64,000 nucleotides of DNA, from the sequence record NC_015933.1; one strand, written 5' to 3'. The notes below the pieces were generated by a model, which worked only from the letters and a program-made list of their open reading frames with translations, did not search any database and was not told the origin of the DNA. Position numbers and translations under genes: made by a program. This DNA is from Escherichia phage vB_EcoP_G7C. This document shows, piece by piece, positions 1 through 64,000 of the stretch (the stretch's first letter is position 1; each line of letters opens with the position of its first letter).

Positions 1-1
1 T

Positions 2-106
2 GGTAACGTACTAACAGTTAAACCAGTGGCAGAAGGTGAAGCTACTTCTGTAGTAGTTACCAACGGTACTGTCGATGTAACCATCGCTATTACTGTTGCA
101 GAGTAA
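2..106 (+). CDS. 3' end of an upstream gene; C-terminal fragment with Ig-like (Big_2-like) beta-strand character (…VKPVAEGEATSVVVTNGTVDVTIAITVAE)
   Basis: Open frame runs from the window edge to TAA at 104-106 and is followed by a rho-independent terminator; alternating hydrophobic/polar T/V-rich pattern. Confidence 0.35.
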   Translation, partial: GNVLTVKPVAEGEATSVVVTNGTVDVTIAITVAE

Positions 107-156
107 GGGTATCCCTTATTTGGGGTTATAAACCCTGAAAGGAATCCCTCTAGTTT

Positions 157-186
157 GACCTCCCTATTGAAGGGAGGTCTTTTTTT
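157..186 (+). terminator. Rho-independent terminator
   Basis: 8-bp GC-rich stem GACCTCCC/GGGAGGTC with 7-nt loop, followed by T7 run. Confidence 0.7.
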
Positions 187-211
187 GACTTAAACAAACC
201 GGAGCCAGGAA

Positions 212-400
212 ATGTATAAAGAGATTGCATTCTTCTCGTTCTTATTAGGAGGGTTAATTGGTGCAGGAATTGTAGCTATTTCTAATACCTACTTTGGTTC
301 TACTCCAAATTCTGTAACACAAACCCTCAAGCATGAATGTGAATTGAATATCCCTCGTAACCAAAACTGTGTAATGCAGTTCGTACCGGAGAAGAAATGA
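212..400 (+). CDS. Small membrane protein (one hydrophobic helix FFSFLLGGLIGAGIVAI)
   Basis: ORF track; ATG with GGAG-like upstream; overlaps next ORF as ATGA. Confidence 0.4.
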   Translation: MYKEIAFFSFLLGGLIGAGIVAISNTYFGSTPNSVTQTLKHECELNIPRNQNCVMQFVPEKK

Positions 401-582
401 AACTAACCCAGTCCCAAGCAATTTTCCTTCGCATGGTTCAAGGTGGTTCTGCCACCAGCAACCGTAATAACAAAACCGCACAGTCTCTTAAGAAGCTGGG
501 CTTAGTACAGTTCAATGCTGGTCTTGGGTGGTCATTAACCCCTACCGGTGTACTTCAACTCAACGAATTAAAAGGTAACTAA
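397..582 (+). CDS. Hypothetical protein
   Basis: ORF track; ATGA start/stop overlap with upstream ORF. Confidence 0.4.
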   Translation: MKLTQSQAIFLRMVQGGSATSNRNNKTAQSLKKLGLVQFNAGLGWSLTPTGVLQLNELKGN

Positions 583-909
583 ATGAAAACTTTAATTGCT
601 GTTGTTCTAGTAGCTCTATCAGTTCTGTCATTCGGTGCTCAAGCATCTAGTCGTGCAACCTTGTTGGAATCTGCTGCTGATTACAAAGCTAATAATGCAA
701 ACTTTGTGAATCAAGGTTACTTCATGGGCATGGTTACTATGGGTGTGGAAGCAGGAAAGAATTGTGTACCTGACGGTATAAAATTAGGGCACATTTTTGA
801 CAGAGTGGCATCTATTATTCTGTATGACCGAAAGGTTAATGCAGTAAAAGTACCATCAGACATGGTTCTGTTAGCGATTAATACAGCCTATCCCTGCGTT
901 AAATCTTAA
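583..909 (+). CDS. Secreted/periplasmic protein with N-terminal signal peptide (MKTLIAVVLVALSVLSFGAQA)
   Basis: Typical n-h-c signal peptide with AQA cleavage motif. Confidence 0.55.
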   Translation: MKTLIAVVLVALSVLSFGAQASSRATLLESAADYKANNANFVNQGYFMGMVTMGVEAGKNCVPDGIKLGHIFDRVASIILYDRKVNAVKVPSDMVLLAINTAYPCVKS

Positions 910-943
910 TTAGTAATTCCATTAACTTTAGGAGAGTAAGTAA

Positions 944-1996
944 ATGGCGAGCATTGACTCCTTGACTGTATGTAATACACGCCAAGCCCGTAACTTTATT
1001 ATCCGTGCCTTGCAAGCAGGTAACGTACCGTTCCTGACTTCATCACCAGGTATGGGTAAGTCTGCAATTATTCGTTCTATTGCAGAAGAATTTGGTATGA
1101 AGCTGATTGACCATCGTCTGTCTACTTCTGCCCCGGAAGACTTATCTGGTCTACCATTCCGTAATGGTGACCGTGCAGAGTTTATTCCATTTGCTGACTT
1201 ATTCCCTATCGAGGGTGACAAAGTACCGGATGGTTATAATGGCTGGCTCCTGTTCCTTGATGAGTTCAACTCAGCTAAGAAAGAAGTAGTGGCTGCTGCA
1301 TACAAACTAATTCTCGACCGCATGACCGGACAGAAAAAACTTCACCCTAATGTGATGATTATCTGTGCCGGTAACAAAGCTACTGACCGAGCCATAGTTA
1401 ACCCACTGGGTACTGCAATGCAGTCTCGTGTTGTCCACTTCGAAATGGAACTCGACTTCGACATCTTTGTTGAAGACGTAATGATTCCACAAGAATGGGA
1501 TGAGCGTCTGGTTGCATTCTTACATGCTAACCCTGGTTATCTGCATGACTTCGACCCCGCACATAAGAATAAAACATTCTGTTGCCCACGTACCTGGGAC
1601 TTTGTTAACAAAGACCTCAAGAACCGACCAGAAGGTGCTTTGCCTGATGAAGATTCTATCTACTATGCAGGCCACGTTACTGCTGGTAAAGCTACAGAGT
1701 TTGTTCAGTTCACTCAGGTATACAATCGTATGATTACGATTGAGAAGGTAGTAAAAGACCCGTTAGGCTGTGCACTACCGGAAGATAATAACCTGTGTTG
1801 GGCTACTGTTAACCATCTGGCTAACAAAACTACTGAAGATAACTTCGCTGATGTTCTTCAGTACATTGAACGCTTTAAAACGTTCACCCATAAGATTCTG
1901 TACTTCCGTACAGTAGGAAAAGCATTACCAGAAATTCAGGCTACCCCTGAATGGCGTAAGGCTGCTGCCAATATCTCTCGTTACATTCACGGATAA
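944..1996 (+). CDS. AAA+ ATPase, MoxR-like
   Basis: Walker A SSPGMGKS, Walker B LLFLDEFN, sensor-1 ICAGN; AGGAGA RBS 8 nt upstream of ATG. Confidence 0.85.
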   Translation: MASIDSLTVCNTRQARNFIIRALQAGNVPFLTSSPGMGKSAIIRSIAEEFGMKLIDHRLSTSAPEDLSGLPFRNGDRAEFIPFADLFPIEGDKVPDGYNGWLLFLDEFNSAKKEVVAAAYKLILDRMTGQKKLHPNVMIICAGNKATDRAIVNPLGTAMQSRVVHFEMELDFDIFVEDVMIPQEWDERLVAFLHANPGYLHDFDPAHKNKTFCCPRTWDFVNKDLKNRPEGALPDEDSIYYAGHVTAGKATEFVQFTQVYNRMITIEKVVKDPLGCALPEDNNLCWATVNHLANKTTEDNFADVLQYIERFKTFTHKILYFRTVGKALPEIQATPEWRKAAANISRYIHG

Positions 1997-1999
1997 ACT

Positions 2000-2476
2000 A
2001 TGAACTGGCATGAACTATTTGTTTATAGCAATGGTTCCCTTTACTGGAAAGTAAGTAGGGGCTGCGTAAAAGCAGGTGCCATTGCTGGTTGTTTGGATAA
2101 CAGCGGGTATTTGCGTGTTAAATGTAATAGAAAAAATCATTTAGTTCACCGCATAATTTATGAAATGGAAATTGGTCCAATTCCTGATGGTATGCAGGTA
2201 GACCATATTGACCACAATAGGCTAAATAATTACCCAAGTAATTTCCGTTTAGTAACAAACATGGTTAATAGTAAAAACCAAACCATGAGAGTAACAAATA
2301 CATCAGGTGTGACAGGAGTATACTGGCACACTCGGGATAAAATTTGGACTGCCCATATAAATGACAATGGTAAACAAATTTACTTAGGAAAATTTAACAG
2401 TAAACAAGAAGCCATTTCAGCCAGAAAGGAAGCAGAAAAATTATTGGGCTACCATATAAATCATGGGGAACCCTAA
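2000..2476 (+). CDS. HNH homing endonuclease with AP2 DNA-binding domain
   Basis: HNH core VDHIDHNRLNN; AP2-like GVTGVYWHTRDKIWTAHIN…GKFNSKQEAISARKEAE. Confidence 0.85.
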   Translation: MNWHELFVYSNGSLYWKVSRGCVKAGAIAGCLDNSGYLRVKCNRKNHLVHRIIYEMEIGPIPDGMQVDHIDHNRLNNYPSNFRLVTNMVNSKNQTMRVTNTSGVTGVYWHTRDKIWTAHINDNGKQIYLGKFNSKQEAISARKEAEKLLGYHINHGEP

Positions 2477-3651
2477 TGAATAGTATACCTACGCATACTC
2501 TCACTGATGAACGGTTAATGAGGGAGTACGATAGAATACAAGCGCAGGCATTTCTCGGACGTAGTGCAGCGTTTTTTGGTTCATTGCTGTGTAGTCTTAA
2601 GTTCTCATGGAAACGTGAGGGCTGTCCCACTGCATGTACCGACGGGATAGAACTCCATTTCAACCCAGACTTCTTTATCTGGATGTGTCCTGATGCAAGG
2701 GAAACAGTGCTAATGCACGAACTTTGGCATGTGGCATATCTGCATGGAATCCGTTGTGGAAGCCGTGATCCAGAAGTCTGGAACCAGGCATGTGACCACT
2801 TCATTAACCTTCAGTTAGAGGAAGATGGTTACAAGTTCACTGGTATCGACAAAGGCATTTGCAAAGACCCTCAATATAAAGGATGGGTCGAAGAAGACAT
2901 CTACGATGACCTGATGAAGAACCCTCAGAAAAGGCAGAAGCCGTCGGGGGGAGCTGGAGCAGGTCTTGCTGGCGACATGAAAGCTCCCTCTTCGGGGCAG
3001 TCCCAGGGTGCTGTTGTCAACAACGTAGTACGTGCAATACAAAGCCAGAAGATGGCTGGTGGAACGATGCCCGGTAAAGGTGCTGGTCGTATGGAAGAGG
3101 TTATTACCCAATTCCTTAAACCAGTGGTTCCGTGGCAGGAAGTCCTGATGAACTTCTTTACCGACATTGATGATACGCATTATACGTGGGCCAGACCCAA
3201 CCGTCGTTTCACTGACGTCTATCTACCTTCTCTGGAAGATGATGAAGGACGTTTACGACACTTAGCCTATTTTGAGGATGTATCCGGTTCTATTAGTAGT
3301 GCTGACTCTCTGCGTTTTAACTCAGAGGTTGCCTACGTTAAGAGCCAGTTCAATCCTAAGAAGATGACCCTAATTACCTTCGACGATATTATCCAAGAAG
3401 AAATAGACATCACTGAAGAAGATACTTTTGAAGAGATTAAGATTACTGGACGAGGGGGTACAAACCTTGAACCAGTGCGTGAATGGATTATTAAGAATAA
3501 GCCAACCGCTGCAATCATATTCTCTGATATGTATGTTCGCCCTATGGAAGATTTACCATTTGATATTCCTATCATCTGGTGTGTTCTGAATAATCCTAAT
3601 GCTACCGTACCTTTTGGGGAGGTAGTTCATATCCCTAAAGGAATGAAATAA
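2476..3651 (+). CDS. VWA-domain protein with N-terminal HExxH metallopeptidase-like domain (partner of the MoxR-like ATPase)
   Basis: HELWH zinc-binding-type motif near N-terminus; MIDAS-like DVSGS; start overlaps HNH stop (TAATG). Confidence 0.8.
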   Translation: MNSIPTHTLTDERLMREYDRIQAQAFLGRSAAFFGSLLCSLKFSWKREGCPTACTDGIELHFNPDFFIWMCPDARETVLMHELWHVAYLHGIRCGSRDPEVWNQACDHFINLQLEEDGYKFTGIDKGICKDPQYKGWVEEDIYDDLMKNPQKRQKPSGGAGAGLAGDMKAPSSGQSQGAVVNNVVRAIQSQKMAGGTMPGKGAGRMEEVITQFLKPVVPWQEVLMNFFTDIDDTHYTWARPNRRFTDVYLPSLEDDEGRLRHLAYFEDVSGSISSADSLRFNSEVAYVKSQFNPKKMTLITFDDIIQEEIDITEEDTFEEIKITGRGGTNLEPVREWIIKNKPTAAIIFSDMYVRPMEDLPFDIPIIWCVLNNPNATVPFGEVVHIPKGMK

Positions 3652-4157
3652 TGATTGTTAATGGTAATTCTCTATACCGTTCATCTCAATTGCTGGATGT
3701 CCCAGACCGTAAGGTATCCGAGCATGGTGTAAGCTATGGATTAGGTGAAGCTGGTTATGATATTCGTATCAAACAAGACATTACCTTCTATCGCTTATTT
3801 GGGTTAATTCCAATGGTGAAAATCGTCGATGGAAAACAAGTATCACGCCATCTCGGTAAATTCGCATTAGCTTCAGCAATTGAGAAGTTCAACATGTCAC
3901 CCTCGTGTGTAGCTATCGTTCACGATAAGTCCACATGGGCAAGACGTGCATTATCTGTGTTCAATACCGTAATAGAACCAGGATGGAAAGGGTATCTTAC
4001 CCTTGAACTGGTCTATCACGGTCGTAAGAAACTGCATATCCCGGCTGGTGCTGGGATAGCTCAAGTATTATTTCATCTGGTTCAAGAGCCTGCTAATTAC
4101 AACGGCAAGTATCAGAATCAGGAGGACAAACCAGTAGCTGCAAGAAGCAGTAAATAA
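3651..4157 (+). CDS. dcd: dCTP deaminase / dUTPase-fold enzyme
   Basis: dUTPase-superfamily motif IEPGWKGYLTLEL; 168 aa, size typical of dCTP deaminase. Confidence 0.65.
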   Translation: MIVNGNSLYRSSQLLDVPDRKVSEHGVSYGLGEAGYDIRIKQDITFYRLFGLIPMVKIVDGKQVSRHLGKFALASAIEKFNMSPSCVAIVHDKSTWARRALSVFNTVIEPGWKGYLTLELVYHGRKKLHIPAGAGIAQVLFHLVQEPANYNGKYQNQEDKPVAARSSK

Positions 4158-4166
4158 GGAAACAAC

Positions 4167-4367
4167 ATGTCTGTATTTCAAGTAACTCCTGTTGATAGTA
4201 CCCAACGTAAAACTATTGTTGCAACTAATGTAGTAGATGTAGATGAAACCCCAGCTGGTGCTGTAATCCATCTGATTGATGGGCGAACTGTAACTGTAAA
4301 AGAAAGCTATCGTTCAGTACGTGGTTACGTCCGTAAAGCTTTAGCTGCTGTCTCTGATGCAGAGTAA
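4167..4367 (+). CDS. Hypothetical protein
   Basis: ORF with AAGGAAA RBS. Confidence 0.5.
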   Translation: MSVFQVTPVDSTQRKTIVATNVVDVDETPAGAVIHLIDGRTVTVKESYRSVRGYVRKALAAVSDAE

Positions 4368-4440
4368 GTAGCTGCCTAAATAGCCCAACTATGCTGGGCT
4401 ATTTGTGAAGAAACTAACTCAACCTCACATAGGAACCATC

Positions 4441-4701
4441 ATGGAATCTTTAGCAGCAATCCTCGTTCTGTTATTTGCACTTGCTATATACCTTATCCCT
4501 ACTATTATTGCTTTTGCACGAGGCCATGCCTCTAAGTGGGGCATTGGTATACTCAATATCGTATTAGGCTGGTCTTTAGTCTTCTGGGTAGTAGCACTGA
4601 TTTGGTCACTGTCTAACAAAGGGCAGTCTCAGACTACAATCGTTAACGTTGGCAGTGGTAACCAGTACAACGTGTCTCAAACGAGCCAGTCTGATAAGTA
4701 A
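4441..4701 (+). CDS. Small membrane protein (two TM helices)
   Basis: ATG at 4441 with AGGAAC RBS (ORF-track start 4405 is GTG); hydrophobic helices LAAILVLLFALAIYLIPTIIAF and GIGILNIVLGWSLVFWVVALIW. Confidence 0.55.
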   Translation: MESLAAILVLLFALAIYLIPTIIAFARGHASKWGIGILNIVLGWSLVFWVVALIWSLSNKGQSQTTIVNVGSGNQYNVSQTSQSDK

Positions 4702-4775
4702 CTAACCTAAGCATCATTGTATAGTGGTGCTTGTGGAAGTTGCTTCCAGCTCATTACTTATCCATCTCCTAATCC

Positions 4776-4803
4776 AAGCCCACCTAACCCGTGGGCTTTT
4801 TTT
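4776..4803 (+). terminator. Rho-independent terminator
   Basis: Stem AAGCCCAC/GTGGGCTT with T7 run. Confidence 0.7.
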
Positions 4804-4824
4804 AATTATAGGTAGTAAATACTA

Positions 4825-5268
4825 ATGCGTATCCCATTCCTAAGAAAAAGGGAACGGAATCCTGTTCTTTATAATAAAGGCATAGAGGATGAGTATGAAC
4901 TCAACCGTAAGGCCCGTTCCTACGCAGCAAAATTATTCATGGGGACTAGCAACCCTAATAGATTACTGGACTTTGTTTTCGAACAAGTCTTTATCATATA
5001 CAGCTTAGCTATGTCTGCTGGTTCACAAGAAGTAAGTGATAAGGCAAGATATGCTCTCTGTATGCTCCGGAAAGAGTATGAAGCCCTCCTGTATGAAGAC
5101 TTGTACTCCTTTAAGAAAGAAACCGCTGTAGCGTGTTCTGTGGCTCTTACTGAAGGTATAGCAGTATTACAAGAACTACCTCGTAGTGAGTTTAAGCTGG
5201 TATATGCCCAGGCCAGGAGAATTACAGAAAACCGAAGTGGTATTACCAACTATCTAAGGTCATTCTAA
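4825..5268 (+). CDS. Hypothetical protein
   Basis: ORF track; coupled to thyX by TAATG overlap. Confidence 0.55.
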   Translation: MRIPFLRKRERNPVLYNKGIEDEYELNRKARSYAAKLFMGTSNPNRLLDFVFEQVFIIYSLAMSAGSQEVSDKARYALCMLRKEYEALLYEDLYSFKKETAVACSVALTEGIAVLQELPRSEFKLVYAQARRITENRSGITNYLRSF

Positions 5269-6212
5269 TGATTAAGGCAACTGTCATTGCAGATTCCGTT
5301 CATCATGTAACGGGTACTCGTATTACTACCTTTGAATTGGTTTATCCTCGATTCATTCACAGTGAGTTTATGACCCACCGTGTATTCAACCGAAATGCTT
5401 CAAGTAGTCGTGCTATCCCTACTTCTAAGTTCATAGAACAGGTTCGTAATGAACCAGTGATGCCAAGTCACTGGGGCAAGAACCAGAAAGGTATGCAGGC
5501 ATTTGAAGAATTGTCTGAAGACCAACGTAGTGATGCAACCTTTATCTGGGAACAGGCTGCATCCAGTGCTGCTACCTATGCAGAAATGCTTCGTCGTGGA
5601 CAAGTACATAAGCAGATTGTTAACCGTATTCTGGAACCATTTACGCATATCCGTGTAGTGGTAACTTCAACTAGCTGGGCTAATTTCTATGGCTTACGTG
5701 ACCATGAAGATGCTCAACCAGAGATTCGTGAACTGGCTCAAGCAATGCGTAAGGCTCATAATGAAAGTGTTCCATCTAAGCTGTCCCAAGGTGTGTGGCA
5801 TCTGCCTTATATTCGCAAGATTGATTGTATTAACGCTTACGATCATTGCAAACATCAACGAGTTACTTGTGATAAACCAAGTGATGAAGAAGTTTTAGGC
5901 TTACTGCTTAAAGTCTCTGCTGCTCGCTGTGCACGTGCCTCCTATAACAACTTTGAAGGCAAGCCATCTACTATTAGTGATGACCTTGCCCTCTTTGCTA
6001 AGTTGGTAGAGAAACAACCAATTCATGCGTCACCTACTGAGCATCAAGCTACCCCGATGGACTTCAGTACCAAGTTTGTTAACAACCAGAACCCATTAAC
6101 CTGGGAACAAGGTGTTACCTCTATGGACCGTGAAGGTAAGCTGTACTCAGGCAACTTACTGGATTTCATCCAATTCCGTAAACTAATACCCGGAGAAACA
6201 ATTACAGAATGA
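5268..6212 (+). CDS. thyX: Flavin-dependent thymidylate synthase (ThyX-like, divergent)
   Basis: ThyX-like HR…S…S.R signature in MTHRVFNRNASSSRAIP and C-terminal DAQPEIRELAQAM resembling the ThyX HAQWEIR region. Confidence 0.65.
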   Translation: MIKATVIADSVHHVTGTRITTFELVYPRFIHSEFMTHRVFNRNASSSRAIPTSKFIEQVRNEPVMPSHWGKNQKGMQAFEELSEDQRSDATFIWEQAASSAATYAEMLRRGQVHKQIVNRILEPFTHIRVVVTSTSWANFYGLRDHEDAQPEIRELAQAMRKAHNESVPSKLSQGVWHLPYIRKIDCINAYDHCKHQRVTCDKPSDEEVLGLLLKVSAARCARASYNNFEGKPSTISDDLALFAKLVEKQPIHASPTEHQATPMDFSTKFVNNQNPLTWEQGVTSMDREGKLYSGNLLDFIQFRKLIPGETITE

Positions 6213-6445
6213 AACGTTTAGCTATCCAAGCTCTATTTATAAGTATCATCCTGGTTCTGGAATTTGTATTTGCACTACATGGTGCACAGAGCCTGGAAGA
6301 GATGTTCTTCGTAGTAGCCCGTTTCTCTGCGTGTGTTCTTGGCTTGTGGTGTGTGTATTACTATGCACGAGATTACGCAGCCATTAAGGAACATGATGAT
6401 GCTAAGGAACGTCTACGACAATTCGTAGAAGAGAATCGTAAGTAA
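6209..6445 (+). CDS. Small membrane protein
   Basis: Two hydrophobic segments; ATGA overlap with thyX stop; followed by terminator. Confidence 0.5.
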   Translation: MKRLAIQALFISIILVLEFVFALHGAQSLEEMFFVVARFSACVLGLWCVYYYARDYAAIKEHDDAKERLRQFVEENRK

Positions 6446-6450
6446 ACCTA

Positions 6451-6476
6451 AGACCTCCTCCGGGAGGTCTTTTTTT
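6451..6476 (+). terminator. Rho-independent terminator
   Basis: Stem AGACCTCC/GGAGGTCT, TCCG loop, T6 run; same stem family as terminator at 157-186. Confidence 0.7.
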
Positions 6477-6504
6477 GGTTTCAATTACTGTCCCAGGAGG
6501 ACTT

Positions 6505-6729
6505 ATGGCAAGTTGGTACGCAACTATGTTGGAGAAAGATTCCAATGGACTATGCAGGGAATCCGTCGGTAGTTTTAAAAACATCTGTATAGATGGGCGT
6601 TTATGCATGATTAACGCAATAGATATTGCAGAAGAAACCCTGTCTAAAGAGTCAGGTTATGCAGGGTTTAAGCTGGAAAAACTTAATAGAGCCTGGGATT
6701 ACAGAAATCCTTTTATTTATAAAAATTAA
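6505..6729 (+). CDS. Hypothetical protein
   Basis: ATG at 6505 preceded by CAGGAGGA RBS (ORF-track start 6475 lacks RBS). Confidence 0.4.
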   Translation: MASWYATMLEKDSNGLCRESVGSFKNICIDGRLCMINAIDIAEETLSKESGYAGFKLEKLNRAWDYRNPFIYKN

Positions 6730-6738
6730 GGAAACAGT

Positions 6739-6951
6739 ATGCCTGCTAAATACCGTATCAAAGACACTCCACTAATGTGTGAGGGTGAGAAGGGTGACAT
6801 TGTATATGCCTGTATACAGGATGATTTCAATGCTGCTCTGATGTTAACCCAAATGACAAATACACTGCATGTATCAGTAACACTGGACCCTACCGGGGAC
6901 TATCCATGCTTCCCTATCCCTGCTCATAACCTGGAGCAAATCCGTGATTAA
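6739..6951 (+). CDS. Hypothetical protein
   Basis: ORF with AAGGAAACAG RBS. Confidence 0.45.
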   Translation: MPAKYRIKDTPLMCEGEKGDIVYACIQDDFNAALMLTQMTNTLHVSVTLDPTGDYPCFPIPAHNLEQIRD

Positions 6952-7258
6952 TCCTGAAGTTATTCATAGTAAAACTGGTAAGGCTGTACCACTTAGTGAT
7001 ATTGCAGTTACTGGTGATATTGCTGCTTGCCCAGCTAATATCGCCTCCCTATGTATGTGCATTGCTGCACTAGCAGAAGAACGTAAATTATGGCTGGAAC
7101 CAAGCAAAGAAATGGTACTGGCTGGCATGTCTGAACTGAATGCACTTCTGAAAGAAATGTATGACGAGGATGGACAATTAGTTGAGCCAACTGATGATCA
7201 GATTTCGGATGCTGTAGTATTCGTCCTTCAAGCAATGGCAGGTAAACGCAATGATTGA
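6944..7258 (+). CDS. Hypothetical protein
   Basis: GTG start overlapping upstream stop; ORF track. Confidence 0.4.
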   Translation: MINPEVIHSKTGKAVPLSDIAVTGDIAACPANIASLCMCIAALAEERKLWLEPSKEMVLAGMSELNALLKEMYDEDGQLVEPTDDQISDAVVFVLQAMAGKRND

Positions 7259-7391
7259 AGTATTCATCTATTTCATGGCTCTACCCTACATACTTAATGA
7301 GTTATTGGGTACATACGGTACAGCCGTAGGCATTTCTGTAGTTGTATTCAGTCTTTTCCTATAAGCAACATTTAAACTGGAGAGTAAATAA

Positions 7392-9956
7392 ATGTTAGTC
7401 GCAGATACCAATCAATCAGCCACTTCAGCGACACTGGGTGGCAAAGAAGCAATCGCTTTTGCCATCTCAGATGACCCGGCATTCTTTCATGTATTAAGTA
7501 CCTCCTTGTATAACAACCCTACTCTGGCAGTAGTCCGTGAGACTATCTGTAACAGTTGGGATGCTCATATTGAAGCAGGTAAGACTGATACTCCTATCCG
7601 TATTACTATTGATACAGACAATTTTATTACCTTCCGTGACTTCGGTAATGGGATACCAGATGAACTCATTGGTTCCATTTATGGTGTCTACGGTGCATCT
7701 ACCAAGAAGTCCAACAGTAGTGTTACTGGTGGCTTTGGTTTGGGATGTAAATCCCCATTCGCTTATACAGATAGCTTCCAGGTTACTTCATGGAACCAGG
7801 GAAAGATGTCAGTATATAACGTAGCTAAGGCTGCGATTGAGAATGATGGTAAACCGGGTATTGTTCCTATTGTTACTGGTATTCCTACTGAGGAATCTGG
7901 TCTGGAAGTTAAATTCCAGCTAGGTAAACATGATGTGAATACCTTTGTACATTACATCACGTCAATTGTATTTAACGGTGAGATTAAGGCTGAGCTTAGT
8001 ATTCCCAAACTTGTTCGTGAAGAAACAGGTAATAGTATTCAGCAGGGTAACTATACTCTACTGAATACGCTAGGTATGTCATTTGAACCAGGTTCATATG
8101 ATATGTCTGATAAATGGTATCAAGGCTATATGGGTAACAGCACCATCTTTGTTCGCTACGGTAACGTAATGTACCCAATAGTATCTAGCCCGGCTAGTGA
8201 AGAGGCTGTAGGTCTTATTCTCAACTTCATGAATATCATTGGAGCTGATAATTTAGTAGTTCAGGCTGCACCAGATACCTTAGCTATTGCCCCTAGTCGT
8301 GAAACGCTGTCTAACCAGAAGTTAACCGACGATGGTATTACTGCTCTATGCGTAGATTTAGTAGACCGTATGGAGAAAGAGATTAAGGCTAAGATTCCTG
8401 AAGCTATTAAGCAGGTTGAAGAATATGCCTCCCAATCTTCTACTCGTGACTGGGAATATCCTGCTTTCTTAAGTGCTGTTACAGACAGAACTGTTCAACG
8501 CTATATGTCCTCTAGTTTGTGGGCTAAGCAGCGTAAACATCATGTTAAGCACTGGCGTAATCTATCCAATAAGGCATTACTAGCTCGCCCTGAATATGCA
8601 GGGCTTAAAAAACTGTATAGTAAGGCTATGCGTGCTCTTAAGTGTACGCGTGAAGATAAAACATACTATCAATTCCAGGATTTAGTATATCGGCATCTGC
8701 ACTTACCTCAGCTTGCTGCTTTAAAAGCTACAGGTATTAAGTGGTCTGGTTACATAATGAACCAGGGTAGCAGTGTTGGCCTGGTAACAGGTAAACTTAC
8801 TGACTACTTTAAGATGGGCTATAACAGCCATTTGGGTATCGGTATATTCACTACCAAGAACGTTGTAGTTACAAGACGTTTATCTGACTGTGCAGACTCT
8901 TTTTCATACTTCCCTGATTACACCCAAGGTGATCTGAAGCGTACAGCTTTTGTTCACGTCGTTGGTCCTAAGAAAGGAGAAGCAGAAAAAGCTGTAGCTA
9001 AGTTCTCTGCTATGGGTTATCGGGTAATTGACCTTACTCAATACAATGAGTGGGACAAGCCAACTAACTTCCGCAGGGAACAGGCTAAGATAGCTGCTGA
9101 GAAGCGTGCTAAGACAATAGCTGCCAATAAAACCAAAGCAGGGGGTAAAACTAATGCACTGGTTTCATTGAATGCAGTACTTGGTACTACCCCTGTACGA
9201 GATAAAAGCGGTGATTTGGTATCTAAACCATACATTGACAAGGATTTTGCTGACCCAAGATTCCATGAGGAACCTAGATTCGTTGAGGTGGATCTGCCTA
9301 AGTACTACGTACCAGCCAGTCAGGTTGTTTCTGGTAGACCAGCAACTGCCAAGATTGGAACCATGTGGAAATGGTATGAATTATCCGATGAGATGAAAGC
9401 AGAAACTGTTGTCTGTCGTAATCAAATCGAAGTTAACAAAGCCAAACGTCGTGGTGCTATTCACATTGACGATATTCGTCTTAATGAATTGATGTCTGTT
9501 ATTACCAGCAAGGGATTCAAGAAGTACGCCACTGAACAACGTAACGGTGTTCTTGAGTATCTTGATTTAAATGACAAAGAATACTGTGAAATCCTCGACA
9601 TTCTTGGACTAACATTCAAACCATTACAGAGTCTGGTTCTTAAACCAGAGTACGAATGGGCATGTGACTTCCTAAGAAATCATTCAAGTAACAAAGATAA
9701 ACTGGTTGAGATGGGCCTCATTAAGTCAGTAGATGACTTGGAACCATATGTAAGGATGGTTAATCCTCGTATGCATAAGTATTTCAAAGTACTTAACGAG
9801 TACAAAGGGTTATTTAGATATAGCTGGAATGATAATGACATCCTGCAAAGCCTGGATTTGAGTAGATTAATCAAACATCTCAAGAAAAATCCAGAGGATA
9901 TTCCTGGGTTTAAGCCCCTCTACCGTAATCGTTTAAATAAACTGAAAGGTAAATAA
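7392..9956 (+). CDS. rIIA: rIIA-like protein with N-terminal GHKL/HATPase-type ATPase domain
   Basis: GHKL N-box/G-box-like motifs (NSWDAHIEAG…RDFGNGIP…GGFGLG); 854 aa; GGAGAG RBS. Confidence 0.65.
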   Translation: MLVADTNQSATSATLGGKEAIAFAISDDPAFFHVLSTSLYNNPTLAVVRETICNSWDAHIEAGKTDTPIRITIDTDNFITFRDFGNGIPDELIGSIYGVYGASTKKSNSSVTGGFGLGCKSPFAYTDSFQVTSWNQGKMSVYNVAKAAIENDGKPGIVPIVTGIPTEESGLEVKFQLGKHDVNTFVHYITSIVFNGEIKAELSIPKLVREETGNSIQQGNYTLLNTLGMSFEPGSYDMSDKWYQGYMGNSTIFVRYGNVMYPIVSSPASEEAVGLILNFMNIIGADNLVVQAAPDTLAIAPSRETLSNQKLTDDGITALCVDLVDRMEKEIKAKIPEAIKQVEEYASQSSTRDWEYPAFLSAVTDRTVQRYMSSSLWAKQRKHHVKHWRNLSNKALLARPEYAGLKKLYSKAMRALKCTREDKTYYQFQDLVYRHLHLPQLAALKATGIKWSGYIMNQGSSVGLVTGKLTDYFKMGYNSHLGIGIFTTKNVVVTRRLSDCADSFSYFPDYTQGDLKRTAFVHVVGPKKGEAEKAVAKFSAMGYRVIDLTQYNEWDKPTNFRREQAKIAAEKRAKTIAANKTKAGGKTNALVSLNAVLGTTPVRDKSGDLVSKPYIDKDFADPRFHEEPRFVEVDLPKYYVPASQVVSGRPATAKIGTMWKWYELSDEMKAETVVCRNQIEVNKAKRRGAIHIDDIRLNELMSVITSKGFKKYATEQRNGVLEYLDLNDKEYCEILDILGLTFKPLQSLVLKPEYEWACDFLRNHSSNKDKLVEMGLIKSVDDLEPYVRMVNPRMHKYFKVLNEYKGLFRYSWNDNDILQSLDLSRLIKHLKKNPEDIPGFKPLYRNRLNKLKGK

Positions 9957-9960
9957 TCTG

Positions 9961-12006
9961 ATGAAAATCGAATTGATTTCTATCATCGCACTGGCAGTTG
10001 ACAGTCGAAACCTCACACTGTGGAAGCCAGATGGCTCCACGGTTGTATATCCTCAGAGCGACCCACGGGTTGCTCGTATTGTATCTGAAGCACAGACCAA
10101 AGGTCTTGGTACTACCCAGGACCAAATAGAAGTAAACATTGCACCAGAAGTAGAGCTACGTACTGAATATCTGGAAGCAGAGAAGAACACCAACGGATTC
10201 GTTCGCTTCTTTAAGGTAGCTAAAGCTAAACTCAAAGAGTTCTTCGAAGATGGTACAGGTGTTTCACCAGCCCGTACCGTTTCAGATATTAAGCTGGGTA
10301 ATCCTACTAAGACGCTGGTATCTAAAGCTATGGATACCTTCCTGGCTGTTCAGGCTAATGAACCGGAGGTAACAGTAGCAGATGGTTACTACGACAAACG
10401 TGACAATCTGATGTGGGTTACTGGCTGGGATAAAGACCATAACCATCTTGCACTGGTTCGTTTTATTAACGACGTACTTTGTTGGAGTCATAAACATACT
10501 GATCTTACTCTTAGACAAGAATGGCCTATTGCAATTCGTGCAGTATCTGACGATGAAATGGGGGAGTTTGCTAAACAAGCTCAGAACATCAAAGGTGTAC
10601 ACGTTGTATTTACCAATCGTGGGGAAACACCACTGCCTTACGTGGAAGTAGCTAAAACTACGAACCAGGATAAGCTGGCTGCTGCTTCTGAGAAACTGGC
10701 TGCATTGGGTGCTATCAGCACCGATGATGCTAACTTCCACACTGATGTGAAGGAAGATGAAGTGGTTGTTGCTGTTACCAACAATGGGGTTATCCCTGGG
10801 GTTGAGAACCTGCAACGTCACCTGCGTCAATCTGCCAAACTGAAAGACTACAAGGGCTTTACTAAGTTCCTTGAGCGTCTGGCTCCGGTTATTAAAGACC
10901 GCCTGCACTCAGTGGAAGACCTGATGAAGTTCATGGAAACTGCTGAACTGCCTATCGCTGATGATGGCTCTATCCTGTTTCTGAAACGCCTTGAGTTCAG
11001 AGGTGAAGAAAATGGTAAACGTGTATTCGTTGACTGTCACTCGGGTAACATCCGTCAGTGGGTAGGCTGTAAAGTACAGGTACGGGAAGACCTGGTAGAC
11101 CCTGACCGTCGTCAGGACTGCTCTAATGGTCTGCACGTAGCATCCATGAGTTACATTCGTACCTTCGGTGGTAACGTAACTATCCTTGGTAAAGTAGCAC
11201 CAGAAGATGTATTTGCTGTTCCTGAGTACAACACTAATAAGATGCGTGTAGCTGCGTATCACATTATTGCTGAACTACCGGAAGAGGAACGTTGCAACGT
11301 TAACAATGGCATTTATCTGTCTAAAACAGAAGTGGGTAAGAAACTGCTTAATGATGCCATCGTTGGGAACCATAGTTCACCTACCACACTCGTTATGGTT
11401 GGTGGGCATCATGGCACTAACCTCAAATACACCAATCTCTCGTCTGGTTCTGTAGAACAGTTCCGTACAGTTGCTAATAAAGAGGCACTGAATATGGAAG
11501 AGTCACTGAATGAAGCTGTAGCTGCTGAACCAGTGAAGGCTACTGACCTTAAACCTATTGTTAATAAGGCTCCTACCGTGAAAGAACAAATCCAGGAACT
11601 GATTAAAGAGTTCCTTAACGCAACTACTCCGGAAGATAAATTAGCTGCTGCTGATTTGCTTGTGGAAATGCGAGGTAAGGCTCGTAAGCCATGGGCTGCT
11701 TTAGGTGTTGGTTCCGATGTGGTATCTAAGATTGCTGATGTGCGTAGTACTCGCATTCCTGCACCGAAAGCTGTACCAGTGAAGCAAGCTAAGGTTCATC
11801 GCTCGGCTACTGCTACTAAGGTAGCACCGTCTGGTAAACACGCTGATAACCTGCGTAGCATCCTGAACGATACGTCCTACTCTGACTATCAGAAAGGTCA
11901 TGCTCTACAAGACTATAAGCGTCATGCCAAGAAGTCATTCACTGCAATGGGTCTGACTGAAGAAGAAGCTAAGTTGGCTACCAAGCTGGCCAAGGCCGTT
12001 AAGTAA
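9961..12006 (+). CDS. rIIB: rIIB-like protein (assigned by position next to rIIA-like gene)
   Basis: 681-aa ORF immediately downstream of the rIIA-like gene; no diagnostic motif recognised, assignment by synteny only. Confidence 0.4.
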   Translation: MKIELISIIALAVDSRNLTLWKPDGSTVVYPQSDPRVARIVSEAQTKGLGTTQDQIEVNIAPEVELRTEYLEAEKNTNGFVRFFKVAKAKLKEFFEDGTGVSPARTVSDIKLGNPTKTLVSKAMDTFLAVQANEPEVTVADGYYDKRDNLMWVTGWDKDHNHLALVRFINDVLCWSHKHTDLTLRQEWPIAIRAVSDDEMGEFAKQAQNIKGVHVVFTNRGETPLPYVEVAKTTNQDKLAAASEKLAALGAISTDDANFHTDVKEDEVVVAVTNNGVIPGVENLQRHLRQSAKLKDYKGFTKFLERLAPVIKDRLHSVEDLMKFMETAELPIADDGSILFLKRLEFRGEENGKRVFVDCHSGNIRQWVGCKVQVREDLVDPDRRQDCSNGLHVASMSYIRTFGGNVTILGKVAPEDVFAVPEYNTNKMRVAAYHIIAELPEEERCNVNNGIYLSKTEVGKKLLNDAIVGNHSSPTTLVMVGGHHGTNLKYTNLSSGSVEQFRTVANKEALNMEESLNEAVAAEPVKATDLKPIVNKAPTVKEQIQELIKEFLNATTPEDKLAAADLLVEMRGKARKPWAALGVGSDVVSKIADVRSTRIPAPKAVPVKQAKVHRSATATKVAPSGKHADNLRSILNDTSYSDYQKGHALQDYKRHAKKSFTAMGLTEEEAKLATKLAKAVK

Positions 12007-12068
12007 TAGCCTGTTCAAATGCCCTCACTTATAATAAAGTGAGGGTAAATTTGAAGAGGAAGTGTACT

Positions 12069-12464
12069 ATGAGTTCTGTATACAGAGTTAATCGCAAAGC
12101 AACTGATGAAGACATCATTCGTATGAATGCTGTTGGTCTATCCCTCGCAACTATCGCTAAGACGTTGGGGGTTCACCCCACTACGGTTACTCTGCGATTG
12201 CGTTCTTTAAACATTGAACCAGCCGACACACGTCGGACGTTCATGGAGAATGTACTCCGTCCATTACCAACCCATGTGGTAGATTGGCTATCAGAGCAAG
12301 TTGGTCCTGCTTATGAGATTCGTTCATATGTAAGGGACTTGATTCTGGAGGCATATAATAATCGCCACCTTAACCAAGAGAGTGAGCATGACAAGTTCAT
12401 CCGTTTGTACGCTGGAAAACACACGGCAATGGTTTCTAAAAGCCGTACCAAATCCGACGAGTAA
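12069..12464 (+). CDS. Helix-turn-helix DNA-binding protein
   Basis: HTH-like segment NAVGLSLATIAKTLGVHPTTVTLRL; ATG at 12069 with GAGGAAG RBS (ORF-track GTG start at 12039). Confidence 0.5.
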   Translation: MSSVYRVNRKATDEDIIRMNAVGLSLATIAKTLGVHPTTVTLRLRSLNIEPADTRRTFMENVLRPLPTHVVDWLSEQVGPAYEIRSYVRDLILEAYNNRHLNQESEHDKFIRLYAGKHTAMVSKSRTKSDE

Positions 12465-12843
12465 GAACATTAGTACCCAGATTGGTTGTCATCTGGAAGA
12501 AGTAGAAGAAATGCTTCAGACCATTTATCCAAATGGTAGCTACGATGCAGAACTACTACAACGTGCACAGGATGCCATTACAAATCTGGCAAACCATATG
12601 AAGCGTAATGACGATGCCTACCGTATTGATGGTAGTACCAACTTGCTGGATGCACTAGCAGACCAGATTGTTACAGCAACTGGCGTCGGTACTTTCCTTG
12701 GGATGAATGTCCCTGGAGCATTGGCTGAAGTCAATCGCTCAAACTATTCCAAGTTCGAAGATGGAGAACCTATCTTCAACGAGAACAAGAAAGTCATGAA
12801 GGGGAAAGATTACACTCCCCCTGATTTAAAACCTTACATCTAA
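12388..12843 (+). CDS. Hypothetical protein, possibly all-alpha NTP pyrophosphohydrolase (MazG/HisE-like)
   Basis: EExxE-type motif HLEEVEEM; start uncertain (ATG 12388 gives a 77-nt out-of-frame overlap with the upstream ORF; ATG 12511 would remove the motif). Confidence 0.4.
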   Translation: MTSSSVCTLENTRQWFLKAVPNPTSKNISTQIGCHLEEVEEMLQTIYPNGSYDAELLQRAQDAITNLANHMKRNDDAYRIDGSTNLLDALADQIVTATGVGTFLGMNVPGALAEVNRSNYSKFEDGEPIFNENKKVMKGKDYTPPDLKPYI

Positions 12844-12863
12844 CCCTCTACGGAGGGTTTTTT
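12844..12863 (+). terminator. Rho-independent terminator
   Basis: Stem CCCTC/GAGGG, TACG loop, T6. Confidence 0.65.
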
Positions 12864-12876
12864 ACTGGAGATTTAA

Positions 12877-14187
12877 ATGTTTTCCAAACCTACCAAAGCC
12901 CCATTGAACCAGGGGCAAGAAGCGGTTGCGAAGGAGTTCTTCGACTTCCTGCTCGACCCTAATGCCACAGAGTTCGGAATAAGTGGACCTGGAGGAACTG
13001 GTAAGACATTCCTGATGTCGCACCTCATTGATGACACTATGCCTGCATATATGGAAACCTGTTCTCTAATGGGAACCAAGCCTCTGTATAACGAAGTTGT
13101 CATGACTGCGACCACGAACAAAGCTGCTGAAGTTCTGGCTCAAGCTACTGGACGTCCAACGTCTACCTATCATTCCTTCCAGGGACTGATTGTTAAGAAT
13201 GACTTTAAAACCGGTGAGGCTAATGTCGTACCGTCTAAGTCATTCAATATTAAGAAGAACAAGATTATCTTCGTAGATGAAGCATCCATGATTGACCGTC
13301 AGTTACTTAAGTATGCACGTGAAGGTACTCACCAGTGCAAACTGGTATTCGTAGGTGATGCTTCTCAGCTTCTGCCTGTTAAAGAGAGTAAGTCTCCAGT
13401 GTATGCTGGCAATATCCCAACACACTATCTGACTGAACAGATGCGTACCGATACACCGGAACTCAAAGCATTGCACCAGCAATTGCGTGATACGGTGGAA
13501 GGTAAGACAGGCTTCCTGCCTATTAAATGTATTCCAGGCATTATTGACTGGGTACAAGGGGAAGAGATGGAGAAACTGGTTCTCAGTCACTTCACCCAAC
13601 CCACCAATAGCCGTATTGTTGCTTACACCAATGACCAGGTTATTAATTACAATAACTACATTCGTGAAGCTAATGGCTACGTAGGTGAATACTCCATTGG
13701 TGAACAACTAGTTTCTAACTCAGCTGTTCGCTTGGGCGGGGAAGACCGTCTGTCTATCGAGCAGGACGTAAAACTCATTGACCAAGATAGCAGTACTCGC
13801 ATGATTAAGGTTACAGGCGACCTGGAACTGGAAGTCCGTGATAGTACTCTAGACCTTGGTTATGGTGGTATTGTTAGTGAAGTACCAGTTCCTACCGACC
13901 CAGACTACTTCAACCGTTTGGTTAAGTGGTTAGGTAAAGAGAAGAACTGGGAACCTTACTTCCGCCTTAAAGAAACCATTCCAGACCTGCGTGCTACTCA
14001 TGCATGTACTGTTCATAAATCACAAGGCTCTACTTACGACACAATCTTCATTGATGCAAATGACCTCTCAAGCTGTCGCCAACCTGATATGGTTGCCCGT
14101 CTGCTTTACGTCGCTGTGTCTCGTGCCCGTAAGCGAGTAGTGTTCTATGGCAATCTTGCCAGTAAGTATGGTGGTCTAACTTTCTAA
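12877..14187 (+). CDS. SF1 DNA helicase (Dda/RecD-like)
   Basis: Walker A GPGGTGKTF, Walker B IIFVDEASMI, C-terminal motif CTVHKSQGSTYD; CTGGAG RBS. Confidence 0.85.
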   Translation: MFSKPTKAPLNQGQEAVAKEFFDFLLDPNATEFGISGPGGTGKTFLMSHLIDDTMPAYMETCSLMGTKPLYNEVVMTATTNKAAEVLAQATGRPTSTYHSFQGLIVKNDFKTGEANVVPSKSFNIKKNKIIFVDEASMIDRQLLKYAREGTHQCKLVFVGDASQLLPVKESKSPVYAGNIPTHYLTEQMRTDTPELKALHQQLRDTVEGKTGFLPIKCIPGIIDWVQGEEMEKLVLSHFTQPTNSRIVAYTNDQVINYNNYIREANGYVGEYSIGEQLVSNSAVRLGGEDRLSIEQDVKLIDQDSSTRMIKVTGDLELEVRDSTLDLGYGGIVSEVPVPTDPDYFNRLVKWLGKEKNWEPYFRLKETIPDLRATHACTVHKSQGSTYDTIFIDANDLSSCRQPDMVARLLYVAVSRARKRVVFYGNLASKYGGLTF

Positions 14188-14197
14188 GGGAGGGTAT

Positions 14198-14728
14198 ATG
14201 CCTCAGATTGGTTCAGCGACTATTGGTCAGGTTGCCAATAGTAGTGAGATAGTCAAACACCTGTTCTTAGCAGAACTGGTTCGTCTTGATGGTGTGTTAA
14301 ACGGCATTATTGATAAGAATGATCGTATCAATGGCGTAGACGTATCGGCTGGATTTCTTCATCAAGGGGAGTTCTATCAGCGTTCTAACGCTACCAGACC
14401 TCCAACCTACGGTGAGCGATTAACACTTAATCCAGAACTTTGGCCTGCAATGGACAAGTATCTGAAAGCCTCCAGTCGTCTGATTATGGAAGTACACCTT
14501 GTGAACCAGACTGTATATCGTCTGGTTCGTGGTTGTATGTCCTATCAGGATGTACGTGATGCTTTACCTGAATGTCTGGTAGCACAAGACCAGACTGGTC
14601 AGTACAAAGGACTACCACGTACTCGTGAAGCTGCTTGGACTCTTGCTGGTGATGCTATGGCAATCAAACAGTATGAGAAGATTCTTCCCTCTATCGAGTA
14701 CTATGCAGCTTCACATCTGATTTTCTAA
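14198..14728 (+). CDS. Hypothetical protein
   Basis: ORF with AGGGAGGG RBS in replication module. Confidence 0.6.
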   Translation: MPQIGSATIGQVANSSEIVKHLFLAELVRLDGVLNGIIDKNDRINGVDVSAGFLHQGEFYQRSNATRPPTYGERLTLNPELWPAMDKYLKASSRLIMEVHLVNQTVYRLVRGCMSYQDVRDALPECLVAQDQTGQYKGLPRTREAAWTLAGDAMAIKQYEKILPSIEYYAASHLIF

Positions 14729-14737
14729 GGTAAAGCT

Positions 14738-17317
14738 ATGCGTTACATCACCTCTCAGGATACTGGCAAGTATCCTATTGCTATCCTCGGTCATCAAATC
14801 CGAAGGGAGGAGATGATTAAAACCTACCTGCTGCCTTATGACCTAAGCATGGAAGATTTCATCTTCCTTGAACTTCATTCTGCCCCTGGCAAGAAGAAGA
14901 CCCCTGCAAGGGAGATTAAGGAGTTCATACAGCAGGAACTACAGCAAGTACTGGATGATGCAGAGACTCAATACATTATCTGTACCGATTCTGACTACTT
15001 CAAAATACTGACTAAAGAAGCTAAAGCAGAGGCTAACCTCGGCTATGTTTGTGATTCAGTATGGGGTAAGCAGAAGGTTATCTATACACCTAGCTACAGA
15101 CAGGTCTTTTATGACCCACCTGTAGTGAAAGCCAAGATTGCTCAGGGAATGGATGCATTACTTAACCACATTCGCGGACAGTATGCTGAACCAGGGCAGG
15201 GAATCATTGAGTTTGAAGCCTACCCAGATACACCCGAAAAGATTAAAGCCTGGTTGGACCAGTTGCTTGAGATGAATAAGCCTCTGGCTATAGACATCGA
15301 ATCATTCGGTTTAAAGCACTATAACGCAGGCATAGGAACGATTACGTTCTGTTGGAGTAAGACACAAGGCATAGCCTTTAATGTGGACTACGAGCCAATT
15401 AAGGGAGCTACTGAAGCACCTTATGGGCGTATAAACAGGAATGATGTTGTTCGTAACCTGTTACGCGAGTTCTTCATTAAGTACACCCAACGGCAGATGT
15501 ATCACAACATTAGCTATGACGTGTACATACTTATCTATCAGTTATTCATGGATAACCTGATTGATACGGAAGGCTTACTACATGGCATGGAAATCATGCT
15601 ACGTAACTGGGACTGTACTAAGTTAATCACCTACCTGGCTACTAACAGTTGTGCCGGTAATCACCTTAGTCTGAAAGACCAGGCTCAGGAGTATGCTGGT
15701 AACTATGCTCAGGATGATATTAAAGACATACGTCTTATTCCTAATGAGCAACTGTTACGCTACAACCTCATTGATGGTTTGTGTACGTGGTACACCTACG
15801 AGAAGCACTGGGATACTCTCATTGCTGATGACCAACTAGATGTTTACAACAACATCTTTAAACCAGCCTGTGAAGACATTATTCAGATGCAGTTAACCGG
15901 TATGCCCATGAATATGGAAACCGTTAACCAAGTGGCTGAAGAGATGGAAACTGACAGGAACCAGGCTTTGAAAACTATTCGTGAGTCTAAGCTCATGAAG
16001 AATTTCACCCTGATGCTTCGTCAGGAATGGGTAGACGATAAGAATGCTAAGCTTAAGAAGAAGCAAGTAACATTGGCTGATTGTGACATTGAGTTTAATC
16101 CTAACTCCGGTCCTCAATTACAGAAACTGTTATTTGATTATATTGGCTTACCGGTTCTTGGTCTTACTAAGAGCAAGCAACCTGCTACTGACGGTGACAC
16201 TATTAAAGCACTGCGTACACATACGCAGAGTGAAGATGTTAAGGAACTGCTCAATGCACTTATCGACTATAAACTCGTGGATAAGATTATCACTAGTTTT
16301 ATACCAGCTTTCAGGAATGCCCAACCGGGGCCGGATGGCTGGCACTATCTGTTCGGAAACCTCAATCTGGGAGGCACAGTCTCCGGTAGGCTATCGGCTT
16401 CAGAGCCAAATCTACAAACAATTCCATCCGGTTCTAAATATGCCAAGAAGATTAAGAAATGCTTCGAAGCCCCTCCTGGCTGGATATTTTGCGGTTTGGA
16501 CTTCGCCTCGCTGGAAGACAGAATATCTGCATTGACTACCAAAGACCCCCAGAAGCTGAAGGTGTATACCGATGGCTATGATGGTCATAGTCTTCGTGCG
16601 TATGCTTACTTTGGTGAGCAGATGCCAGACATAGTAGACACAGTTGAGTCAATCAATTCTATTCAGACGAAGTACAAGCACTTGCGTAGTGATTCTAAAG
16701 CCCCAACTTTCTTGCTTACCTATGGTGGCACGTACATGGGCTTGATGAAAAACTGTGGCTTCTCAGAAGAGAAAGCTAAGACAACAGAGAAACGTTATCA
16801 CGACCTCTATGTAGTTAGTGATGCGTGGGTTCAGGCTAAGCTAGATGAAGCTGCCAAAACTGGTTATGTTACTGCTGCATTTGGTTTGAGAGTGCGTACT
16901 CCTTTACTGGCTCAGGTATTACGTGGGACATGTAAGACTCCATATGAAGCAGAAGCTGAAGGTAGGACTGCTGGTAATGCCTTGGGGCAAAGCTGGTGTC
17001 TACTGAATAACCGTGCTGGTTCAGAATTTATGCGTAAAGTCAGAGCCAGTGAGTTCAGATTAGATATACGCCCTAGTATTCACATTCATGATGCTCAGTA
17101 CTTCATGATTCGTGACAATATGGATACCTTGCAGTACACGAACAAGCACTTGGTGGAAGCCGTTAACTGGCAAGACCATCCTGATATTGCTCATCCAGAA
17201 GTTGGTTTGGGTGGGGAACTATCCTTGTTTTACCCAACGTGGGCTAACGAGATTGAGATTCCAAATCACGCTACCCCAGAAGAAGTTCATCAAATAATTC
17301 AAAAGGCATTCGCATGA
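14738..17317 (+). CDS. DNA polymerase, family A (Pol I-like) with 3'-5' exonuclease domain
   Basis: Exo motif DIESFGL; Pol motif A DFASLEDR, motif B KAPTFLLTYGG, motif C IHIHDAQYF. Confidence 0.92.
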   Translation: MRYITSQDTGKYPIAILGHQIRREEMIKTYLLPYDLSMEDFIFLELHSAPGKKKTPAREIKEFIQQELQQVLDDAETQYIICTDSDYFKILTKEAKAEANLGYVCDSVWGKQKVIYTPSYRQVFYDPPVVKAKIAQGMDALLNHIRGQYAEPGQGIIEFEAYPDTPEKIKAWLDQLLEMNKPLAIDIESFGLKHYNAGIGTITFCWSKTQGIAFNVDYEPIKGATEAPYGRINRNDVVRNLLREFFIKYTQRQMYHNISYDVYILIYQLFMDNLIDTEGLLHGMEIMLRNWDCTKLITYLATNSCAGNHLSLKDQAQEYAGNYAQDDIKDIRLIPNEQLLRYNLIDGLCTWYTYEKHWDTLIADDQLDVYNNIFKPACEDIIQMQLTGMPMNMETVNQVAEEMETDRNQALKTIRESKLMKNFTLMLRQEWVDDKNAKLKKKQVTLADCDIEFNPNSGPQLQKLLFDYIGLPVLGLTKSKQPATDGDTIKALRTHTQSEDVKELLNALIDYKLVDKIITSFIPAFRNAQPGPDGWHYLFGNLNLGGTVSGRLSASEPNLQTIPSGSKYAKKIKKCFEAPPGWIFCGLDFASLEDRISALTTKDPQKLKVYTDGYDGHSLRAYAYFGEQMPDIVDTVESINSIQTKYKHLRSDSKAPTFLLTYGGTYMGLMKNCGFSEEKAKTTEKRYHDLYVVSDAWVQAKLDEAAKTGYVTAAFGLRVRTPLLAQVLRGTCKTPYEAEAEGRTAGNALGQSWCLLNNRAGSEFMRKVRASEFRLDIRPSIHIHDAQYFMIRDNMDTLQYTNKHLVEAVNWQDHPDIAHPEVGLGGELSLFYPTWANEIEIPNHATPEEVHQIIQKAFA

Positions 17318-17619
17318 CTAAAAGTACTAAAGAAACCATCGTCAAAAAATATCATTGGATGGTGGCAGCACAGGTAATCTTCCAGCTCCCTAAAGCTGAT
17401 GATGGTTCTCTGCTTACCATGAACACAATGCTGCTCACTACCGAACCTCATGTGACCTATAAAGATTTGGCTCGTGCCAATCATTCCCTGAAAATTAGTC
17501 TGGACCAGCGTTTCGACACCTCAGTTGACCTGAAAGACATTGTTTATCTGTCTCTTAGCAACCTGGGTCTGATGTCTGAACCAGAGTTCCAGGCAAACAT
17601 GATTCCCAAGGGGGAATAA
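17314..17619 (+). CDS. Hypothetical protein
   Basis: ATGA overlap with polymerase stop. Confidence 0.55.
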   Translation: MTKSTKETIVKKYHWMVAAQVIFQLPKADDGSLLTMNTMLLTTEPHVTYKDLARANHSLKISLDQRFDTSVDLKDIVYLSLSNLGLMSEPEFQANMIPKGE

Positions 17620-18089
17620 TGACTAAGCTCTCCGGTGGCCTTAATAACTACTATGTAGTTTCAATTAAGAATCCCCAACGGAAAGAGCAAGAGCCATATC
17701 AAGCAGAGTGTGAGGATATTATCCAAGCACTGGGCATGACCTTCGATGAAGGTTGTGCCTTTAAAGCTCTATGGCGAAATGCTGCTGCCCGTATGGGTAA
17801 TGGTAAACCAGGTAATAAAGCCCTGTATGACTGTGAGAAGCTAGTTCATTACGCTAATCGTATTCTCGCTAAAGAAAGGTTAGCGGAGGAACCAGCAGTC
17901 AAAGATGTCCTTAACTCTGTGTGTAATAATTGGATTTACTCTAACGAGAAACCTCTGCTCACTAAACCATTTACGTTTATTGAGGTTATCTTCAAAGACC
18001 AGACTATCCCTATTCCAAGCACTTACCTTGCGAATAACATTGGAGCAATTCCTTGGGATAATGTACAGAAATACAGGATTACTTACTGA
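17619..18089 (+). CDS. Hypothetical protein
   Basis: TAATG overlap; GGGGGA RBS. Confidence 0.55.
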   Translation: MTKLSGGLNNYYVVSIKNPQRKEQEPYQAECEDIIQALGMTFDEGCAFKALWRNAAARMGNGKPGNKALYDCEKLVHYANRILAKERLAEEPAVKDVLNSVCNNWIYSNEKPLLTKPFTFIEVIFKDQTIPIPSTYLANNIGAIPWDNVQKYRITY

Positions 18090-18160
18090 TGAAGATAACC
18101 AACAACCATGATGTCTCACTAGCTCTGGCTGTATGGCTATTGCATGATGAGTAACTAATT

Positions 18161-18658
18161 ATGAAACAGAGGATTGCCCATGACAGGCTTTTACAGCTTG
18201 TTAGTTATGACCCTATTTCCGGAATTTTTACTCGTAGGAATACCGGAAAGGTATCCGGTTACCTAATGAAGAGTGGTTACGTTCAACTCCGTGTGGATAG
18301 TGTGTTGTACTATGGGCATATCCTTGCATGGTTCTATGTGCATGGCGTATGGCCTACGGATAGGATTGACCATAAGGACAATATACGCCATCACAACTGG
18401 ATAGATAACCTCAGAGAAGCGACCCACAAGCAGAATAACCAGAGTGCTGTTTTATCTAAAACAAACACATCTGGGTTTAAGGGTGTCTCCTTTTCAAAGA
18501 ATATGGGTAAGTACAGAGCAACTATTTGGGTTAATAGCAAACCAATTACATTAGGTTACACAGATAACCCAATAGAGGCTGCTGTTCTCTACGATGAAGC
18601 TGCTGTAACTCATTATGGTGAGTTTGCCAAAACCAACAAACAATTAGGACTGTTATGA
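18161..18658 (+). CDS. HNH homing endonuclease with AP2 domain
   Basis: HNH-type RIDHKDNIRHHNWIDNL; AP2-like GFKGVSFSKNMGKYRATIWVN…LGYTDNPIEAAVLYDEAA. Confidence 0.8.
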   Translation: MKQRIAHDRLLQLVSYDPISGIFTRRNTGKVSGYLMKSGYVQLRVDSVLYYGHILAWFYVHGVWPTDRIDHKDNIRHHNWIDNLREATHKQNNQSAVLSKTNTSGFKGVSFSKNMGKYRATIWVNSKPITLGYTDNPIEAAVLYDEAAVTHYGEFAKTNKQLGLL

Positions 18659-19635
18659 AACTTACTAACAATCATGATGTTAGTCTTGCACTAGCTGTTT
18701 GGCTTGTTACAGATGATTATGATTACGTAGACAATCCTAAGTACCTGTCTGCTACCACATTGCTTAAGCCCATTAAGCAAATCGTCATGAAGCATCGTGT
18801 AGATTTTAGTGACCAGTCAATTGATGTTATGGATTTCGTATCCACATCAATGGGTACTGGCTTACATGATTCTATCGAGAAAGCCTGGAAGCTAGGCCAT
18901 AAGACTGCATTGAAGAAGCTGGGTTATCCTCAGCGAGTAATTGATGCAGTAGTCATTAACCCAACCAAAGAAGACTTTGCTGCTAACCCTGACCTTATCC
19001 CAATCTACATTGAACAACGTGGAACCAAGCAGGTTAAGGGATGGACTATTGGTGGTAAATTCGACATCGTAACGGAAGGTCTGTTGCAAGACTTCAAGTC
19101 TACCTCAACCTATTCCTGGGTTGCTGGTTCCCGTGATGATGAACACAAGATGCAAGGCAGCTTGTACCGTTGGATTCACAACGACATCATTACTGAGGAT
19201 GTAATTCGTATTAACTACATCTTCACCGACTTCATGAAACACATGGCTAACAGCAATCCGAACTATCCTGCTAATCGTATTATGCATAAGGATATTCCGT
19301 TACTGTCTGTCGAGAAGACTGAACGTTGGGTGGAAGAGAAGATTCACTTAATCGAAAAGTACTGGGATGCACCTGAAGAGGAAATCCCCGAATGTACTGA
19401 CGAGGAGTTGTGGCGAACAGAGCCACAGTTCAAATACTTCTCTGATGCTTCTAAGGTAGATGTACCTGGAGCCAGAAGTACCAAAAACTTTGGCGATATG
19501 GCATCTGCCCGTATCTTCATGGCTGAAAAAGGTGGCAAGGGTGCTATCAAGGTTGTGGAGGGGCAGGTTAAACGCTGTTTATATTGCCCTGTCGCATCCA
19601 TTTGCAAACAAAGAGAGAGATATTTTCCATCATGA
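18655..19635 (+). CDS. PD-(D/E)xK nuclease with C-terminal Fe-S cluster cysteines (Cas4/RecB-like exonuclease)
   Basis: Motif II FDIV, motif III QDFK, QxxxY (QGSLY), four Cys including C-x2-C-x5-C at the C-terminus (CLYCPVASIC). Confidence 0.65.
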   Translation: MKLTNNHDVSLALAVWLVTDDYDYVDNPKYLSATTLLKPIKQIVMKHRVDFSDQSIDVMDFVSTSMGTGLHDSIEKAWKLGHKTALKKLGYPQRVIDAVVINPTKEDFAANPDLIPIYIEQRGTKQVKGWTIGGKFDIVTEGLLQDFKSTSTYSWVAGSRDDEHKMQGSLYRWIHNDIITEDVIRINYIFTDFMKHMANSNPNYPANRIMHKDIPLLSVEKTERWVEEKIHLIEKYWDAPEEEIPECTDEELWRTEPQFKYFSDASKVDVPGARSTKNFGDMASARIFMAEKGGKGAIKVVEGQVKRCLYCPVASICKQRERYFPS

Positions 19636-21785
19636 GCATTGACCTTACCGGAGTAGTGCATCATCCAGCGATTGAAGAAATCGTAGATGTGCTCTGCAAT
19701 AAAACCCAGAATAACGACCGGGGATTCTTCCGTGTCGAAGTAGCCTACTTCTTGGCTAAAATGGCATCCTGCATGGGTGCAACCATCGTAACTAAAGACC
19801 GTGGTGACCTGCCGGTAAACATCTACGCTATGGCGTTGGCTACATCTGGTTTCGGTAAAGGTCACTCGGTAAATATCATTGAAGACGGGTTCATGACTGG
19901 CTTCCGTAAACGTTTTATGGAAGACACCATGCCCGTCATTGCAAATGACCGTTTATGGAAGATTGCTAACGAACGTGCTGCTCGTCAGGGTACAGACCAG
20001 AATGATGAGTTCGATAAAGTTGAAGCAGAGTATAAGCGTGCTGGGGCATTCCCATTCACATTCGACTCTGGTACAGCACCTGCTGTAAAACAGCTTCGTC
20101 ACAAGCTGCTTATGGCTGGTTGTGGTGCTATTAACTTACAGATTGATGAGATTGGTTCCAACCTCATTGCCAACGTTGAAGTTCTTAACCTGTTCCTTGA
20201 GTTGTATGACCAGGGGAAAGTAAAACAGAAGTTAACCAAGAACACTGCTGAAAGTATTCGTGGTGAAGAACTGGATGGTAAAACTCCTGCTAACCTGCTG
20301 CTGTTCGGTACTCCGAGTAAGTTGCTGGATGGTGGGCAGACTGAAGACCAGTTCTATGACTTCCTCGATACAGGATATGCACGTCGTTGTCTGTTTGCCA
20401 TTGGGCACTTAGACAAGCGAGCGCATGCAACGATGACTCCGGAAGAAATCTACCATAACCTGATTAAGCAGGATAACGTTCAGTCTCTTGGTAAGTGGGC
20501 TAACCACTTCCATAGTCTGGCTGACCCAAACCTGTTTGGCTTTAAGATGATTGTGGAAGATGCAGTGGGTATTGCTCTGATTGCTTACAAAATTGATTGT
20601 GAGAAACAAGCAGAAGCTATGGCTGACCACGAAGAAATTCGTAAGGCTGAAATCTCCCACCGTTACTTCAAGGCTCTTAAGCTGGCAGGTGCACTGGCGT
20701 TTGTTGACCAGAGTTCATTCATTGAGATGTCTCACCTTAAACAAGCAATCCTGCTCGTAGAAGAATCCGGAGCAGCATTCCAGGGTATTCTCAATCGTGA
20801 GAAAGCCTATGTGAAGCTGGCTAAGTACATTGCCTCTGTGGGCAAAGAGGTTACTCATGCTGACTTGCTGGAGTCATTACCATTCTATAAGAGTGGTAAT
20901 GCAGCTCGTAATGAGATGATGACTCTTGCTACAGCATGGGGTTACAAACAGCACATCATTATTAAGAAGACCTTCAATGAAGGCATTGAGTTCTTCCGTG
21001 GAGAGACTCTGAAAGAGACTGACACCAATGAGATGATAGTGGCATATAGTGATAGCTTTGCTTATGACTATGTTGGTGAACGTGTACCGTTTGACCAGCT
21101 ACATGTATTAACCCAAGCTCCCGGTATGCACTGGGTAAACCATCACATGAAGAATGGGCATCGTTCTGAAGAGAACGTTATTCCAGGATTTAACATGATT
21201 GTTATTGACTGTGATGGTGGAGTACCTCTGCATACGTGCCATGAACTGATGAAGGAATATAAGTTCATGACCTATACCACTAAGCGTCATACCGATGAAG
21301 AGAACCGCTTCCGTCTGATTATTCCAATGAACTATGAGTTACACCTTGATACTGAGGAATACAAAGAGTTCATGAATAACGTTATGGCTTGGCTACCATT
21401 CGAAACGGATGAGTCTGCTAACCAACGAGCCAAGAAGTGGATGTCCTGTGAGACTGGTTCCTATCATTACAACCTTGATGCGAATCTGTTGGATGTACGT
21501 GACTTTATTCCTCGTACCAGTAAGAACGAGCAGTTCCAGAACCAGATGAAGGAAGTACAGTCGTTGGATAATCTGGAGCGTTGGTTCGCTGGTCGTATTG
21601 CCTCCGGTAATCGTAATAATCAAATGATTAAGTACGCACTGGCATTAGTAGACAGTGGTTGGGACTTTGCTCAAGTACAGCAAGCCGTCTACTCATTCAA
21701 TAAGAAACTGGCTAATCCATTACCAGATGATGAATTGAATTCAACCGTAATGGTCACCGTGGCTAAACGCTTCGCTGGCAAGTAA
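19632..21785 (+). CDS. Putative DNA primase / replication initiation protein
   Basis: Large ORF between nuclease and ATPase/SSB genes; ATG at 19632 overlaps upstream stop (ATGA); function assigned by position in an N4-like replication module, no unambiguous motif. Confidence 0.5.
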   Translation: MSIDLTGVVHHPAIEEIVDVLCNKTQNNDRGFFRVEVAYFLAKMASCMGATIVTKDRGDLPVNIYAMALATSGFGKGHSVNIIEDGFMTGFRKRFMEDTMPVIANDRLWKIANERAARQGTDQNDEFDKVEAEYKRAGAFPFTFDSGTAPAVKQLRHKLLMAGCGAINLQIDEIGSNLIANVEVLNLFLELYDQGKVKQKLTKNTAESIRGEELDGKTPANLLLFGTPSKLLDGGQTEDQFYDFLDTGYARRCLFAIGHLDKRAHATMTPEEIYHNLIKQDNVQSLGKWANHFHSLADPNLFGFKMIVEDAVGIALIAYKIDCEKQAEAMADHEEIRKAEISHRYFKALKLAGALAFVDQSSFIEMSHLKQAILLVEESGAAFQGILNREKAYVKLAKYIASVGKEVTHADLLESLPFYKSGNAARNEMMTLATAWGYKQHIIIKKTFNEGIEFFRGETLKETDTNEMIVAYSDSFAYDYVGERVPFDQLHVLTQAPGMHWVNHHMKNGHRSEENVIPGFNMIVIDCDGGVPLHTCHELMKEYKFMTYTTKRHTDEENRFRLIIPMNYELHLDTEEYKEFMNNVMAWLPFETDESANQRAKKWMSCETGSYHYNLDANLLDVRDFIPRTSKNEQFQNQMKEVQSLDNLERWFAGRIASGNRNNQMIKYALALVDSGWDFAQVQQAVYSFNKKLANPLPDDELNSTVMVTVAKRFAGK

Positions 21786-21841
21786 GCAAACAGGAGTCTT
21801 TCTTTGGTTTGAAGGACTCCTAAACTAAACGAGGAAAAATA

Positions 21842-22594
21842 ATGTCCGAAGAAATCTCCAATGATATGAACACTCAGCTAATCCTGATTGCAGGATTCTC
21901 AGCGAGTGGTAAATCAGCATCACTGCGTAATATCCGGAACCAGGAACGCTGGCTGTATTTGAATACAGAAGCGGGTAAGCGTCTGCCTTTCCGTAATAAG
22001 TTCAACACCTATAACATCGAAGACCCATATCAGATTTGGGAAGCATTTGATGTTGCATCTCCGGGTGGTGAAATGGCAGACGATGTTGATGGTATCATTA
22101 TCGACTCTGCTACCTTCATGATGGACATGTTGGAATCTCAGTATGTATTGCCATCTGCTAATACCCAGAAAGCCTGGGGAGACTTTGCACAGTTCTTTAA
22201 AATACTGCTGCAACAGAAAGTCGTTAAGTTTGGTAAGCCAGTAATCATTACTGCTCATGCCAAAGATGAACTTGACGAAGCTGCTGGTGTGATGAAAACA
22301 TTCATCCCGGTTAAGGGTTCACTGAAGAACAATGGCCTTGAGGCTTACTTCTCTACAGTGGTTTATGCAGAACGTGTAGACATTAAAGAGCTGGAGAAGT
22401 ATGGCAACAAGATGCTTGATATTACGGAAGAAGAACGTGACTTAGGCTATAAGCACGTATTCCAGACTCGTCCAACCAAGAAGTCTGTTGGTAAACGACT
22501 TCGCTCACCAATGGGTATGTTTGATAAGTCGCAGACTTATATTGATAATGATGCCCAAAAACTCTTAGACCATCTGGCTGAATACTACGCTTAA
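21842..22594 (+). CDS. P-loop ATPase, RecA-like fold (Sak4/AAA_24-like recombination or replication protein)
   Basis: Walker A AGFSASGKS, Walker B GIIIDSATF; GAGGAAAAA RBS. Confidence 0.55.
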   Translation: MSEEISNDMNTQLILIAGFSASGKSASLRNIRNQERWLYLNTEAGKRLPFRNKFNTYNIEDPYQIWEAFDVASPGGEMADDVDGIIIDSATFMMDMLESQYVLPSANTQKAWGDFAQFFKILLQQKVVKFGKPVIITAHAKDELDEAAGVMKTFIPVKGSLKNNGLEAYFSTVVYAERVDIKELEKYGNKMLDITEEERDLGYKHVFQTRPTKKSVGKRLRSPMGMFDKSQTYIDNDAQKLLDHLAEYYA

Positions 22595-22634
22595 GCGTTT
22601 GCCTGGTTGTTAATCACTTATTAGGAAAAATATT

Positions 22635-23438
22635 ATGTCACTGTTCAGTAACTTGAAAGAAAAGACCAAAAACGTTGAAGCTGTAAAAGACTCCCTTGGT
22701 GGTGGTGGCTTCGGTGCAAAAGAATCCGATATCTACACCGGTACTGTAAAAGTAGCTTATGTAGGTAAAGCTGACTCTGGTGCAGACTGGATGCAGTTAA
22801 TCATTGAAAACCTGAAAGGTTCTGACGGCAATGATGCTGGTGAGTTCCGTGCTCAGGTGTACTTTACTTCTGGTAATGCTAAAGGCAATAAGCCAACTTA
22901 CGAGAAGAATGGTAAAGAGTACTTCCTGCCTGGTTACACTGTCATTAATGACATGATGCTGATGGCTACTGGTTGTGAACTGCCAGATGCAGACTTCGAA
23001 GAGAAGATTGTTAAAGTCTATGACTTCGATCTGAAAGCTGAAACCAATAAATCTGTCATGGTTCCAGTTGACCTGGTTGGTCAGACTGTTACCTTCGCTC
23101 TGGAAAAGGTTCTGGAAGCTAAGCAGGTTAAAGGTGACAACGGTTACGTTGACTCCGGTGAAACCCGTGAAGTAAACGAGATTCAGAAAGTGTTTCACCC
23201 GGAACTGCTGGTCACAGTCGTCGAGGCTCAGGAAGCAGAGAAGGCTGAGAAAGAACTGACCCCAGAACTGGCTGTATTCTACGGAGCATGGCTGGAAAAG
23301 AACAAAGGTAAAACCCGTGATAAGACCAAGGGTTCTGCTGGTGGTAATGGTAAAGGTGGCTTGCCTCCTAAACCAGGTGCAGGTGCTGGCACGGGTACTA
23401 CTCCAGCTGGTGGTAAATCTCTGTTCGGTAAGCGTTAA
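22635..23438 (+). CDS. Putative single-stranded DNA-binding protein (by position), Gly-rich termini
   Basis: 267-aa ORF with AGGAAAAA RBS; Gly-rich C-terminal tail; assignment by synteny. Confidence 0.45.
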   Translation: MSLFSNLKEKTKNVEAVKDSLGGGGFGAKESDIYTGTVKVAYVGKADSGADWMQLIIENLKGSDGNDAGEFRAQVYFTSGNAKGNKPTYEKNGKEYFLPGYTVINDMMLMATGCELPDADFEEKIVKVYDFDLKAETNKSVMVPVDLVGQTVTFALEKVLEAKQVKGDNGYVDSGETREVNEIQKVFHPELLVTVVEAQEAEKAEKELTPELAVFYGAWLEKNKGKTRDKTKGSAGGNGKGGLPPKPGAGAGTGTTPAGGKSLFGKR

Positions 23439-23992
23439 TGAAAATCCCAATTGTCGGTGCAGACATTAGCCTCCGCAATTGGGGATTAGCTCGTGGGATG
23501 CTGGACATTGAGTCCGGCGTCTTCGAGCAGGTCGAACTTAAACTGGTTCAAACTGAAGTTGACCACAACAAACAAGTTCGAACCAACTCCAAAGATATAC
23601 AAGCTGCCCATGATTTGTTTCTTGGTTGTGAGGAATGGTTACGGTCTGCTAAAGCAGTATTCGTAGAAGTACCAGTAGGCTCTCAGTCTGCTAATGGAAT
23701 GAAGTCCTATGGTGTATGCGTAGGATTAATTGGTGCATTCCGTGCATTGGGTTGTCCAATCTTTGAAGTATCCCCAATTGAAAACAAACTTGCACTGGTC
23801 GGCGATAAAACTGCATCAAAAGACACGATGATTCGTGCTGCTCATGCCATCTATCCTGAAGCCAACTGGCTCACGGATAGTAAAGGTAAACTTCTGAATA
23901 AGAATGAGCACTTAGCTGATGCAATCGGTGCAATCCACGCTGGTGTAAATCTCCCAGCTTTCCAGAATCTCATTAAATTAATAAAGGCATAA
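23438..23992 (+). CDS. RuvC-like Holliday junction resolvase
   Basis: N-terminal IVGADISLRNWGLA resembles the RuvC catalytic-Asp strand; C-terminal HLADAIGAIHAG resembles the RuvC D..A.A motif. Confidence 0.5.
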   Translation: MKIPIVGADISLRNWGLARGMLDIESGVFEQVELKLVQTEVDHNKQVRTNSKDIQAAHDLFLGCEEWLRSAKAVFVEVPVGSQSANGMKSYGVCVGLIGAFRALGCPIFEVSPIENKLALVGDKTASKDTMIRAAHAIYPEANWLTDSKGKLLNKNEHLADAIGAIHAGVNLPAFQNLIKLIKA

Positions 23993-23993
23993 T

Positions 23994-24443
23994 ATGCAAA
24001 TCGTTCTGAACCAGTCTGAAGTAGAAGCTGCTATTGAAGCTTATGTAAATGAACAGGTTAATCTTGCCGGGGACATTAATATCCTGGTGAATGCAGATGG
24101 TACTGCCACCATTGGCATCAATGAAGAGGCCGGTCATAGTGATGACACTCCCCCCGTGGTAGAGAAGAGGACTCGTCGTTCTCGTAAGAATCCACAAGAA
24201 GCCAAACACCGTCCGGTAGAACCAGAACCAGTTGTTGGGGATGAAACTGAAGAAGAGGTAAAGGAAGAAGAAACCCAGACCTCTACTGGTGGTGTGAACG
24301 AGAGTTCTACGCCGGAACCTGAAGAAGCAGTAGCTGAACCAGAAGCACAAGAAGAAGTTGTGCAGGAGGAAGTTAAGGCAGAAGAACCAGCAGAGAAACC
24401 TGCTGCGAAGCCTTCACTGTTCGCTGGCCTAAAACGTAGTTAA
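23994..24443 (+). CDS. Acidic Pro/Glu-rich protein
   Basis: C-terminal half is E/P/V-rich low complexity. Confidence 0.5.
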   Translation: MQIVLNQSEVEAAIEAYVNEQVNLAGDINILVNADGTATIGINEEAGHSDDTPPVVEKRTRRSRKNPQEAKHRPVEPEPVVGDETEEEVKEEETQTSTGGVNESSTPEPEEAVAEPEAQEEVVQEEVKAEEPAEKPAAKPSLFAGLKRS

Positions 24444-24674
24444 TCTGGTAGGTGGCTCAGAAGCTGCTGCTAGGTGTGGTAGTGTTTATAGTACTGATGC
24501 TACTACTGGTCAGGATTATAGACGTGTCGGCTCCATACATAGCTTTTATCATCACTGTCATTATCCTGTGGAAATGCAGTGGTAAACACGGTGGTGACAA
24601 GCCGCCAGAATAACAACAACCGAGCCAGAGAGTTTTAATACTCTCCGAAGCTCTCTGGTTCATCTGAGGTATTT

Positions 24675-25172
24675 ATGAGCAAGCCATTAGGATACTGGAA
24701 TAAACCTGCCCATGAACTCGCTGTAGTACATTCTCCCGATGATGCCAATGCAAAGGATGGATACATCAGTATTAAACGTCATGGGGTGAGGGTATTTCTG
24801 CACAACTGGATTTGGGAATACTATAATGGACCAATCCCGGATGGGTATGAAGTTGACCACATCAATGGAATCCCAACTGATTGTCGACTTATTAATATGA
24901 GACTGGTGTCCCATATGATTAACTGTCGCAATCGTCGCAAAAGAATTGACAATACATCCGGCGCTACCGGTGTGTATAGACAATGGAAGAAGACTAATGA
25001 ATATTGGACTGCTGCTTGGAATGACCCGCATACAGGTAAGCTACGAACTAAAAGCTTCAACATTGGTGTTCTTGGGGATAGCGAAGCCAAAGATGCTGCT
25101 ATAGCATACCGGGCTACTATAGAAGCAGACCTGGTAAAGAATCACAACTACACCTTACGCCATGGAAGATAA
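24675..25172 (+). CDS. HNH homing endonuclease with AP2 domain
   Basis: HNH-type VDHINGIPTDCRLINMRLVSHMINCRN; AP2-like GATGVYRQWKKTNEYWTAAWNDPHTGKLRTKSF. Confidence 0.8.
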   Translation: MSKPLGYWNKPAHELAVVHSPDDANAKDGYISIKRHGVRVFLHNWIWEYYNGPIPDGYEVDHINGIPTDCRLINMRLVSHMINCRNRRKRIDNTSGATGVYRQWKKTNEYWTAAWNDPHTGKLRTKSFNIGVLGDSEAKDAAIAYRATIEADLVKNHNYTLRHGR

Positions 25173-25207
25173 ACTCTCCCCAGTCCATTGGTTCAACCGA
25201 GGCTGAT

Positions 25208-25378
25208 ATGAACAAATTTACTATTCACTGGCTCAATGGAAAGGTTAGTTCTTTCATGGGTGGAGAACCTGCTGAAGGAAACAAAGCATTCCACATTGAT
25301 TCAGAAGGCTGCAAAATCTTAATACCTTATGCTTGGTATAAAGGTGGTGAAGTTGAAGCATTGAAAAAGAGTAGTTAA
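25208..25378 (+). CDS. Small hypothetical protein (56 aa)
   Basis: ATG with GAGG RBS; below the ORF-track size cut-off. Confidence 0.35.
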   Translation: MNKFTIHWLNGKVSSFMGGEPAEGNKAFHIDSEGCKILIPYAWYKGGEVEALKKSS

Positions 25379-26629
25379 TATCGTGAAGGGTTCTGTTAGA
25401 ATCCTTTGAGATAGGAACTCCTATCATAACCTTTCTTAACTTAATCTTTGCCGTATGGCACTGACGCTAGGGGTGGCCCCCCATCCGTCAGACAGACTAT
25501 TTTAAGAACCGGTTATCTCAGAAAATGTAAAGCAACATTCGGGTTAATCAATGGCCTCTCCTATAGGGGCCATTTCTGAATCTTAGGCTATATCCCAAAG
25601 GTTAGTATCTTTGGGATAAGGCTTCAGATCCCTTATCAAACTAACGCTCATGTTGAGCACAACATTAACCAATAATGTCGGATAGTTCGTTACGCTATTC
25701 ATCCAGCATCGAGTTGTTAGGTCTTACATGCAACATAGGGTAATGGGAGGATTCGTCCCCTCCCTCCTATTATGAACCAATTCGTGAGAACTCTTATCTT
25801 GGCTACCGGGAAAGGAGTGAAAAATGTTCGTAAACTACTCCCCAATTAGGTTCAACTCCTAAGCCAGGGTAAGTGTTCTCACTAATTGGAAAAATTAAGA
25901 CGGGTCTGGTGAAGTAGATGGGGTTCGATTCCCTCCGGTGGAGTAATCCACTAGCGTGCTTGGTGCACGAATAAGACTTAATACTGGTGGTTCGATTCCA
26001 TCCCCCGTTACCCGAAGTCGCCAGGTACTTATGGCAAACGGGTAGTAACGAACTAGTCATTCGTCAAACGCCCACCCAATTATGAGTCAGCAAGAACGCC
26101 TTCACTTAAACTTAAACAAAAAAGCTTAACGCAATAATTATGTAGGGGTATGTAAGGATTGCGAAGAAGGAGCCAGTTAGAGCCTGGCATGGCTCACCTA
26201 TTGCATTACCAAGCCACTAGGCAAGTACTGTTAAGCAGTATACACGTTATGAGCCTCCTGGGGGCTAGTGGAAGTTGCCAACATCAACGAGATGTCCTGT
26301 GTTGTCTCTGAGGCTGCTTGGTAGTGCATTCTAATCAGCAGTAACATAGTCCTGATTGCATAGCACTCTAAAGACAACACTGGTAAGACAGTCCAGTGGC
26401 TGCTAATGTATTGTTATTCCCCTCGACGGGAATTTCGCTAGTGAAGGTAACACTTAAAAATCCAAACCCACGTCTTACTACTATCGGGCTATCAACCCAC
26501 GGTCGCTTAACCCTGTAGTGATAGTAGTTTGACGGCCTGCCTCGTTGACTGCGTTAAAGTCACTAAGTCCCTCGGAGCCGTCACTCTGGGGGACTTTTTT
26601 ATTTGAGAACTACTTATTGGACGATTCAT
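25379..26629 (+). ncRNA. ORF-poor structured RNA island with tRNA-like T-arm motifs; candidate ncRNA or degenerate tRNA cluster
   Basis: No ORF of 60 aa or more on the plus strand; two exact GGTTCGATTCC T-arm 11-mers (25922-25932, 25989-25999) each with a pairing T-stem; several perfect 6-10 bp stem-loops; ends at a terminator. Confidence 0.4.
26567..26600 (+). terminator. Rho-independent terminator closing the RNA island
   Basis: GC-rich stem GTCCC…GGGGAC followed by T6. Confidence 0.55.
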
Positions 26630-26771
26630 ATGATTGACCTAATCTTAACCCCGTATGCCTATGAGGTAACGGATAACCGTGGACGTAAGTCTTTGGTATT
26701 TGCAGGTAGCGTAGCCTATAACAACGCAGTCATGTTTAAATACAAACTTAAACCACTCTATGAGGCTAATA

Positions 26772-26909
26772 ATGGAATTTGATGATTTAGATTTTGAAGC
26801 TATCGAAAGGGCGAACCAGGAGAAACTGGAACAGGCTAATCGTGAAGCTGAAGAGTTAGAAAACGCTAAAGGCAACAACGATTGCACGAGTGGTGGTTGC
26901 ACCATTTAG
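26772..26909 (+). CDS. Small acidic protein (45 aa)
   Basis: ATG with GAGG RBS; overlaps a weaker 50-aa ORF at 26630-26782. Confidence 0.3.
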   Translation: MEFDDLDFEAIERANQEKLEQANREAEELENAKGNNDCTSGGCTI

Positions 26910-26990
26910 CAAACAGGTATATGGTAGTTTTTACCGAAAGGTACTGAACTACCCGACATGTGGTAAGGCTCGAGAAGCCAAAACAAAATA

Positions 26991-27013
26991 AGCCCTCCTA
27001 GTGAGGGCTTTTC
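26991..27013 (+). terminator. Terminator-like hairpin
   Basis: Stem AGCCCTC/GAGGGCT followed by TTTT. Confidence 0.5.
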
Positions 27014-27033
27014 CATATCTGTAGGAAACTATT

Positions 27034-27264
27034 ATGACGCAAGTATCTATTACCTCTGTTGTTCGTGAAGCCATTCTCAACAATACTGTTCGTACATATT
27101 CGTTCGATGAAATCGCAGAGAAGCTAGGAGTAACCCGTTACGTGGCTAAGAAACTCTACTTCACTTTCCTGTGGTTCCCTACGGAAGAAACATTACGGAA
27201 GATTAAAGAAACTGGTAAATTTCCAAGTGAAGGACGCAAGCCTAAAATGTGGAAAACACCCTAG
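27034..27264 (+). CDS. Small HTH DNA-binding protein (76 aa)
   Basis: AGGAAA RBS 7 nt upstream; HTH-like YSFDEIAEKLGVTRYVAKKLY; bracketed by terminators. Confidence 0.5.
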   Translation: MTQVSITSVVREAILNNTVRTYSFDEIAEKLGVTRYVAKKLYFTFLWFPTEETLRKIKETGKFPSEGRKPKMWKTP

Positions 27265-27276
27265 CTTCTAAAAGCA

Positions 27277-27298
27277 AAGCCCCTCTTTTGAGGGGCTT
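27277..27298. terminator. Bidirectional rho-independent terminator between convergent units
   Basis: Perfect 9-bp stem AAGCCCCTC/GAGGGGCTT with TTTT loop, A-run upstream and T-run downstream. Confidence 0.75.
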
Positions 27299-27305
27299 TC
27301 TCATT

Positions 27306-30300
27306 TTAGTTTACTAAGTTCATCCAAGGGTTTAGGTTGTGAGCACGAAGCCCCTGACCAAAGCCCCATGAGTAATCCAGACTACCCTTAGCAGCAATAC
27401 TAAAGATGTTGTCCTGAATAGGTAAGCCAACGTTACCAAACATGGTAGGAGTTGGAGCCAGCATCGCCATTGCTGCATGTACTGGGTTATTGCGAATCAT
27501 GGACACTGCAACCTTAGCTGAACGAATCTTAAAGTTGTAGAACCACATTAAACCAACGCTTTCCATATACCCACGGAAACGGCCCGGCAGACGGTCATAG
27601 TTAATGAACTCTTCGGTTACACGTCCCAGTGCTTCTTCACGAGTCTTACCTTTACGCTGGGTCAATTCATCATAGATGATTGCTTTAGCGATAAAGTCAG
27701 AGTACTCAACCGTCTTCTGGATACCCTGGAACAGAGCAGTATCCTTAGTGATAAGTGCATAACGACCAGCAGCACGTACAGACTTAGGTAACTTATCCGC
27801 CAGCTTTTCCATGTATTCGTGAAGTTTACCTTCAGTAATCAGGATGTCATCACGACCAATACCAGCATCTGCAATTGAAGAGAACTCACCAGCTTCTATC
27901 AGAGGCCAGATACTCATACGCTTATGGCTATCAGTAATGGACTGAATCTCAGCCTTAAGTTTACGAATCTGGTTCGGGTTAGTAGCTGCACGTAATTCTG
28001 CTTCTGCATCTACCTGACGTAAACGAGATTTAAGGTATTGGTTAATCTCAGCAGTCTTCCGTGGAATGCTCTTAGCAATGTTCTTAACCGGTACACCACG
28101 AGCAACCATCTGGTAAAGGTTAGCCAAAAAGTTAACAACAGGTACGACTACTGACTTAACTACAATCAGAGTCTTAGCATCTTTAACTAAATTTTGAACC
28201 AGGTTCTCACCACCCATTAAGTACTTATAGGCACGGTTACCGGCTAAACCCAGAATAGCTTTTTTAAAAGTATTAAGCGTTTCCGGGGACCAACGAGAAT
28301 TACCAGACCAAGCATCACCAATCGAAGCTGCACGATAGCCAAGTGCATCATTCAGCATGTCACGACGTACCCACAGTTCACCCTCACCAAACAGTTTTTC
28401 TGCTTTCCGTCGAGTTTCACTGTTCATCAGCTTAAGAGCATCAGCAGTTACTGGGTCCAGTTTAGAACCAAAAAGGTTCACGTACTGGGACTTATTAGCA
28501 GCAGACATCTTAATGTCTTCCTTGTACATGCTATACAGGTTCTCAATCAGCATATCATTGAAACGCTGAGCCTTAGCTTCTTCCACCTGACGTCCACGCC
28601 ATACACCAATTGCACGGGCAAGATGATTTTCACCTTCAATATGCTTCAGCATATTAGGGTTAATTGATTGCTCATAAGCAACCACATCACCTTTAGCATT
28701 ATATACAGGCAGCAGTGGTTCATTACCACGTTCACCACGAGCTAGTGCTTTAGCGATACGGTCTACAGAAGGCTTGTCAGTAATACGACCAGCTACCATG
28801 GAACCCATAGTAAAGCCTGTACCGAGGTCTACACCACCAGCAGTATTACGAACGTTCTGTAGAATACCTTGTGAGAACGGAGCCTGTGCCTGTACTGGGG
28901 CAAAGTAGTAGCTACGTGCCAGACCTCGGTTAGCAGAGCTACCTTGATAAGTACCCAGACGAACATAGGACTTCTCTATCAAATCACCAAACTCGCTATC
29001 TTCAGCAACAACCAGACTAACACCCTGTTTAGTCTCACTAGGGATATACCCTTTGTACTGGTTCAGGGTTGCACGCATATCAGACTTGGCTTTAGCCATT
29101 TCATCTTTACGCTGCCCAACCAGGTAAGAAGTAGCAAAGTCCATTCCCTCAACTTCTGTCTGAGCCAGTGAAGATAACATCTCACGGTCGGACTTGTTCA
29201 TTGCTTCCAGTGCATACAGGGTAATAAGTTTATCCAGTTGAGCTACATCTACAATAGAACGAGTAGTCTTACGTTCACCCAGCATACGAGAGATTGCAGT
29301 AGCATTACGCAGCAAGTTTTTACCGACTGTGCCATTAATCATGTACTGAGCCAGTTGCTTAGATTTACGGTTAATCAGAGGCCAGTTACGACCAGCTTGT
29401 TTCTGCAAATCTGCTTCCAGCTTATTCACTTCACGGTCAACAATCTTCTGGTCTGAAAGCAGGTCACGAATTTCAGCCAGAGACATGGTGTCACGCAGGA
29501 CAGCTAAGTCAGTTTTACCCATACCAGTGTACATTGCTTTCCACTCATCCTTAGTCAGCTTACGGCTGAACTTAGATGCGATAGTGGTAGGCAGGTGTTC
29601 ACGGAACTGCTGACGGTCAGCCTGCACCTGTGCACGGACTGCTTTAATCAAATCGTATACAGAAGCATTGCTCTTAGTACGACCGGTTAAATCATTAACC
29701 AGGTCATGGAAAGGTTGCCATACTTTACCCTGGTTCATTGCAACCATAACGCCTTCAGCTACGTTTGCACCATTCTTCTCTGTAGCAATAGCAGCCATTA
29801 GTTGTGCAGCATGAGCAGCACCTTTGACCAATGGGTTCTTGGTATTAGCTGCAACTTCACGAGCACTTTCTAAAACACGAGTAGACAGTACATCAATAGA
29901 GTCCACCAAATACTGGTTAGCACGGTCAATAGCATTACCACTAGGAGTAGCAACGGAATCATAGAATGACTGTGCATTTAGGCTAGTCTGCATGATTGTT
30001 TGAGCCAGTGCATCCATACCTTCCTGTACGTTGGTAGCTTTGGTATCACCTGCTACACGAGCATTCAGACTAGCCATTGCAGCAGTACCAATGTTAGTCA
30101 GCATTGCATCAACGGTATTCCCAGATTTCTTATCTGCTTTCATAACAGGAATGTTAGCCAGTACGTTACGTACCTCTTCACTTACCATTGCCAGACCAAC
30201 AAAGGTAGGCAGTATTGAAGAACGACCCTGTGCATCAAACTCAATATTGTTAGCACCCATGATGGTATCGAACTTCTGCTGTGCATAGTAACGGTCAGCA

Positions 30301-33300
30301 GGGTTAGTACTATCTGGGTCAGTCATGAATGATTCAACAGTCAGGTTCTTAGTAACGTGTGCATAGTATTCCTGTGCACGAGAAAGAGCAGCCGGACTAA
30401 TAGCAGCTTCAGTAGCGAGTGCAGCAACAATGTTAGTAAAGAGACGCTGCTCCTGCATATTCATAGTGAAGCCATGAGCCTGAACATCACGGGTTACTTT
30501 AGTTGCGTGCTTTTTCGCATCAGAGAACTTACCTTCACGGATTACTTGCTGTACTGGTTCTGAACCAATGTAGTTAGTAATCAGCTTATCAAATGTCTGT
30601 CCTAACTCTTCCAGACGGGTATTGTCACCATATGCTTTGTTATGGAACAAAGTAGTATCTTTGGCTACAGCAGCAGTAGGAGCCTGCCCACGCATAACAA
30701 CTGAAGAGTTAAACAGTAAGCCAGAGAACATATCATCAGCATTAGCAGGTGCTTCTTCACGACCAAATACCAGTCGCTTGATTGCTTCATATACAGACTG
30801 AATCATAACTTTCAGTGCTGTGGTCTTCTTCTGCTTACTAATTAGCTCCTGGTTAGTTAAACCCCATGCCATGTACTCATTTAATGCAGCAGCTTTAGCT
30901 ATTGCTGGTTCAATATAGCCATTAGACAAGTAGCCGTTAATGGTATAGAGGGCATCGGCATATGCTTCACGTACTTCCGGAGATTCATCCTTAACATCCA
31001 GAGCAAGGAACTGGTTCATCAGGTCTTCGATATTCTGGACTGCTTCGTTAGGAGTACCCTCATAGTGAGCCAGTACAGATTCAAAAGTAGAAGCATGTAC
31101 CAATTCATGAACCAGAGTCTCTAAGGAAGGGGTGACTAAGTAGATGGTCTTATCATCAAAGTTAGTCCAGCCGTATGTATTACCTGCTTCGGCAGCTTCA
31201 ATATCTTCTGGTGCTGGACGGGTAATGTTCTTCTCAATAGCGTAAGCATCCAATTGAGCAGGAGTACCGTAAACAACCTTGTAGTCTTTAGCAGCAAGGG
31301 ATTTCTGTACTTCTTTCAATACTGCTTGCTGTTCAGGAGACATTTCTTTAGCCAGCTTAGTGATAGCAGTATTAGACAACAGACGTACACCAGACTTAAG
31401 TACACGACCAACTTGTTCCATTGCTGGCACTTCTTTAACAGGTGCTTCTTTCACTGGTTCTGCTTTAGCAGCACGTACTGCATCACGACGCTTGTTTAAT
31501 TCAGCATCGAACAGTTCGTTCAGCTTAGCTACTTGCTGGTCTACAGTCAGACCTTCCAGAGAAATTTTACCGTTGTTCACATATGGAGCACCTACAGCAG
31601 CCATCTGGTCAACAGTAGTCTGTACTTGGTTCATTACTTTGTGGCGAATATCTACACCCAGAGCAATGTTTCGCAAGTTACGCTCAATGAGGTTAACACC
31701 GGAATTCTTAATCATATCAATCTTATACTGCCTGTCCCCTTCAACACGACTGATATGAGAAAGCTGTTCAAAATCTAAAGCGGAACGGGCAATGTCATCA
31801 ATTGTCTTATCCGACAACTTATCAAAGTCTACGTTCTTCATGAACTTAGAGAAGGAGTCATACACGTTCTTAATAGGGTTGCCCTGCCAAGAAGTATATA
31901 CAGCCTCGTTAGCTTTACGACTTGCATCAGTGATGTCACTGATACCAATGTTCATACCATCAAAGATTTTCAGGGTATTCTTAGGAGCACCTTTCATAGT
32001 AGAAAGGGTCTGCATCATCATGCCATCACCAGTACCAATGGTCATAAACGGAATACCTGCAACACCTGCTTGTGAAGGAGCATAGATGCTCATTGGCACA
32101 CGCATACGGTCATCTAAGTTGGTAGCCAGTACTTGGTTAGCAACGTCAGTACTCTCACTGCCAGCAAGGTAGAAAGTCTGTGAGCCAGTCTCAATCATTG
32201 GGGCCAGTGGAGATAATGATTCCTGGATTTCATTCAGTTCTTTCTGTGTTAAGAAATCACCCTTCTTCCAGGTTGGGTCTTTTTCTTTTTCTGCTAGCTT
32301 AGTCTGTACTGCTTGTTGGAACATATCCTGCAATACCAGAGACTGAATCTGAGTAGCCTTCTGCAAGTTCTCAGTAGAGTACATCAGACCTTCACCAACA
32401 GTATTACGGATACCGGTACGCATTGGTTCAACGAACAAATGGAGCATGTTCTCTTGTAAGTTCTTCAGAGCATTACCGGATACGGTAAATTTCTGAGGGT
32501 TTAACTTACCAGTCAGAGCACCATCTACTTCCTTAATAAATAACTTACCTTTGCGCTTAGCTGGAATTTTACCAGTCAGTGCTTCCATAGAAGTAAGGAA
32601 AGTATCCAGCATAGCCTGAGCATCAGCCTCAGACGCAGCCTCCTTACCAAACATTGCCATAGCCGGGGAAATGCTAGGGTCAGCAGCACGTGCTTGCAGA
32701 ACGTCGCTGAAGCGTTCGTAGATGGTGTCAGTAATTGCACCGACTATATTACCAGCAATACCACGTGCACCAGCACCATAGATGGTAATGGTAAGCGGGT
32801 TTTTAGCGATACCACGTTTCAGGTCCAGAGTACCATCTTCATTCAGGTTAAAGTCTTTAATGAACAGGTCCATTAACTTCTGGAGATGATTTATCTGGTT
32901 TATAACTGGAACGTTGTTACGGTAAGTAGTACGTAACGCATTCAGTGCTTGTTGCAGACCATTGGTAGATGCTTCATACAAGTCAACATTATCGTCGATA
33001 GAACAATGTTCGTTCATCGTTTTACCAGCACGACCGAAGAACAAACCACCTTTGGCAGTATTCTTAATCCAGTCTGGGGTGAACTTACCACCAGTCATTA
33101 ATACCATTGCGTTGATTGGGCCGTTGGTTACACCATCAGCTTCAACGTACAGAGGGGTAGTAAAATTAGCACGGTCATCACTGTTCAGGTAACGGGCATA
33201 TTCCATCAGGGCCATGAGAGCTACGAAGGATTTGTTATCACCCAGAGAGGTTTTCAGAATATCTACTGCATCAGTAGGTAAATAACCAGACTTATCAAAC

Positions 33301-36300
33301 TCAACCATCATATCAACAGCAGGTTTCAAATTACCTTCCAGAGCTTTGGTCAGATTTTCAGACATAGCTTCACGGGACATTTTATGTACCTTGATGCCCA
33401 ATGCCTGAGCCAGACCTAACTGGAAGTCAGAGAATGCTTGGCTGTTTTCATTACTCAAGTCGATAGTGGAGAAGGTTGGCAGAATTGCTTCACGAACCAG
33501 TTTACTGGATTGTGGGTTATTCTTACCAAGCATCTGCATACGACCTACACGGGTCATGTTGTAACCGTAGTGAATGGGGGTATCCAAACCATTCTCTTGT
33601 TCTTTTAGCTGATTAATTAAACCGAACAAAGAATCATATGCCATAGATACCGATAAGTTCTTACCTTCCAGAGATTTGGCAGTGTTTTCATTCAGCAAAT
33701 CAGGATTAAGAGAACCAGCACCCATCAGTTCCAGAATGCCGTCTCGGCCTAATGCTTCATAGAAGTTAACCATCGGCATGTGTACACGGAACTCCGTAGC
33801 CTGTTCAGCTTTCAAAGCAGCTTTCTGTTCCGGGGTATTCCTAACAGCAGGGTTACGTAACTGAGTTTGAGCCACGGAAGGAATGTCATCACCGAAGTAC
33901 GTTTTCTCTTCCGGATTTACCAGCACAGCTTCCTCAATTGCTGTAGGGAAATTATTAATAGGGTCTTTATCTGCCAACTTATTAATAGTGTACAGACCAA
34001 TAGTCTTATTAGAGTCCGGGTCAATCTCAGACACATCCAGCATAGTCTCAGTAACTGCACCCATCTCGATGAGGGAAGACAGAATCTCTGTAGCCATTGC
34101 CGCTGGAATACCCTTGGTATAACCCAGTGGTGCATTAGGGTTACGGTTTAAACCCCAGTAGGATTCAATCTTTTGAGCCAGTGAGTTAGTAGCCTCAACC
34201 AGAGTCTGGGCATTCTCAAACTCAGTCAGAATACTTTCTGGTAACAGAGATGCATCTACACCAGTAATAGCAGCCACGTCTTTCATGTCTTTAATGGCAG
34301 CATTCTGTGTAGCAGTCAGTCGCCATTGCAGACCGGCAAGTACAGCAGTCTCTAACAACTGATCATTGAACTTAAAGGTATCTCCATCTTTCTCTACGAT
34401 GTTAAGTAACTTACCACTTACCCAACGGTTAGCTTCAGTACCTTCTGCAAAACGTTTACCAACGTTCTTATTAGCAAGGAACTTAGCCAGTCGTTTAGAC
34501 AGAGTAGCCTTCAGAGTTTCCCCAAAGTCCATCAAGTCTTGATAGCGTTCTAACACATCACCTGCGAGAACGTTATTTTCTTTTTGAGTGAATGCTTCAA
34601 AGCGAGCAGCAGAAGACAGTGCTTTCTTGATATCAGCCAAAGGAGATTCAGAACCAATGGTACGGGACTTAGGTTCTTCCGGTAGGGTAAATGCCTTCAG
34701 GAACTGGTTCGGTGTCTTCTCATTGTTATAGACAGGGAACACTGCTTCCATTCCAGAAAGAGGTTTGCCACCCACTGTATAGTCTGCTTTCAGCTGAGCC
34801 AGTGATACCTCATCTTCCTCCACGTTGTTAGTGTTAAGACCAGAGGTATCTACACCAACCAGAATATGTGCATTATTGGCTTCAACGAAAGATTGAACAG
34901 TATTGAATTGTTCAGCAGTCAGTTTCTGATCATCGAACAGCTGTAAGGACACAAACGGTTGTTCGCTGCCTTTATAGAACATAGAGCGAATAGCACCTGT
35001 ATCCAGAGACATATCACGATAACCATCATGACCAAATACATCGGACAGGCTGATATGGTCGCCATTAGAGCCAACCACAGTACCATCAGCAAACAGCCAT
35101 GGACTCTCTCTACGATCACCATACTTATTAAGAGTTTCCTGTGAAATAGTATTTTCTTTCACATAAGCATCTCTTTCAGATTCGGTAGGTTGCTCGATGG
35201 TATCCTCATTAGTAAGGGTAGCATCATCTACAACCGGGCTAGCCTTTTCAGACTTAGGTACTTTCTCTTCCTGTACAGGTGTAACTTCTGGCTGGGAGAA
35301 TGTATTACGTACATAGTTCATAAAATCATTACGTGCTTGGGAAGGGGAAGACCATACTTCCCGTGTGCTACGTAAACTAAAGATTCGACCTTCAGGAGTC
35401 ATTACGTAAGGTACATTTGTTTTACCGTACTTAAATGAAGTGAGTACATCTGACTTACCAGTAACAGTGCTTTCCCCTGGAATGACAATAGTCTTACCAC
35501 CAGTAGAAGGAACAGCACGAACACCCTCAATATCCTTACCAAGAGAAATATACTCTTTACCGTTGTAATCAAAGTACTGACCTATCTGCATATAGGTAGC
35601 TTGTTGCTTACCAGTAAACTCAGCAGTTTTCATCTCCGGGCCGTTAGGTACAGACGTACTTTCAGACTTAGGCTTAGATACTTTCTCTGGTTCTGACTTA
35701 GACTCTACAGTGTTAGGGGCAGTCTCTTTTGCTTCGACTGGTGCAGTTTTTGACTGTACAGTAATGGCTGGTTCCTGTGTTTTTACAGGTGTTTCATCAA
35801 CCTGATTCACTGGTTCATTAGTCTGTTGGGACTGAGTGGCATTAAGACCACCTTGACGGAACTCTTTAACTACCTGGGCAGCTGGCTTGTTCAGACGTGA
35901 ATCCAACGAGGTAACTTTCACATGAGAAACATTAAGCTCCGGGTAAGCCGTAGCAAGTGCATTAGCAATATCAGCTACGGTTTTGGCCTCCAGTGCTACT
36001 TGCTGGGCAAACTTAACAGACTTGGTATCATAAGGATTAACACCGAGGCCAGTACGACTACGTACCCATTCACGGGTAGGCGTGAGAGCCTGATAATGAA
36101 CAGACTTATTCTTATCCGCATTCCCCGAAATCAGATGCTCATTCAACGCTCCGACCTTATTCTGCATGTGCTGGGCGAACTTCATAAAATCGCTCAGATA
36201 AGCGGAAGCCAAATCGAAGTTACCAGAGTTATACGCAGAACGAATGCGTTTCGCATGTTGCAACGCAGAGTACTGTCCTTCATTAGAACGAGACTCGTCG

Positions 36301-38552
36301 GTTTTAATCTGTTTACTAACAATGTCTTGAGGACGTAAGCCCAGTTCTTCTGCTTTAGCATCATACTCACGTGCACCCTGTAACAGAGCAGCAGCTGATT
36401 GCAGGGCAGCACGTTGACGATTATTCAGTGTAATCTTACCTTCACTTGCGTGCTTCAGAACCATGTTCACTGAATCTGCATCCAGTACTTCTGGAGACAC
36501 ATCAGCAGCCATAGCAATGTTGTTTGCTTGGGCTTGATTAGCTTCTTCAGTAGCTTTCAGTTTACCTGCTTCAGCTTGTTCCTGAATCATGGAATGGATG
36601 GCACGGAATGCACGAAGTACTTTAGGGGTATTCTGTATGTTAGCCATCAGGCCGGAGAACTGGTCTACGATTGCAGCAGCAGGAGAACCTTGTTCCAGAT
36701 TAGCCAGAGCACCTGGGTCACGGTTAATGAAGCTATCCATAGACATGATGTTGTCATACATCTGGATTGCAGCTTCCATTTGAACGTCAGGGTCTTCAGC
36801 AGTATTAACCAAGTCAGCCATCTTCTGAATAGCTTCCACACGGTTAGTGGAACCAGAAACAGCTTCACGGATTACTGGGTTGGCTTGTTCCAATTCTACT
36901 GGGTCAAACTTCATTGCCTGAGTCAAGTCAGCAGCATACTGGGTAGCAGCAGCTTTCTCTTCTGGAGTGATATCCATTGCATCTACTGCTTCCTGTACGG
37001 TTGCCTGTGCTTGTTCTGCCTGAGCAACAGCTTCCTGTGCAGCAGCATTAACCGTAGCATCGGCTACAGGGGATGCTTGTTCATTACGCTTAGCAACTTC
37101 TTCCCCACGTTGAACCAGGATGTTAGTAAGAGGAGATGCAGCTTTTGCTAATGTTTTACCAACCAGAGAAGCACCAGCCAGAGTGGTACGAAGAGCAGGT
37201 CCAGCAGCAGCACCGGCAGCTTTAACAGTTGCACCAGGAGCCTGAGCAACACCAGCACTACCGAAGCCATAGAGTGCACCAAGACCCGCTTGCTCACCGA
37301 CACCTTTGAGGGTATCTCGGGATGCATCAACATTTTCCTTGATTGCACGGTTCTGTGCGAACTGACCAAAGCCTGATTGAGTACCCTCTTCAAAAGTCTG
37401 AGCACCAAGGTTAGTAAGAGCTGCCCCAGCAGAACCAACCCTCATGGGGTTAAGTTCAAACTTAGATACTAACGGACCCATAGCAGCAGCAACTGGGGCA
37501 GTTAAGGCAGCAGCAATGATACCCGTTTCAGATGCAGTCTGACGACGTGCTTCATCAGGAGATAAACCATCAGCAATATGTTGTTGGTAAACAGGAGACT
37601 TACTTGCCAGTTCTGGATGGGACATCTTCATGATTTCAGAAGCAGTCTGTTGGTATGCACCCCCGGCTTCCATGCCACCGATTGCAATAGCAGGTGCAGC
37701 AACACGACCAGTAGACAATGCAACCTGTGCAGGACGTGAACCCAACCCAGCAGCTAAGGTAATACCCTTAACAGCTTTATCACCACCTACCATTACTTTA
37801 CCGAGTGCAGATACACCACGAATAAGTGGACCACCAGTAAAGAGGGAACCGACACCCTCACTCAGTCCATCTGAGGCAGCCATACCATTATCAAGTGTGT
37901 TAGCAACAGAGTCGAAAGCATCACGACCAATACGAGACAGGGAGGCAACCAAATCACTCTCCCCGTTTTTGATGTCCTGTTCATAGAGTTTCTGGTTCTT
38001 TTGAGCAGAAATCTGGTTCTGATTCTGAACAACTTTACGGGTAGCATTCAGTGCATCAGACTGTAGATTGTGTACGCCTTCATTCAGCCAATCCATCCCG
38101 GAAGCAATGGTTGCCCCGGCATTATCATTGACCAGACCTGCGCCAAGAGCAGCAATGCCCCCAAGGGTATTAGCAACACCAAGACCAACACCAGAAAGAG
38201 TATCGCCAAATGCTTCTGCGTTAGTACGCTGTTTAGATAAGTCCTGACGTACAGCATCCGCAGCATTAGCTCGGCTATTAAGAATCTGTAAACCTTGCTC
38301 ATTACCGTACTTATTAATGATTTCTAATGGGGAGGCTTGAGTGAAGTCTGCCTGAAGTGAACCTGGTTCGAATGCACCGATTCCAAGATTACCTACTCGT
38401 CCAGTCTGGAGAGTGTAAGCATTCTCTGGGGTTAATTGGAAAGGGCTTTGCCCTTGTGCAGCTTGCTTCTGAGAGGTTGCAGTAGAGACATCGACTTGCT
38501 TAGCATTAGTGATGCTGTCTGCGAAACCTGCCAGACGGTCAAATGTTGACAT
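27306..38552 (-). CDS. Virion-encapsidated RNA polymerase (N4 vRNAP-like giant protein, about 3748 aa)
   Basis: Single 11.2-kb ORF; T7-like RNAP motifs in the central region: motif A YVEADGVTNGP, motif B KRGIAKNPLTITIYGAG, motif C KIFDGMNIG; ATG at 38552 has AGGAAA RBS (ORF-track TTG at 38570). Confidence 0.9.
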   Translation of the reverse strand: MSTFDRLAGFADSITNAKQVDVSTATSQKQAAQGQSPFQLTPENAYTLQTGRVGNLGIGAFEPGSLQADFTQASPLEIINKYGNEQGLQILNSRANAADAVRQDLSKQRTNAEAFGDTLSGVGLGVANTLGGIAALGAGLVNDNAGATIASGMDWLNEGVHNLQSDALNATRKVVQNQNQISAQKNQKLYEQDIKNGESDLVASLSRIGRDAFDSVANTLDNGMAASDGLSEGVGSLFTGGPLIRGVSALGKVMVGGDKAVKGITLAAGLGSRPAQVALSTGRVAAPAIAIGGMEAGGAYQQTASEIMKMSHPELASKSPVYQQHIADGLSPDEARRQTASETGIIAAALTAPVAAAMGPLVSKFELNPMRVGSAGAALTNLGAQTFEEGTQSGFGQFAQNRAIKENVDASRDTLKGVGEQAGLGALYGFGSAGVAQAPGATVKAAGAAAGPALRTTLAGASLVGKTLAKAASPLTNILVQRGEEVAKRNEQASPVADATVNAAAQEAVAQAEQAQATVQEAVDAMDITPEEKAAATQYAADLTQAMKFDPVELEQANPVIREAVSGSTNRVEAIQKMADLVNTAEDPDVQMEAAIQMYDNIMSMDSFINRDPGALANLEQGSPAAAIVDQFSGLMANIQNTPKVLRAFRAIHSMIQEQAEAGKLKATEEANQAQANNIAMAADVSPEVLDADSVNMVLKHASEGKITLNNRQRAALQSAAALLQGAREYDAKAEELGLRPQDIVSKQIKTDESRSNEGQYSALQHAKRIRSAYNSGNFDLASAYLSDFMKFAQHMQNKVGALNEHLISGNADKNKSVHYQALTPTREWVRSRTGLGVNPYDTKSVKFAQQVALEAKTVADIANALATAYPELNVSHVKVTSLDSRLNKPAAQVVKEFRQGGLNATQSQQTNEPVNQVDETPVKTQEPAITVQSKTAPVEAKETAPNTVESKSEPEKVSKPKSESTSVPNGPEMKTAEFTGKQQATYMQIGQYFDYNGKEYISLGKDIEGVRAVPSTGGKTIVIPGESTVTGKSDVLTSFKYGKTNVPYVMTPEGRIFSLRSTREVWSSPSQARNDFMNYVRNTFSQPEVTPVQEEKVPKSEKASPVVDDATLTNEDTIEQPTESERDAYVKENTISQETLNKYGDRRESPWLFADGTVVGSNGDHISLSDVFGHDGYRDMSLDTGAIRSMFYKGSEQPFVSLQLFDDQKLTAEQFNTVQSFVEANNAHILVGVDTSGLNTNNVEEDEVSLAQLKADYTVGGKPLSGMEAVFPVYNNEKTPNQFLKAFTLPEEPKSRTIGSESPLADIKKALSSAARFEAFTQKENNVLAGDVLERYQDLMDFGETLKATLSKRLAKFLANKNVGKRFAEGTEANRWVSGKLLNIVEKDGDTFKFNDQLLETAVLAGLQWRLTATQNAAIKDMKDVAAITGVDASLLPESILTEFENAQTLVEATNSLAQKIESYWGLNRNPNAPLGYTKGIPAAMATEILSSLIEMGAVTETMLDVSEIDPDSNKTIGLYTINKLADKDPINNFPTAIEEAVLVNPEEKTYFGDDIPSVAQTQLRNPAVRNTPEQKAALKAEQATEFRVHMPMVNFYEALGRDGILELMGAGSLNPDLLNENTAKSLEGKNLSVSMAYDSLFGLINQLKEQENGLDTPIHYGYNMTRVGRMQMLGKNNPQSSKLVREAILPTFSTIDLSNENSQAFSDFQLGLAQALGIKVHKMSREAMSENLTKALEGNLKPAVDMMVEFDKSGYLPTDAVDILKTSLGDNKSFVALMALMEYARYLNSDDRANFTTPLYVEADGVTNGPINAMVLMTGGKFTPDWIKNTAKGGLFFGRAGKTMNEHCSIDDNVDLYEASTNGLQQALNALRTTYRNNVPVINQINHLQKLMDLFIKDFNLNEDGTLDLKRGIAKNPLTITIYGAGARGIAGNIVGAITDTIYERFSDVLQARAADPSISPAMAMFGKEAASEADAQAMLDTFLTSMEALTGKIPAKRKGKLFIKEVDGALTGKLNPQKFTVSGNALKNLQENMLHLFVEPMRTGIRNTVGEGLMYSTENLQKATQIQSLVLQDMFQQAVQTKLAEKEKDPTWKKGDFLTQKELNEIQESLSPLAPMIETGSQTFYLAGSESTDVANQVLATNLDDRMRVPMSIYAPSQAGVAGIPFMTIGTGDGMMMQTLSTMKGAPKNTLKIFDGMNIGISDITDASRKANEAVYTSWQGNPIKNVYDSFSKFMKNVDFDKLSDKTIDDIARSALDFEQLSHISRVEGDRQYKIDMIKNSGVNLIERNLRNIALGVDIRHKVMNQVQTTVDQMAAVGAPYVNNGKISLEGLTVDQQVAKLNELFDAELNKRRDAVRAAKAEPVKEAPVKEVPAMEQVGRVLKSGVRLLSNTAITKLAKEMSPEQQAVLKEVQKSLAAKDYKVVYGTPAQLDAYAIEKNITRPAPEDIEAAEAGNTYGWTNFDDKTIYLVTPSLETLVHELVHASTFESVLAHYEGTPNEAVQNIEDLMNQFLALDVKDESPEVREAYADALYTINGYLSNGYIEPAIAKAAALNEYMAWGLTNQELISKQKKTTALKVMIQSVYEAIKRLVFGREEAPANADDMFSGLLFNSSVVMRGQAPTAAVAKDTTLFHNKAYGDNTRLEELGQTFDKLITNYIGSEPVQQVIREGKFSDAKKHATKVTRDVQAHGFTMNMQEQRLFTNIVAALATEAAISPAALSRAQEYYAHVTKNLTVESFMTDPDSTNPADRYYAQQKFDTIMGANNIEFDAQGRSSILPTFVGLAMVSEEVRNVLANIPVMKADKKSGNTVDAMLTNIGTAAMASLNARVAGDTKATNVQEGMDALAQTIMQTSLNAQSFYDSVATPSGNAIDRANQYLVDSIDVLSTRVLESAREVAANTKNPLVKGAAHAAQLMAAIATEKNGANVAEGVMVAMNQGKVWQPFHDLVNDLTGRTKSNASVYDLIKAVRAQVQADRQQFREHLPTTIASKFSRKLTKDEWKAMYTGMGKTDLAVLRDTMSLAEIRDLLSDQKIVDREVNKLEADLQKQAGRNWPLINRKSKQLAQYMINGTVGKNLLRNATAISRMLGERKTTRSIVDVAQLDKLITLYALEAMNKSDREMLSSLAQTEVEGMDFATSYLVGQRKDEMAKAKSDMRATLNQYKGYIPSETKQGVSLVVAEDSEFGDLIEKSYVRLGTYQGSSANRGLARSYYFAPVQAQAPFSQGILQNVRNTAGGVDLGTGFTMGSMVAGRITDKPSVDRIAKALARGERGNEPLLPVYNAKGDVVAYEQSINPNMLKHIEGENHLARAIGVWRGRQVEEAKAQRFNDMLIENLYSMYKEDIKMSAANKSQYVNLFGSKLDPVTADALKLMNSETRRKAEKLFGEGELWVRRDMLNDALGYRAASIGDAWSGNSRWSPETLNTFKKAILGLAGNRAYKYLMGGENLVQNLVKDAKTLIVVKSVVVPVVNFLANLYQMVARGVPVKNIAKSIPRKTAEINQYLKSRLRQVDAEAELRAATNPNQIRKLKAEIQSITDSHKRMSIWPLIEAGEFSSIADAGIGRDDILITEGKLHEYMEKLADKLPKSVRAAGRYALITKDTALFQGIQKTVEYSDFIAKAIIYDELTQRKGKTREEALGRVTEEFINYDRLPGRFRGYMESVGLMWFYNFKIRSAKVAVSMIRNNPVHAAMAMLAPTPTMFGNVGLPIQDNIFSIAAKGSLDYSWGFGQGLRAHNLNPWMNLVN

Positions 38553-38625
38553 AGCATGTTTCCTGTTCAAACTTATATCGTATATAGGTAACTTACTCTA
38601 CAGTAAGCCAGTTAAAGAAAAAAGC

Positions 38626-38650
38626 CCCGTAGGGCTTTTATTAGTATTAC
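38626..38650. terminator. Bidirectional terminator-like hairpin upstream of the vRNAP gene
   Basis: Stem AGCCC/GGGCT flanked by A-run and T-run. Confidence 0.5.
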
Positions 38651-40611
38651 CGATTTTGTCTGGGTTGCATATACTCAGGCAGTCCTTGTGCCTGACGTAA
38701 GTACCGTGCAGCACGTTCTTCATCTTCCTTGGCTCGTGCCCTGTCCACACTAGCCTGTGACCGAAAACCTCTTGGAGCCAGGTTAGCTGGGTCAGCCTGT
38801 ACTTGTGCCTGTGCAGCTTGGAGCATTGCAGCAGCTTTAGTAACAGCCTCCTGTCGTGCAGGTAACAGTGCAGTAAGACCAGTTTGCCCGGTGTTAATCT
38901 TATTCTGGGTATTTGCCAGTGCAGCTACAGCAGCATCATACGCAGTCTGTGCTGCCTGAATATTCTGCATAGCTTGAGCACGACCTAGGTTACGAACACT
39001 ACCTTCCAGTGGTTCTCCACGTTTCACACCCTCAATTAACTGTTCTACCTGACGGTCATTAAGACGCATACCATTACCGGCTTCATTGGTAATGAATGGG
39101 TTAACTGCATCAATAGCACGGCTAATATAACCTTCCGGTACACCGGTCTGTGCACGTTGCATAACAGCAGCAGCCATAGCAGGTGACATATTCCCACGTT
39201 GGGAAATATCGTTCAGTCGGTTCAGTACCCAGTTACGGTCAGCACCTTTAAAATCACCTTCCAACAGACGGTTAGCAATCTCACCTACTGGGGTATTATC
39301 AGTGACAGTACCGAGGAAGTCTGTGTTAAGACTACCGGTGTTATCCTGCATGGAACGTGTACCAATCATACCCTGAGCCAGAGTAGATACTGCCTGATTA
39401 CCTTGATTATTCTGAACCATAGCTAGTGGGTCAGCCCCTACTTCAGCTTGGGCAATAACAGGTTTAATCTCTTCCCATGTCATATCCTTATAAGCACCTG
39501 GGGTAGAGTTAGGCAGAGCAGCCCAAGTATCTTTAAGGTTACCGTTCTTACGAGCCTCGAAGATAGCCTTACCAATCTTATCCTGGTTCTCAGGAGAAAG
39601 GGGCTGGCTTTGCCAATCTGAACCAAGAACTTTAGGAGCGAAGTCTTTCAGGGTAGCTTGGTTAATCTGGAATGCTCCAACAGGTGAAGCACCCTGATTC
39701 GACTTCATACCATCCTGGTGTTTAATTACATCACCAATACTCATTTGAGTAATAGGAGTAGATGTACCAGCAAACTGGTAGGTAACATCGTAAGGGGAAC
39801 CCTGACGTGTACCAGCAGTACCCGGAGCAGACGTAGCACCAACATTGTTACCGTAAACACCCGGGTATGCTCGTGCAAGCATTTCCTGCAAACGTGCCTG
39901 GGCAACCGGAGACAGGTTCTTACTATATGCTTCTGCCAATAGACGGGCATCATTAGGGTTCTCAGCACCACGGGTAATCTGTGACATTACACCCATAGCT
40001 GCCTGACTATCGGCATCATTACGCTGAGCAACACCTAAATCAAAACGGTTCTGTGCCTGATTAATAGCCTGACCACTTTGGCCTTGAAGACGGCTCAGCA
40101 TGTCCAATTGCTGGTCAGCAGGGAGTGCAGACAATGCATCACGGGTCTGACTTAATGCAGCATTAATACGGTTCTGGTCACCTGACTGGTATGCCTCAGA
40201 CAGTAAACGGATAGCAGGGGAAGCATTATCTAATGCAGTGTTAGTATCCTGTAAACGACCAAAGCGATACGCATTGTAGTCATTGGTTCCCTGCTGACCT
40301 TGTTGAGTCAACAGTGTACCTGCTCTCTCATCCAGGTTTTGAAGGGTACGCTGGTTTATCAATGAACGGTCAACCCCCTGAAATAATGCACCAGATGCCA
40401 AAGCATTACGGTACTCAGTAGGGTCTTGGTACTGCATAGCATTCATCATGACGGCATTGCCAGCCTCCTGCTTGGCAGCGTTCTGGAAATTACCCAGTGC
40501 ATCACTTAAGCCGGAGGTGGCGTTACCAATCATGCTGCCAAATGTGCGAATGCTGTCACCAACTCCAGAAAAGTTAGGTGCATCAACATTACGCCATGTA
40601 ATTTGAGCCAT
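38647..40611 (-). CDS. Virion internal/structural protein, Q/N/A-rich
   Basis: 654-aa ORF with TAGGAAACC RBS; Gln/Asn/Ala-rich composition; directly upstream of vRNAP in the late operon. Confidence 0.7.
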   Translation of the reverse strand: MAQITWRNVDAPNFSGVGDSIRTFGSMIGNATSGLSDALGNFQNAAKQEAGNAVMMNAMQYQDPTEYRNALASGALFQGVDRSLINQRTLQNLDERAGTLLTQQGQQGTNDYNAYRFGRLQDTNTALDNASPAIRLLSEAYQSGDQNRINAALSQTRDALSALPADQQLDMLSRLQGQSGQAINQAQNRFDLGVAQRNDADSQAAMGVMSQITRGAENPNDARLLAEAYSKNLSPVAQARLQEMLARAYPGVYGNNVGATSAPGTAGTRQGSPYDVTYQFAGTSTPITQMSIGDVIKHQDGMKSNQGASPVGAFQINQATLKDFAPKVLGSDWQSQPLSPENQDKIGKAIFEARKNGNLKDTWAALPNSTPGAYKDMTWEEIKPVIAQAEVGADPLAMVQNNQGNQAVSTLAQGMIGTRSMQDNTGSLNTDFLGTVTDNTPVGEIANRLLEGDFKGADRNWVLNRLNDISQRGNMSPAMAAAVMQRAQTGVPEGYISRAIDAVNPFITNEAGNGMRLNDRQVEQLIEGVKRGEPLEGSVRNLGRAQAMQNIQAAQTAYDAAVAALANTQNKINTGQTGLTALLPARQEAVTKAAAMLQAAQAQVQADPANLAPRGFRSQASVDRARAKEDEERAARYLRQAQGLPEYMQPRQNR

Positions 40612-40623
40612 GATGGTTTCCTA

Positions 40624-41085
40624 TTAACGAGTAAGTTTATTAGCTGCAATGTAAGCATCAGCTGAAGACTGGTCACGGTTCTCTGCTGTAGCACGGCTAC
40701 GAGCACGGTCTTCCAGTGCAGTGTTATAAGACTTAATCTGATTATTCAGGTTAGTGTTAGTAACGCTCTTAGCAAAGTTCAACTGGTTTTTGGCTAACTT
40801 GTTAGCCTGGAAACCACCATAGATATTGGCTAAGGAACCAAGTGCATCAAGTCCTAGTTGGAAGGTAGGAATATTCATGCCTAATTGGTCAGTCAAGCCT
40901 GAATCATTACCTGAGCCAAACAAAGAACTATCCAAACTACCATTTAAAAAATCCATGCCAACTGTTTGTCCGGGCCGATAATTCATTGCCGGAGTACTAA
41001 AGTTTTGCTTCTGGTTGTTACCAGATAACCAGGACAAAGCCCCTGGCTGAAGGGTTTGGTTGCCTGTAAAGAATGACAAATCCAT
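40624..41085 (-). CDS. Virion protein (hypothetical)
   Basis: ATG at 41085 with AGGAGA RBS (ORF-track TTG at 41106). Confidence 0.6.
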   Translation of the reverse strand: MDLSFFTGNQTLQPGALSWLSGNNQKQNFSTPAMNYRPGQTVGMDFLNGSLDSSLFGSGNDSGLTDQLGMNIPTFQLGLDALGSLANIYGGFQANKLAKNQLNFAKSVTNTNLNNQIKSYNTALEDRARSRATAENRDQSSADAYIAANKLTR

Positions 41086-41098
41086 GGGGATTCTCCTG

Positions 41099-43750
41099 TT
41101 AAACAAGGTCAGTATTAAGAGTCATATCAGAGTAGCTGCCAATCATGTTTAAGGACATGTCAGCTATATCCGAACCAGTCATAAGAGTACGTGAGAGGAA
41201 AGAATCCAACGACTCCAATGACACAAATTGCATAGGGTCAATTACACCCTGCCCAGCAGTACCAAACATTTCTTCATACTGCTTATTGATTGCCATCATA
41301 TCAGTATTGTACTGCTGCATTACATTCTCTGCTTTCTGAATAGTAGCAGCCGTAGATGCATTAATATACTGGCTAATACCATTACCTACTGAACTGGTAA
41401 GCTGCATAATGTTCTGAGCATTCATCATTTCACCGGCTAAGGTAGATAAGGATGTACCAGTAGACATAGCAGTACCAACGTTCATAGCCACCATTGAAGC
41501 AATAGCAGCAATGATAAAACCTAGCTTATCACCAAACAGAGAAGTGGATACTTTAGTGACAATAGATATCATAATCATTGCAGCAATGGCGTTTGCTACA
41601 GCACCTACTATTACAGCAGCTAATCCAACAAAACCTAGCGATGCACCAACTGCACCATAAGCCCCAAGAATACCTGCACCACCAGCACTACCAGCACCCA
41701 TAGTAAATACGGATATAACGACAGCAACTACAACAACCACAATCTTAAAGGCAGAGGACTGATACCACTTTTTCTTAACCTTTTTATATGAGTTCATTAC
41801 TAAGTAAGAGCAGGCAGTAGATAACTGAGTGCTACGAACTAGTGACATTGAACGATAGATGTTGGTGTGCAGGGGAATAATGAATCCACTCTCTTCTGCA
41901 TCACCCATTGCTTCAGCAACATCAATATTTACTGACTTATTTTTATATACCTTGTTGCTATGATGAAGGCCCAATACCCTAAGTTTACGGTAGGTATTAT
42001 TACCATCCTGCCAAAGCAACTCATATTCTTGCATAGTATAAAACGTAGGGGTAACTTCCAGCTTTTTGCTAGCACCAGCACGCATGTTCTTACGGGTAAG
42101 GGTTATATCCCCTGCATATCTGGCTCGAAGTTGTCCTTGTTTAGCACCAGCCCATGCTTCACCGGAATGGGTAGTTTCAAATACGTAGTTCCAACTAATA
42201 GTCATATCATACTTATAATGCTTACTACTATGCACCCTAAACTCCCGCTTAGGTATAACAGGGTATTCTGGCAGCGGTGGAGGTGTTCCAACAATTTGGC
42301 CTTCATGCCTGTCCCACCATTCCTCATATGCATCTACTGCATCGTTTGCTGCCTGATAACCTGCAATCACTGCTTCCAGTGTAGGGTAGGTTGGATCAGG
42401 TGGAAATGCTTCAGTAGCCATCTGAAAGAAACGGTAGATGTATTCCTTAGCAGTATCTTCTGGAGTATTAAGAGATACACCGAATGTGCCATAGATGTAT
42501 TGAATATCGCCTATGTCATCATTCTTCTTAAGCTCAGTCACTACTTTATCTAGCTTACCACCAGTAGCTTTATAGAGTGCCTTCTTACAGTGGGGGTAGA
42601 TTGTGTCATTCTCTACCCATTGCTTATCATTCCTGATTGGAATAAATGGATAGAATCGGTTATCAGTAGCCTCAGTTTCAAACAGTGAATCGAGTGTAGC
42701 GTTACCTGAGTTCTTCTTATAGATAAGCATCTTAGGTGTACCAACAGCAGTCATCTCAGTGTCAGTACGAGTAGTCTGGGATGAGTACTTACGAACCAGT
42801 GTCTCTGTGGTCGTGGTGATTGTATCGGTGCGAGTAACACCACCACCTAAATTAACTACATTAGTGGTTACAGTAGTACTGGATTGAACCTCACCAAACT
42901 TTCTATGAGTCATTACCCTGTCAGATACAACTACAGTTACATCATCAGGTTTCTCAGTGAACCCTCTACGGTAAACCTTAACGTAAGAGTTCCAGTTATC
43001 CACACTTGGTACAGTAACAGTACTGTCTTCATATGGTCTACCATCAGAGTAAACAGAATGAGTCTGTATAGTCTTAGTAAGATTGGTTGTGTTAGCCGTC
43101 GTATTACTTGAGATGGTAGTCCATAACAGAGTAGACGGTAAGTCATTTTCGCTGTTATAGACAGTAGTCGGACCTACTACCGGTGGATTGGTAGCCGGGG
43201 ACTTATAGAACGTGTAATCAGCATAGAGATACAAAGCACCTGGTTCAAAGTTAGTAGGTGTGAATGTAATGGGGGAACCTCCATCTAAGGAGGTCATAGT
43301 GATTACATTAGTATCTTCATCAATGTCTATGTCGAATCGTTCCATGATTCGACTTGGGGCATTCTCATAAAGATACTGATCACACCATTGCTCAAAGTCA
43401 GCAAAGCCAATCTCTGCTGCCTGAACATAGACAGATTCTCCAGCAGGTGGAGTAATTTGACCCTCTATAACAGTAGGGTCAATCTTAGCCAGTACACCTA
43501 ATGAAGCCCCTGCCATACCAACTTCTGAATCATAGTGGTTCTTGCTCCAGCTAGAGAACAGTCGCATACGTATACCAGGCCCCTTCAGATAACTATCAGA
43601 GATAGTGTCTGCCATAGTGAATCCTGTATCAGCAACAATCTTACCGATGACTACAGTCTTCATATAGTTTGGACGTTTGTGTATATCCCCTGCCATGTTA
43701 TAGACAGAGGATGCTACGTATACTTTGGTCTTACTACTGAATAAGCCCAT
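41099..43750 (-). CDS. Large virion protein with long Gly/Ala-rich multi-helix hydrophobic region (candidate ejection/channel protein)
   Basis: 883 aa; roughly 150-aa stretch of consecutive hydrophobic G/A/V/I-rich segments (IVVVVVAVVISVF…AAVIVGAVANAIAAMIMISIV…FIIAAIASMVAMNVG). Confidence 0.75.
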   Translation of the reverse strand: MGLFSSKTKVYVASSVYNMAGDIHKRPNYMKTVVIGKIVADTGFTMADTISDSYLKGPGIRMRLFSSWSKNHYDSEVGMAGASLGVLAKIDPTVIEGQITPPAGESVYVQAAEIGFADFEQWCDQYLYENAPSRIMERFDIDIDEDTNVITMTSLDGGSPITFTPTNFEPGALYLYADYTFYKSPATNPPVVGPTTVYNSENDLPSTLLWTTISSNTTANTTNLTKTIQTHSVYSDGRPYEDSTVTVPSVDNWNSYVKVYRRGFTEKPDDVTVVVSDRVMTHRKFGEVQSSTTVTTNVVNLGGGVTRTDTITTTTETLVRKYSSQTTRTDTEMTAVGTPKMLIYKKNSGNATLDSLFETEATDNRFYPFIPIRNDKQWVENDTIYPHCKKALYKATGGKLDKVVTELKKNDDIGDIQYIYGTFGVSLNTPEDTAKEYIYRFFQMATEAFPPDPTYPTLEAVIAGYQAANDAVDAYEEWWDRHEGQIVGTPPPLPEYPVIPKREFRVHSSKHYKYDMTISWNYVFETTHSGEAWAGAKQGQLRARYAGDITLTRKNMRAGASKKLEVTPTFYTMQEYELLWQDGNNTYRKLRVLGLHHSNKVYKNKSVNIDVAEAMGDAEESGFIIPLHTNIYRSMSLVRSTQLSTACSYLVMNSYKKVKKKWYQSSAFKIVVVVVAVVISVFTMGAGSAGGAGILGAYGAVGASLGFVGLAAVIVGAVANAIAAMIMISIVTKVSTSLFGDKLGFIIAAIASMVAMNVGTAMSTGTSLSTLAGEMMNAQNIMQLTSSVGNGISQYINASTAATIQKAENVMQQYNTDMMAINKQYEEMFGTAGQGVIDPMQFVSLESLDSFLSRTLMTGSDIADMSLNMIGSYSDMTLNTDLV

Positions 43751-43751
43751 A

Positions 43752-44588
43752 TTAATTCAGCCCGTTGTTAATCTTCAGCTTGGACAAAATGGTATCAAGA
43801 CTTGCGTTAGTGAAACCATTAGGCGGGTTCAAGCCTTCATCAATAGTCTTCTGTGTAATCCATGCATCAGTAAACAACTTAGATGCTTTAACTTCTGCAT
43901 CACGTTGGTAAGAAGTAATCTGTTGAGAGTACAACTCTTTCTGCTTACCTACGGAACCCCTAACTGCTGCACCGTCTGTACGAGTATCCAACGTCTGTGC
44001 ACGTTGTGCCTCAGTCTGCTCAGTAATCAGTTTAAGCTGTTGAGGTAACATCTGGTTAGCATTAAACAATGCAGCACAGTATGTTTCAGACTCAGTAGCA
44101 ATCTTCATCTTAGTGAGGGCATATTCACTCTTAGCAGACAGTGCCTGAATCTTAGCCAGCACATACTGAGCTTTAGAAGTAGCCAATGTAACACGAGCAG
44201 TGACTGCCTGAATCTGTGCCATAGCAGCAGCCCAGTATGCTTGGTCACGACCAAGTAAGAACTGAACAGCATTACTCATGCACGATTCCATCATGGCAAT
44301 ATAGGCTTTGGTGTATTCACCACCTGTAATACGGTTAGCTTTAAACTCAGCTTTAAGGTGATTGTGAGCAGATTCCATTAATGCATCAAACGTACCACTG
44401 CCCCCCACTTCACGGGTAGTAAGTGATTCATTTGTTACTTTGCTAATAGCATCAAAGATTGGAGAACTATCCCCACCAGGGATATCCCATTCGGGACCAG
44501 ACATATCAATATCAGGGAGGGTAAAGTCATCACCCTTAGTTAACTCTTCAAGGAGTCGGTTAGCTTCTACCTCAGCAGAACAAGACAT
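43752..44588 (-). CDS. Virion structural protein (hypothetical)
   Basis: ORF in late operon; ATG at 44588 is 6 nt after AGAGGA. Confidence 0.65.
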
Positions 44589-44664
44589 AATCATTCCTCT
44601 TGGTTCAAAAAGAAACGGCCCACGGAGTTACCCCAGTGAGCCGTGTTGAACTGTAGCTTATACG

Positions 44665-45306
44665 TTAATCGTTCAGGCTACCAGCAGCAATCTGTGCTTG
44701 AGCCAGTTGAGCCAATTCTGCTTCAGTCAGCGGAGGCAATACTTCAATGGAGAACTCACGTGCTTCTGTTGCACGGATATCCGGTAAGCCATTCTTACCT
44801 TTACGAGTCGTAATGTTGATGAACTTACGCTCTTTAAGGAACTCGTAGATACAGTACGGAATATGATAACCATTATCGGTCACTTCACCGAATGGAACAA
44901 ACTTACGTACAGTACCCATATATTCGTTAGCTACGGTGATAATCTCACCCGGCAGGTCTTTCTTCTTAGGGTCAAGGTTCTGGATACGTACACGAATCAG
45001 TCGAGTCTGTTCTGCACGAATCTTCTGACCCAGGGTCATCTTCTTAACACCAGCTTCCTGTTTTTCACCCAAAGGATTAACAGCAGCTTCTTTTACTTCT
45101 GGTTCATCTTTTGCTTGTGCAGCTTCAATCTTCTCACGGAGTTTCTCAACGGAGATGTTGTTAGAGAACTTAATATTCATCAACGTTGCACGTTGCTTAA
45201 GAACTTCAAGTTCGCTAGGCATTGCAATATCGTTAACGGTATCTTCGTTGCCCTGTACGTCCAGTTCTACGCCAGTGGTCGGTTTATCGTTAATGCTCAT
45301 GTTCAT
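44665..45306 (-). CDS. Virion structural protein (hypothetical)
   Basis: CAGGAAAT RBS; immediately downstream of the capsid gene. Confidence 0.65.
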   Translation of the reverse strand: MNMSINDKPTTGVELDVQGNEDTVNDIAMPSELEVLKQRATLMNIKFSNNISVEKLREKIEAAQAKDEPEVKEAAVNPLGEKQEAGVKKMTLGQKIRAEQTRLIRVRIQNLDPKKKDLPGEIITVANEYMGTVRKFVPFGEVTDNGYHIPYCIYEFLKERKFINITTRKGKNGLPDIRATEAREFSIEVLPPLTEAELAQLAQAQIAAGSLND

Positions 45307-45373
45307 ATTTCCTGTGGTTCAACTAGTTTTATTAAGAGGGGGACACTAGTCCCCCTTATTTTATTTAGGACTA

Positions 45374-46576
45374 TTACAGAGGAGCAACAGTCTTAATCAG
45401 AGCCAGACGTTCTGGACGTTTAACCAGAATACCGTAGTACCACTTGATGGAACTGAAACCAGTCTCGCCATACGGGTCATTACGGTCAGCAGTTTCTCGA
45501 CCAGGCATCTTAGTCATGATGGAGAACTTAACAGACTTACCATCAGTCTGGAAACCAATGGTAGAGAAGGAGTCATCACCAACTACCAGCATCGGGAACA
45601 CGTCATAGTGTTCTTCGCCACTAACCATAGAAGAACGGTAACCTGGGTTAGTAGAGACTTGTGCACCAGCACCTGCCCAATGCAGCATCTCAGGAACCTG
45701 GATAATACGGAACTTGTCGATACAACCAATTTCACCATTCATCAGAGTACCAGCGTCAGCATAGTGCTGAACCTCAATGAATGCTTTGTTACCGAACAGG
45801 TCTTTCATCGCTTTCAGTTCTGGAACTAGTTCAGAACCAACGTACATTACACGAGTACCGCCAAGTACTTTGGTATCGGTAAGTTTAGAACCAGTGATGA
45901 TAGTAGTCTGAGTCGGAGTACGGTTCTCAGTAAGAATCTGGTCAAGACGCATCAGGTTCTTATAAGAAACTACAGACGGGGTAGCACCTTCACCCGTGAT
46001 GGTAGCATCGGAAGTAGCAGCACCTGCATACAGTACAGTACCAGCAGCAGCCAACAGGTCTTTCTGGAGAACAGCTTCAGTCAGCTGTACAGCACCGTTC
46101 ATCAGTTCACGAGACAGGTGTTCTTTCAGTTGGTCATCAGAATCAAAGTCCAGGGACTCTTGAGTAAATTCGTAGAAGAAACCGAACTTATGAATGGAAC
46201 CTTCACGAGACAGACGGGTAAAGCCTACACGGTTAACACGACCACCGTTCTCTGTCAGCAGAGGCAGTTTAGAAGTGATGTTACCAACGTCTCGGGAAGA
46301 ACCATACAGGTTACCATTAACGATGGTAGCACCATTAGCATCAATACCCTGGTCGTTGATGTTCTTATCGTCAAGCAGTGGAACGTACTCATACACCTTA
46401 ACAGTCTTACCGTAGTTCTTCGGCATGTTAATAGTGTTAGCCAGTGGCATGAAGTACTGGTCTTTACGGGACTGAATAATAGCTTTCTTCAGCCAGTAAT
46501 AGGTATTCATCTGGTCGGAACCAGCACCATCAATGCTAGATTTCTGGCCGTCAATTGGGGCGTTATAGTTTAACAT
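45374..46576 (-). CDS. Major capsid protein (by size and position)
   Basis: 400-aa ORF with CAGGAA RBS located between scaffold-like acidic protein and portal, as in N4-like gene order; no motif-level confirmation. Confidence 0.65.
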
Positions 46577-46592
46577 ATCATCTTATTCCTGT

Positions 46593-47813
46593 TTAAAGAC
46601 TACCCGGTACTGGGAGTTTAGCGAAATCTTCATCACTCATTGCGAGTGGGTTTACAATAGGTGTTGCTTTACGTGTAGCAGCCCGATTAAGGGAAGCTGC
46701 TTTAGCTTGCTCACTGTTAGCCAGAGTCTGCTTAGGTTGTGCTACACGCACTACCGGCTGAACCACTGGCTTAACTGCTTGTACCGGTTCTGGCTTAGCC
46801 GCTCGGTTAAATGCCCCTTGCTGTGTAAGGAGGTTACCGACGTGGTTATAAGCCTGAATGAACGGAGTACCTACCGGAATCTGGCCTAACATTTGAAGAC
46901 GGTTCACTTCGTTTGCAATGGTGTCATAAATACCATTCTCACGTTGTTCGTGAATAGTCTGAAGTAGGCCACGATTCTGGTAAAGAGCTTCTTTACTGGC
47001 AGCATCCCATGTCGAGCCGATAACACCTAATGTAGCTTGTCCTTCTTGAGTAGACTTTAAGTCGTCAATTTCGGTTGCAAAATCTGCTTCGGTGTCGGTA
47101 ACACGGTGATTGCCACCCTGGTAGTTAATTTCTTCATCTGGGTTAAAGTCCAGAGGATCTGTACCAGAGTCTTTGAGCAACTTCTTAATGGCTTCAGGAT
47201 TCTTTTTATCCAGGTCAATAAGGAAAGAAAGTTTATCCTCATCCATTAAACCGTTGTTCTGTAACATCAGCATTACCTTACGGTAAGGCTTTAGTTCTTG
47301 CATCTTGCGAGTATAGTTAGCACCCATCTGCATCAGGCTAATGGCCTCCTCCGGTGAACGGGGAGTAATCACTTTGCCGTTAGCTTTAAAAGGAGCCATC
47401 AACTTCTCGTAACCTTCTTTATAGTTGAAGTCAGCAGGCAGACCTTCAGACTGTTTGCCTTCTTCTTTCTGTTCCTGGCCTGGTTCAGTAGTAGAAGGTT
47501 CAGCTTTAGTAATCGGCTCGCCGTTACTATCAACTTCTGTGTCAACAACTTTATCATCAACTTTATCAGAAGTTAAAGAATTTGCTGAATCTTCTTCATC
47601 TGGTTCGGCTTCAGGGGAGGTTTCTTCGGTTGGTAGGTCTTCAACAGCAGGGGTGTCAACTTCTTCTTCAGGAGTCTGTACGCCGTTGGTTTCTGGGTTG
47701 TTCTGAGTGGAAGTATCTTCCTCAGCGATAATTGCTGGGGCTTCCATATTCAGAATCTCATCATCCGACATTGCGAGAATGTCGGAAGCTGTGGTTGCAG
47801 CTTCCGTAGTCAT
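46593..47813 (-). CDS. Scaffolding-like protein with highly acidic N-terminal region
   Basis: N-terminal ~100 aa rich in E/D/T/P; GGAGAT RBS; position between portal and capsid. Confidence 0.6.
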   Translation of the reverse strand: MTTEAATTASDILAMSDDEILNMEAPAIIAEEDTSTQNNPETNGVQTPEEEVDTPAVEDLPTEETSPEAEPDEEDSANSLTSDKVDDKVVDTEVDSNGEPITKAEPSTTEPGQEQKEEGKQSEGLPADFNYKEGYEKLMAPFKANGKVITPRSPEEAISLMQMGANYTRKMQELKPYRKVMLMLQNNGLMDEDKLSFLIDLDKKNPEAIKKLLKDSGTDPLDFNPDEEINYQGGNHRVTDTEADFATEIDDLKSTQEGQATLGVIGSTWDAASKEALYQNRGLLQTIHEQRENGIYDTIANEVNRLQMLGQIPVGTPFIQAYNHVGNLLTQQGAFNRAAKPEPVQAVKPVVQPVVRVAQPKQTLANSEQAKAASLNRAATRKATPIVNPLAMSDEDFAKLPVPGSL

Positions 47814-47832
47814 AGGAAATATCTCCGGTTAA

Positions 47833-48177
47833 TTATTCGTCTTCAGGTTCAGCACGAACTGCGTCGAGTTCTTCTTCTACCTGTAGAATAACGTCAGCTT
47901 CGTTTTCGCCCATACGAATGGCAAGATCAAGCCAACGACGTAAGTGACCAGCAGCTTGAGCCATGTTCAATGCATCTGCACGGTTATTGGGTTCAAGCAG
48001 TGGGTCACCAGACTCTTGCACGTAACGTGCACAATCTTCCGTACAGAACTGGCGAAGAATTACTTTACGGAACAGTGGATTCTCCAGAAGTTTACGTACA
48101 TCTTCTGCATGTGCAACTGCACCTTTAGCAGCTTCCAGTCGATGTTCCAGTCCAGCGATTGTTGATTCTTTACTCAT
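47833..48177 (-). CDS. Hypothetical protein (head assembly region)
   Basis: ORF track, late operon. Confidence 0.55.
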   Translation of the reverse strand: MSKESTIAGLEHRLEAAKGAVAHAEDVRKLLENPLFRKVILRQFCTEDCARYVQESGDPLLEPNNRADALNMAQAAGHLRRWLDLAIRMGENEADVILQVEEELDAVRAEPEDE

Positions 48178-48190
48178 GTGAAGGTCTGCC

Positions 48191-50476
48191 TTACAGGTTC
48201 ATGCCAAGAGCCGATGCTGGGTCTTGGCTAGGGTCATAGTATTGGGAACTAAGTGAATAAGCTGGGTTTTGTTGAGCAGCTAAATCACGTTCTGGTATAG
48301 AGATCCCATCAGTCAAAGTATTATATCCAACAGCTGCAGATATGTTGGGGGTAGTTTCCCCTTCTTTAATAGGTGTTGTCAATGCCTTAGTTATCTGAAG
48401 GTTCTGGTTTCCTTGGGATTGTGCTTTTTGTTTTTCCATATCACGAGCATGTTTAGTACCAGATTCCTGTTCCAGATAATCCAGGTCTTTAAGGTCACCA
48501 CTAGAAGCAGCCTCTTTAGCTTTAGCCATATTGAGTGCAATCTTGCTTTGTAACTCTTCATTCTCAAGCTGTGCTTTCTGAATTGCCAACTGCTTAAGCT
48601 GTTCTTCCATAGGGTCTGGCTGTGGTTGCCAGGTACGTAACTCATGAGCCAGGTCAGGCATACGTTTAAGTTCTGCAATCTTAGCTACGAGAGATAACGT
48701 AATAGTTTGGTCAACCGTATTACCCAATGTTTGAACCATGAAGCTCAGGTCTTGAGATTTCTGGTCTTGAGATTTCTGGTTATCAATTTCAGCAGTATTA
48801 ATATCAACCTCAATGTCGAAATTACCTTTAAGGTCTTCACGGTTAATCTCTACATACTGCTCGTTAGTAATACGTACTACTTCTTTCTCAGATAAAAACA
48901 CAGCATTCATTGCACAAATCTTAGTACCAATGTCTGCCATACCCTTAGCTAATCGACGAAGGATTGCCATCTCACGTTTGGATGCTGCATCAAGTGCACC
49001 ACGAATACCGGCAGCCACTTCTCCGTAAGCTGAACCAGTTACACCACCGGAGAATGCTTTAACACCAGTTAGTGATTCAGCTTCCTGGTTTTGCATCTGG
49101 GTCATTATTATTGCCGACTGAGGTAACTCAGGGAACTTATGCTCCATAATGGCCTGACTAGGGTTACCCTGCATTGGGTTATATTCATAGTCTTGTCCAT
49201 CGTCATATCGACGACGGTTCAGTGTATCCAGCATTCCTTTAGGGTAACCACGTTGTCCATTTGCACTTCGACCTAACAGGTCAATCATCCCTCGCATAGT
49301 TGCACCAAGAATTGCTTGGTTATCCCCCAACAGTTCAGCATCAGCTTCGCCAAAGAGTTCACGTTTACGTGGCATATAAGGAACAACTACTAAAGGTAAT
49401 TTACCGTCAGGGAATGGGTTCCTCTCCATGCGAATAAGGGTAGAACCAATCCAGGTAGCAACAATAGGTTCCAGAGAACCATCATCATTAATGTCGTAAA
49501 ATCCCCAGTACTCATAAGCAACAACCTTCTTACGAAGTGCATCCTTAAACTGGAAGTCACTAGGAGTTTTACTTTCATGGTCTGGGTCAGTCATAGGACT
49601 GGAACTTTCCCAGTCAATCTTATCTAAATTGTGATAACGGTCCTTATTCTTCATGAGGTCTGCTTTGCATGTCTCAAAAGAGATAACTGCATACAGAGCC
49701 TTATCCAAATCACCATTACAGCTTGGGTCGATAACTACGTTATTAGGGTTAAGCATTTCAACAGTAGGTCTGTTAACCAGTGCCTTCTCTACTTCTACTT
49801 CAGTAACTCCTGTCTGGATTGCATAGGTAGCTTCTCCAGTTTCATTGAAGTAGTTAACAGCTTCTTTAATATCTTCCGGCATTGTTTCATCATACTCACG
49901 AGAATTCTCTGCCTGAAGCTGTAAAGCCTGTTGGAGAACATCTGCCTGTTCCTGGTTCTCAATTGGATACAACTGGAAGACTGGTGTTTCTGTTTTAATC
50001 TTAACAGTCTTACGTTCCCAACCAATACGAGCAATACCAGTACCGTCATCTACAACACTGTGTACGTAATCATCTACTAATTTCACTTTATTAAGCTGGG
50101 TACGAAATTGGTAGTTAAGAACTAATTCATTCTGACGTGCAGCTAATTCATCTTCAAAAGTAACCGGAGTTACTTTAAAGAGTTTATTAGACGAGAGGAA
50201 CGGTTCAGATAATGGAGCATATCGCCACTCTGCCTGACGGCGAACCAGTCTGGGTTGGACTTGAGATCGGCCTTTAACCTTTGGGGGTTTAGCCTTACCT
50301 TTGACTTCCATCAGGTCATTCCACTCACGTATCTGAGCCATAATCGCATCGTGAGCAGGTTTAGCCGATTCCAAATCACCCTTCAGTAATTGGATACTTG
50401 GTTCCTTCTTCCAGTCCGTTAACTTCTCTGATTGAGCCGGGTCTGGTAAAGGCTTAAAAGTGTCTTGGTGTTCCAT
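48191..50476 (-). CDS. Portal protein (by size and position)
   Basis: 761-aa ORF downstream of the lysis cassette and upstream of head genes; AGGA RBS; contains an in-frame 15-bp tandem duplication. Confidence 0.7.
48750..48779. repeat. Perfect 15-bp tandem duplication (TCTTGAGATTTCTGG x2) inside the portal gene
   Basis: Two adjacent identical 15-mers; in-frame, encoding [10 protein letters not shown]. Confidence 0.9.
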
Positions 50477-50484
50477 AGTTAATC

Positions 50485-50985
50485 CTATTCAAAAAGTTTA
50501 CGGTCAGCCTGAATTTGTTTACCCAACTCAATTAGTTGGTTGTCACGGAGTCTAACAGTTGCCCGGAGTTCTTCAACCAAACGTCTGCCTTCTTCAAGAC
50601 TGTTGTCGAGTCTGGCTGCATGGCTTGCAAGACTTCTGCACTCAAGGGTTCCGGCTTCGGCTTGACGTTTATATACCGATGCTCGTCTTTCAGACTGTTG
50701 CATCCGGCTGTCGTAATCACTACTAACGCGAGCAAGCTCGCTTGCGTAATTACTCTCAGCCGTCTGCAACCGGGAAGTGAGTAACCCGACTTCATAACTA
50801 TGGTTTCTTTGGAGAGCATTGTATTTGTCCTGTAGTTCTTGCGTTGCCTTCTGATCTTCAACCTTTTGGGCATCCCACTTCTTTTGAACAGTAGACTGTC
50901 CATTGGAATTACCCCAAAAGTAAATGGTGGCCCCGAGGACCACCACCAGAAGATAAGGCCAACCTTTAGAGATTAGCATCTTCAT
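50485..50985 (-). CDS. i-spanin (Rz-like): N-terminal TM anchor plus periplasmic coiled coil
   Basis: ATG at 50985 with TGGAGG RBS; TM segment [17 protein letters not shown]; remainder charged, helical, Q/E/R-rich. Confidence 0.7.
50532..50819 (-). CDS. o-spanin (Rz1-like lipoprotein) embedded in the i-spanin gene in another frame
   Basis: Signal peptide with lipobox-like …[14 protein letters not shown]; short Pro-containing mature part; entirely inside 50485-50985; start could be 50819 or 50795. Confidence 0.55.
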   Translation of the reverse strand: MLSKETIVMKSGYSLPGCRRLRVITQASLLALVVITTAGCNSLKDEHRYINVKPKPEPLSAEVLQAMQPDSTTVLKKADVWLKNSGQLLDSVTTN

Positions 50986-51601
50986 TACATGCCTCCAGTG
51001 GTACATTACCGATTCGGTTAGCTACCCAACCATACGTAAAGTCTGGCATGTTCAATGAGGTGTAGTGGTTCAATTGTTTAGCATCAAGCAACTTAATCAT
51101 TACCTGACATGCTGCAACTTTGCCTCGTTTTTTCTGCAATGCTTTATATGCATTAACAGTACCTGCACCGACTTTACCATCAACTTGTACTTTAGGGTAG
51201 TCTTTGCCATTACGGGACATTTCATTAAGAGATTGCTGCAACCACTTAGCTGGTCTGGTTACACCGGTATTAACACCAGCATCAACCAGTTTGTATGTTA
51301 CAGCAGGAGATATATCAGCGAAGGCTACGAAGTTAGGTTTAATAACGTAGTCATCAATGTATATCTCAGCAGCCATCTCTTTCGATAAACCTTTCATGGA
51401 ACCATCCCAACCATACTCAGTAGCCAGAACTTCTTGGTGAGACTTAGCTACTGAATGGGTAATACCATGATTAGTTTCCCCACCTGGGTCACGAGGATTG
51501 TTTACGTACCCTCCTTCCATATAGAACACTGCCCCCAGAATAGCAGCGATAACTCCTCCCACTGCACCCCCTTTTGCAGCAAGTTTCTGTTTAGCTTTCA
51601 T
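50966..51601 (-). CDS. Endolysin: GH108-family N-acetylmuramidase with N-terminal signal-anchor (SAR-like) segment
   Basis: GH108 signature EGGYVNNPRDPGGETNHGIT; N-terminal Gly/Ala-rich hydrophobic stretch GGAVGGVIAAILGAVF; AAGGAAG RBS. Confidence 0.85.
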   Translation of the reverse strand: MKAKQKLAAKGGAVGGVIAAILGAVFYMEGGYVNNPRDPGGETNHGITHSVAKSHQEVLATEYGWDGSMKGLSKEMAAEIYIDDYVIKPNFVAFADISPAVTYKLVDAGVNTGVTRPAKWLQQSLNEMSRNGKDYPKVQVDGKVGAGTVNAYKALQKKRGKVAACQVMIKLLDAKQLNHYTSLNMPDFTYGWVANRIGNVPLEACNEDANL

Positions 51602-51851
51602 GAGAATCTTCCTTTGGATGGAATCGTATTAGTCTGCCCACAATATTTAAAGCAAACAGTGCGATTGTAATACTGGAACCATGTGGAATATCTTCAAGGA
51701 TGTGACGTGGTAGTCCTGTTAGCATTGGTTGGATAATATCTACTGTAGAAAACAGAATTAATCCAAATGCACTAATCTGAACAGATGCCCACTTCCAGGA
51801 CTTCTTCCAGTTAGGAACTAGCCCTATTTTTCTTTTTAGCTTGTGAACCAT
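51591..51851 (-). CDS. Holin candidate (two TM helices)
   Basis: ATG at 51851 with GGGAGAT RBS; hydrophobic helices ISAFGLILFSTVDII and ITIALFALNIVG; immediately upstream of endolysin. Confidence 0.5.
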   Translation of the reverse strand: MVHKLKRKIGLVPNWKKSWKWASVQISAFGLILFSTVDIIQPMLTGLPRHILEDIPHGSSITIALFALNIVGRLIRFHPKEDSHES

Positions 51852-52168
51852 GCGAATATCTCCCGTCTTGCAGCAGCCAATACACCAATAATTGCACCTG
51901 CCCCAGCCCACACCCACTTACCAAAAATTCCAGCACCTGCAACCTTATGTTTAATGGTGATGAACTCTTCGATGGTAGGTTCAGACTTAGTGATGCTCTC
52001 CTCTACCCGTCTAAGTCGGGTACTAAGATCACCCATAGACTCGCTTAGCTTTTTAATAGACTCTTCCATTTTCTCCCTATCCCTCGATTCACGAGTTTGG
52101 TTTTCGAAAATGTTTCTCAGTCTCTCTTCAAGTCTGGCTAGAGTTACGTTATCTGGTTCATTTCCCAT
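51836..52168 (-). CDS. Coiled-coil protein with C-terminal Gly-rich TM anchor (holin/antiholin-like or tail-associated)
   Basis: Charged helical N-terminal region, C-terminal GAGIFGKWVWAGAGAIIGVLAAA. Confidence 0.45.
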   Translation of the reverse strand: MGNEPDNVTLARLEERLRNIFENQTRESRDREKMEESIKKLSESMGDLSTRLRRVEESITKSEPTIEEFITIKHKVAGAGIFGKWVWAGAGAIIGVLAAARREIFAWFTS

Positions 52169-52240
52169 AGGGATTTTCTCAGGTTAGTTAAGTCGTAATT
52201 GACTGAAACAGTCTACATAAAGGTTTGATTGGGGTACAAC

Positions 52241-52264
52241 AAAAAAGCCCCTCCCTCATGGGCT
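52241..52264 (-). terminator. Rho-independent terminator (minus strand)
   Basis: Stem AGCCC/GGGCT; on the minus strand followed by T6. Confidence 0.55.
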
Positions 52265-52290
52265 TCGAAGATTAAATACTTTTTCTGATG

Positions 52291-52316
52291 ATAAAAATAA
52301 CCCCGCCGAAGCGGGG
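52291..52316 (-). terminator. Terminator/attenuator hairpin downstream of the 851-aa tailspike gene
   Basis: 16-nt hairpin CCCCGC-CGAA-GCGGGG followed on the minus strand by a T-rich run; near-identical copy at 54927-54943. Confidence 0.55.
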
Positions 52317-52344
52317 CATAATTTTAGTTAACTGCTATGCCAGA

Positions 52345-54900
52345 TTAGCCCACATTACCAATAGTCATGCTGTACTCAAGAGTAAATAACTGACTAGAAG
52401 CAGACGGGTTATATAATCCTACATAACCAGAGGTAGCTACAGTAGTAGAGAATGCAGACGTAGTTGCCGTGCCATCATCTGACTCTACAGTAAAGGTATG
52501 AGCACCAGTAGAGGAGGAAGTATATTCCCATACTTTAAAGCCTTTATCTTCACGAGTAGTATCACCAAATACTACCCAGTCAGTTGGGTTAGCATTGTTG
52601 AACGTACCGATGCACATATTACCTGCAGCATTCACACCGACTAACACACCAACATTAGTAAGTGGGTTATAGTTAAGTGCAATATAGGTGTTTTTCTTAA
52701 GACCTCTCGGTACAGCCAGATAACCTACAGATGCACCATTATAAAGGTGAGAGTCTGCGGTTTTACTGAACTGAGTACCAGACAAAACTTCACCAAATAC
52801 ACCATAGTCATTGGCGTTAGACTGCTTCATTACTGGAGCAGGACGGGTCATGTTAGGTTCTTTGCTAAGACGAACCATCGGCAGCTTAACCCCATCCGTT
52901 TTGTAAGAACCAAACTTCAGCATAGGGAAGTAAGCATCAGTAGGACTACCATCAATGATATAACGGATAAAGTTCAAACCTTTACGTAATCGCCCCATAT
53001 AGGTAGTAAGGGTTTTGCCACCCCCAAAGTAACTCATGGCAGTCTTGCCATTAAGCACGGTGCGGTAGGCATTAATTTGAGTATTACGTTCTTGGTATTC
53101 ACCGGACTCAAACAATGCTTTGCCCACAGGAGACTCAACACGGATGTTGTGGGATTGCCCAACAACGGCAGCATTAGTCCATGGTTCTAGAAGGGATACA
53201 GTCATACCTTCTTCTTCACACCATACCATTGTGGTCATGGTTACATTTTCATTAGTTACACACTTAGACAGAAAACGGAATACGTTCAGAGCAGGAGCAC
53301 CAGATACAGGTACATACTGTGGTGCATAGTGAGTACCGGAAGGATACCCTACACAATCCCAATAGTTTTCTACAGCAGCCTGAGTGAGCATATCCCCCGG
53401 TCTAACACGACGACAGTACTTATTACCAAGGGTCTGCATATACATCGCATTACCCATAGCCATTTGTCCAAGTTCTTGTGGGTGAGTAGTATCCCAGGTT
53501 CCATCCTTCTTAACATAGTAGTAGTACCCAGTTTGCTCATTGCGGCTACTTGCACTAGTCAGATTTGGTCCCAAGTTAAAATACTCAACACCTAGTTTAT
53601 CTGCCATGTACTTCTTAGTACTAAGCTCAAATGCCATACGTACTGAGTCATTATCGTTGACTGTTACAATACCAACGGCACAACCGTAGCCCCATGCTTT
53701 ACGAACAAACTTGTCAATCTGGTCACGGTAGGTAGCGATACTAGCACTACTGTCATTCCAACCCATTGCAAGGATACATACACGAGGAGCTTCTGCACCA
53801 TAGCGTGTGTTACCGAAGAACCCACGGTCGAAGTTACGATAACCCCAACCGTCGGATAACTTCTTACCAGATACGGAACAGTTAGCTGATTGGTAAATAG
53901 TTTCACCACTACGACGAGACTGTGTGAGCAACAAGCCATTCATCCAGTGTTCAGTCCATGAGTGGGAACCCCCAGATAAAGAATGATTGTATGTACTTGG
54001 GGCATCTAAGTCACCATCTGAGTTAGTTGGCGGAGAACTCCAATCCTGTTTACCCCATGCACCATCAGTAATGGAATCGCCAATGATACCGATACGACAA
54101 AATGTCTGGTCACGGAATGCACAGTATATTTCGTCATTAACGGTTTTATTGTTACCATTCATTGAAGCAGCAATGTCAAACGTATGGTCCTTTGCATACC
54201 ACTGGTTTTTAACAATAAGTTTGCCTTCCCCAACAAACTTACGGACATCATCATCGGGTAGTAAGTTACAACGAATGGTAACACCATTAGGGATAAAGAT
54301 TTTACCGGGGAAAGCATAAGCAGCTGCACGGTTATCCGTAGTAGTATTAACAACAATACCAGGAACATCATATACGGAAGTAGAACCAACAGGAGGAATT
54401 AGACCATTGTTTAATTCTTGTCGTATTAATTCATCATTAGCAATAACCCATGCAGTGGGAGAAATACCACCTGCACTAACCGGGGTAGAGTTAAGTGGTA
54501 CGCTCTTGGGTAACCCACCAGCCCAGCGATACTGCGTGCCATTATGAGTAAGCAATTCATTCTTGGTCTGTATAACTGAGCCAGAAGTAAACGTATCCGG
54601 TAAAGTTACATATTCTTTGCGAGTAACAGCTAATGCACCTAAGTCCACGCTACCAGCAGAGTGAACTAATACACCAGCAGGACTAAGGCTTATAGCAGTA
54701 ACACCTGAACCAATGTTAGCAGGTAAGGAATAAGCACGCTGTGTCCCTTTGTCGTAGATGACTTTGTAACCACTTAGTACAGCACCCACTGAGAAGTAAA
54801 CAACCTCAGATTGTTTAACCCCAAAGTGACGTGCTATTGCTTGTTTATTGGTTAGGATTCCTGTTGAACCCTTACCGCCTTGTGAGAACATTTCGTTCAT
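52345..54900 (-). CDS. Tailspike with SGNH/GDSL esterase domain (candidate surface-polysaccharide deacetylase)
   Basis: GDSL block RIGIIGDSITDGAWG (Ser at nt 54073-54081); N-terminal ~160 aa similar to an internal domain of the upstream 1063-aa tailspike; AAGAGG RBS. Confidence 0.85.
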   Translation of the reverse strand: MNEMFSQGGKGSTGILTNKQAIARHFGVKQSEVVYFSVGAVLSGYKVIYDKGTQRAYSLPANIGSGVTAISLSPAGVLVHSAGSVDLGALAVTRKEYVTLPDTFTSGSVIQTKNELLTHNGTQYRWAGGLPKSVPLNSTPVSAGGISPTAWVIANDELIRQELNNGLIPPVGSTSVYDVPGIVVNTTTDNRAAAYAFPGKIFIPNGVTIRCNLLPDDDVRKFVGEGKLIVKNQWYAKDHTFDIAASMNGNNKTVNDEIYCAFRDQTFCRIGIIGDSITDGAWGKQDWSSPPTNSDGDLDAPSTYNHSLSGGSHSWTEHWMNGLLLTQSRRSGETIYQSANCSVSGKKLSDGWGYRNFDRGFFGNTRYGAEAPRVCILAMGWNDSSASIATYRDQIDKFVRKAWGYGCAVGIVTVNDNDSVRMAFELSTKKYMADKLGVEYFNLGPNLTSASSRNEQTGYYYYVKKDGTWDTTHPQELGQMAMGNAMYMQTLGNKYCRRVRPGDMLTQAAVENYWDCVGYPSGTHYAPQYVPVSGAPALNVFRFLSKCVTNENVTMTTMVWCEEEGMTVSLLEPWTNAAVVGQSHNIRVESPVGKALFESGEYQERNTQINAYRTVLNGKTAMSYFGGGKTLTTYMGRLRKGLNFIRYIIDGSPTDAYFPMLKFGSYKTDGVKLPMVRLSKEPNMTRPAPVMKQSNANDYGVFGEVLSGTQFSKTADSHLYNGASVGYLAVPRGLKKNTYIALNYNPLTNVGVLVGVNAAGNMCIGTFNNANPTDWVVFGDTTREDKGFKVWEYTSSSTGAHTFTVESDDGTATTSAFSTTVATSGYVGLYNPSASSQLFTLEYSMTIGNVG

Positions 54901-54926
54901 ATAAACCTCTTTGTTTTTCTAAGAAA

Positions 54927-54943
54927 CCCCGCCGAAGCGGGGG
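54927..54943 (-). promoter_or_regulatory. Intergenic hairpin between the two tailspike genes (attenuator or processing site)
   Basis: CCCCGC-CGAA-GCGGGGG, same hairpin as 52301-52316. Confidence 0.5.
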
Positions 54944-54947
54944 TATT

Positions 54948-57900
54948 CTACCTGATAATGAACTTACCGAGGCTCATATCATTTATCAGAGTTGCAACTA
55001 TGTTTGCCAGTTGGGTGGTTGTTAACGTGTTCACATCACCACCACGCAACTGTCCGGCGTTTGTGAATGGGAACTGCTGAGGCTGAGCGCTATTGTAAAA
55101 CTGGTTCCCCTCTTCATACCGAGAAGACGGCGTAGAAGTGTAAAGGATTCCTTTAGTAGTCGCAGGAACAGAACAATTCACGATGTTTACATGACCAGCG
55201 ATGCCAACGCACTCGATAGGGCGATCAACAGTACCAAACGGTTGAACACCAACCAGGCGATGCACGTTCAAGCTCTGAGCTGCCTGCGCGTACAGATAAG
55301 AACTAGGCTGCCCGTTAACACCTCTGATGTTCCAGTTGTCTACTTCAATGTGTCGGGCATTATGAATCTGACAGATTGCTTGACCGTCTGCATCAGGAAA
55401 TGCACCAACAATACGCACGTTCTTCATAGTGATATCGGAAGTAGCTGTTGCGTTCAACCCGCAGTTAATCATAACAGCTTTAGAACCAGATTGTGTGCAG
55501 TGGATTGTCAGCCCGTCGAATTCAATATCGCCTAGATTTACTGTGTGAGAGGAGCCATCCTTACGCAAAAAGAATACAGCCCAATCTGTGTGTCCTGTTA
55601 TTAAGATATTACTAAATCGCAGGCGTGTGCAGACTACCGGATAATATCGACAGAGGATTGGCTGTGAACAATTCTTGATTGTGATGTTGTCATACGTGAC
55701 ATCACTGGAACCCTCAATCGCAATACCCGCATTACATGCTTCAATGTAAGCACCGGTCACACTTCCGTTGGTGAAGTTTGCGCGGATGCCATGCGATTCA
55801 CAGTTCTTAATTGTTACGTTGCTAATGTTGACGCGAGTAATTGCAGTACCATTACCACCACCAACGCCAGTAACCAAATCTTCAGACTGAAGACGCAAAC
55901 CGTTACCGCCGGACCCATTAATACTAATATCATGAATCATCACATTAAGCGTGCGACCGGGACGTGCTGAAGTCATAAACACAGAAGATGCCCATGTGTC
56001 TCTAGTACGGATATGATGTATATGTGCTTCTGTTGCGTTCCCAACAATAATCGCCATGCCCTGACGGTTGCTGCCGTCCGGCTGTTGGATTTCTCCCCGC
56101 CCACAATCGTGAGAATACAAGTTGTTTGCAAGCGCCCATCTTCCATAATCCATTGTTACGTTACTGTTCCATGCCCCCTGCAATTCACACCCAGAAAGCT
56201 CAAGCGTACCAGCAGATTGCATAGCCAACCCAACGCCAGGGTCAAATGACGCATCCTGTCGGTAGAAATCAAAAAGGAAGTTACCGACAATGCGGATGTC
56301 ATAAGGGGTATAGTCATATTCATTGTTTGTATCATTCCATGTTCTCGGTGAACGCAGCCAGAACTGACGTGAATCTACCGTCACTTTCGGTAATAGCGGT
56401 TTGAGGTGAATATCCCCCTGGATGGTGAATATACCCTCAACTGTAACCGGTGAATAGCCAATGTAAATATTACCTGCCTTTGGTAGTAGGCGTGAAAGCT
56501 GCGCATCGTTCTGCGCAATCTTCCAGCCAGTGATCACTTCGTTGAAGAACGAAGCCGGATATAGCTCGTGAGCGCCGTTAATGACGGTCTGGTCGAAACT
56601 GGTGACTGTCACAGATGACGTAAGCGCGGAACCCAACATCATCAGATTGCCACTCACCCTGACAAACAGTACTCCTGACGGAATAACATCACCGACAGAC
56701 AACGAACGGTTATTTTCTGTTGGGAAGCACGAACCACCGTAAAAACCTGATGGTATGTTGGTGGTAAAACTATTGTATTCTACCCAGGCGTTTGCCGATA
56801 CTCCGCCAGTATTTATCGGCGTAGAGTTAGCCCCCACTGTTTTTGGTAAGGTTCCACCCCAGGCGTAGCACTGACCAGCAGCAACATGCCATACGACATC
56901 TAATTTGCTAGTAACTGTTGCACCCTCCTCAAAACTACCATCAACAAGCGTTAAGCCAGCCTCTGCAAGACTACGACGCCATAGTTCTCTGGTATTTCGC
57001 TGTTGGTAGGAATCCAGCAGAGTAACAGTAATATTTCCGGGGGAATAAGTTAACTGCCCATTGGAGACAGCGTTGATGTAAACATTAGTAGGTAGAGTGG
57101 GTAACCCATAAATGTGTTGTGTAACTACATCATAAATTACCTTCTTACCATTAAGTACCTGAGTAGTATCCGTACTAAGGATTACTTCAGAATCTTTTAC
57201 GTTAGCTGCACGAGCCACTTCCTGAATAGTGTGGTCTGTTATTTCAAGTACCTTAGCTTCCCCGCCCAACTGAACAATAAGACGATCATTCGTAGCCAAG
57301 GGTTCAGTAAGAAGGATTCGGTTATTGTCTGAGTCAATCGTATAGGAGTTATTAGTTAACCCTTTATGGAAACGTAAACCATTCTTGTATACAGCAGGTA
57401 CAGCCTGGAAAGTGAAAGGAATATCAATTACCTGCTCCCCACCAACAGCAGCACCATGATTGTACAACCAGTTAATAGTTACCCAGTCGGATACGTTAGG
57501 GTTATCCGGTGTAGCAGGAACACCTGTACGCATAACAACAACAAAGTCACCCTGCTCCAGTGGAGTAGTAAACTTAATCTCAAAAGCTACTGGGTCATAC
57601 TCAAAATCGTAACCCTCAGTCTGCCAATCACCATTAACAATCATAAATGGTGCACCAGCCGTTTCATCAGGGATACGAATGGTAGTCTCACCTCCATTAG
57701 CTGAACCAGAATTATAAATCCAGGGGATGTAGCCACCATCGTTAGATTTATCAGCACCAGTATCCGAACCGGTAGTAGCTACCTTAACCCACGAACCAGT
57801 TGCAGTAGTATCGTCTGGTAGGATACCGGTACGGTCACCCTCTACGTACAAGTAGTCAGTAACCTGACGGTCACCAGCAGGAGTCTTGTCATAGATACGA

Positions 57901-58139
57901 GCAAAGGAGGCCTTAGTAGTTAACGCCTTAAGCTCTGCCTCAGACTGTACACCTAGAACCATTCCATACTGGTTCAGGAAATCATAGATAAGTTTTAGGT
58001 TACCCAGGTTACAGTAGACAGTACGAACCACATGGTAAGCATTACCGAGTAGTGCATCTACCATTGGGTCGTTGGATTTATTCTGGCAGTAAGGATTGGA
58101 CCAATCCTGATTTGCATCGAAGGGGGTATGTGCGTTCAT
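54948..58139 (-). CDS. Tailspike/tail fibre with tandem N-terminal particle-binding domains and C-terminal right-handed beta-helix (depolymerase-like)
   Basis: ATG at 58139 is 6 nt after GAGG (ORF-track ATG 58145 lacks spacing); two repeated N-terminal modules (IPWIYNSGSANGGETTIRIP / INWLYNHGAAVGGEQVIDIP); C-terminal beta-helix-like repeats (NVTIKNCESHGIRANFTNG…TYDNITIKNCS). Confidence 0.85.
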   Translation of the reverse strand: MNAHTPFDANQDWSNPYCQNKSNDPMVDALLGNAYHVVRTVYCNLGNLKLIYDFLNQYGMVLGVQSEAELKALTTKASFARIYDKTPAGDRQVTDYLYVEGDRTGILPDDTTATGSWVKVATTGSDTGADKSNDGGYIPWIYNSGSANGGETTIRIPDETAGAPFMIVNGDWQTEGYDFEYDPVAFEIKFTTPLEQGDFVVVMRTGVPATPDNPNVSDWVTINWLYNHGAAVGGEQVIDIPFTFQAVPAVYKNGLRFHKGLTNNSYTIDSDNNRILLTEPLATNDRLIVQLGGEAKVLEITDHTIQEVARAANVKDSEVILSTDTTQVLNGKKVIYDVVTQHIYGLPTLPTNVYINAVSNGQLTYSPGNITVTLLDSYQQRNTRELWRRSLAEAGLTLVDGSFEEGATVTSKLDVVWHVAAGQCYAWGGTLPKTVGANSTPINTGGVSANAWVEYNSFTTNIPSGFYGGSCFPTENNRSLSVGDVIPSGVLFVRVSGNLMMLGSALTSSVTVTSFDQTVINGAHELYPASFFNEVITGWKIAQNDAQLSRLLPKAGNIYIGYSPVTVEGIFTIQGDIHLKPLLPKVTVDSRQFWLRSPRTWNDTNNEYDYTPYDIRIVGNFLFDFYRQDASFDPGVGLAMQSAGTLELSGCELQGAWNSNVTMDYGRWALANNLYSHDCGRGEIQQPDGSNRQGMAIIVGNATEAHIHHIRTRDTWASSVFMTSARPGRTLNVMIHDISINGSGGNGLRLQSEDLVTGVGGGNGTAITRVNISNVTIKNCESHGIRANFTNGSVTGAYIEACNAGIAIEGSSDVTYDNITIKNCSQPILCRYYPVVCTRLRFSNILITGHTDWAVFFLRKDGSSHTVNLGDIEFDGLTIHCTQSGSKAVMINCGLNATATSDITMKNVRIVGAFPDADGQAICQIHNARHIEVDNWNIRGVNGQPSSYLYAQAAQSLNVHRLVGVQPFGTVDRPIECVGIAGHVNIVNCSVPATTKGILYTSTPSSRYEEGNQFYNSAQPQQFPFTNAGQLRGGDVNTLTTTQLANIVATLINDMSLGKFIIR

Positions 58140-58846
58140 CGCCATCCTCGTTGTTCAAATTTAGTTTCGGTAATTGAAATACTTCCATTAGCCAGGTCGT
58201 AATCAACAACCTCACCACAGATGCTTTCATACGTTTGCAGATACTCTGCTGCTTTAGCGTTAGCTTCAGGTGTATTCAAACCAGTGTGGTAACGATAACC
58301 CACCCAGTTATGAAGTGCCGTCATTAGCGTATCAGCTAAATCAACTTCCTGTTCTTCATCACCCGTAAGAACTGGGTGCTTAGCTTGATACGTTACGTTA
58401 AGTGCCTCGAAGTGTCGAGGTCGCATACACTGAATAGTATCAGGCCGTGGGGTGAAAATAGCATGGGGGTCTGAGTCGTCGTTCAGTCTACGTCGATTCC
58501 CCGAGTTATCAAACACATTTAAGATTTTAATAACATCATCCTGGAAAGGTTTCATGAACCCATCCATGATGTACGGATATTGGACCTCAAGAGTAGGCTT
58601 AGTAAATTTGGAGTAAGCATATTTGGATTGAAGAGGATAATCAGTACGCCCTTCCTTCATCTCCACAATGCAGCTATTTGTCTTAAGAGGGAAACGACTA
58701 TGCAGTCGTACCAGTCCTTCATTAATAGCAGCCAGTATCTCCGGCTTACTATCTGGTTCAATATCTAGTCTGTCATCCGTGACTGCACCAGTACCTTTTA
58801 AGGTACTTAGTGCTAAGCCACGGTATACTTCCGATAATTTCTGCAT
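58136..58846 (-). CDS. Virion structural protein (hypothetical)
   Basis: GAGGAA RBS; stop overlaps tailspike start (ATGA). Confidence 0.65.
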   Translation of the reverse strand: MQKLSEVYRGLALSTLKGTGAVTDDRLDIEPDSKPEILAAINEGLVRLHSRFPLKTNSCIVEMKEGRTDYPLQSKYAYSKFTKPTLEVQYPYIMDGFMKPFQDDVIKILNVFDNSGNRRRLNDDSDPHAIFTPRPDTIQCMRPRHFEALNVTYQAKHPVLTGDEEQEVDLADTLMTALHNWVGYRYHTGLNTPEANAKAAEYLQTYESICGEVVDYDLANGSISITETKFEQRGWR

Positions 58847-58852
58847 GGTTCC

Positions 58853-60442
58853 TCACACAATGTATGAACGTAGTGGGTTAACACTATCTTCTTCTTCCTC
58901 ATCCCACATTGGGTCACCCTTGTTATCCACCAAAGTCATACCTGCTTGTGGTTTCCAAGGATTGAGATAACCCAGCATGGAGATAGTATCAATACAGTCA
59001 TCCTTACCTTTAATCCCATTAATGGTAGCTAGTTTAATCTGGCCCATGAAAAGACCCATAATAGTTGTATCTCTCAACTCTTCCGGGAAGTACATCTTAC
59101 CAGCTTTGAACCATGGAACTACCAGGTTAAAACGTGACAGTTTAGAGGTTACAGGACGGATGCCTGGCTTACCACCCTCAGAAGATGCAAAGTTAAAGAA
59201 GACATTACGGTTAATCATTTCTTTCTGAAGGAGTGATATGAATCCACCTTGCTGTCCTGTAATTTCGACACCAACGTTTTGTGGTTGGTATTCCTGAACC
59301 AGACGGAACAAGTCGTCAAAGTTTTTATCCATAAGCTGACGATTAGCCACACCGTCAACCCAGAACCAATCTCCATTAGAACTGTAAGCCCAAACTGATA
59401 TGACGCTGTAGTCACTGGTCTGTTTCTCCGAAGTAGCAAAGTCTGTTGTAATGTAATAGTTGTAGCAGGACTTCATCCTTAACAGTTGTTGCCTGCTGTA
59501 CCACTTAATCTCACTATCCTGAACAAGACGTTCATCTTCAGAACTAATACGAAGCATAAGTTCCTGGTAGAAACCAGCCAGCTTACCGGTCTTAACTGCC
59601 ATATCGTATTGGGCTTTGATATAGTCATACGAGAAACGGTCATCCCATGCACCCTGAAACTCTTCTCTACTACATGGGAACTTCTCGCACACAGGCCATA
59701 CGTTGACATCCCATGCACCGGACTCAACTGCTTCAATGATGATGTCTTCCTTATTAAAGGGAGTACCATTGAAGATTACTTTACGGCGTGTTGGGTCAAG
59801 AGCATGGTTCACACCTTTATAGACAGTATCCTTAATAGCTTCCATGCTTGTCTTAGAGTTAGCATCACCATCACTAATCAAGTCATCCAGTACGCATAGT
59901 GTCGGACGTTTACCATATATCTTCGTACCACGAAGACCTGTCTTAGCACCAAATAACTTAACACCCAGACGATGACCTTCTGCATTACGGAACTCTAACA
60001 GGTTATCTGTAAAAATAGCTTCGGGTATCCACTGCTGAAGGAACTCACTATTCTTGTATCGGAACTCAATGTTCTTACGTGCAGACTTAGCACCGTTATC
60101 CATTGAGTCAGATACGTAAATCATTCCTTCTACTTTACCAAGACTTGGTAAATGCCCAAACACTGCCAAGAACAAAGTAAAGTATTCCATGAACACAGCA
60201 GTCTTACCTGCACCACGGAAACACAGGTTAACTACATACTGATTCGGGGTAATCATCTTATCCAACATCTTCAGGTGAACTGGGGGTGTTTTGTTGGATT
60301 CACCCTCTTTACCATTAACCAACTTAATAAAGTTGGCAAAGGTAAGAGCAAACTGACTAGGAACATAGTTAGATGAATTAAGGTGGGAGTAATCCACCTG
60401 GTCTAGCCATTCATCTAGTTCCTGTTTAATTAACTCAGACAT
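58853..60442 (-). CDS. Terminase large subunit
   Basis: N-terminal ATPase with Walker A-like CFRGAGKTAV; C-terminal nuclease-like region; ATG 60442 with AGGA RBS (ORF-track GTG at 60463). Confidence 0.8.
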   Translation of the reverse strand: MSELIKQELDEWLDQVDYSHLNSSNYVPSQFALTFANFIKLVNGKEGESNKTPPVHLKMLDKMITPNQYVVNLCFRGAGKTAVFMEYFTLFLAVFGHLPSLGKVEGMIYVSDSMDNGAKSARKNIEFRYKNSEFLQQWIPEAIFTDNLLEFRNAEGHRLGVKLFGAKTGLRGTKIYGKRPTLCVLDDLISDGDANSKTSMEAIKDTVYKGVNHALDPTRRKVIFNGTPFNKEDIIIEAVESGAWDVNVWPVCEKFPCSREEFQGAWDDRFSYDYIKAQYDMAVKTGKLAGFYQELMLRISSEDERLVQDSEIKWYSRQQLLRMKSCYNYYITTDFATSEKQTSDYSVISVWAYSSNGDWFWVDGVANRQLMDKNFDDLFRLVQEYQPQNVGVEITGQQGGFISLLQKEMINRNVFFNFASSEGGKPGIRPVTSKLSRFNLVVPWFKAGKMYFPEELRDTTIMGLFMGQIKLATINGIKGKDDCIDTISMLGYLNPWKPQAGMTLVDNKGDPMWDEEEEDSVNPLRSYIV

Positions 60443-61124
60443 CTGTAATGTCCTCATCTGCACGTACTAGTTTAGAACCAGCAATCTCTTTAGTAGGTAC
60501 ACCACTATTGATTGCATTAATTTGCTGTTCAGCCAATGCAGCAAGCGTTGCCTTGAGGTCAGTCAACCCAGAGTTTTCTCTTAAGTCCAGATTGATATTC
60601 GTTACCTGATCTTTCGGTTTAGCTAAGTGGGTAAGGATAGAGTTAGCTGCATCACATCTTACCTTCTCACTTACCGCTGTAGTCATCAGTTCAACCTGAA
60701 CATTGATTGCCTTCTGATAGTTGTCTTGGTTCACAATCCACACCGGAACCAAACTTTGTTCCATGATGAGGTTAACTAACTTACCTCTGTGATAAGCAGA
60801 TACGTAAGCACTAATATCTTTCTCACTGGTTCCTCGAGCTACAAGTTCTGCTTGTCGGTTAGGAAATGTTTTGAAGTAGGCTTCCTTATTTGAGTAGCCC
60901 ATGTGTTTGTAAGTCACATACTGAACTGCATTCATGTAGTCCTGCGTCTTAAACTTACCCTCTTTCATAACACCAGAGTAAGAGATGAAGTTTTCACGAA
61001 ATGCTTCAGCAACCAGTTGGTCTTGGGTTATGTTGTTAATCGTGTCTACCAACTCCTGGCTTACACTGTTCTTGAAGTTAGCAGGTAAGGCATTAATGAT
61101 TTGCTGCTTAGTTAGCTCTCTCAT
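60435..61124 (-). CDS. Putative terminase small subunit / DNA-packaging protein (by position)
   Basis: 229-aa ORF immediately upstream of and overlapping the large terminase gene; first gene of the minus-strand operon. Confidence 0.4.
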   Translation of the reverse strand: MRELTKQQIINALPANFKNSVSQELVDTINNITQDQLVAEAFRENFISYSGVMKEGKFKTQDYMNAVQYVTYKHMGYSNKEAYFKTFPNRQAELVARGTSEKDISAYVSAYHRGKLVNLIMEQSLVPVWIVNQDNYQKAINVQVELMTTAVSEKVRCDAANSILTHLAKPKDQVTNINLDLRENSGLTDLKATLAALAEQQINAINSGVPTKEIAGSKLVRADEDITDV

Positions 61125-61295
61125 ACTTATCTCTCTACAAAGTTATGTCTATTAACGAAGATTCTTTTCTTGGGGTGAGATACCCCTTGAAGAAACTCTA
61201 ACACACAGTTACACTTTAGTCATGATATAGAAAAAGTTCATGATACTAAATAGTATGTAATGTTCCGATGACCCTATTCCCAAAAGGAGTAACCT
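61125..61295. promoter_or_regulatory. Divergent intergenic region likely carrying promoters for the minus-strand late operon and plus-strand small genes
   Basis: 170-bp AT-rich gap between divergently oriented ORFs; direct repeat TCATGATA x2; -10-like TATGTAAT. Confidence 0.3.
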
Positions 61296-61586
61296 TTGAG
61301 AATCTATATGAGAGTCATCGACTCTAAAGACGAATACTCAGAGATAGACCATACCAAAGCTGGCTTTATGGCTGGTGACATAATCCTTACCCATGACGAA
61401 GATACATTCCATGAGTTATCTGGAATGATGCTATTAGAGAACCGTCCTGGTATTACCATCTTAGAACCGCAAGAAACTTACTCTTTAGAAAAGTCTATTC
61501 CATCTCTTGTGTTCTTCACAAAATTACCTCATAGTGTCTCCATCAAACGAAGCAAAGATAGCGTTCGGATGACGGTGATGATGTGA
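61296..61586 (+). CDS. Hypothetical protein
   Basis: TTG start 6 nt after AAAGGAG RBS (next ATG is 19 nt from the RBS). Confidence 0.45.
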   Translation: MRIYMRVIDSKDEYSEIDHTKAGFMAGDIILTHDEDTFHELSGMMLLENRPGITILEPQETYSLEKSIPSLVFFTKLPHSVSIKRSKDSVRMTVMM

Positions 61587-61735
61587 TTAGTCATACCGCC
61601 TAGTAGACAGTGGCGGTACTCGTAAAGAGTTAATAACTTCTACAGTCAGGGTTCCCCGGCTCCTTTCCTACTCCGTAGGTCTAACGGTACATAAGTACCT
61701 AGGGGGGTGAACTGACCCGTGATTGAAAACGGTAA

Positions 61736-61771
61736 GGGGTAGGGTCGAGAGGCTCTACCCCATTTCTTTTT
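61736..61771 (+). terminator. Rho-independent terminator
   Basis: 7-bp stem GGGGTAG/CTACCCC followed by a T-rich run. Confidence 0.55.
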
Positions 61772-61787
61772 CTGGAGGCATGCAATT

Positions 61788-62186
61788 ATGAGCATCTACG
61801 CTTTTGATATTGATATTACTGGAGTACTCCGTAAACAGGAACCCTATTACCTTGGGGAACCAGAAGTAGTAAGTAAGTTCACTGCCCCGTCACAATCAGT
61901 ATTCTTACCAGATTGCGAAGAGTCCCATGAAATAATTGGTTCTCTTTTCTTATCCAATCTTCAACTTAACACTGAGATACTTACTGAACCAAGGGTGTAT
62001 GACCTTACCTATTATGATGGGTTTAACGAGTTCTTCCCCGGCATACGCTTCTATAAGATAGATGGTTGGGAATTGATAGCTGACCATAACGTCTTTAATA
62101 AGACACTTTCCATTTACTTCAGATCTATCCCTAAAGGAAGGAAAATCAATCATGAAATTCATAATGACCATCCCCAGTTTTGTTGA
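61788..62186 (+). CDS. Hypothetical protein
   Basis: CTGGAGG RBS. Confidence 0.5.
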   Translation: MSIYAFDIDITGVLRKQEPYYLGEPEVVSKFTAPSQSVFLPDCEESHEIIGSLFLSNLQLNTEILTEPRVYDLTYYDGFNEFFPGIRFYKIDGWELIADHNVFNKTLSIYFRSIPKGRKINHEIHNDHPQFC

Positions 62187-62466
62187 GGGGGAATCTATGT
62201 ACACAACTGACTTCTCTTTAGAAGAGGTCATGAACAGCAACCCCCAGCAAGTAATCCTGGTTCCTACCTTAGAGAATTATCACGAAGTAAGGGGTCAACT
62301 CTTCTTAGCAGGCAATGACCGTAAGGTTGTATGCATTATCCCACCTTCTGTCTATACCAACTATAACGCTAATGACCCCATACCGTACATGCTGGTATCC
62401 GATGAATACCAATGGGGGAGTCGTTACGAGAATGGTGAATATCATTACTACTATGTAAGGAAGTAG
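62152..62466 (+). CDS. Hypothetical protein
   Basis: AGGAAGGA RBS; 35-nt overlap with upstream ORF. Confidence 0.45.
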   Translation: MKFIMTIPSFVEGESMYTTDFSLEEVMNSNPQQVILVPTLENYHEVRGQLFLAGNDRKVVCIIPPSVYTNYNANDPIPYMLVSDEYQWGSRYENGEYHYYYVRK

Positions 62467-62469
62467 GGT

Positions 62470-62781
62470 ATGCACCTGTACTGCCTGATTAGCTATGCCA
62501 CTACCTGTTATCTATCCCCGTATACAATGGATAATATTCTGGCAGGTAAGGGGAGTGCTGCCACCATCCTATATGAACCAAGTGAAGAAGCAGAAGTATT
62601 CCTAGGTACTTGCTTAATACTGGGGCAACCTATCCAATTCATTAAGATAGTGGATTCTGTGGAAATACCGGAGCACACCTGTGTGTACATACTGTCTGAT
62701 AAAGAGCCTATGGTAGCTACTACTCTTACAGGTAGACTCATTACCCTTTACCCTTCCTCCTATTTAACTGCTTATAAGTGA
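62470..62781 (+). CDS. Hypothetical protein
   Basis: AAGGAAG RBS. Confidence 0.45.
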   Translation: MHLYCLISYATTCYLSPYTMDNILAGKGSAATILYEPSEEAEVFLGTCLILGQPIQFIKIVDSVEIPEHTCVYILSDKEPMVATTLTGRLITLYPSSYLTAYK

Positions 62782-62984
62782 GATAGCTATAATATTTTTG
62801 CATGTCAAAATTGTGATAGCTATGTATGGCTGTAGTGGTGTGACAGGGGCTACACCCTTACACGTTAACTACCCCCCCGGTATGTTGACTCATGGGTGTA
62901 CTACCCTACCCCACCTTACACCTTACACGTTGCTCCGCAACTTATGGACATGTCGTCCTATCATCAACTATTGGAGCTATCATC

Positions 62985-63308
62985 ATGACTACTACCGCTA
63001 CTGTACGTATGACCGCAGGAACTCTGCTGGGTACTGTTAACTCTGCTGCTACTACTGTTGCAGATTCATTCGGTGCTGCTACTAAAGCAGTTGGTATGCT
63101 TAATTCTTACGTAGCTACTATGGCAAAGAAACAAGCCATTCGTACTAAATTAGAAATGCATACTTTCGAAAACAAATTAGCTGAAGAAACAGCTATGAAC
63201 GAGACTATGCGTAAGAAAAGTATCGAAGAATTCTGCAAAGACCCAGAAAACGCTCGTATCTACAACGCAGAATATTCAAGAATAATTGACATCCTGTCCC
63301 AGGACTAA
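62985..63308 (+). CDS. Hypothetical protein (T/A-rich N-terminus, charged helical C-terminus)
   Basis: ATG at 62985 with TGGAGC RBS (ORF-track start 62892 lacks RBS). Confidence 0.45.
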   Translation: MTTTATVRMTAGTLLGTVNSAATTVADSFGAATKAVGMLNSYVATMAKKQAIRTKLEMHTFENKLAEETAMNETMRKKSIEEFCKDPENARIYNAEYSRIIDILSQD

Positions 63309-63311
63309 CCA

Positions 63312-63333
63312 AAAATCCCCAGAAATGGGGATT
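63312..63333. terminator. Hairpin with GAAA tetraloop (terminator-like)
   Basis: Perfect 9-bp stem AAATCCCCA/TGGGGATTT with GAAA loop. Confidence 0.4.
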
Positions 63334-63430
63334 TAAAACCTAAACGCTCCGCGTTGTTTCGAAGACAACTCCGGTGAACTACTGCAAGGCTAAACCCATA
63401 GGAGGCTCTTCGAGCCCCTTTTAAGGGCAT

Positions 63431-63445
63431 TAGATAGATAGATAG
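63431..63445. repeat. Short tandem repeat (TAGA)3TAG
   Basis: tagatagatagatag in an intergenic region. Confidence 0.8.
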
Positions 63446-63481
63446 TCAGTTCTGTATAAAAAGATAAAAGAGATACCTACT

Positions 63482-63628
63482 ATGAGCAAACTAAAAAACG
63501 CATTCATGCTGATTGTCAGTGTCCTTGCACTTGTTGCTATGGTTTCCGTATACATTGGAAAACCTCTGGTAAACACTGACTATGGTAATGGTCAGAAAGT
63601 AAAATCCATCCTGCTAATGGATAAGTAA
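63482..63628 (+). CDS. Small membrane protein (48 aa, one TM helix)
   Basis: ATG with AAGAG upstream; FMLIVSVLALVAMVSVYI hydrophobic helix. Confidence 0.35.
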   Translation: MSKLKNAFMLIVSVLALVAMVSVYIGKPLVNTDYGNGQKVKSILLMDK

Positions 63629-63682
63629 AAACTGGGCTGTTCCACAGCTTACGGATACATTTCAACCAATTAGGAGACATCC

Positions 63683-63898
63683 ATGCACGCAGAAAATATC
63701 CGTATAATTGAGAATTGCTTCAGCGATAAACCAGTAGACCTCAGCAATGCAAGAAGGTCTACAGATAAAGAATACAGAGAGTTTCTCTCCTTACTCGATG
63801 AATACCGTATGCAAGGGCATGTTGAGTTACATGCCTATCTGCATAACTCAGGCTACTTCATGGATAAACTGGAAGCTGAAACAGGCTGTCCATTCTAA
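63683..63898 (+). CDS. Hypothetical protein
   Basis: TAGGAGA RBS 6 nt upstream of ATG. Confidence 0.5.
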   Translation: MHAENIRIIENCFSDKPVDLSNARRSTDKEYREFLSLLDEYRMQGHVELHAYLHNSGYFMDKLEAETGCPF

Positions 63899-64000
63899 GT
63901 AAACCATTCCCTCTTAGGAGGGAATTAGCCATCTTTAGATAGTTCAACTAGAAAGATAGCTATTCGCAGAAGATGCGAAGCAGCATCTACTTTAAGATAA

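Follow-up and report, generated by a model that had tools for sequence, protein, structure and literature searches.

The interval from 61125 to 64000, at the end of the 64,000-nucleotide stretch of vB_EcoP_G7C DNA that we analyzed (the window), most probably brings together both physical ends of a G7C-like, N4-type Gamaleyavirus genome in a permuted assembly whose direct terminal repeat has been collapsed. We put the probability of this joint reading, in which the right end of the virion DNA lies to the left of 62840 and the repeat and an early region with N4-type promoters begin at 62840, at roughly 0.85. The reading draws on homology, motif statistics, stem covariation, homology-based mapping of ends, and conservation of polymerase contact residues, and from these we infer where transcription of this particular phage initiates and terminates and where its DNA ends. 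The biology would be known and the genome new, with a structured spacer between gp70 and gp71 as the one item that may be new.

The original prediction had proposed a possible early region at a genome end, spread over the whole interval and served by hairpin promoters of the virion RNA polymerase. A genome end, an early start, and hairpin promoters do fall inside 61125–64000, where homology places both the ends and the early start sites. The genes from gp70 to gp71.2 (61296–62781), however, belong to the right end, and on sequence grounds the early region in the interval is 62840–64000 only, the last 1.16 kb.

Physical ends and the predicted terminal repeat

61125–62839: right end of the virion DNA, comprising a control region, gp70, a 201-nt spacer, gp71, gp71.1, and gp71.2
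62840–63243, unstranded: predicted direct terminal repeat of about 402–403 bp, present as a single copy in the collapsed assembly and placed by homology

The physical left end is predicted at 62840, ~8.8 kb from base 1 of the window; for this phage, ends and start sites alike were placed by homology. Exact repeats of 402 bp in 24-32N, 401 bp in UE-S5a, and 402 bp in Mimir124 map to 62840–63243, and the Mimir124 ends, which were set with PhageTerm, are consistent with G7C run-off sequencing (PMC11640937). Alignment puts N4 base 1 at ~62842, window positions 62846–63308 match St11Ph5 4–464 and N4 5–410, and the St11Ph5 end-to-start junction is crossed by the window without interruption. The left repeat boundary, (G)TGGC..GGGGCTACACCC, is common to the window, N4, and the Gamaleyaviruses Mimir124, G7C, 24-32N, and UE-S5a. 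As in the N4/Gamaleyavirus repeats, the right boundary (..TTCTGCAAAGAYY) lies inside gp1, and the repeat contains promoter P1 and the first two-thirds of gp1. Its single occurrence in the window reflects the collapsed, permuted assembly; in the virion DNA it would stand at both ends.

Repeat lengths vary widely among N4-like phages (397–1974 bp; 390–440 bp in N4 itself), and a unique insertion just downstream of gp1 sets the window apart from its relatives, so a repeat longer than their ~402 bp, or otherwise placed, was considered. We regard this as unlikely, given that three relatives of the same genus have repeats of 401–402 bp with identical boundaries and that the window preserves both boundaries well, the left one also matching N4. 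A repeat of ~1.16 kb for G7C found no support, the genus value from Mimir124 being 401 bp.

Because the assembly is permuted, the early genes appear at the right end of the window, their true place being the left physical end; gp70–gp71.2 would not be an early region, since the right end of the virion DNA enters the cell last. For annotation, the collapsed-junction reading fixes the physical origin of the genome, by homology, at 62840 and makes the "right-end" small genes and the early genes separate modules that are adjacent only in the permuted assembly.

Predicted early promoters and terminators, and the early genes

The promoter rules of the N4 virion RNA polymerase are drawn from earlier work (PMC4496689, PMC3715699), in which the −8G contact is essential (PMC3715699, PMC4496689). 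As tested here, they specify a 5–7 bp stem and a 3-nt loop reading 3′-A(−12), purine(−11), G(−10)-5′ on the template strand (TYC on the coding strand), a template −8G (contacted by R904), and a G:C loop-closing pair with template −9C (contacted by D901). Initiation should be with G, at a site that follows ~4 template A's and lies 8 nt downstream from −8; for a promoter of this type it should also resist rifampicin and depend on gyrase and host SSB. Requiring a stem of at least 5 bp, a TYC loop, and −8G left only three hairpins on both strands of the 64 kb. All three point rightward on the + strand, with centers within 62935–63642, 95–803 nt inward of the left end predicted at 62840, and each has a 5-bp stem and a 3-nt loop with TCC on the coding strand. 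None of the three was among the hairpins listed in the original prediction.

62929–62941, + strand: predicted early promoter P1 hairpin, GTTGC-TCC-GCAAC followed by TTAT; template loop GGA; start at G 62946
63343–63355, + strand: orphan promoter-like hairpin, AACGC-TCC-GCGTT, with the full GC-TCC-GC heptamer
63636–63648, + strand: predicted variant early-promoter hairpin, termed P1.2, GCTGT-TCC-ACAGC followed by TTAC; start at G 63653 (GGATAC)
63971–63988, − strand: promoter-type heptamer GCTTCGC centered at 63978; the leftward start would be 63967; stem broken by one substitution

The same scan of the left 6 kb of N4 returned exactly three sites, which are taken to be the published P1–P3. The strict heptamer occurs twice in 64 kb (0.08 expected), and five TYC-loop hairpins fall within 1161 nt (0.065 expected), a count reached in 0 of 2000 shuffles. 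Across 19 promoter sequences the stems carry 21 double-sided changes against 5.2 expected; the sequences had been selected for pairing of the five inner base pairs, so this comparison informs only through its pattern of variation. The −14:−8 G:C pair, −10, and GG at +1/+2 are invariant in this set, and −11 is nearly so. With GG 11 nt downstream added, the rule (stem of at least 5 bp, TYC loop, −8G) picks out the predicted early promoters of this phage group and gave no false positives in the ~150 kb searched. These promoters are annotated in none of the public records inspected. Two other TCC-loop hairpins, 61666–61678 (CCTAC-TCC-GTAGG) and 63293–63305 (TCCTG-TCC-CAGGA), were rejected as promoters, both lacking −8G and a GG start and the former also having a loop that is not conserved.

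By position and sequence, the P1 hairpin (center 62935) is the homologue of N4 P1 (GTTGC-TTC-GCAAC TTAT GGAC). P1 keeps the C:G loop-closing pair and the predicted TTAT-GG start at 62946, and every relative has it, with compensatory changes in the stem. P1.2 (center 63642) retains −8G and −11G, and its closing pair is T:A rather than C:G, with loss of the −9C contacted by D901 in N4, which leaves its activity uncertain. Its core is identical in F22, E20, ZQ2, pSb-1, Moo19, EC1-UPM, and CU10EC, with stems of 5–8 bp, so the T:A change is conserved in seven relatives; St11Ph5 has at this place a canonical GGAAGC-TCC-GCTTC TATT GGATAC. The conserved variant before gp1.2 could show, as a natural experiment, how far the polymerase depends on the −9C contact.

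The orphan hairpin (center 63349) keeps the C:G closing pair and is followed by GTTT-CG, with C instead of G at the predicted start, 63360. It sits in an insertion of ~88 nt (63309–63396) found nowhere else: blastn gave no match to it in phage records beyond its first hairpin in Jgk1, and two 21–22-mers from it had no exact match in viral or metagenome collections. A smaller possibility is that the orphan and a terminator 50–70 nt downstream make up a tiny transcription unit of the virion RNA polymerase. The minus-strand GCTTCGC has a perfect 5-bp stem in NAN33P5 and K57alpha1.2, and the rightward P2 of these two phages lies 209–377 nt further on, past the end of the window.

The early genes and the hairpins that follow them are listed below.

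62985–63308, + strand: gp1 homologue, 107 aa; 65% identical to N4 gp1 (E 1e-49); phrog_5020
63313–63334, + strand: hairpin after the gp1 stop codon, AAATCCCCA-GAAA-TGGGGATTT; −8.9 kcal/mol as a DNA fold, z = −5.0
63401–63422, + strand: predicted gp1 terminator, GG-A-GGCTC-TTC-GAGCC-CC followed by TTTT
63482–63628, + strand: 48-aa ORF with a hydrophobic core; phrog_26357 (E 5e-35)
63683–63898, + strand: gp1.2 homologue, 71 aa; phrog_20790 (E 4e-52); named gp1.2 in the St11Ph5 annotation
63906–63925, unstranded: perfect 8-bp hairpin after the gp1.2 stop codon, ATTCCCTC-TTAG-GAGGGAAT; conserved in F22 and E20

In N4, gp1 is made early and has been implicated in the use of middle promoters (PMC4496689). 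The 48-aa ORF, annotated in F22, ZQ2, E20, EC1-UPM, pSb-1, and Moo19, probably encodes a small membrane protein. Terminator-like sites are enriched in the region (7 against 1.6 expected). The element at 63401–63422 has the stem-loop and T-run at a gene end that define an intrinsic terminator, and it is a slightly deleted copy of GGAGRCTC-TTCG-GAGTCTCC plus T-run, which follows gp1 in every Gamaleyavirus relative compared other than Jgk1; a related hairpin with TTTT stands at the corresponding place in N4 (492–516). A hairpin of the 63313–63334 type is the sole post-gp1 hairpin in Jgk1, as an alternative module, and its T tail in the window is weak (TTT only).

The virion RNA polymerase encoded in the window is 70% identical to N4 mini-vRNAP and keeps eight of nine promoter contacts (K114, R119, W129, K268, K849, K850, D901, and R904), the ninth, K267, being replaced by N. 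By analogy with N4, injection of the left end would be followed by gyrase-driven supercoiling that extrudes the P1 template-strand hairpin (62929–62941). The injected polymerase would read the loop purines −10G and −11G together with −8G and start at G 62946, 11 nt downstream of the loop center, transcribing gp1. Most gp1 transcripts would end at the 63313–63334 and 63401–63422 hairpins and T-run; the second hairpin, 63636–63648, with its start at 63653, would drive gp1.2, and the gp2 promoter P2 would lie just past the end of the window.

Could the three motif hairpins instead act only at the RNA level, as terminators or stability elements, with early transcription starting elsewhere? The hairpin at 63636–63648 directly follows a stop codon and scores as terminator-like on the opposite strand. 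We nevertheless judge this very unlikely: the start of N4 P1, the sequence homologue of the window's P1, was mapped experimentally, a + strand T-run is absent after all three hairpins, and the contact residues of the polymerase are kept. Moreover, stem covariation goes together with an unchanging loop, −8, and GG start, which fits recognition of the hairpin by a protein over a generic terminator. More improbable still is that the hairpins originally nominated as promoters (61600–61625, 61736–61771, 63312–63333, and 63394–63406) play that role, with an early cluster across the whole interval. They are real and intergenic; we locate them at 61595–61617, 61736–61771, 63313–63334, and, 10 nt away from where it had been put, 63404–63416. 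The last, with its 5-bp stem, TTC loop, and C:G closing pair, resembles N4 P1, and among the nominated hairpins it shares the 5-bp stem and 3-nt loop geometry only with 52201–52213. None of the five qualifies, however, all of them failing at −8G, and none of the four in the interval is followed by a T-rich spacer and GG start. Two proved to be helices of the gp70–gp71 spacer described below, with an 11-nt loop at 61595–61617 and, at 61736–61761, an 11-bp stem plus T-run annotated as a terminator in PhAPEC5; gp70–gp71.2 also lie at the last-entering right end of the virion DNA. Two others are the putative post-gp1 terminator hairpins, 63404–63416 being a degenerate TTCG-tetraloop terminator (its loop has 4 nt in the Gamaleyavirus relatives compared) that alone is not above chance (z = −1.2). 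The hairpin at 52201–52213 does not exceed chance (z = −1.2), with 26 of 200 shuffles doing as well.

Right-end genes and the gp70–gp71 spacer

61125–61295, unstranded: divergent control region between gp69 (−) and gp70 (+), from conservation and N4 alignment
61296–61586, + strand: gp70 homologue, 96 aa from TTG (92 aa from ATG 61308); phrog_7213 (E 1e-41)
61587–61787, + strand: structured non-coding spacer, 201 nt, from conservation and covariation
61595–61617, + strand: spacer helix A, 11-nt loop; z = −3.0
61666–61678 and 61686–61700, + strand: spacer inner hairpins
61736–61761, with T-run to 61771, + strand: predicted spacer terminator, 11-bp stem; z = −2.2
61788–62186, + strand: gp71 homologue, 132 aa; phrog_9160 (E 3e-64); annotated in St11Ph5 and PhAPEC5
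62152–62466 (104 aa) or 62197–62466 (89 aa), + strand: gp71.1 homologue; phrog_11661 (E 2e-56)
62470–62781, + strand: gp71.2 homologue, 103 aa; phrog_12099 (E 2e-53); last gene before the genome end

The change of strand and the series of small + strand ORFs reported originally are real, and all seven ORFs match PHROGs phage families of unknown function (E 1e-35 to 1e-64). Pfam domains were found in none of eight proteins tested, and tRNA and Rfam searches of the window gave no matches. The control region has 95–98% identity to relatives, compared with 80–88% for gp70, exceeds the small genes on its flanks in conservation, and shares a block of ~40 nt with N4, GATTCTTTTCTTGGGGT..ACCCCTTG.AGAAAC. 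A sigma-70 promoter scan returned fewer sites (4) than expected by chance (7.6) and was left unused. The first ORF, whose homologue is named gp70 in the St11Ph5 and PhAPEC5 records, had been suspected of starting at TTG, and three observations support this start: an AAGGAG stands 6 nt ahead of it, the PHROG profile runs 4 residues past the ATG form toward the TTG, and the annotated N4 gp70 ATG aligns exactly with the window's TTG. For gp71.1, the profile covers 15 residues upstream of the short form. Three further ORFs that follow gp71.2 in St11Ph5 are missing here, where blastn is co-linear with a gap of ~870 bp relative to that phage.

The fold of the spacer comprises helix A, a long-range stem, the inner hairpins, and a small hairpin, closing with a putative intrinsic terminator. 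The latter (61736–61771), a G+C-rich stem-loop with a direct T-run at a gene end, is the sole + strand terminator-like match of the scan, and a terminator is annotated here in PhAPEC5. The spacer has 91–99% identity in 54 records and is 98% identical in contigs whose gp71 is only 79–84% identical. Ten of its 51 consensus pairs show double-sided compensatory changes, and helix A and the terminator are recognizable in N4. Against Rfam covariance models, nothing in the spacer reached a gathering score; a microRNA match elsewhere in the region (E = 0.68) in the Rfam search is chance. Anchoring on gp71 in viral contigs yielded seven loci, all close relatives that add little diversity for covariation.

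Whether the spacer goes beyond a terminator plus filler, as a functional structured non-coding RNA or a cis-regulatory leader (an attenuator for gp71–gp71.2), is nearly an even question, to which we give slightly the lower side. Its conservation exceeds that of both neighboring genes, compensatory changes hold five helices both in Moo19 and in Jgk1, and in part in N4, the gp71 ribosome-binding site comes directly after the T-run, and putative small RNAs have been reported in the N4-like LUZ7, at a different locus. Against this, the spacer has no Rfam match, the diverged sequences number only five or six, the z-score of the fold is moderate (−2.35), and the conservation could partly reflect DNA-level genome-end signals such as packaging or replication. 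We tentatively suggest, at somewhat under even odds, an undescribed structured RNA shared from N4 to the G7C-like phages, either a stable small RNA or 3′-UTR product ending at 61771 or an attenuator leader gating gp71–gp71.2; the leader, if real, would act at the last-injected genome end.

Comparison with known systems

The predicted promoters resemble N4 P1–P3 in having a 5–7 bp template-strand hairpin with a 3-nt GGA or GAA loop, the coding GC-TYC-GC heptamer, ~4 T-rich bases leading to a GG start placed 11 nt past the loop center, and a position at the left end facing right. Between the window's P1 and that of N4, a single loop base is different. The genes preceded by promoters are gp1, gp1.2, and gp2 in this genus but gp1, gp2, and gp15 in N4, with different spacing and number, and, unlike N4, the window has a predicted gp1.2 promoter with a T:A closing pair and an extra orphan with a non-G start.

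The elements at 61736–61771 and 63401–63422 are like intrinsic terminators in their G+C-rich stems and T-runs, ending gp70 and gp1. They differ from the usual kind in that phage single-subunit polymerases are expected to meet them, and the gp70 terminator, unlike a plain intrinsic terminator, forms part of a larger conserved fold.

In the Pseudomonas N4-like phage LUZ7, analyzed by ONT-cappable-seq, early hairpin promoters likewise number more than three; tandem promoters also occur, the start is a G, and there are non-coding transcripts from intergenic regions. LUZ7 belongs to another subfamily, however, its loci are non-homologous, and its starts lie 13–14 nt from the hairpin center, compared with 11 nt here and in N4.

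Gene content of the interval

The 3 kb around window 61125-64000 is matched by 57 phage records at 85-90% identity, nearly all of them Escherichia or Shigella Gamaleyaviruses, and the large ORFs are consistent with the N4 plan. The small plus-strand ORFs proposed after 61295 in the original prediction are real genes, each matching a PHROG family of unknown function (E values of 1e-35 to 1e-64), with no Pfam domains found in their proteins. Searches of the window for tRNAs and Rfam families showed none present.

Genes of the interval and selected genes outside it (gp70, gp71, gp71.1, gp71.2, gp1, and gp1.2 follow the St11Ph5/PhAPEC5 annotation)
27306-38570, minus strand: virion RNA polymerase ORF, 3,754 codons, from an ORF scan
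58853-60463, minus strand: terminase large subunit
60435-61124, minus strand: gp69
61296-61586, plus strand: gp70
61788-62186, plus strand: gp71
62152/62197-62466, plus strand: gp71.1
62470-62781, plus strand: gp71.2
62985-63308, plus strand: gp1
63482-63628, plus strand: 48-aa ORF
63683-63898, plus strand: gp1.2

The suggested TTG start of gp70 was also upheld: AAGGAG lies 6 nt 5' of this codon, the PHROG profile reaches four residues upstream of the ATG form, and the ATG of N4 gp70 is its exact alignment partner. The mechanical ORF of the virion RNA polymerase opens with a TTG as well (window 38553-38570, minus strand), six codons 5' of an ATG (MSTFDRLAG...) to which the N4 start corresponds in the alignment; in this case, the true start is likely the ATG, not the upstream TTG.

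The divergent control region between gp69 and gp70 (61125-61295) is 95-98% identical among relatives and contains an ≈40-nt block common to N4, including a hairpin, GGGGT-(5 nt)-ACCCC, bordered by T-rich and A-rich runs. This region is probably the site of promoters for both directions. At the other end of the cluster, the stretch from gp71.2 to the terminal repeat is without the three small ORFs (≈870 bp) present there in St11Ph5, pSb-1, CU10EC, and others (window 62782-62839 versus St11Ph5 3500-4367), and the right-end gene cluster is a variable cassette region. The K57alpha1.2 record (OY979416.1) has an annotation table out of register with its sequence and lists "DNA primase" and "exonuclease" over the gp70-gp1 region.

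Genome ends and the terminal repeat

The original reading was right to suspect a genome end with N4-type early promoters in this interval. By blastn, window 62846-63308 corresponds to 4-464 of the St11Ph5 record and 5-410 of N4, and window 62765-62842 corresponds to the final 78 nt of the St11Ph5 record. These two St11Ph5 matches indicate that the window crosses the end-to-start junction of the properly oriented genome. Exact direct terminal repeats, with both copies in the record, are found in 24-32N (402 bp), UE-S5a (401 bp), and Mimir124 (402 bp, annotated as 1-403), and all map to window 62840/1-63243. The Mimir124 ends were set by PhageTerm, with the repeat stated as 401 bp and the left end matching the run-off-verified G7C end (PMC11640937); N4 terminal repeats span 390-440 bp (PMC3715699). 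Window base 1 corresponds to a point ≈8.8 kb into the reference genomes, counted from their left end. Together, these mappings indicate an assembly in which the source genome is permuted and its repeat collapsed.

The apparent position of the interval at the right end of the genome is thus a permutation artefact. On the basis of these alignments, 62840 is the predicted physical left end, 61125-62839 would be the right end of the virion DNA, and the early region, originally extended over the whole interval, would be confined within it to 62840-64000. In N4, the left end is the first into the cell, the following stretch is drawn in as the injected polymerase transcribes, and entry of the rest requires middle transcription (N4 literature). 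Given this order of entry, genes located at the far right terminus cannot be early in the N4 sense.

The ≈78 nt before the predicted left end (62764-62839) are conserved even with differing upstream genes. They contain a sigma-70-like TTAACT-18-TATAAT and repeated GATAGCTAT / TAGATAG motifs, which appear again 3' of the gp1 terminator (63431-63446) and near the window end (63933-63963); possible roles are recognition during packaging or by a DNA-binding protein. Several public records also contain duplicated or inverted internal copies of P1 and the terminal repeat (CU10EC at 3404 and 3619; F22 at 197, minus strand, and 317, plus strand; Jgk1 at 1-400 and 500-998), which most likely arose artefactually when the terminal repeat was assembled or circularised.

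Putative early promoters at the predicted left end

An N4 early promoter is a hairpin on the template strand, with a stem of 5-7 bp and a loop of 3 nt, defined by -12A, a central purine at -11, -10G, -9C, and -8G. Approximately four template A's follow, and transcription starts 8 nt past -8; among the sequence contacts, -8G and the -11 purine are the two that are essential (PMC4496689, PMC3715699). We scanned for the corresponding coding-strand motif, comprising a stem, GC-TYC-GC, the second stem strand, approximately four T-rich bases, and G. Applied to the leftmost 6 kb of N4, the scan returned exactly three sites (96, 565, and 4554), upstream of gp1, gp2, and gp15, which we take to be the published P1-P3. 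On both strands of the 64-kb window, the strict heptamer with a stem of at least 5 bp occurs twice, at 62935 and 63349 (0.08 in dinucleotide shuffles), and relaxing the closing pair while keeping -8G adds one further site, 63642. All three point rightward and lie at most 803 nt from the predicted left end. Within the 1,161-nt left-end segment there are five TYC-loop hairpins against 0.065 expected, and none of 2,000 shuffles reached five.

Candidate promoter hairpins
62929-62941, plus strand: P1, GTTGC-TCC-GCAAC followed by TTAT and GGAC
63636-63648, plus strand: P1.2, GCTGT-TCC-ACAGC followed by TTAC and GGATAC, closing pair T:A

The comparison with N4 P1-P3 that had been recommended identifies P1, which differs from N4 P1 by a single loop base; its predicted start is G 62946, 39 nt 5' of the gp1 ATG. 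P1 is present in all relatives, as is P2 between gp1.2 and gp2. The window ends short of its own P2; in NAN33P5 and K57alpha1.2, P2 is found 209 and 377 nt, respectively, past the counterpart of window 63978. The P1.2 core is unchanged in seven relatives, and St11Ph5 has a canonical GGAAGC-TCC-GCTTC TATT GGATAC at this site.

Across 19 distinct promoter sequences, whose selection itself required, among other things, that the five inner pairs be complementary, double changes occur freely at stem positions -17/-5, -16/-6, and -15/-7, with 21 double-change cells versus 5.2 in shuffles and 0 of 500 shuffles as high. The -14:-8 G:C pair, -10, and GG at +1/+2 are invariant. Over the mini-vRNAP domain, the polymerase encoded by the phage itself shares 70% identity with its N4 counterpart; it retains K114, R119, W129, K268, K849, K850, D901, and R904, the sole change among the residues compared being K267 to N.

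A leftward promoter-type heptamer, GCTTCGC, is found at 63971-63988 (minus strand), with a perfect 5-bp stem in NAN33P5 and K57alpha1.2 that is broken here by one substitution. A leftward start at 63967 would meet a hairpin at 63925-63906 with a terminator-like score on the minus strand; the motif may be a relic or decoy, or it may belong to a small antisense unit.

Predicted terminators, an orphan hairpin, and the gp70-gp71 spacer

The hairpins originally suggested as candidate promoters fold as described, although the one placed at 63394-63406 really lies at 63404-63416; they are, however, the wrong hairpins, representing instead spacer helices, a gp1 terminator copy, and a Jgk1-type post-gp1 hairpin. 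Those at 63404-63416 and 52201-52213 fold no better than shuffled sequence (z ≈ -1.2). The former lacks -8G and is a slightly deleted copy of a terminator, GGAGRCTC-TTCG-GAGTCTCC plus a T-run, found 3' of gp1 in all other Gamaleyavirus relatives in the comparison save Jgk1; the deletion happens to leave this copy with a 3-nt loop. At the corresponding position, N4 carries a related hairpin and T-run.

An ≈88-nt insertion (63309-63396), 3' of the gp1 stop codon and 5' of this conserved terminator, contains both the 63313-63334 hairpin, which is the post-gp1 hairpin of Jgk1, and the orphan promoter-type hairpin at 63343-63355. Apart from the first hairpin in Jgk1, the insertion has no match in the relatives examined or in the phage records and the viral and metagenome collections searched. 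The orphan has every hairpin determinant, its predicted start is C, not G, and we consider it rather unlikely to be active as a promoter; with a terminator 50-70 nt 3', it could yield a very short transcript.

The hairpins at 61595-61617 and 61736-61771 are parts of the 201-nt gp70-gp71 spacer (61587-61787), which is 91-99% identical in 54 records. It retains 98% identity even in contigs where identity of the gp71 protein drops to 79-84%, and is thus more conserved than the genes on both sides. The diverged copies in Moo19, Jgk1, and, in part, N4 retain the helices with different sequences, and double-sided compensatory changes support 10 of the 51 pairs in the consensus fold. The last helix and its T-run are an intrinsic terminator, independently annotated by the PhAPEC5 depositors, that directly adjoins the gp71 ribosome-binding site. 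The spacer has no Rfam match, and no description of it was found in the literature searched.

The N4 early-promoter and terminal-repeat architecture is well known and is found here in a new Gamaleyavirus genome. What goes beyond the routine is the conserved, putative variant promoter with a T:A closing pair, the orphan hairpin, and, above all, the strongly conserved, structured gp70-gp71 spacer.
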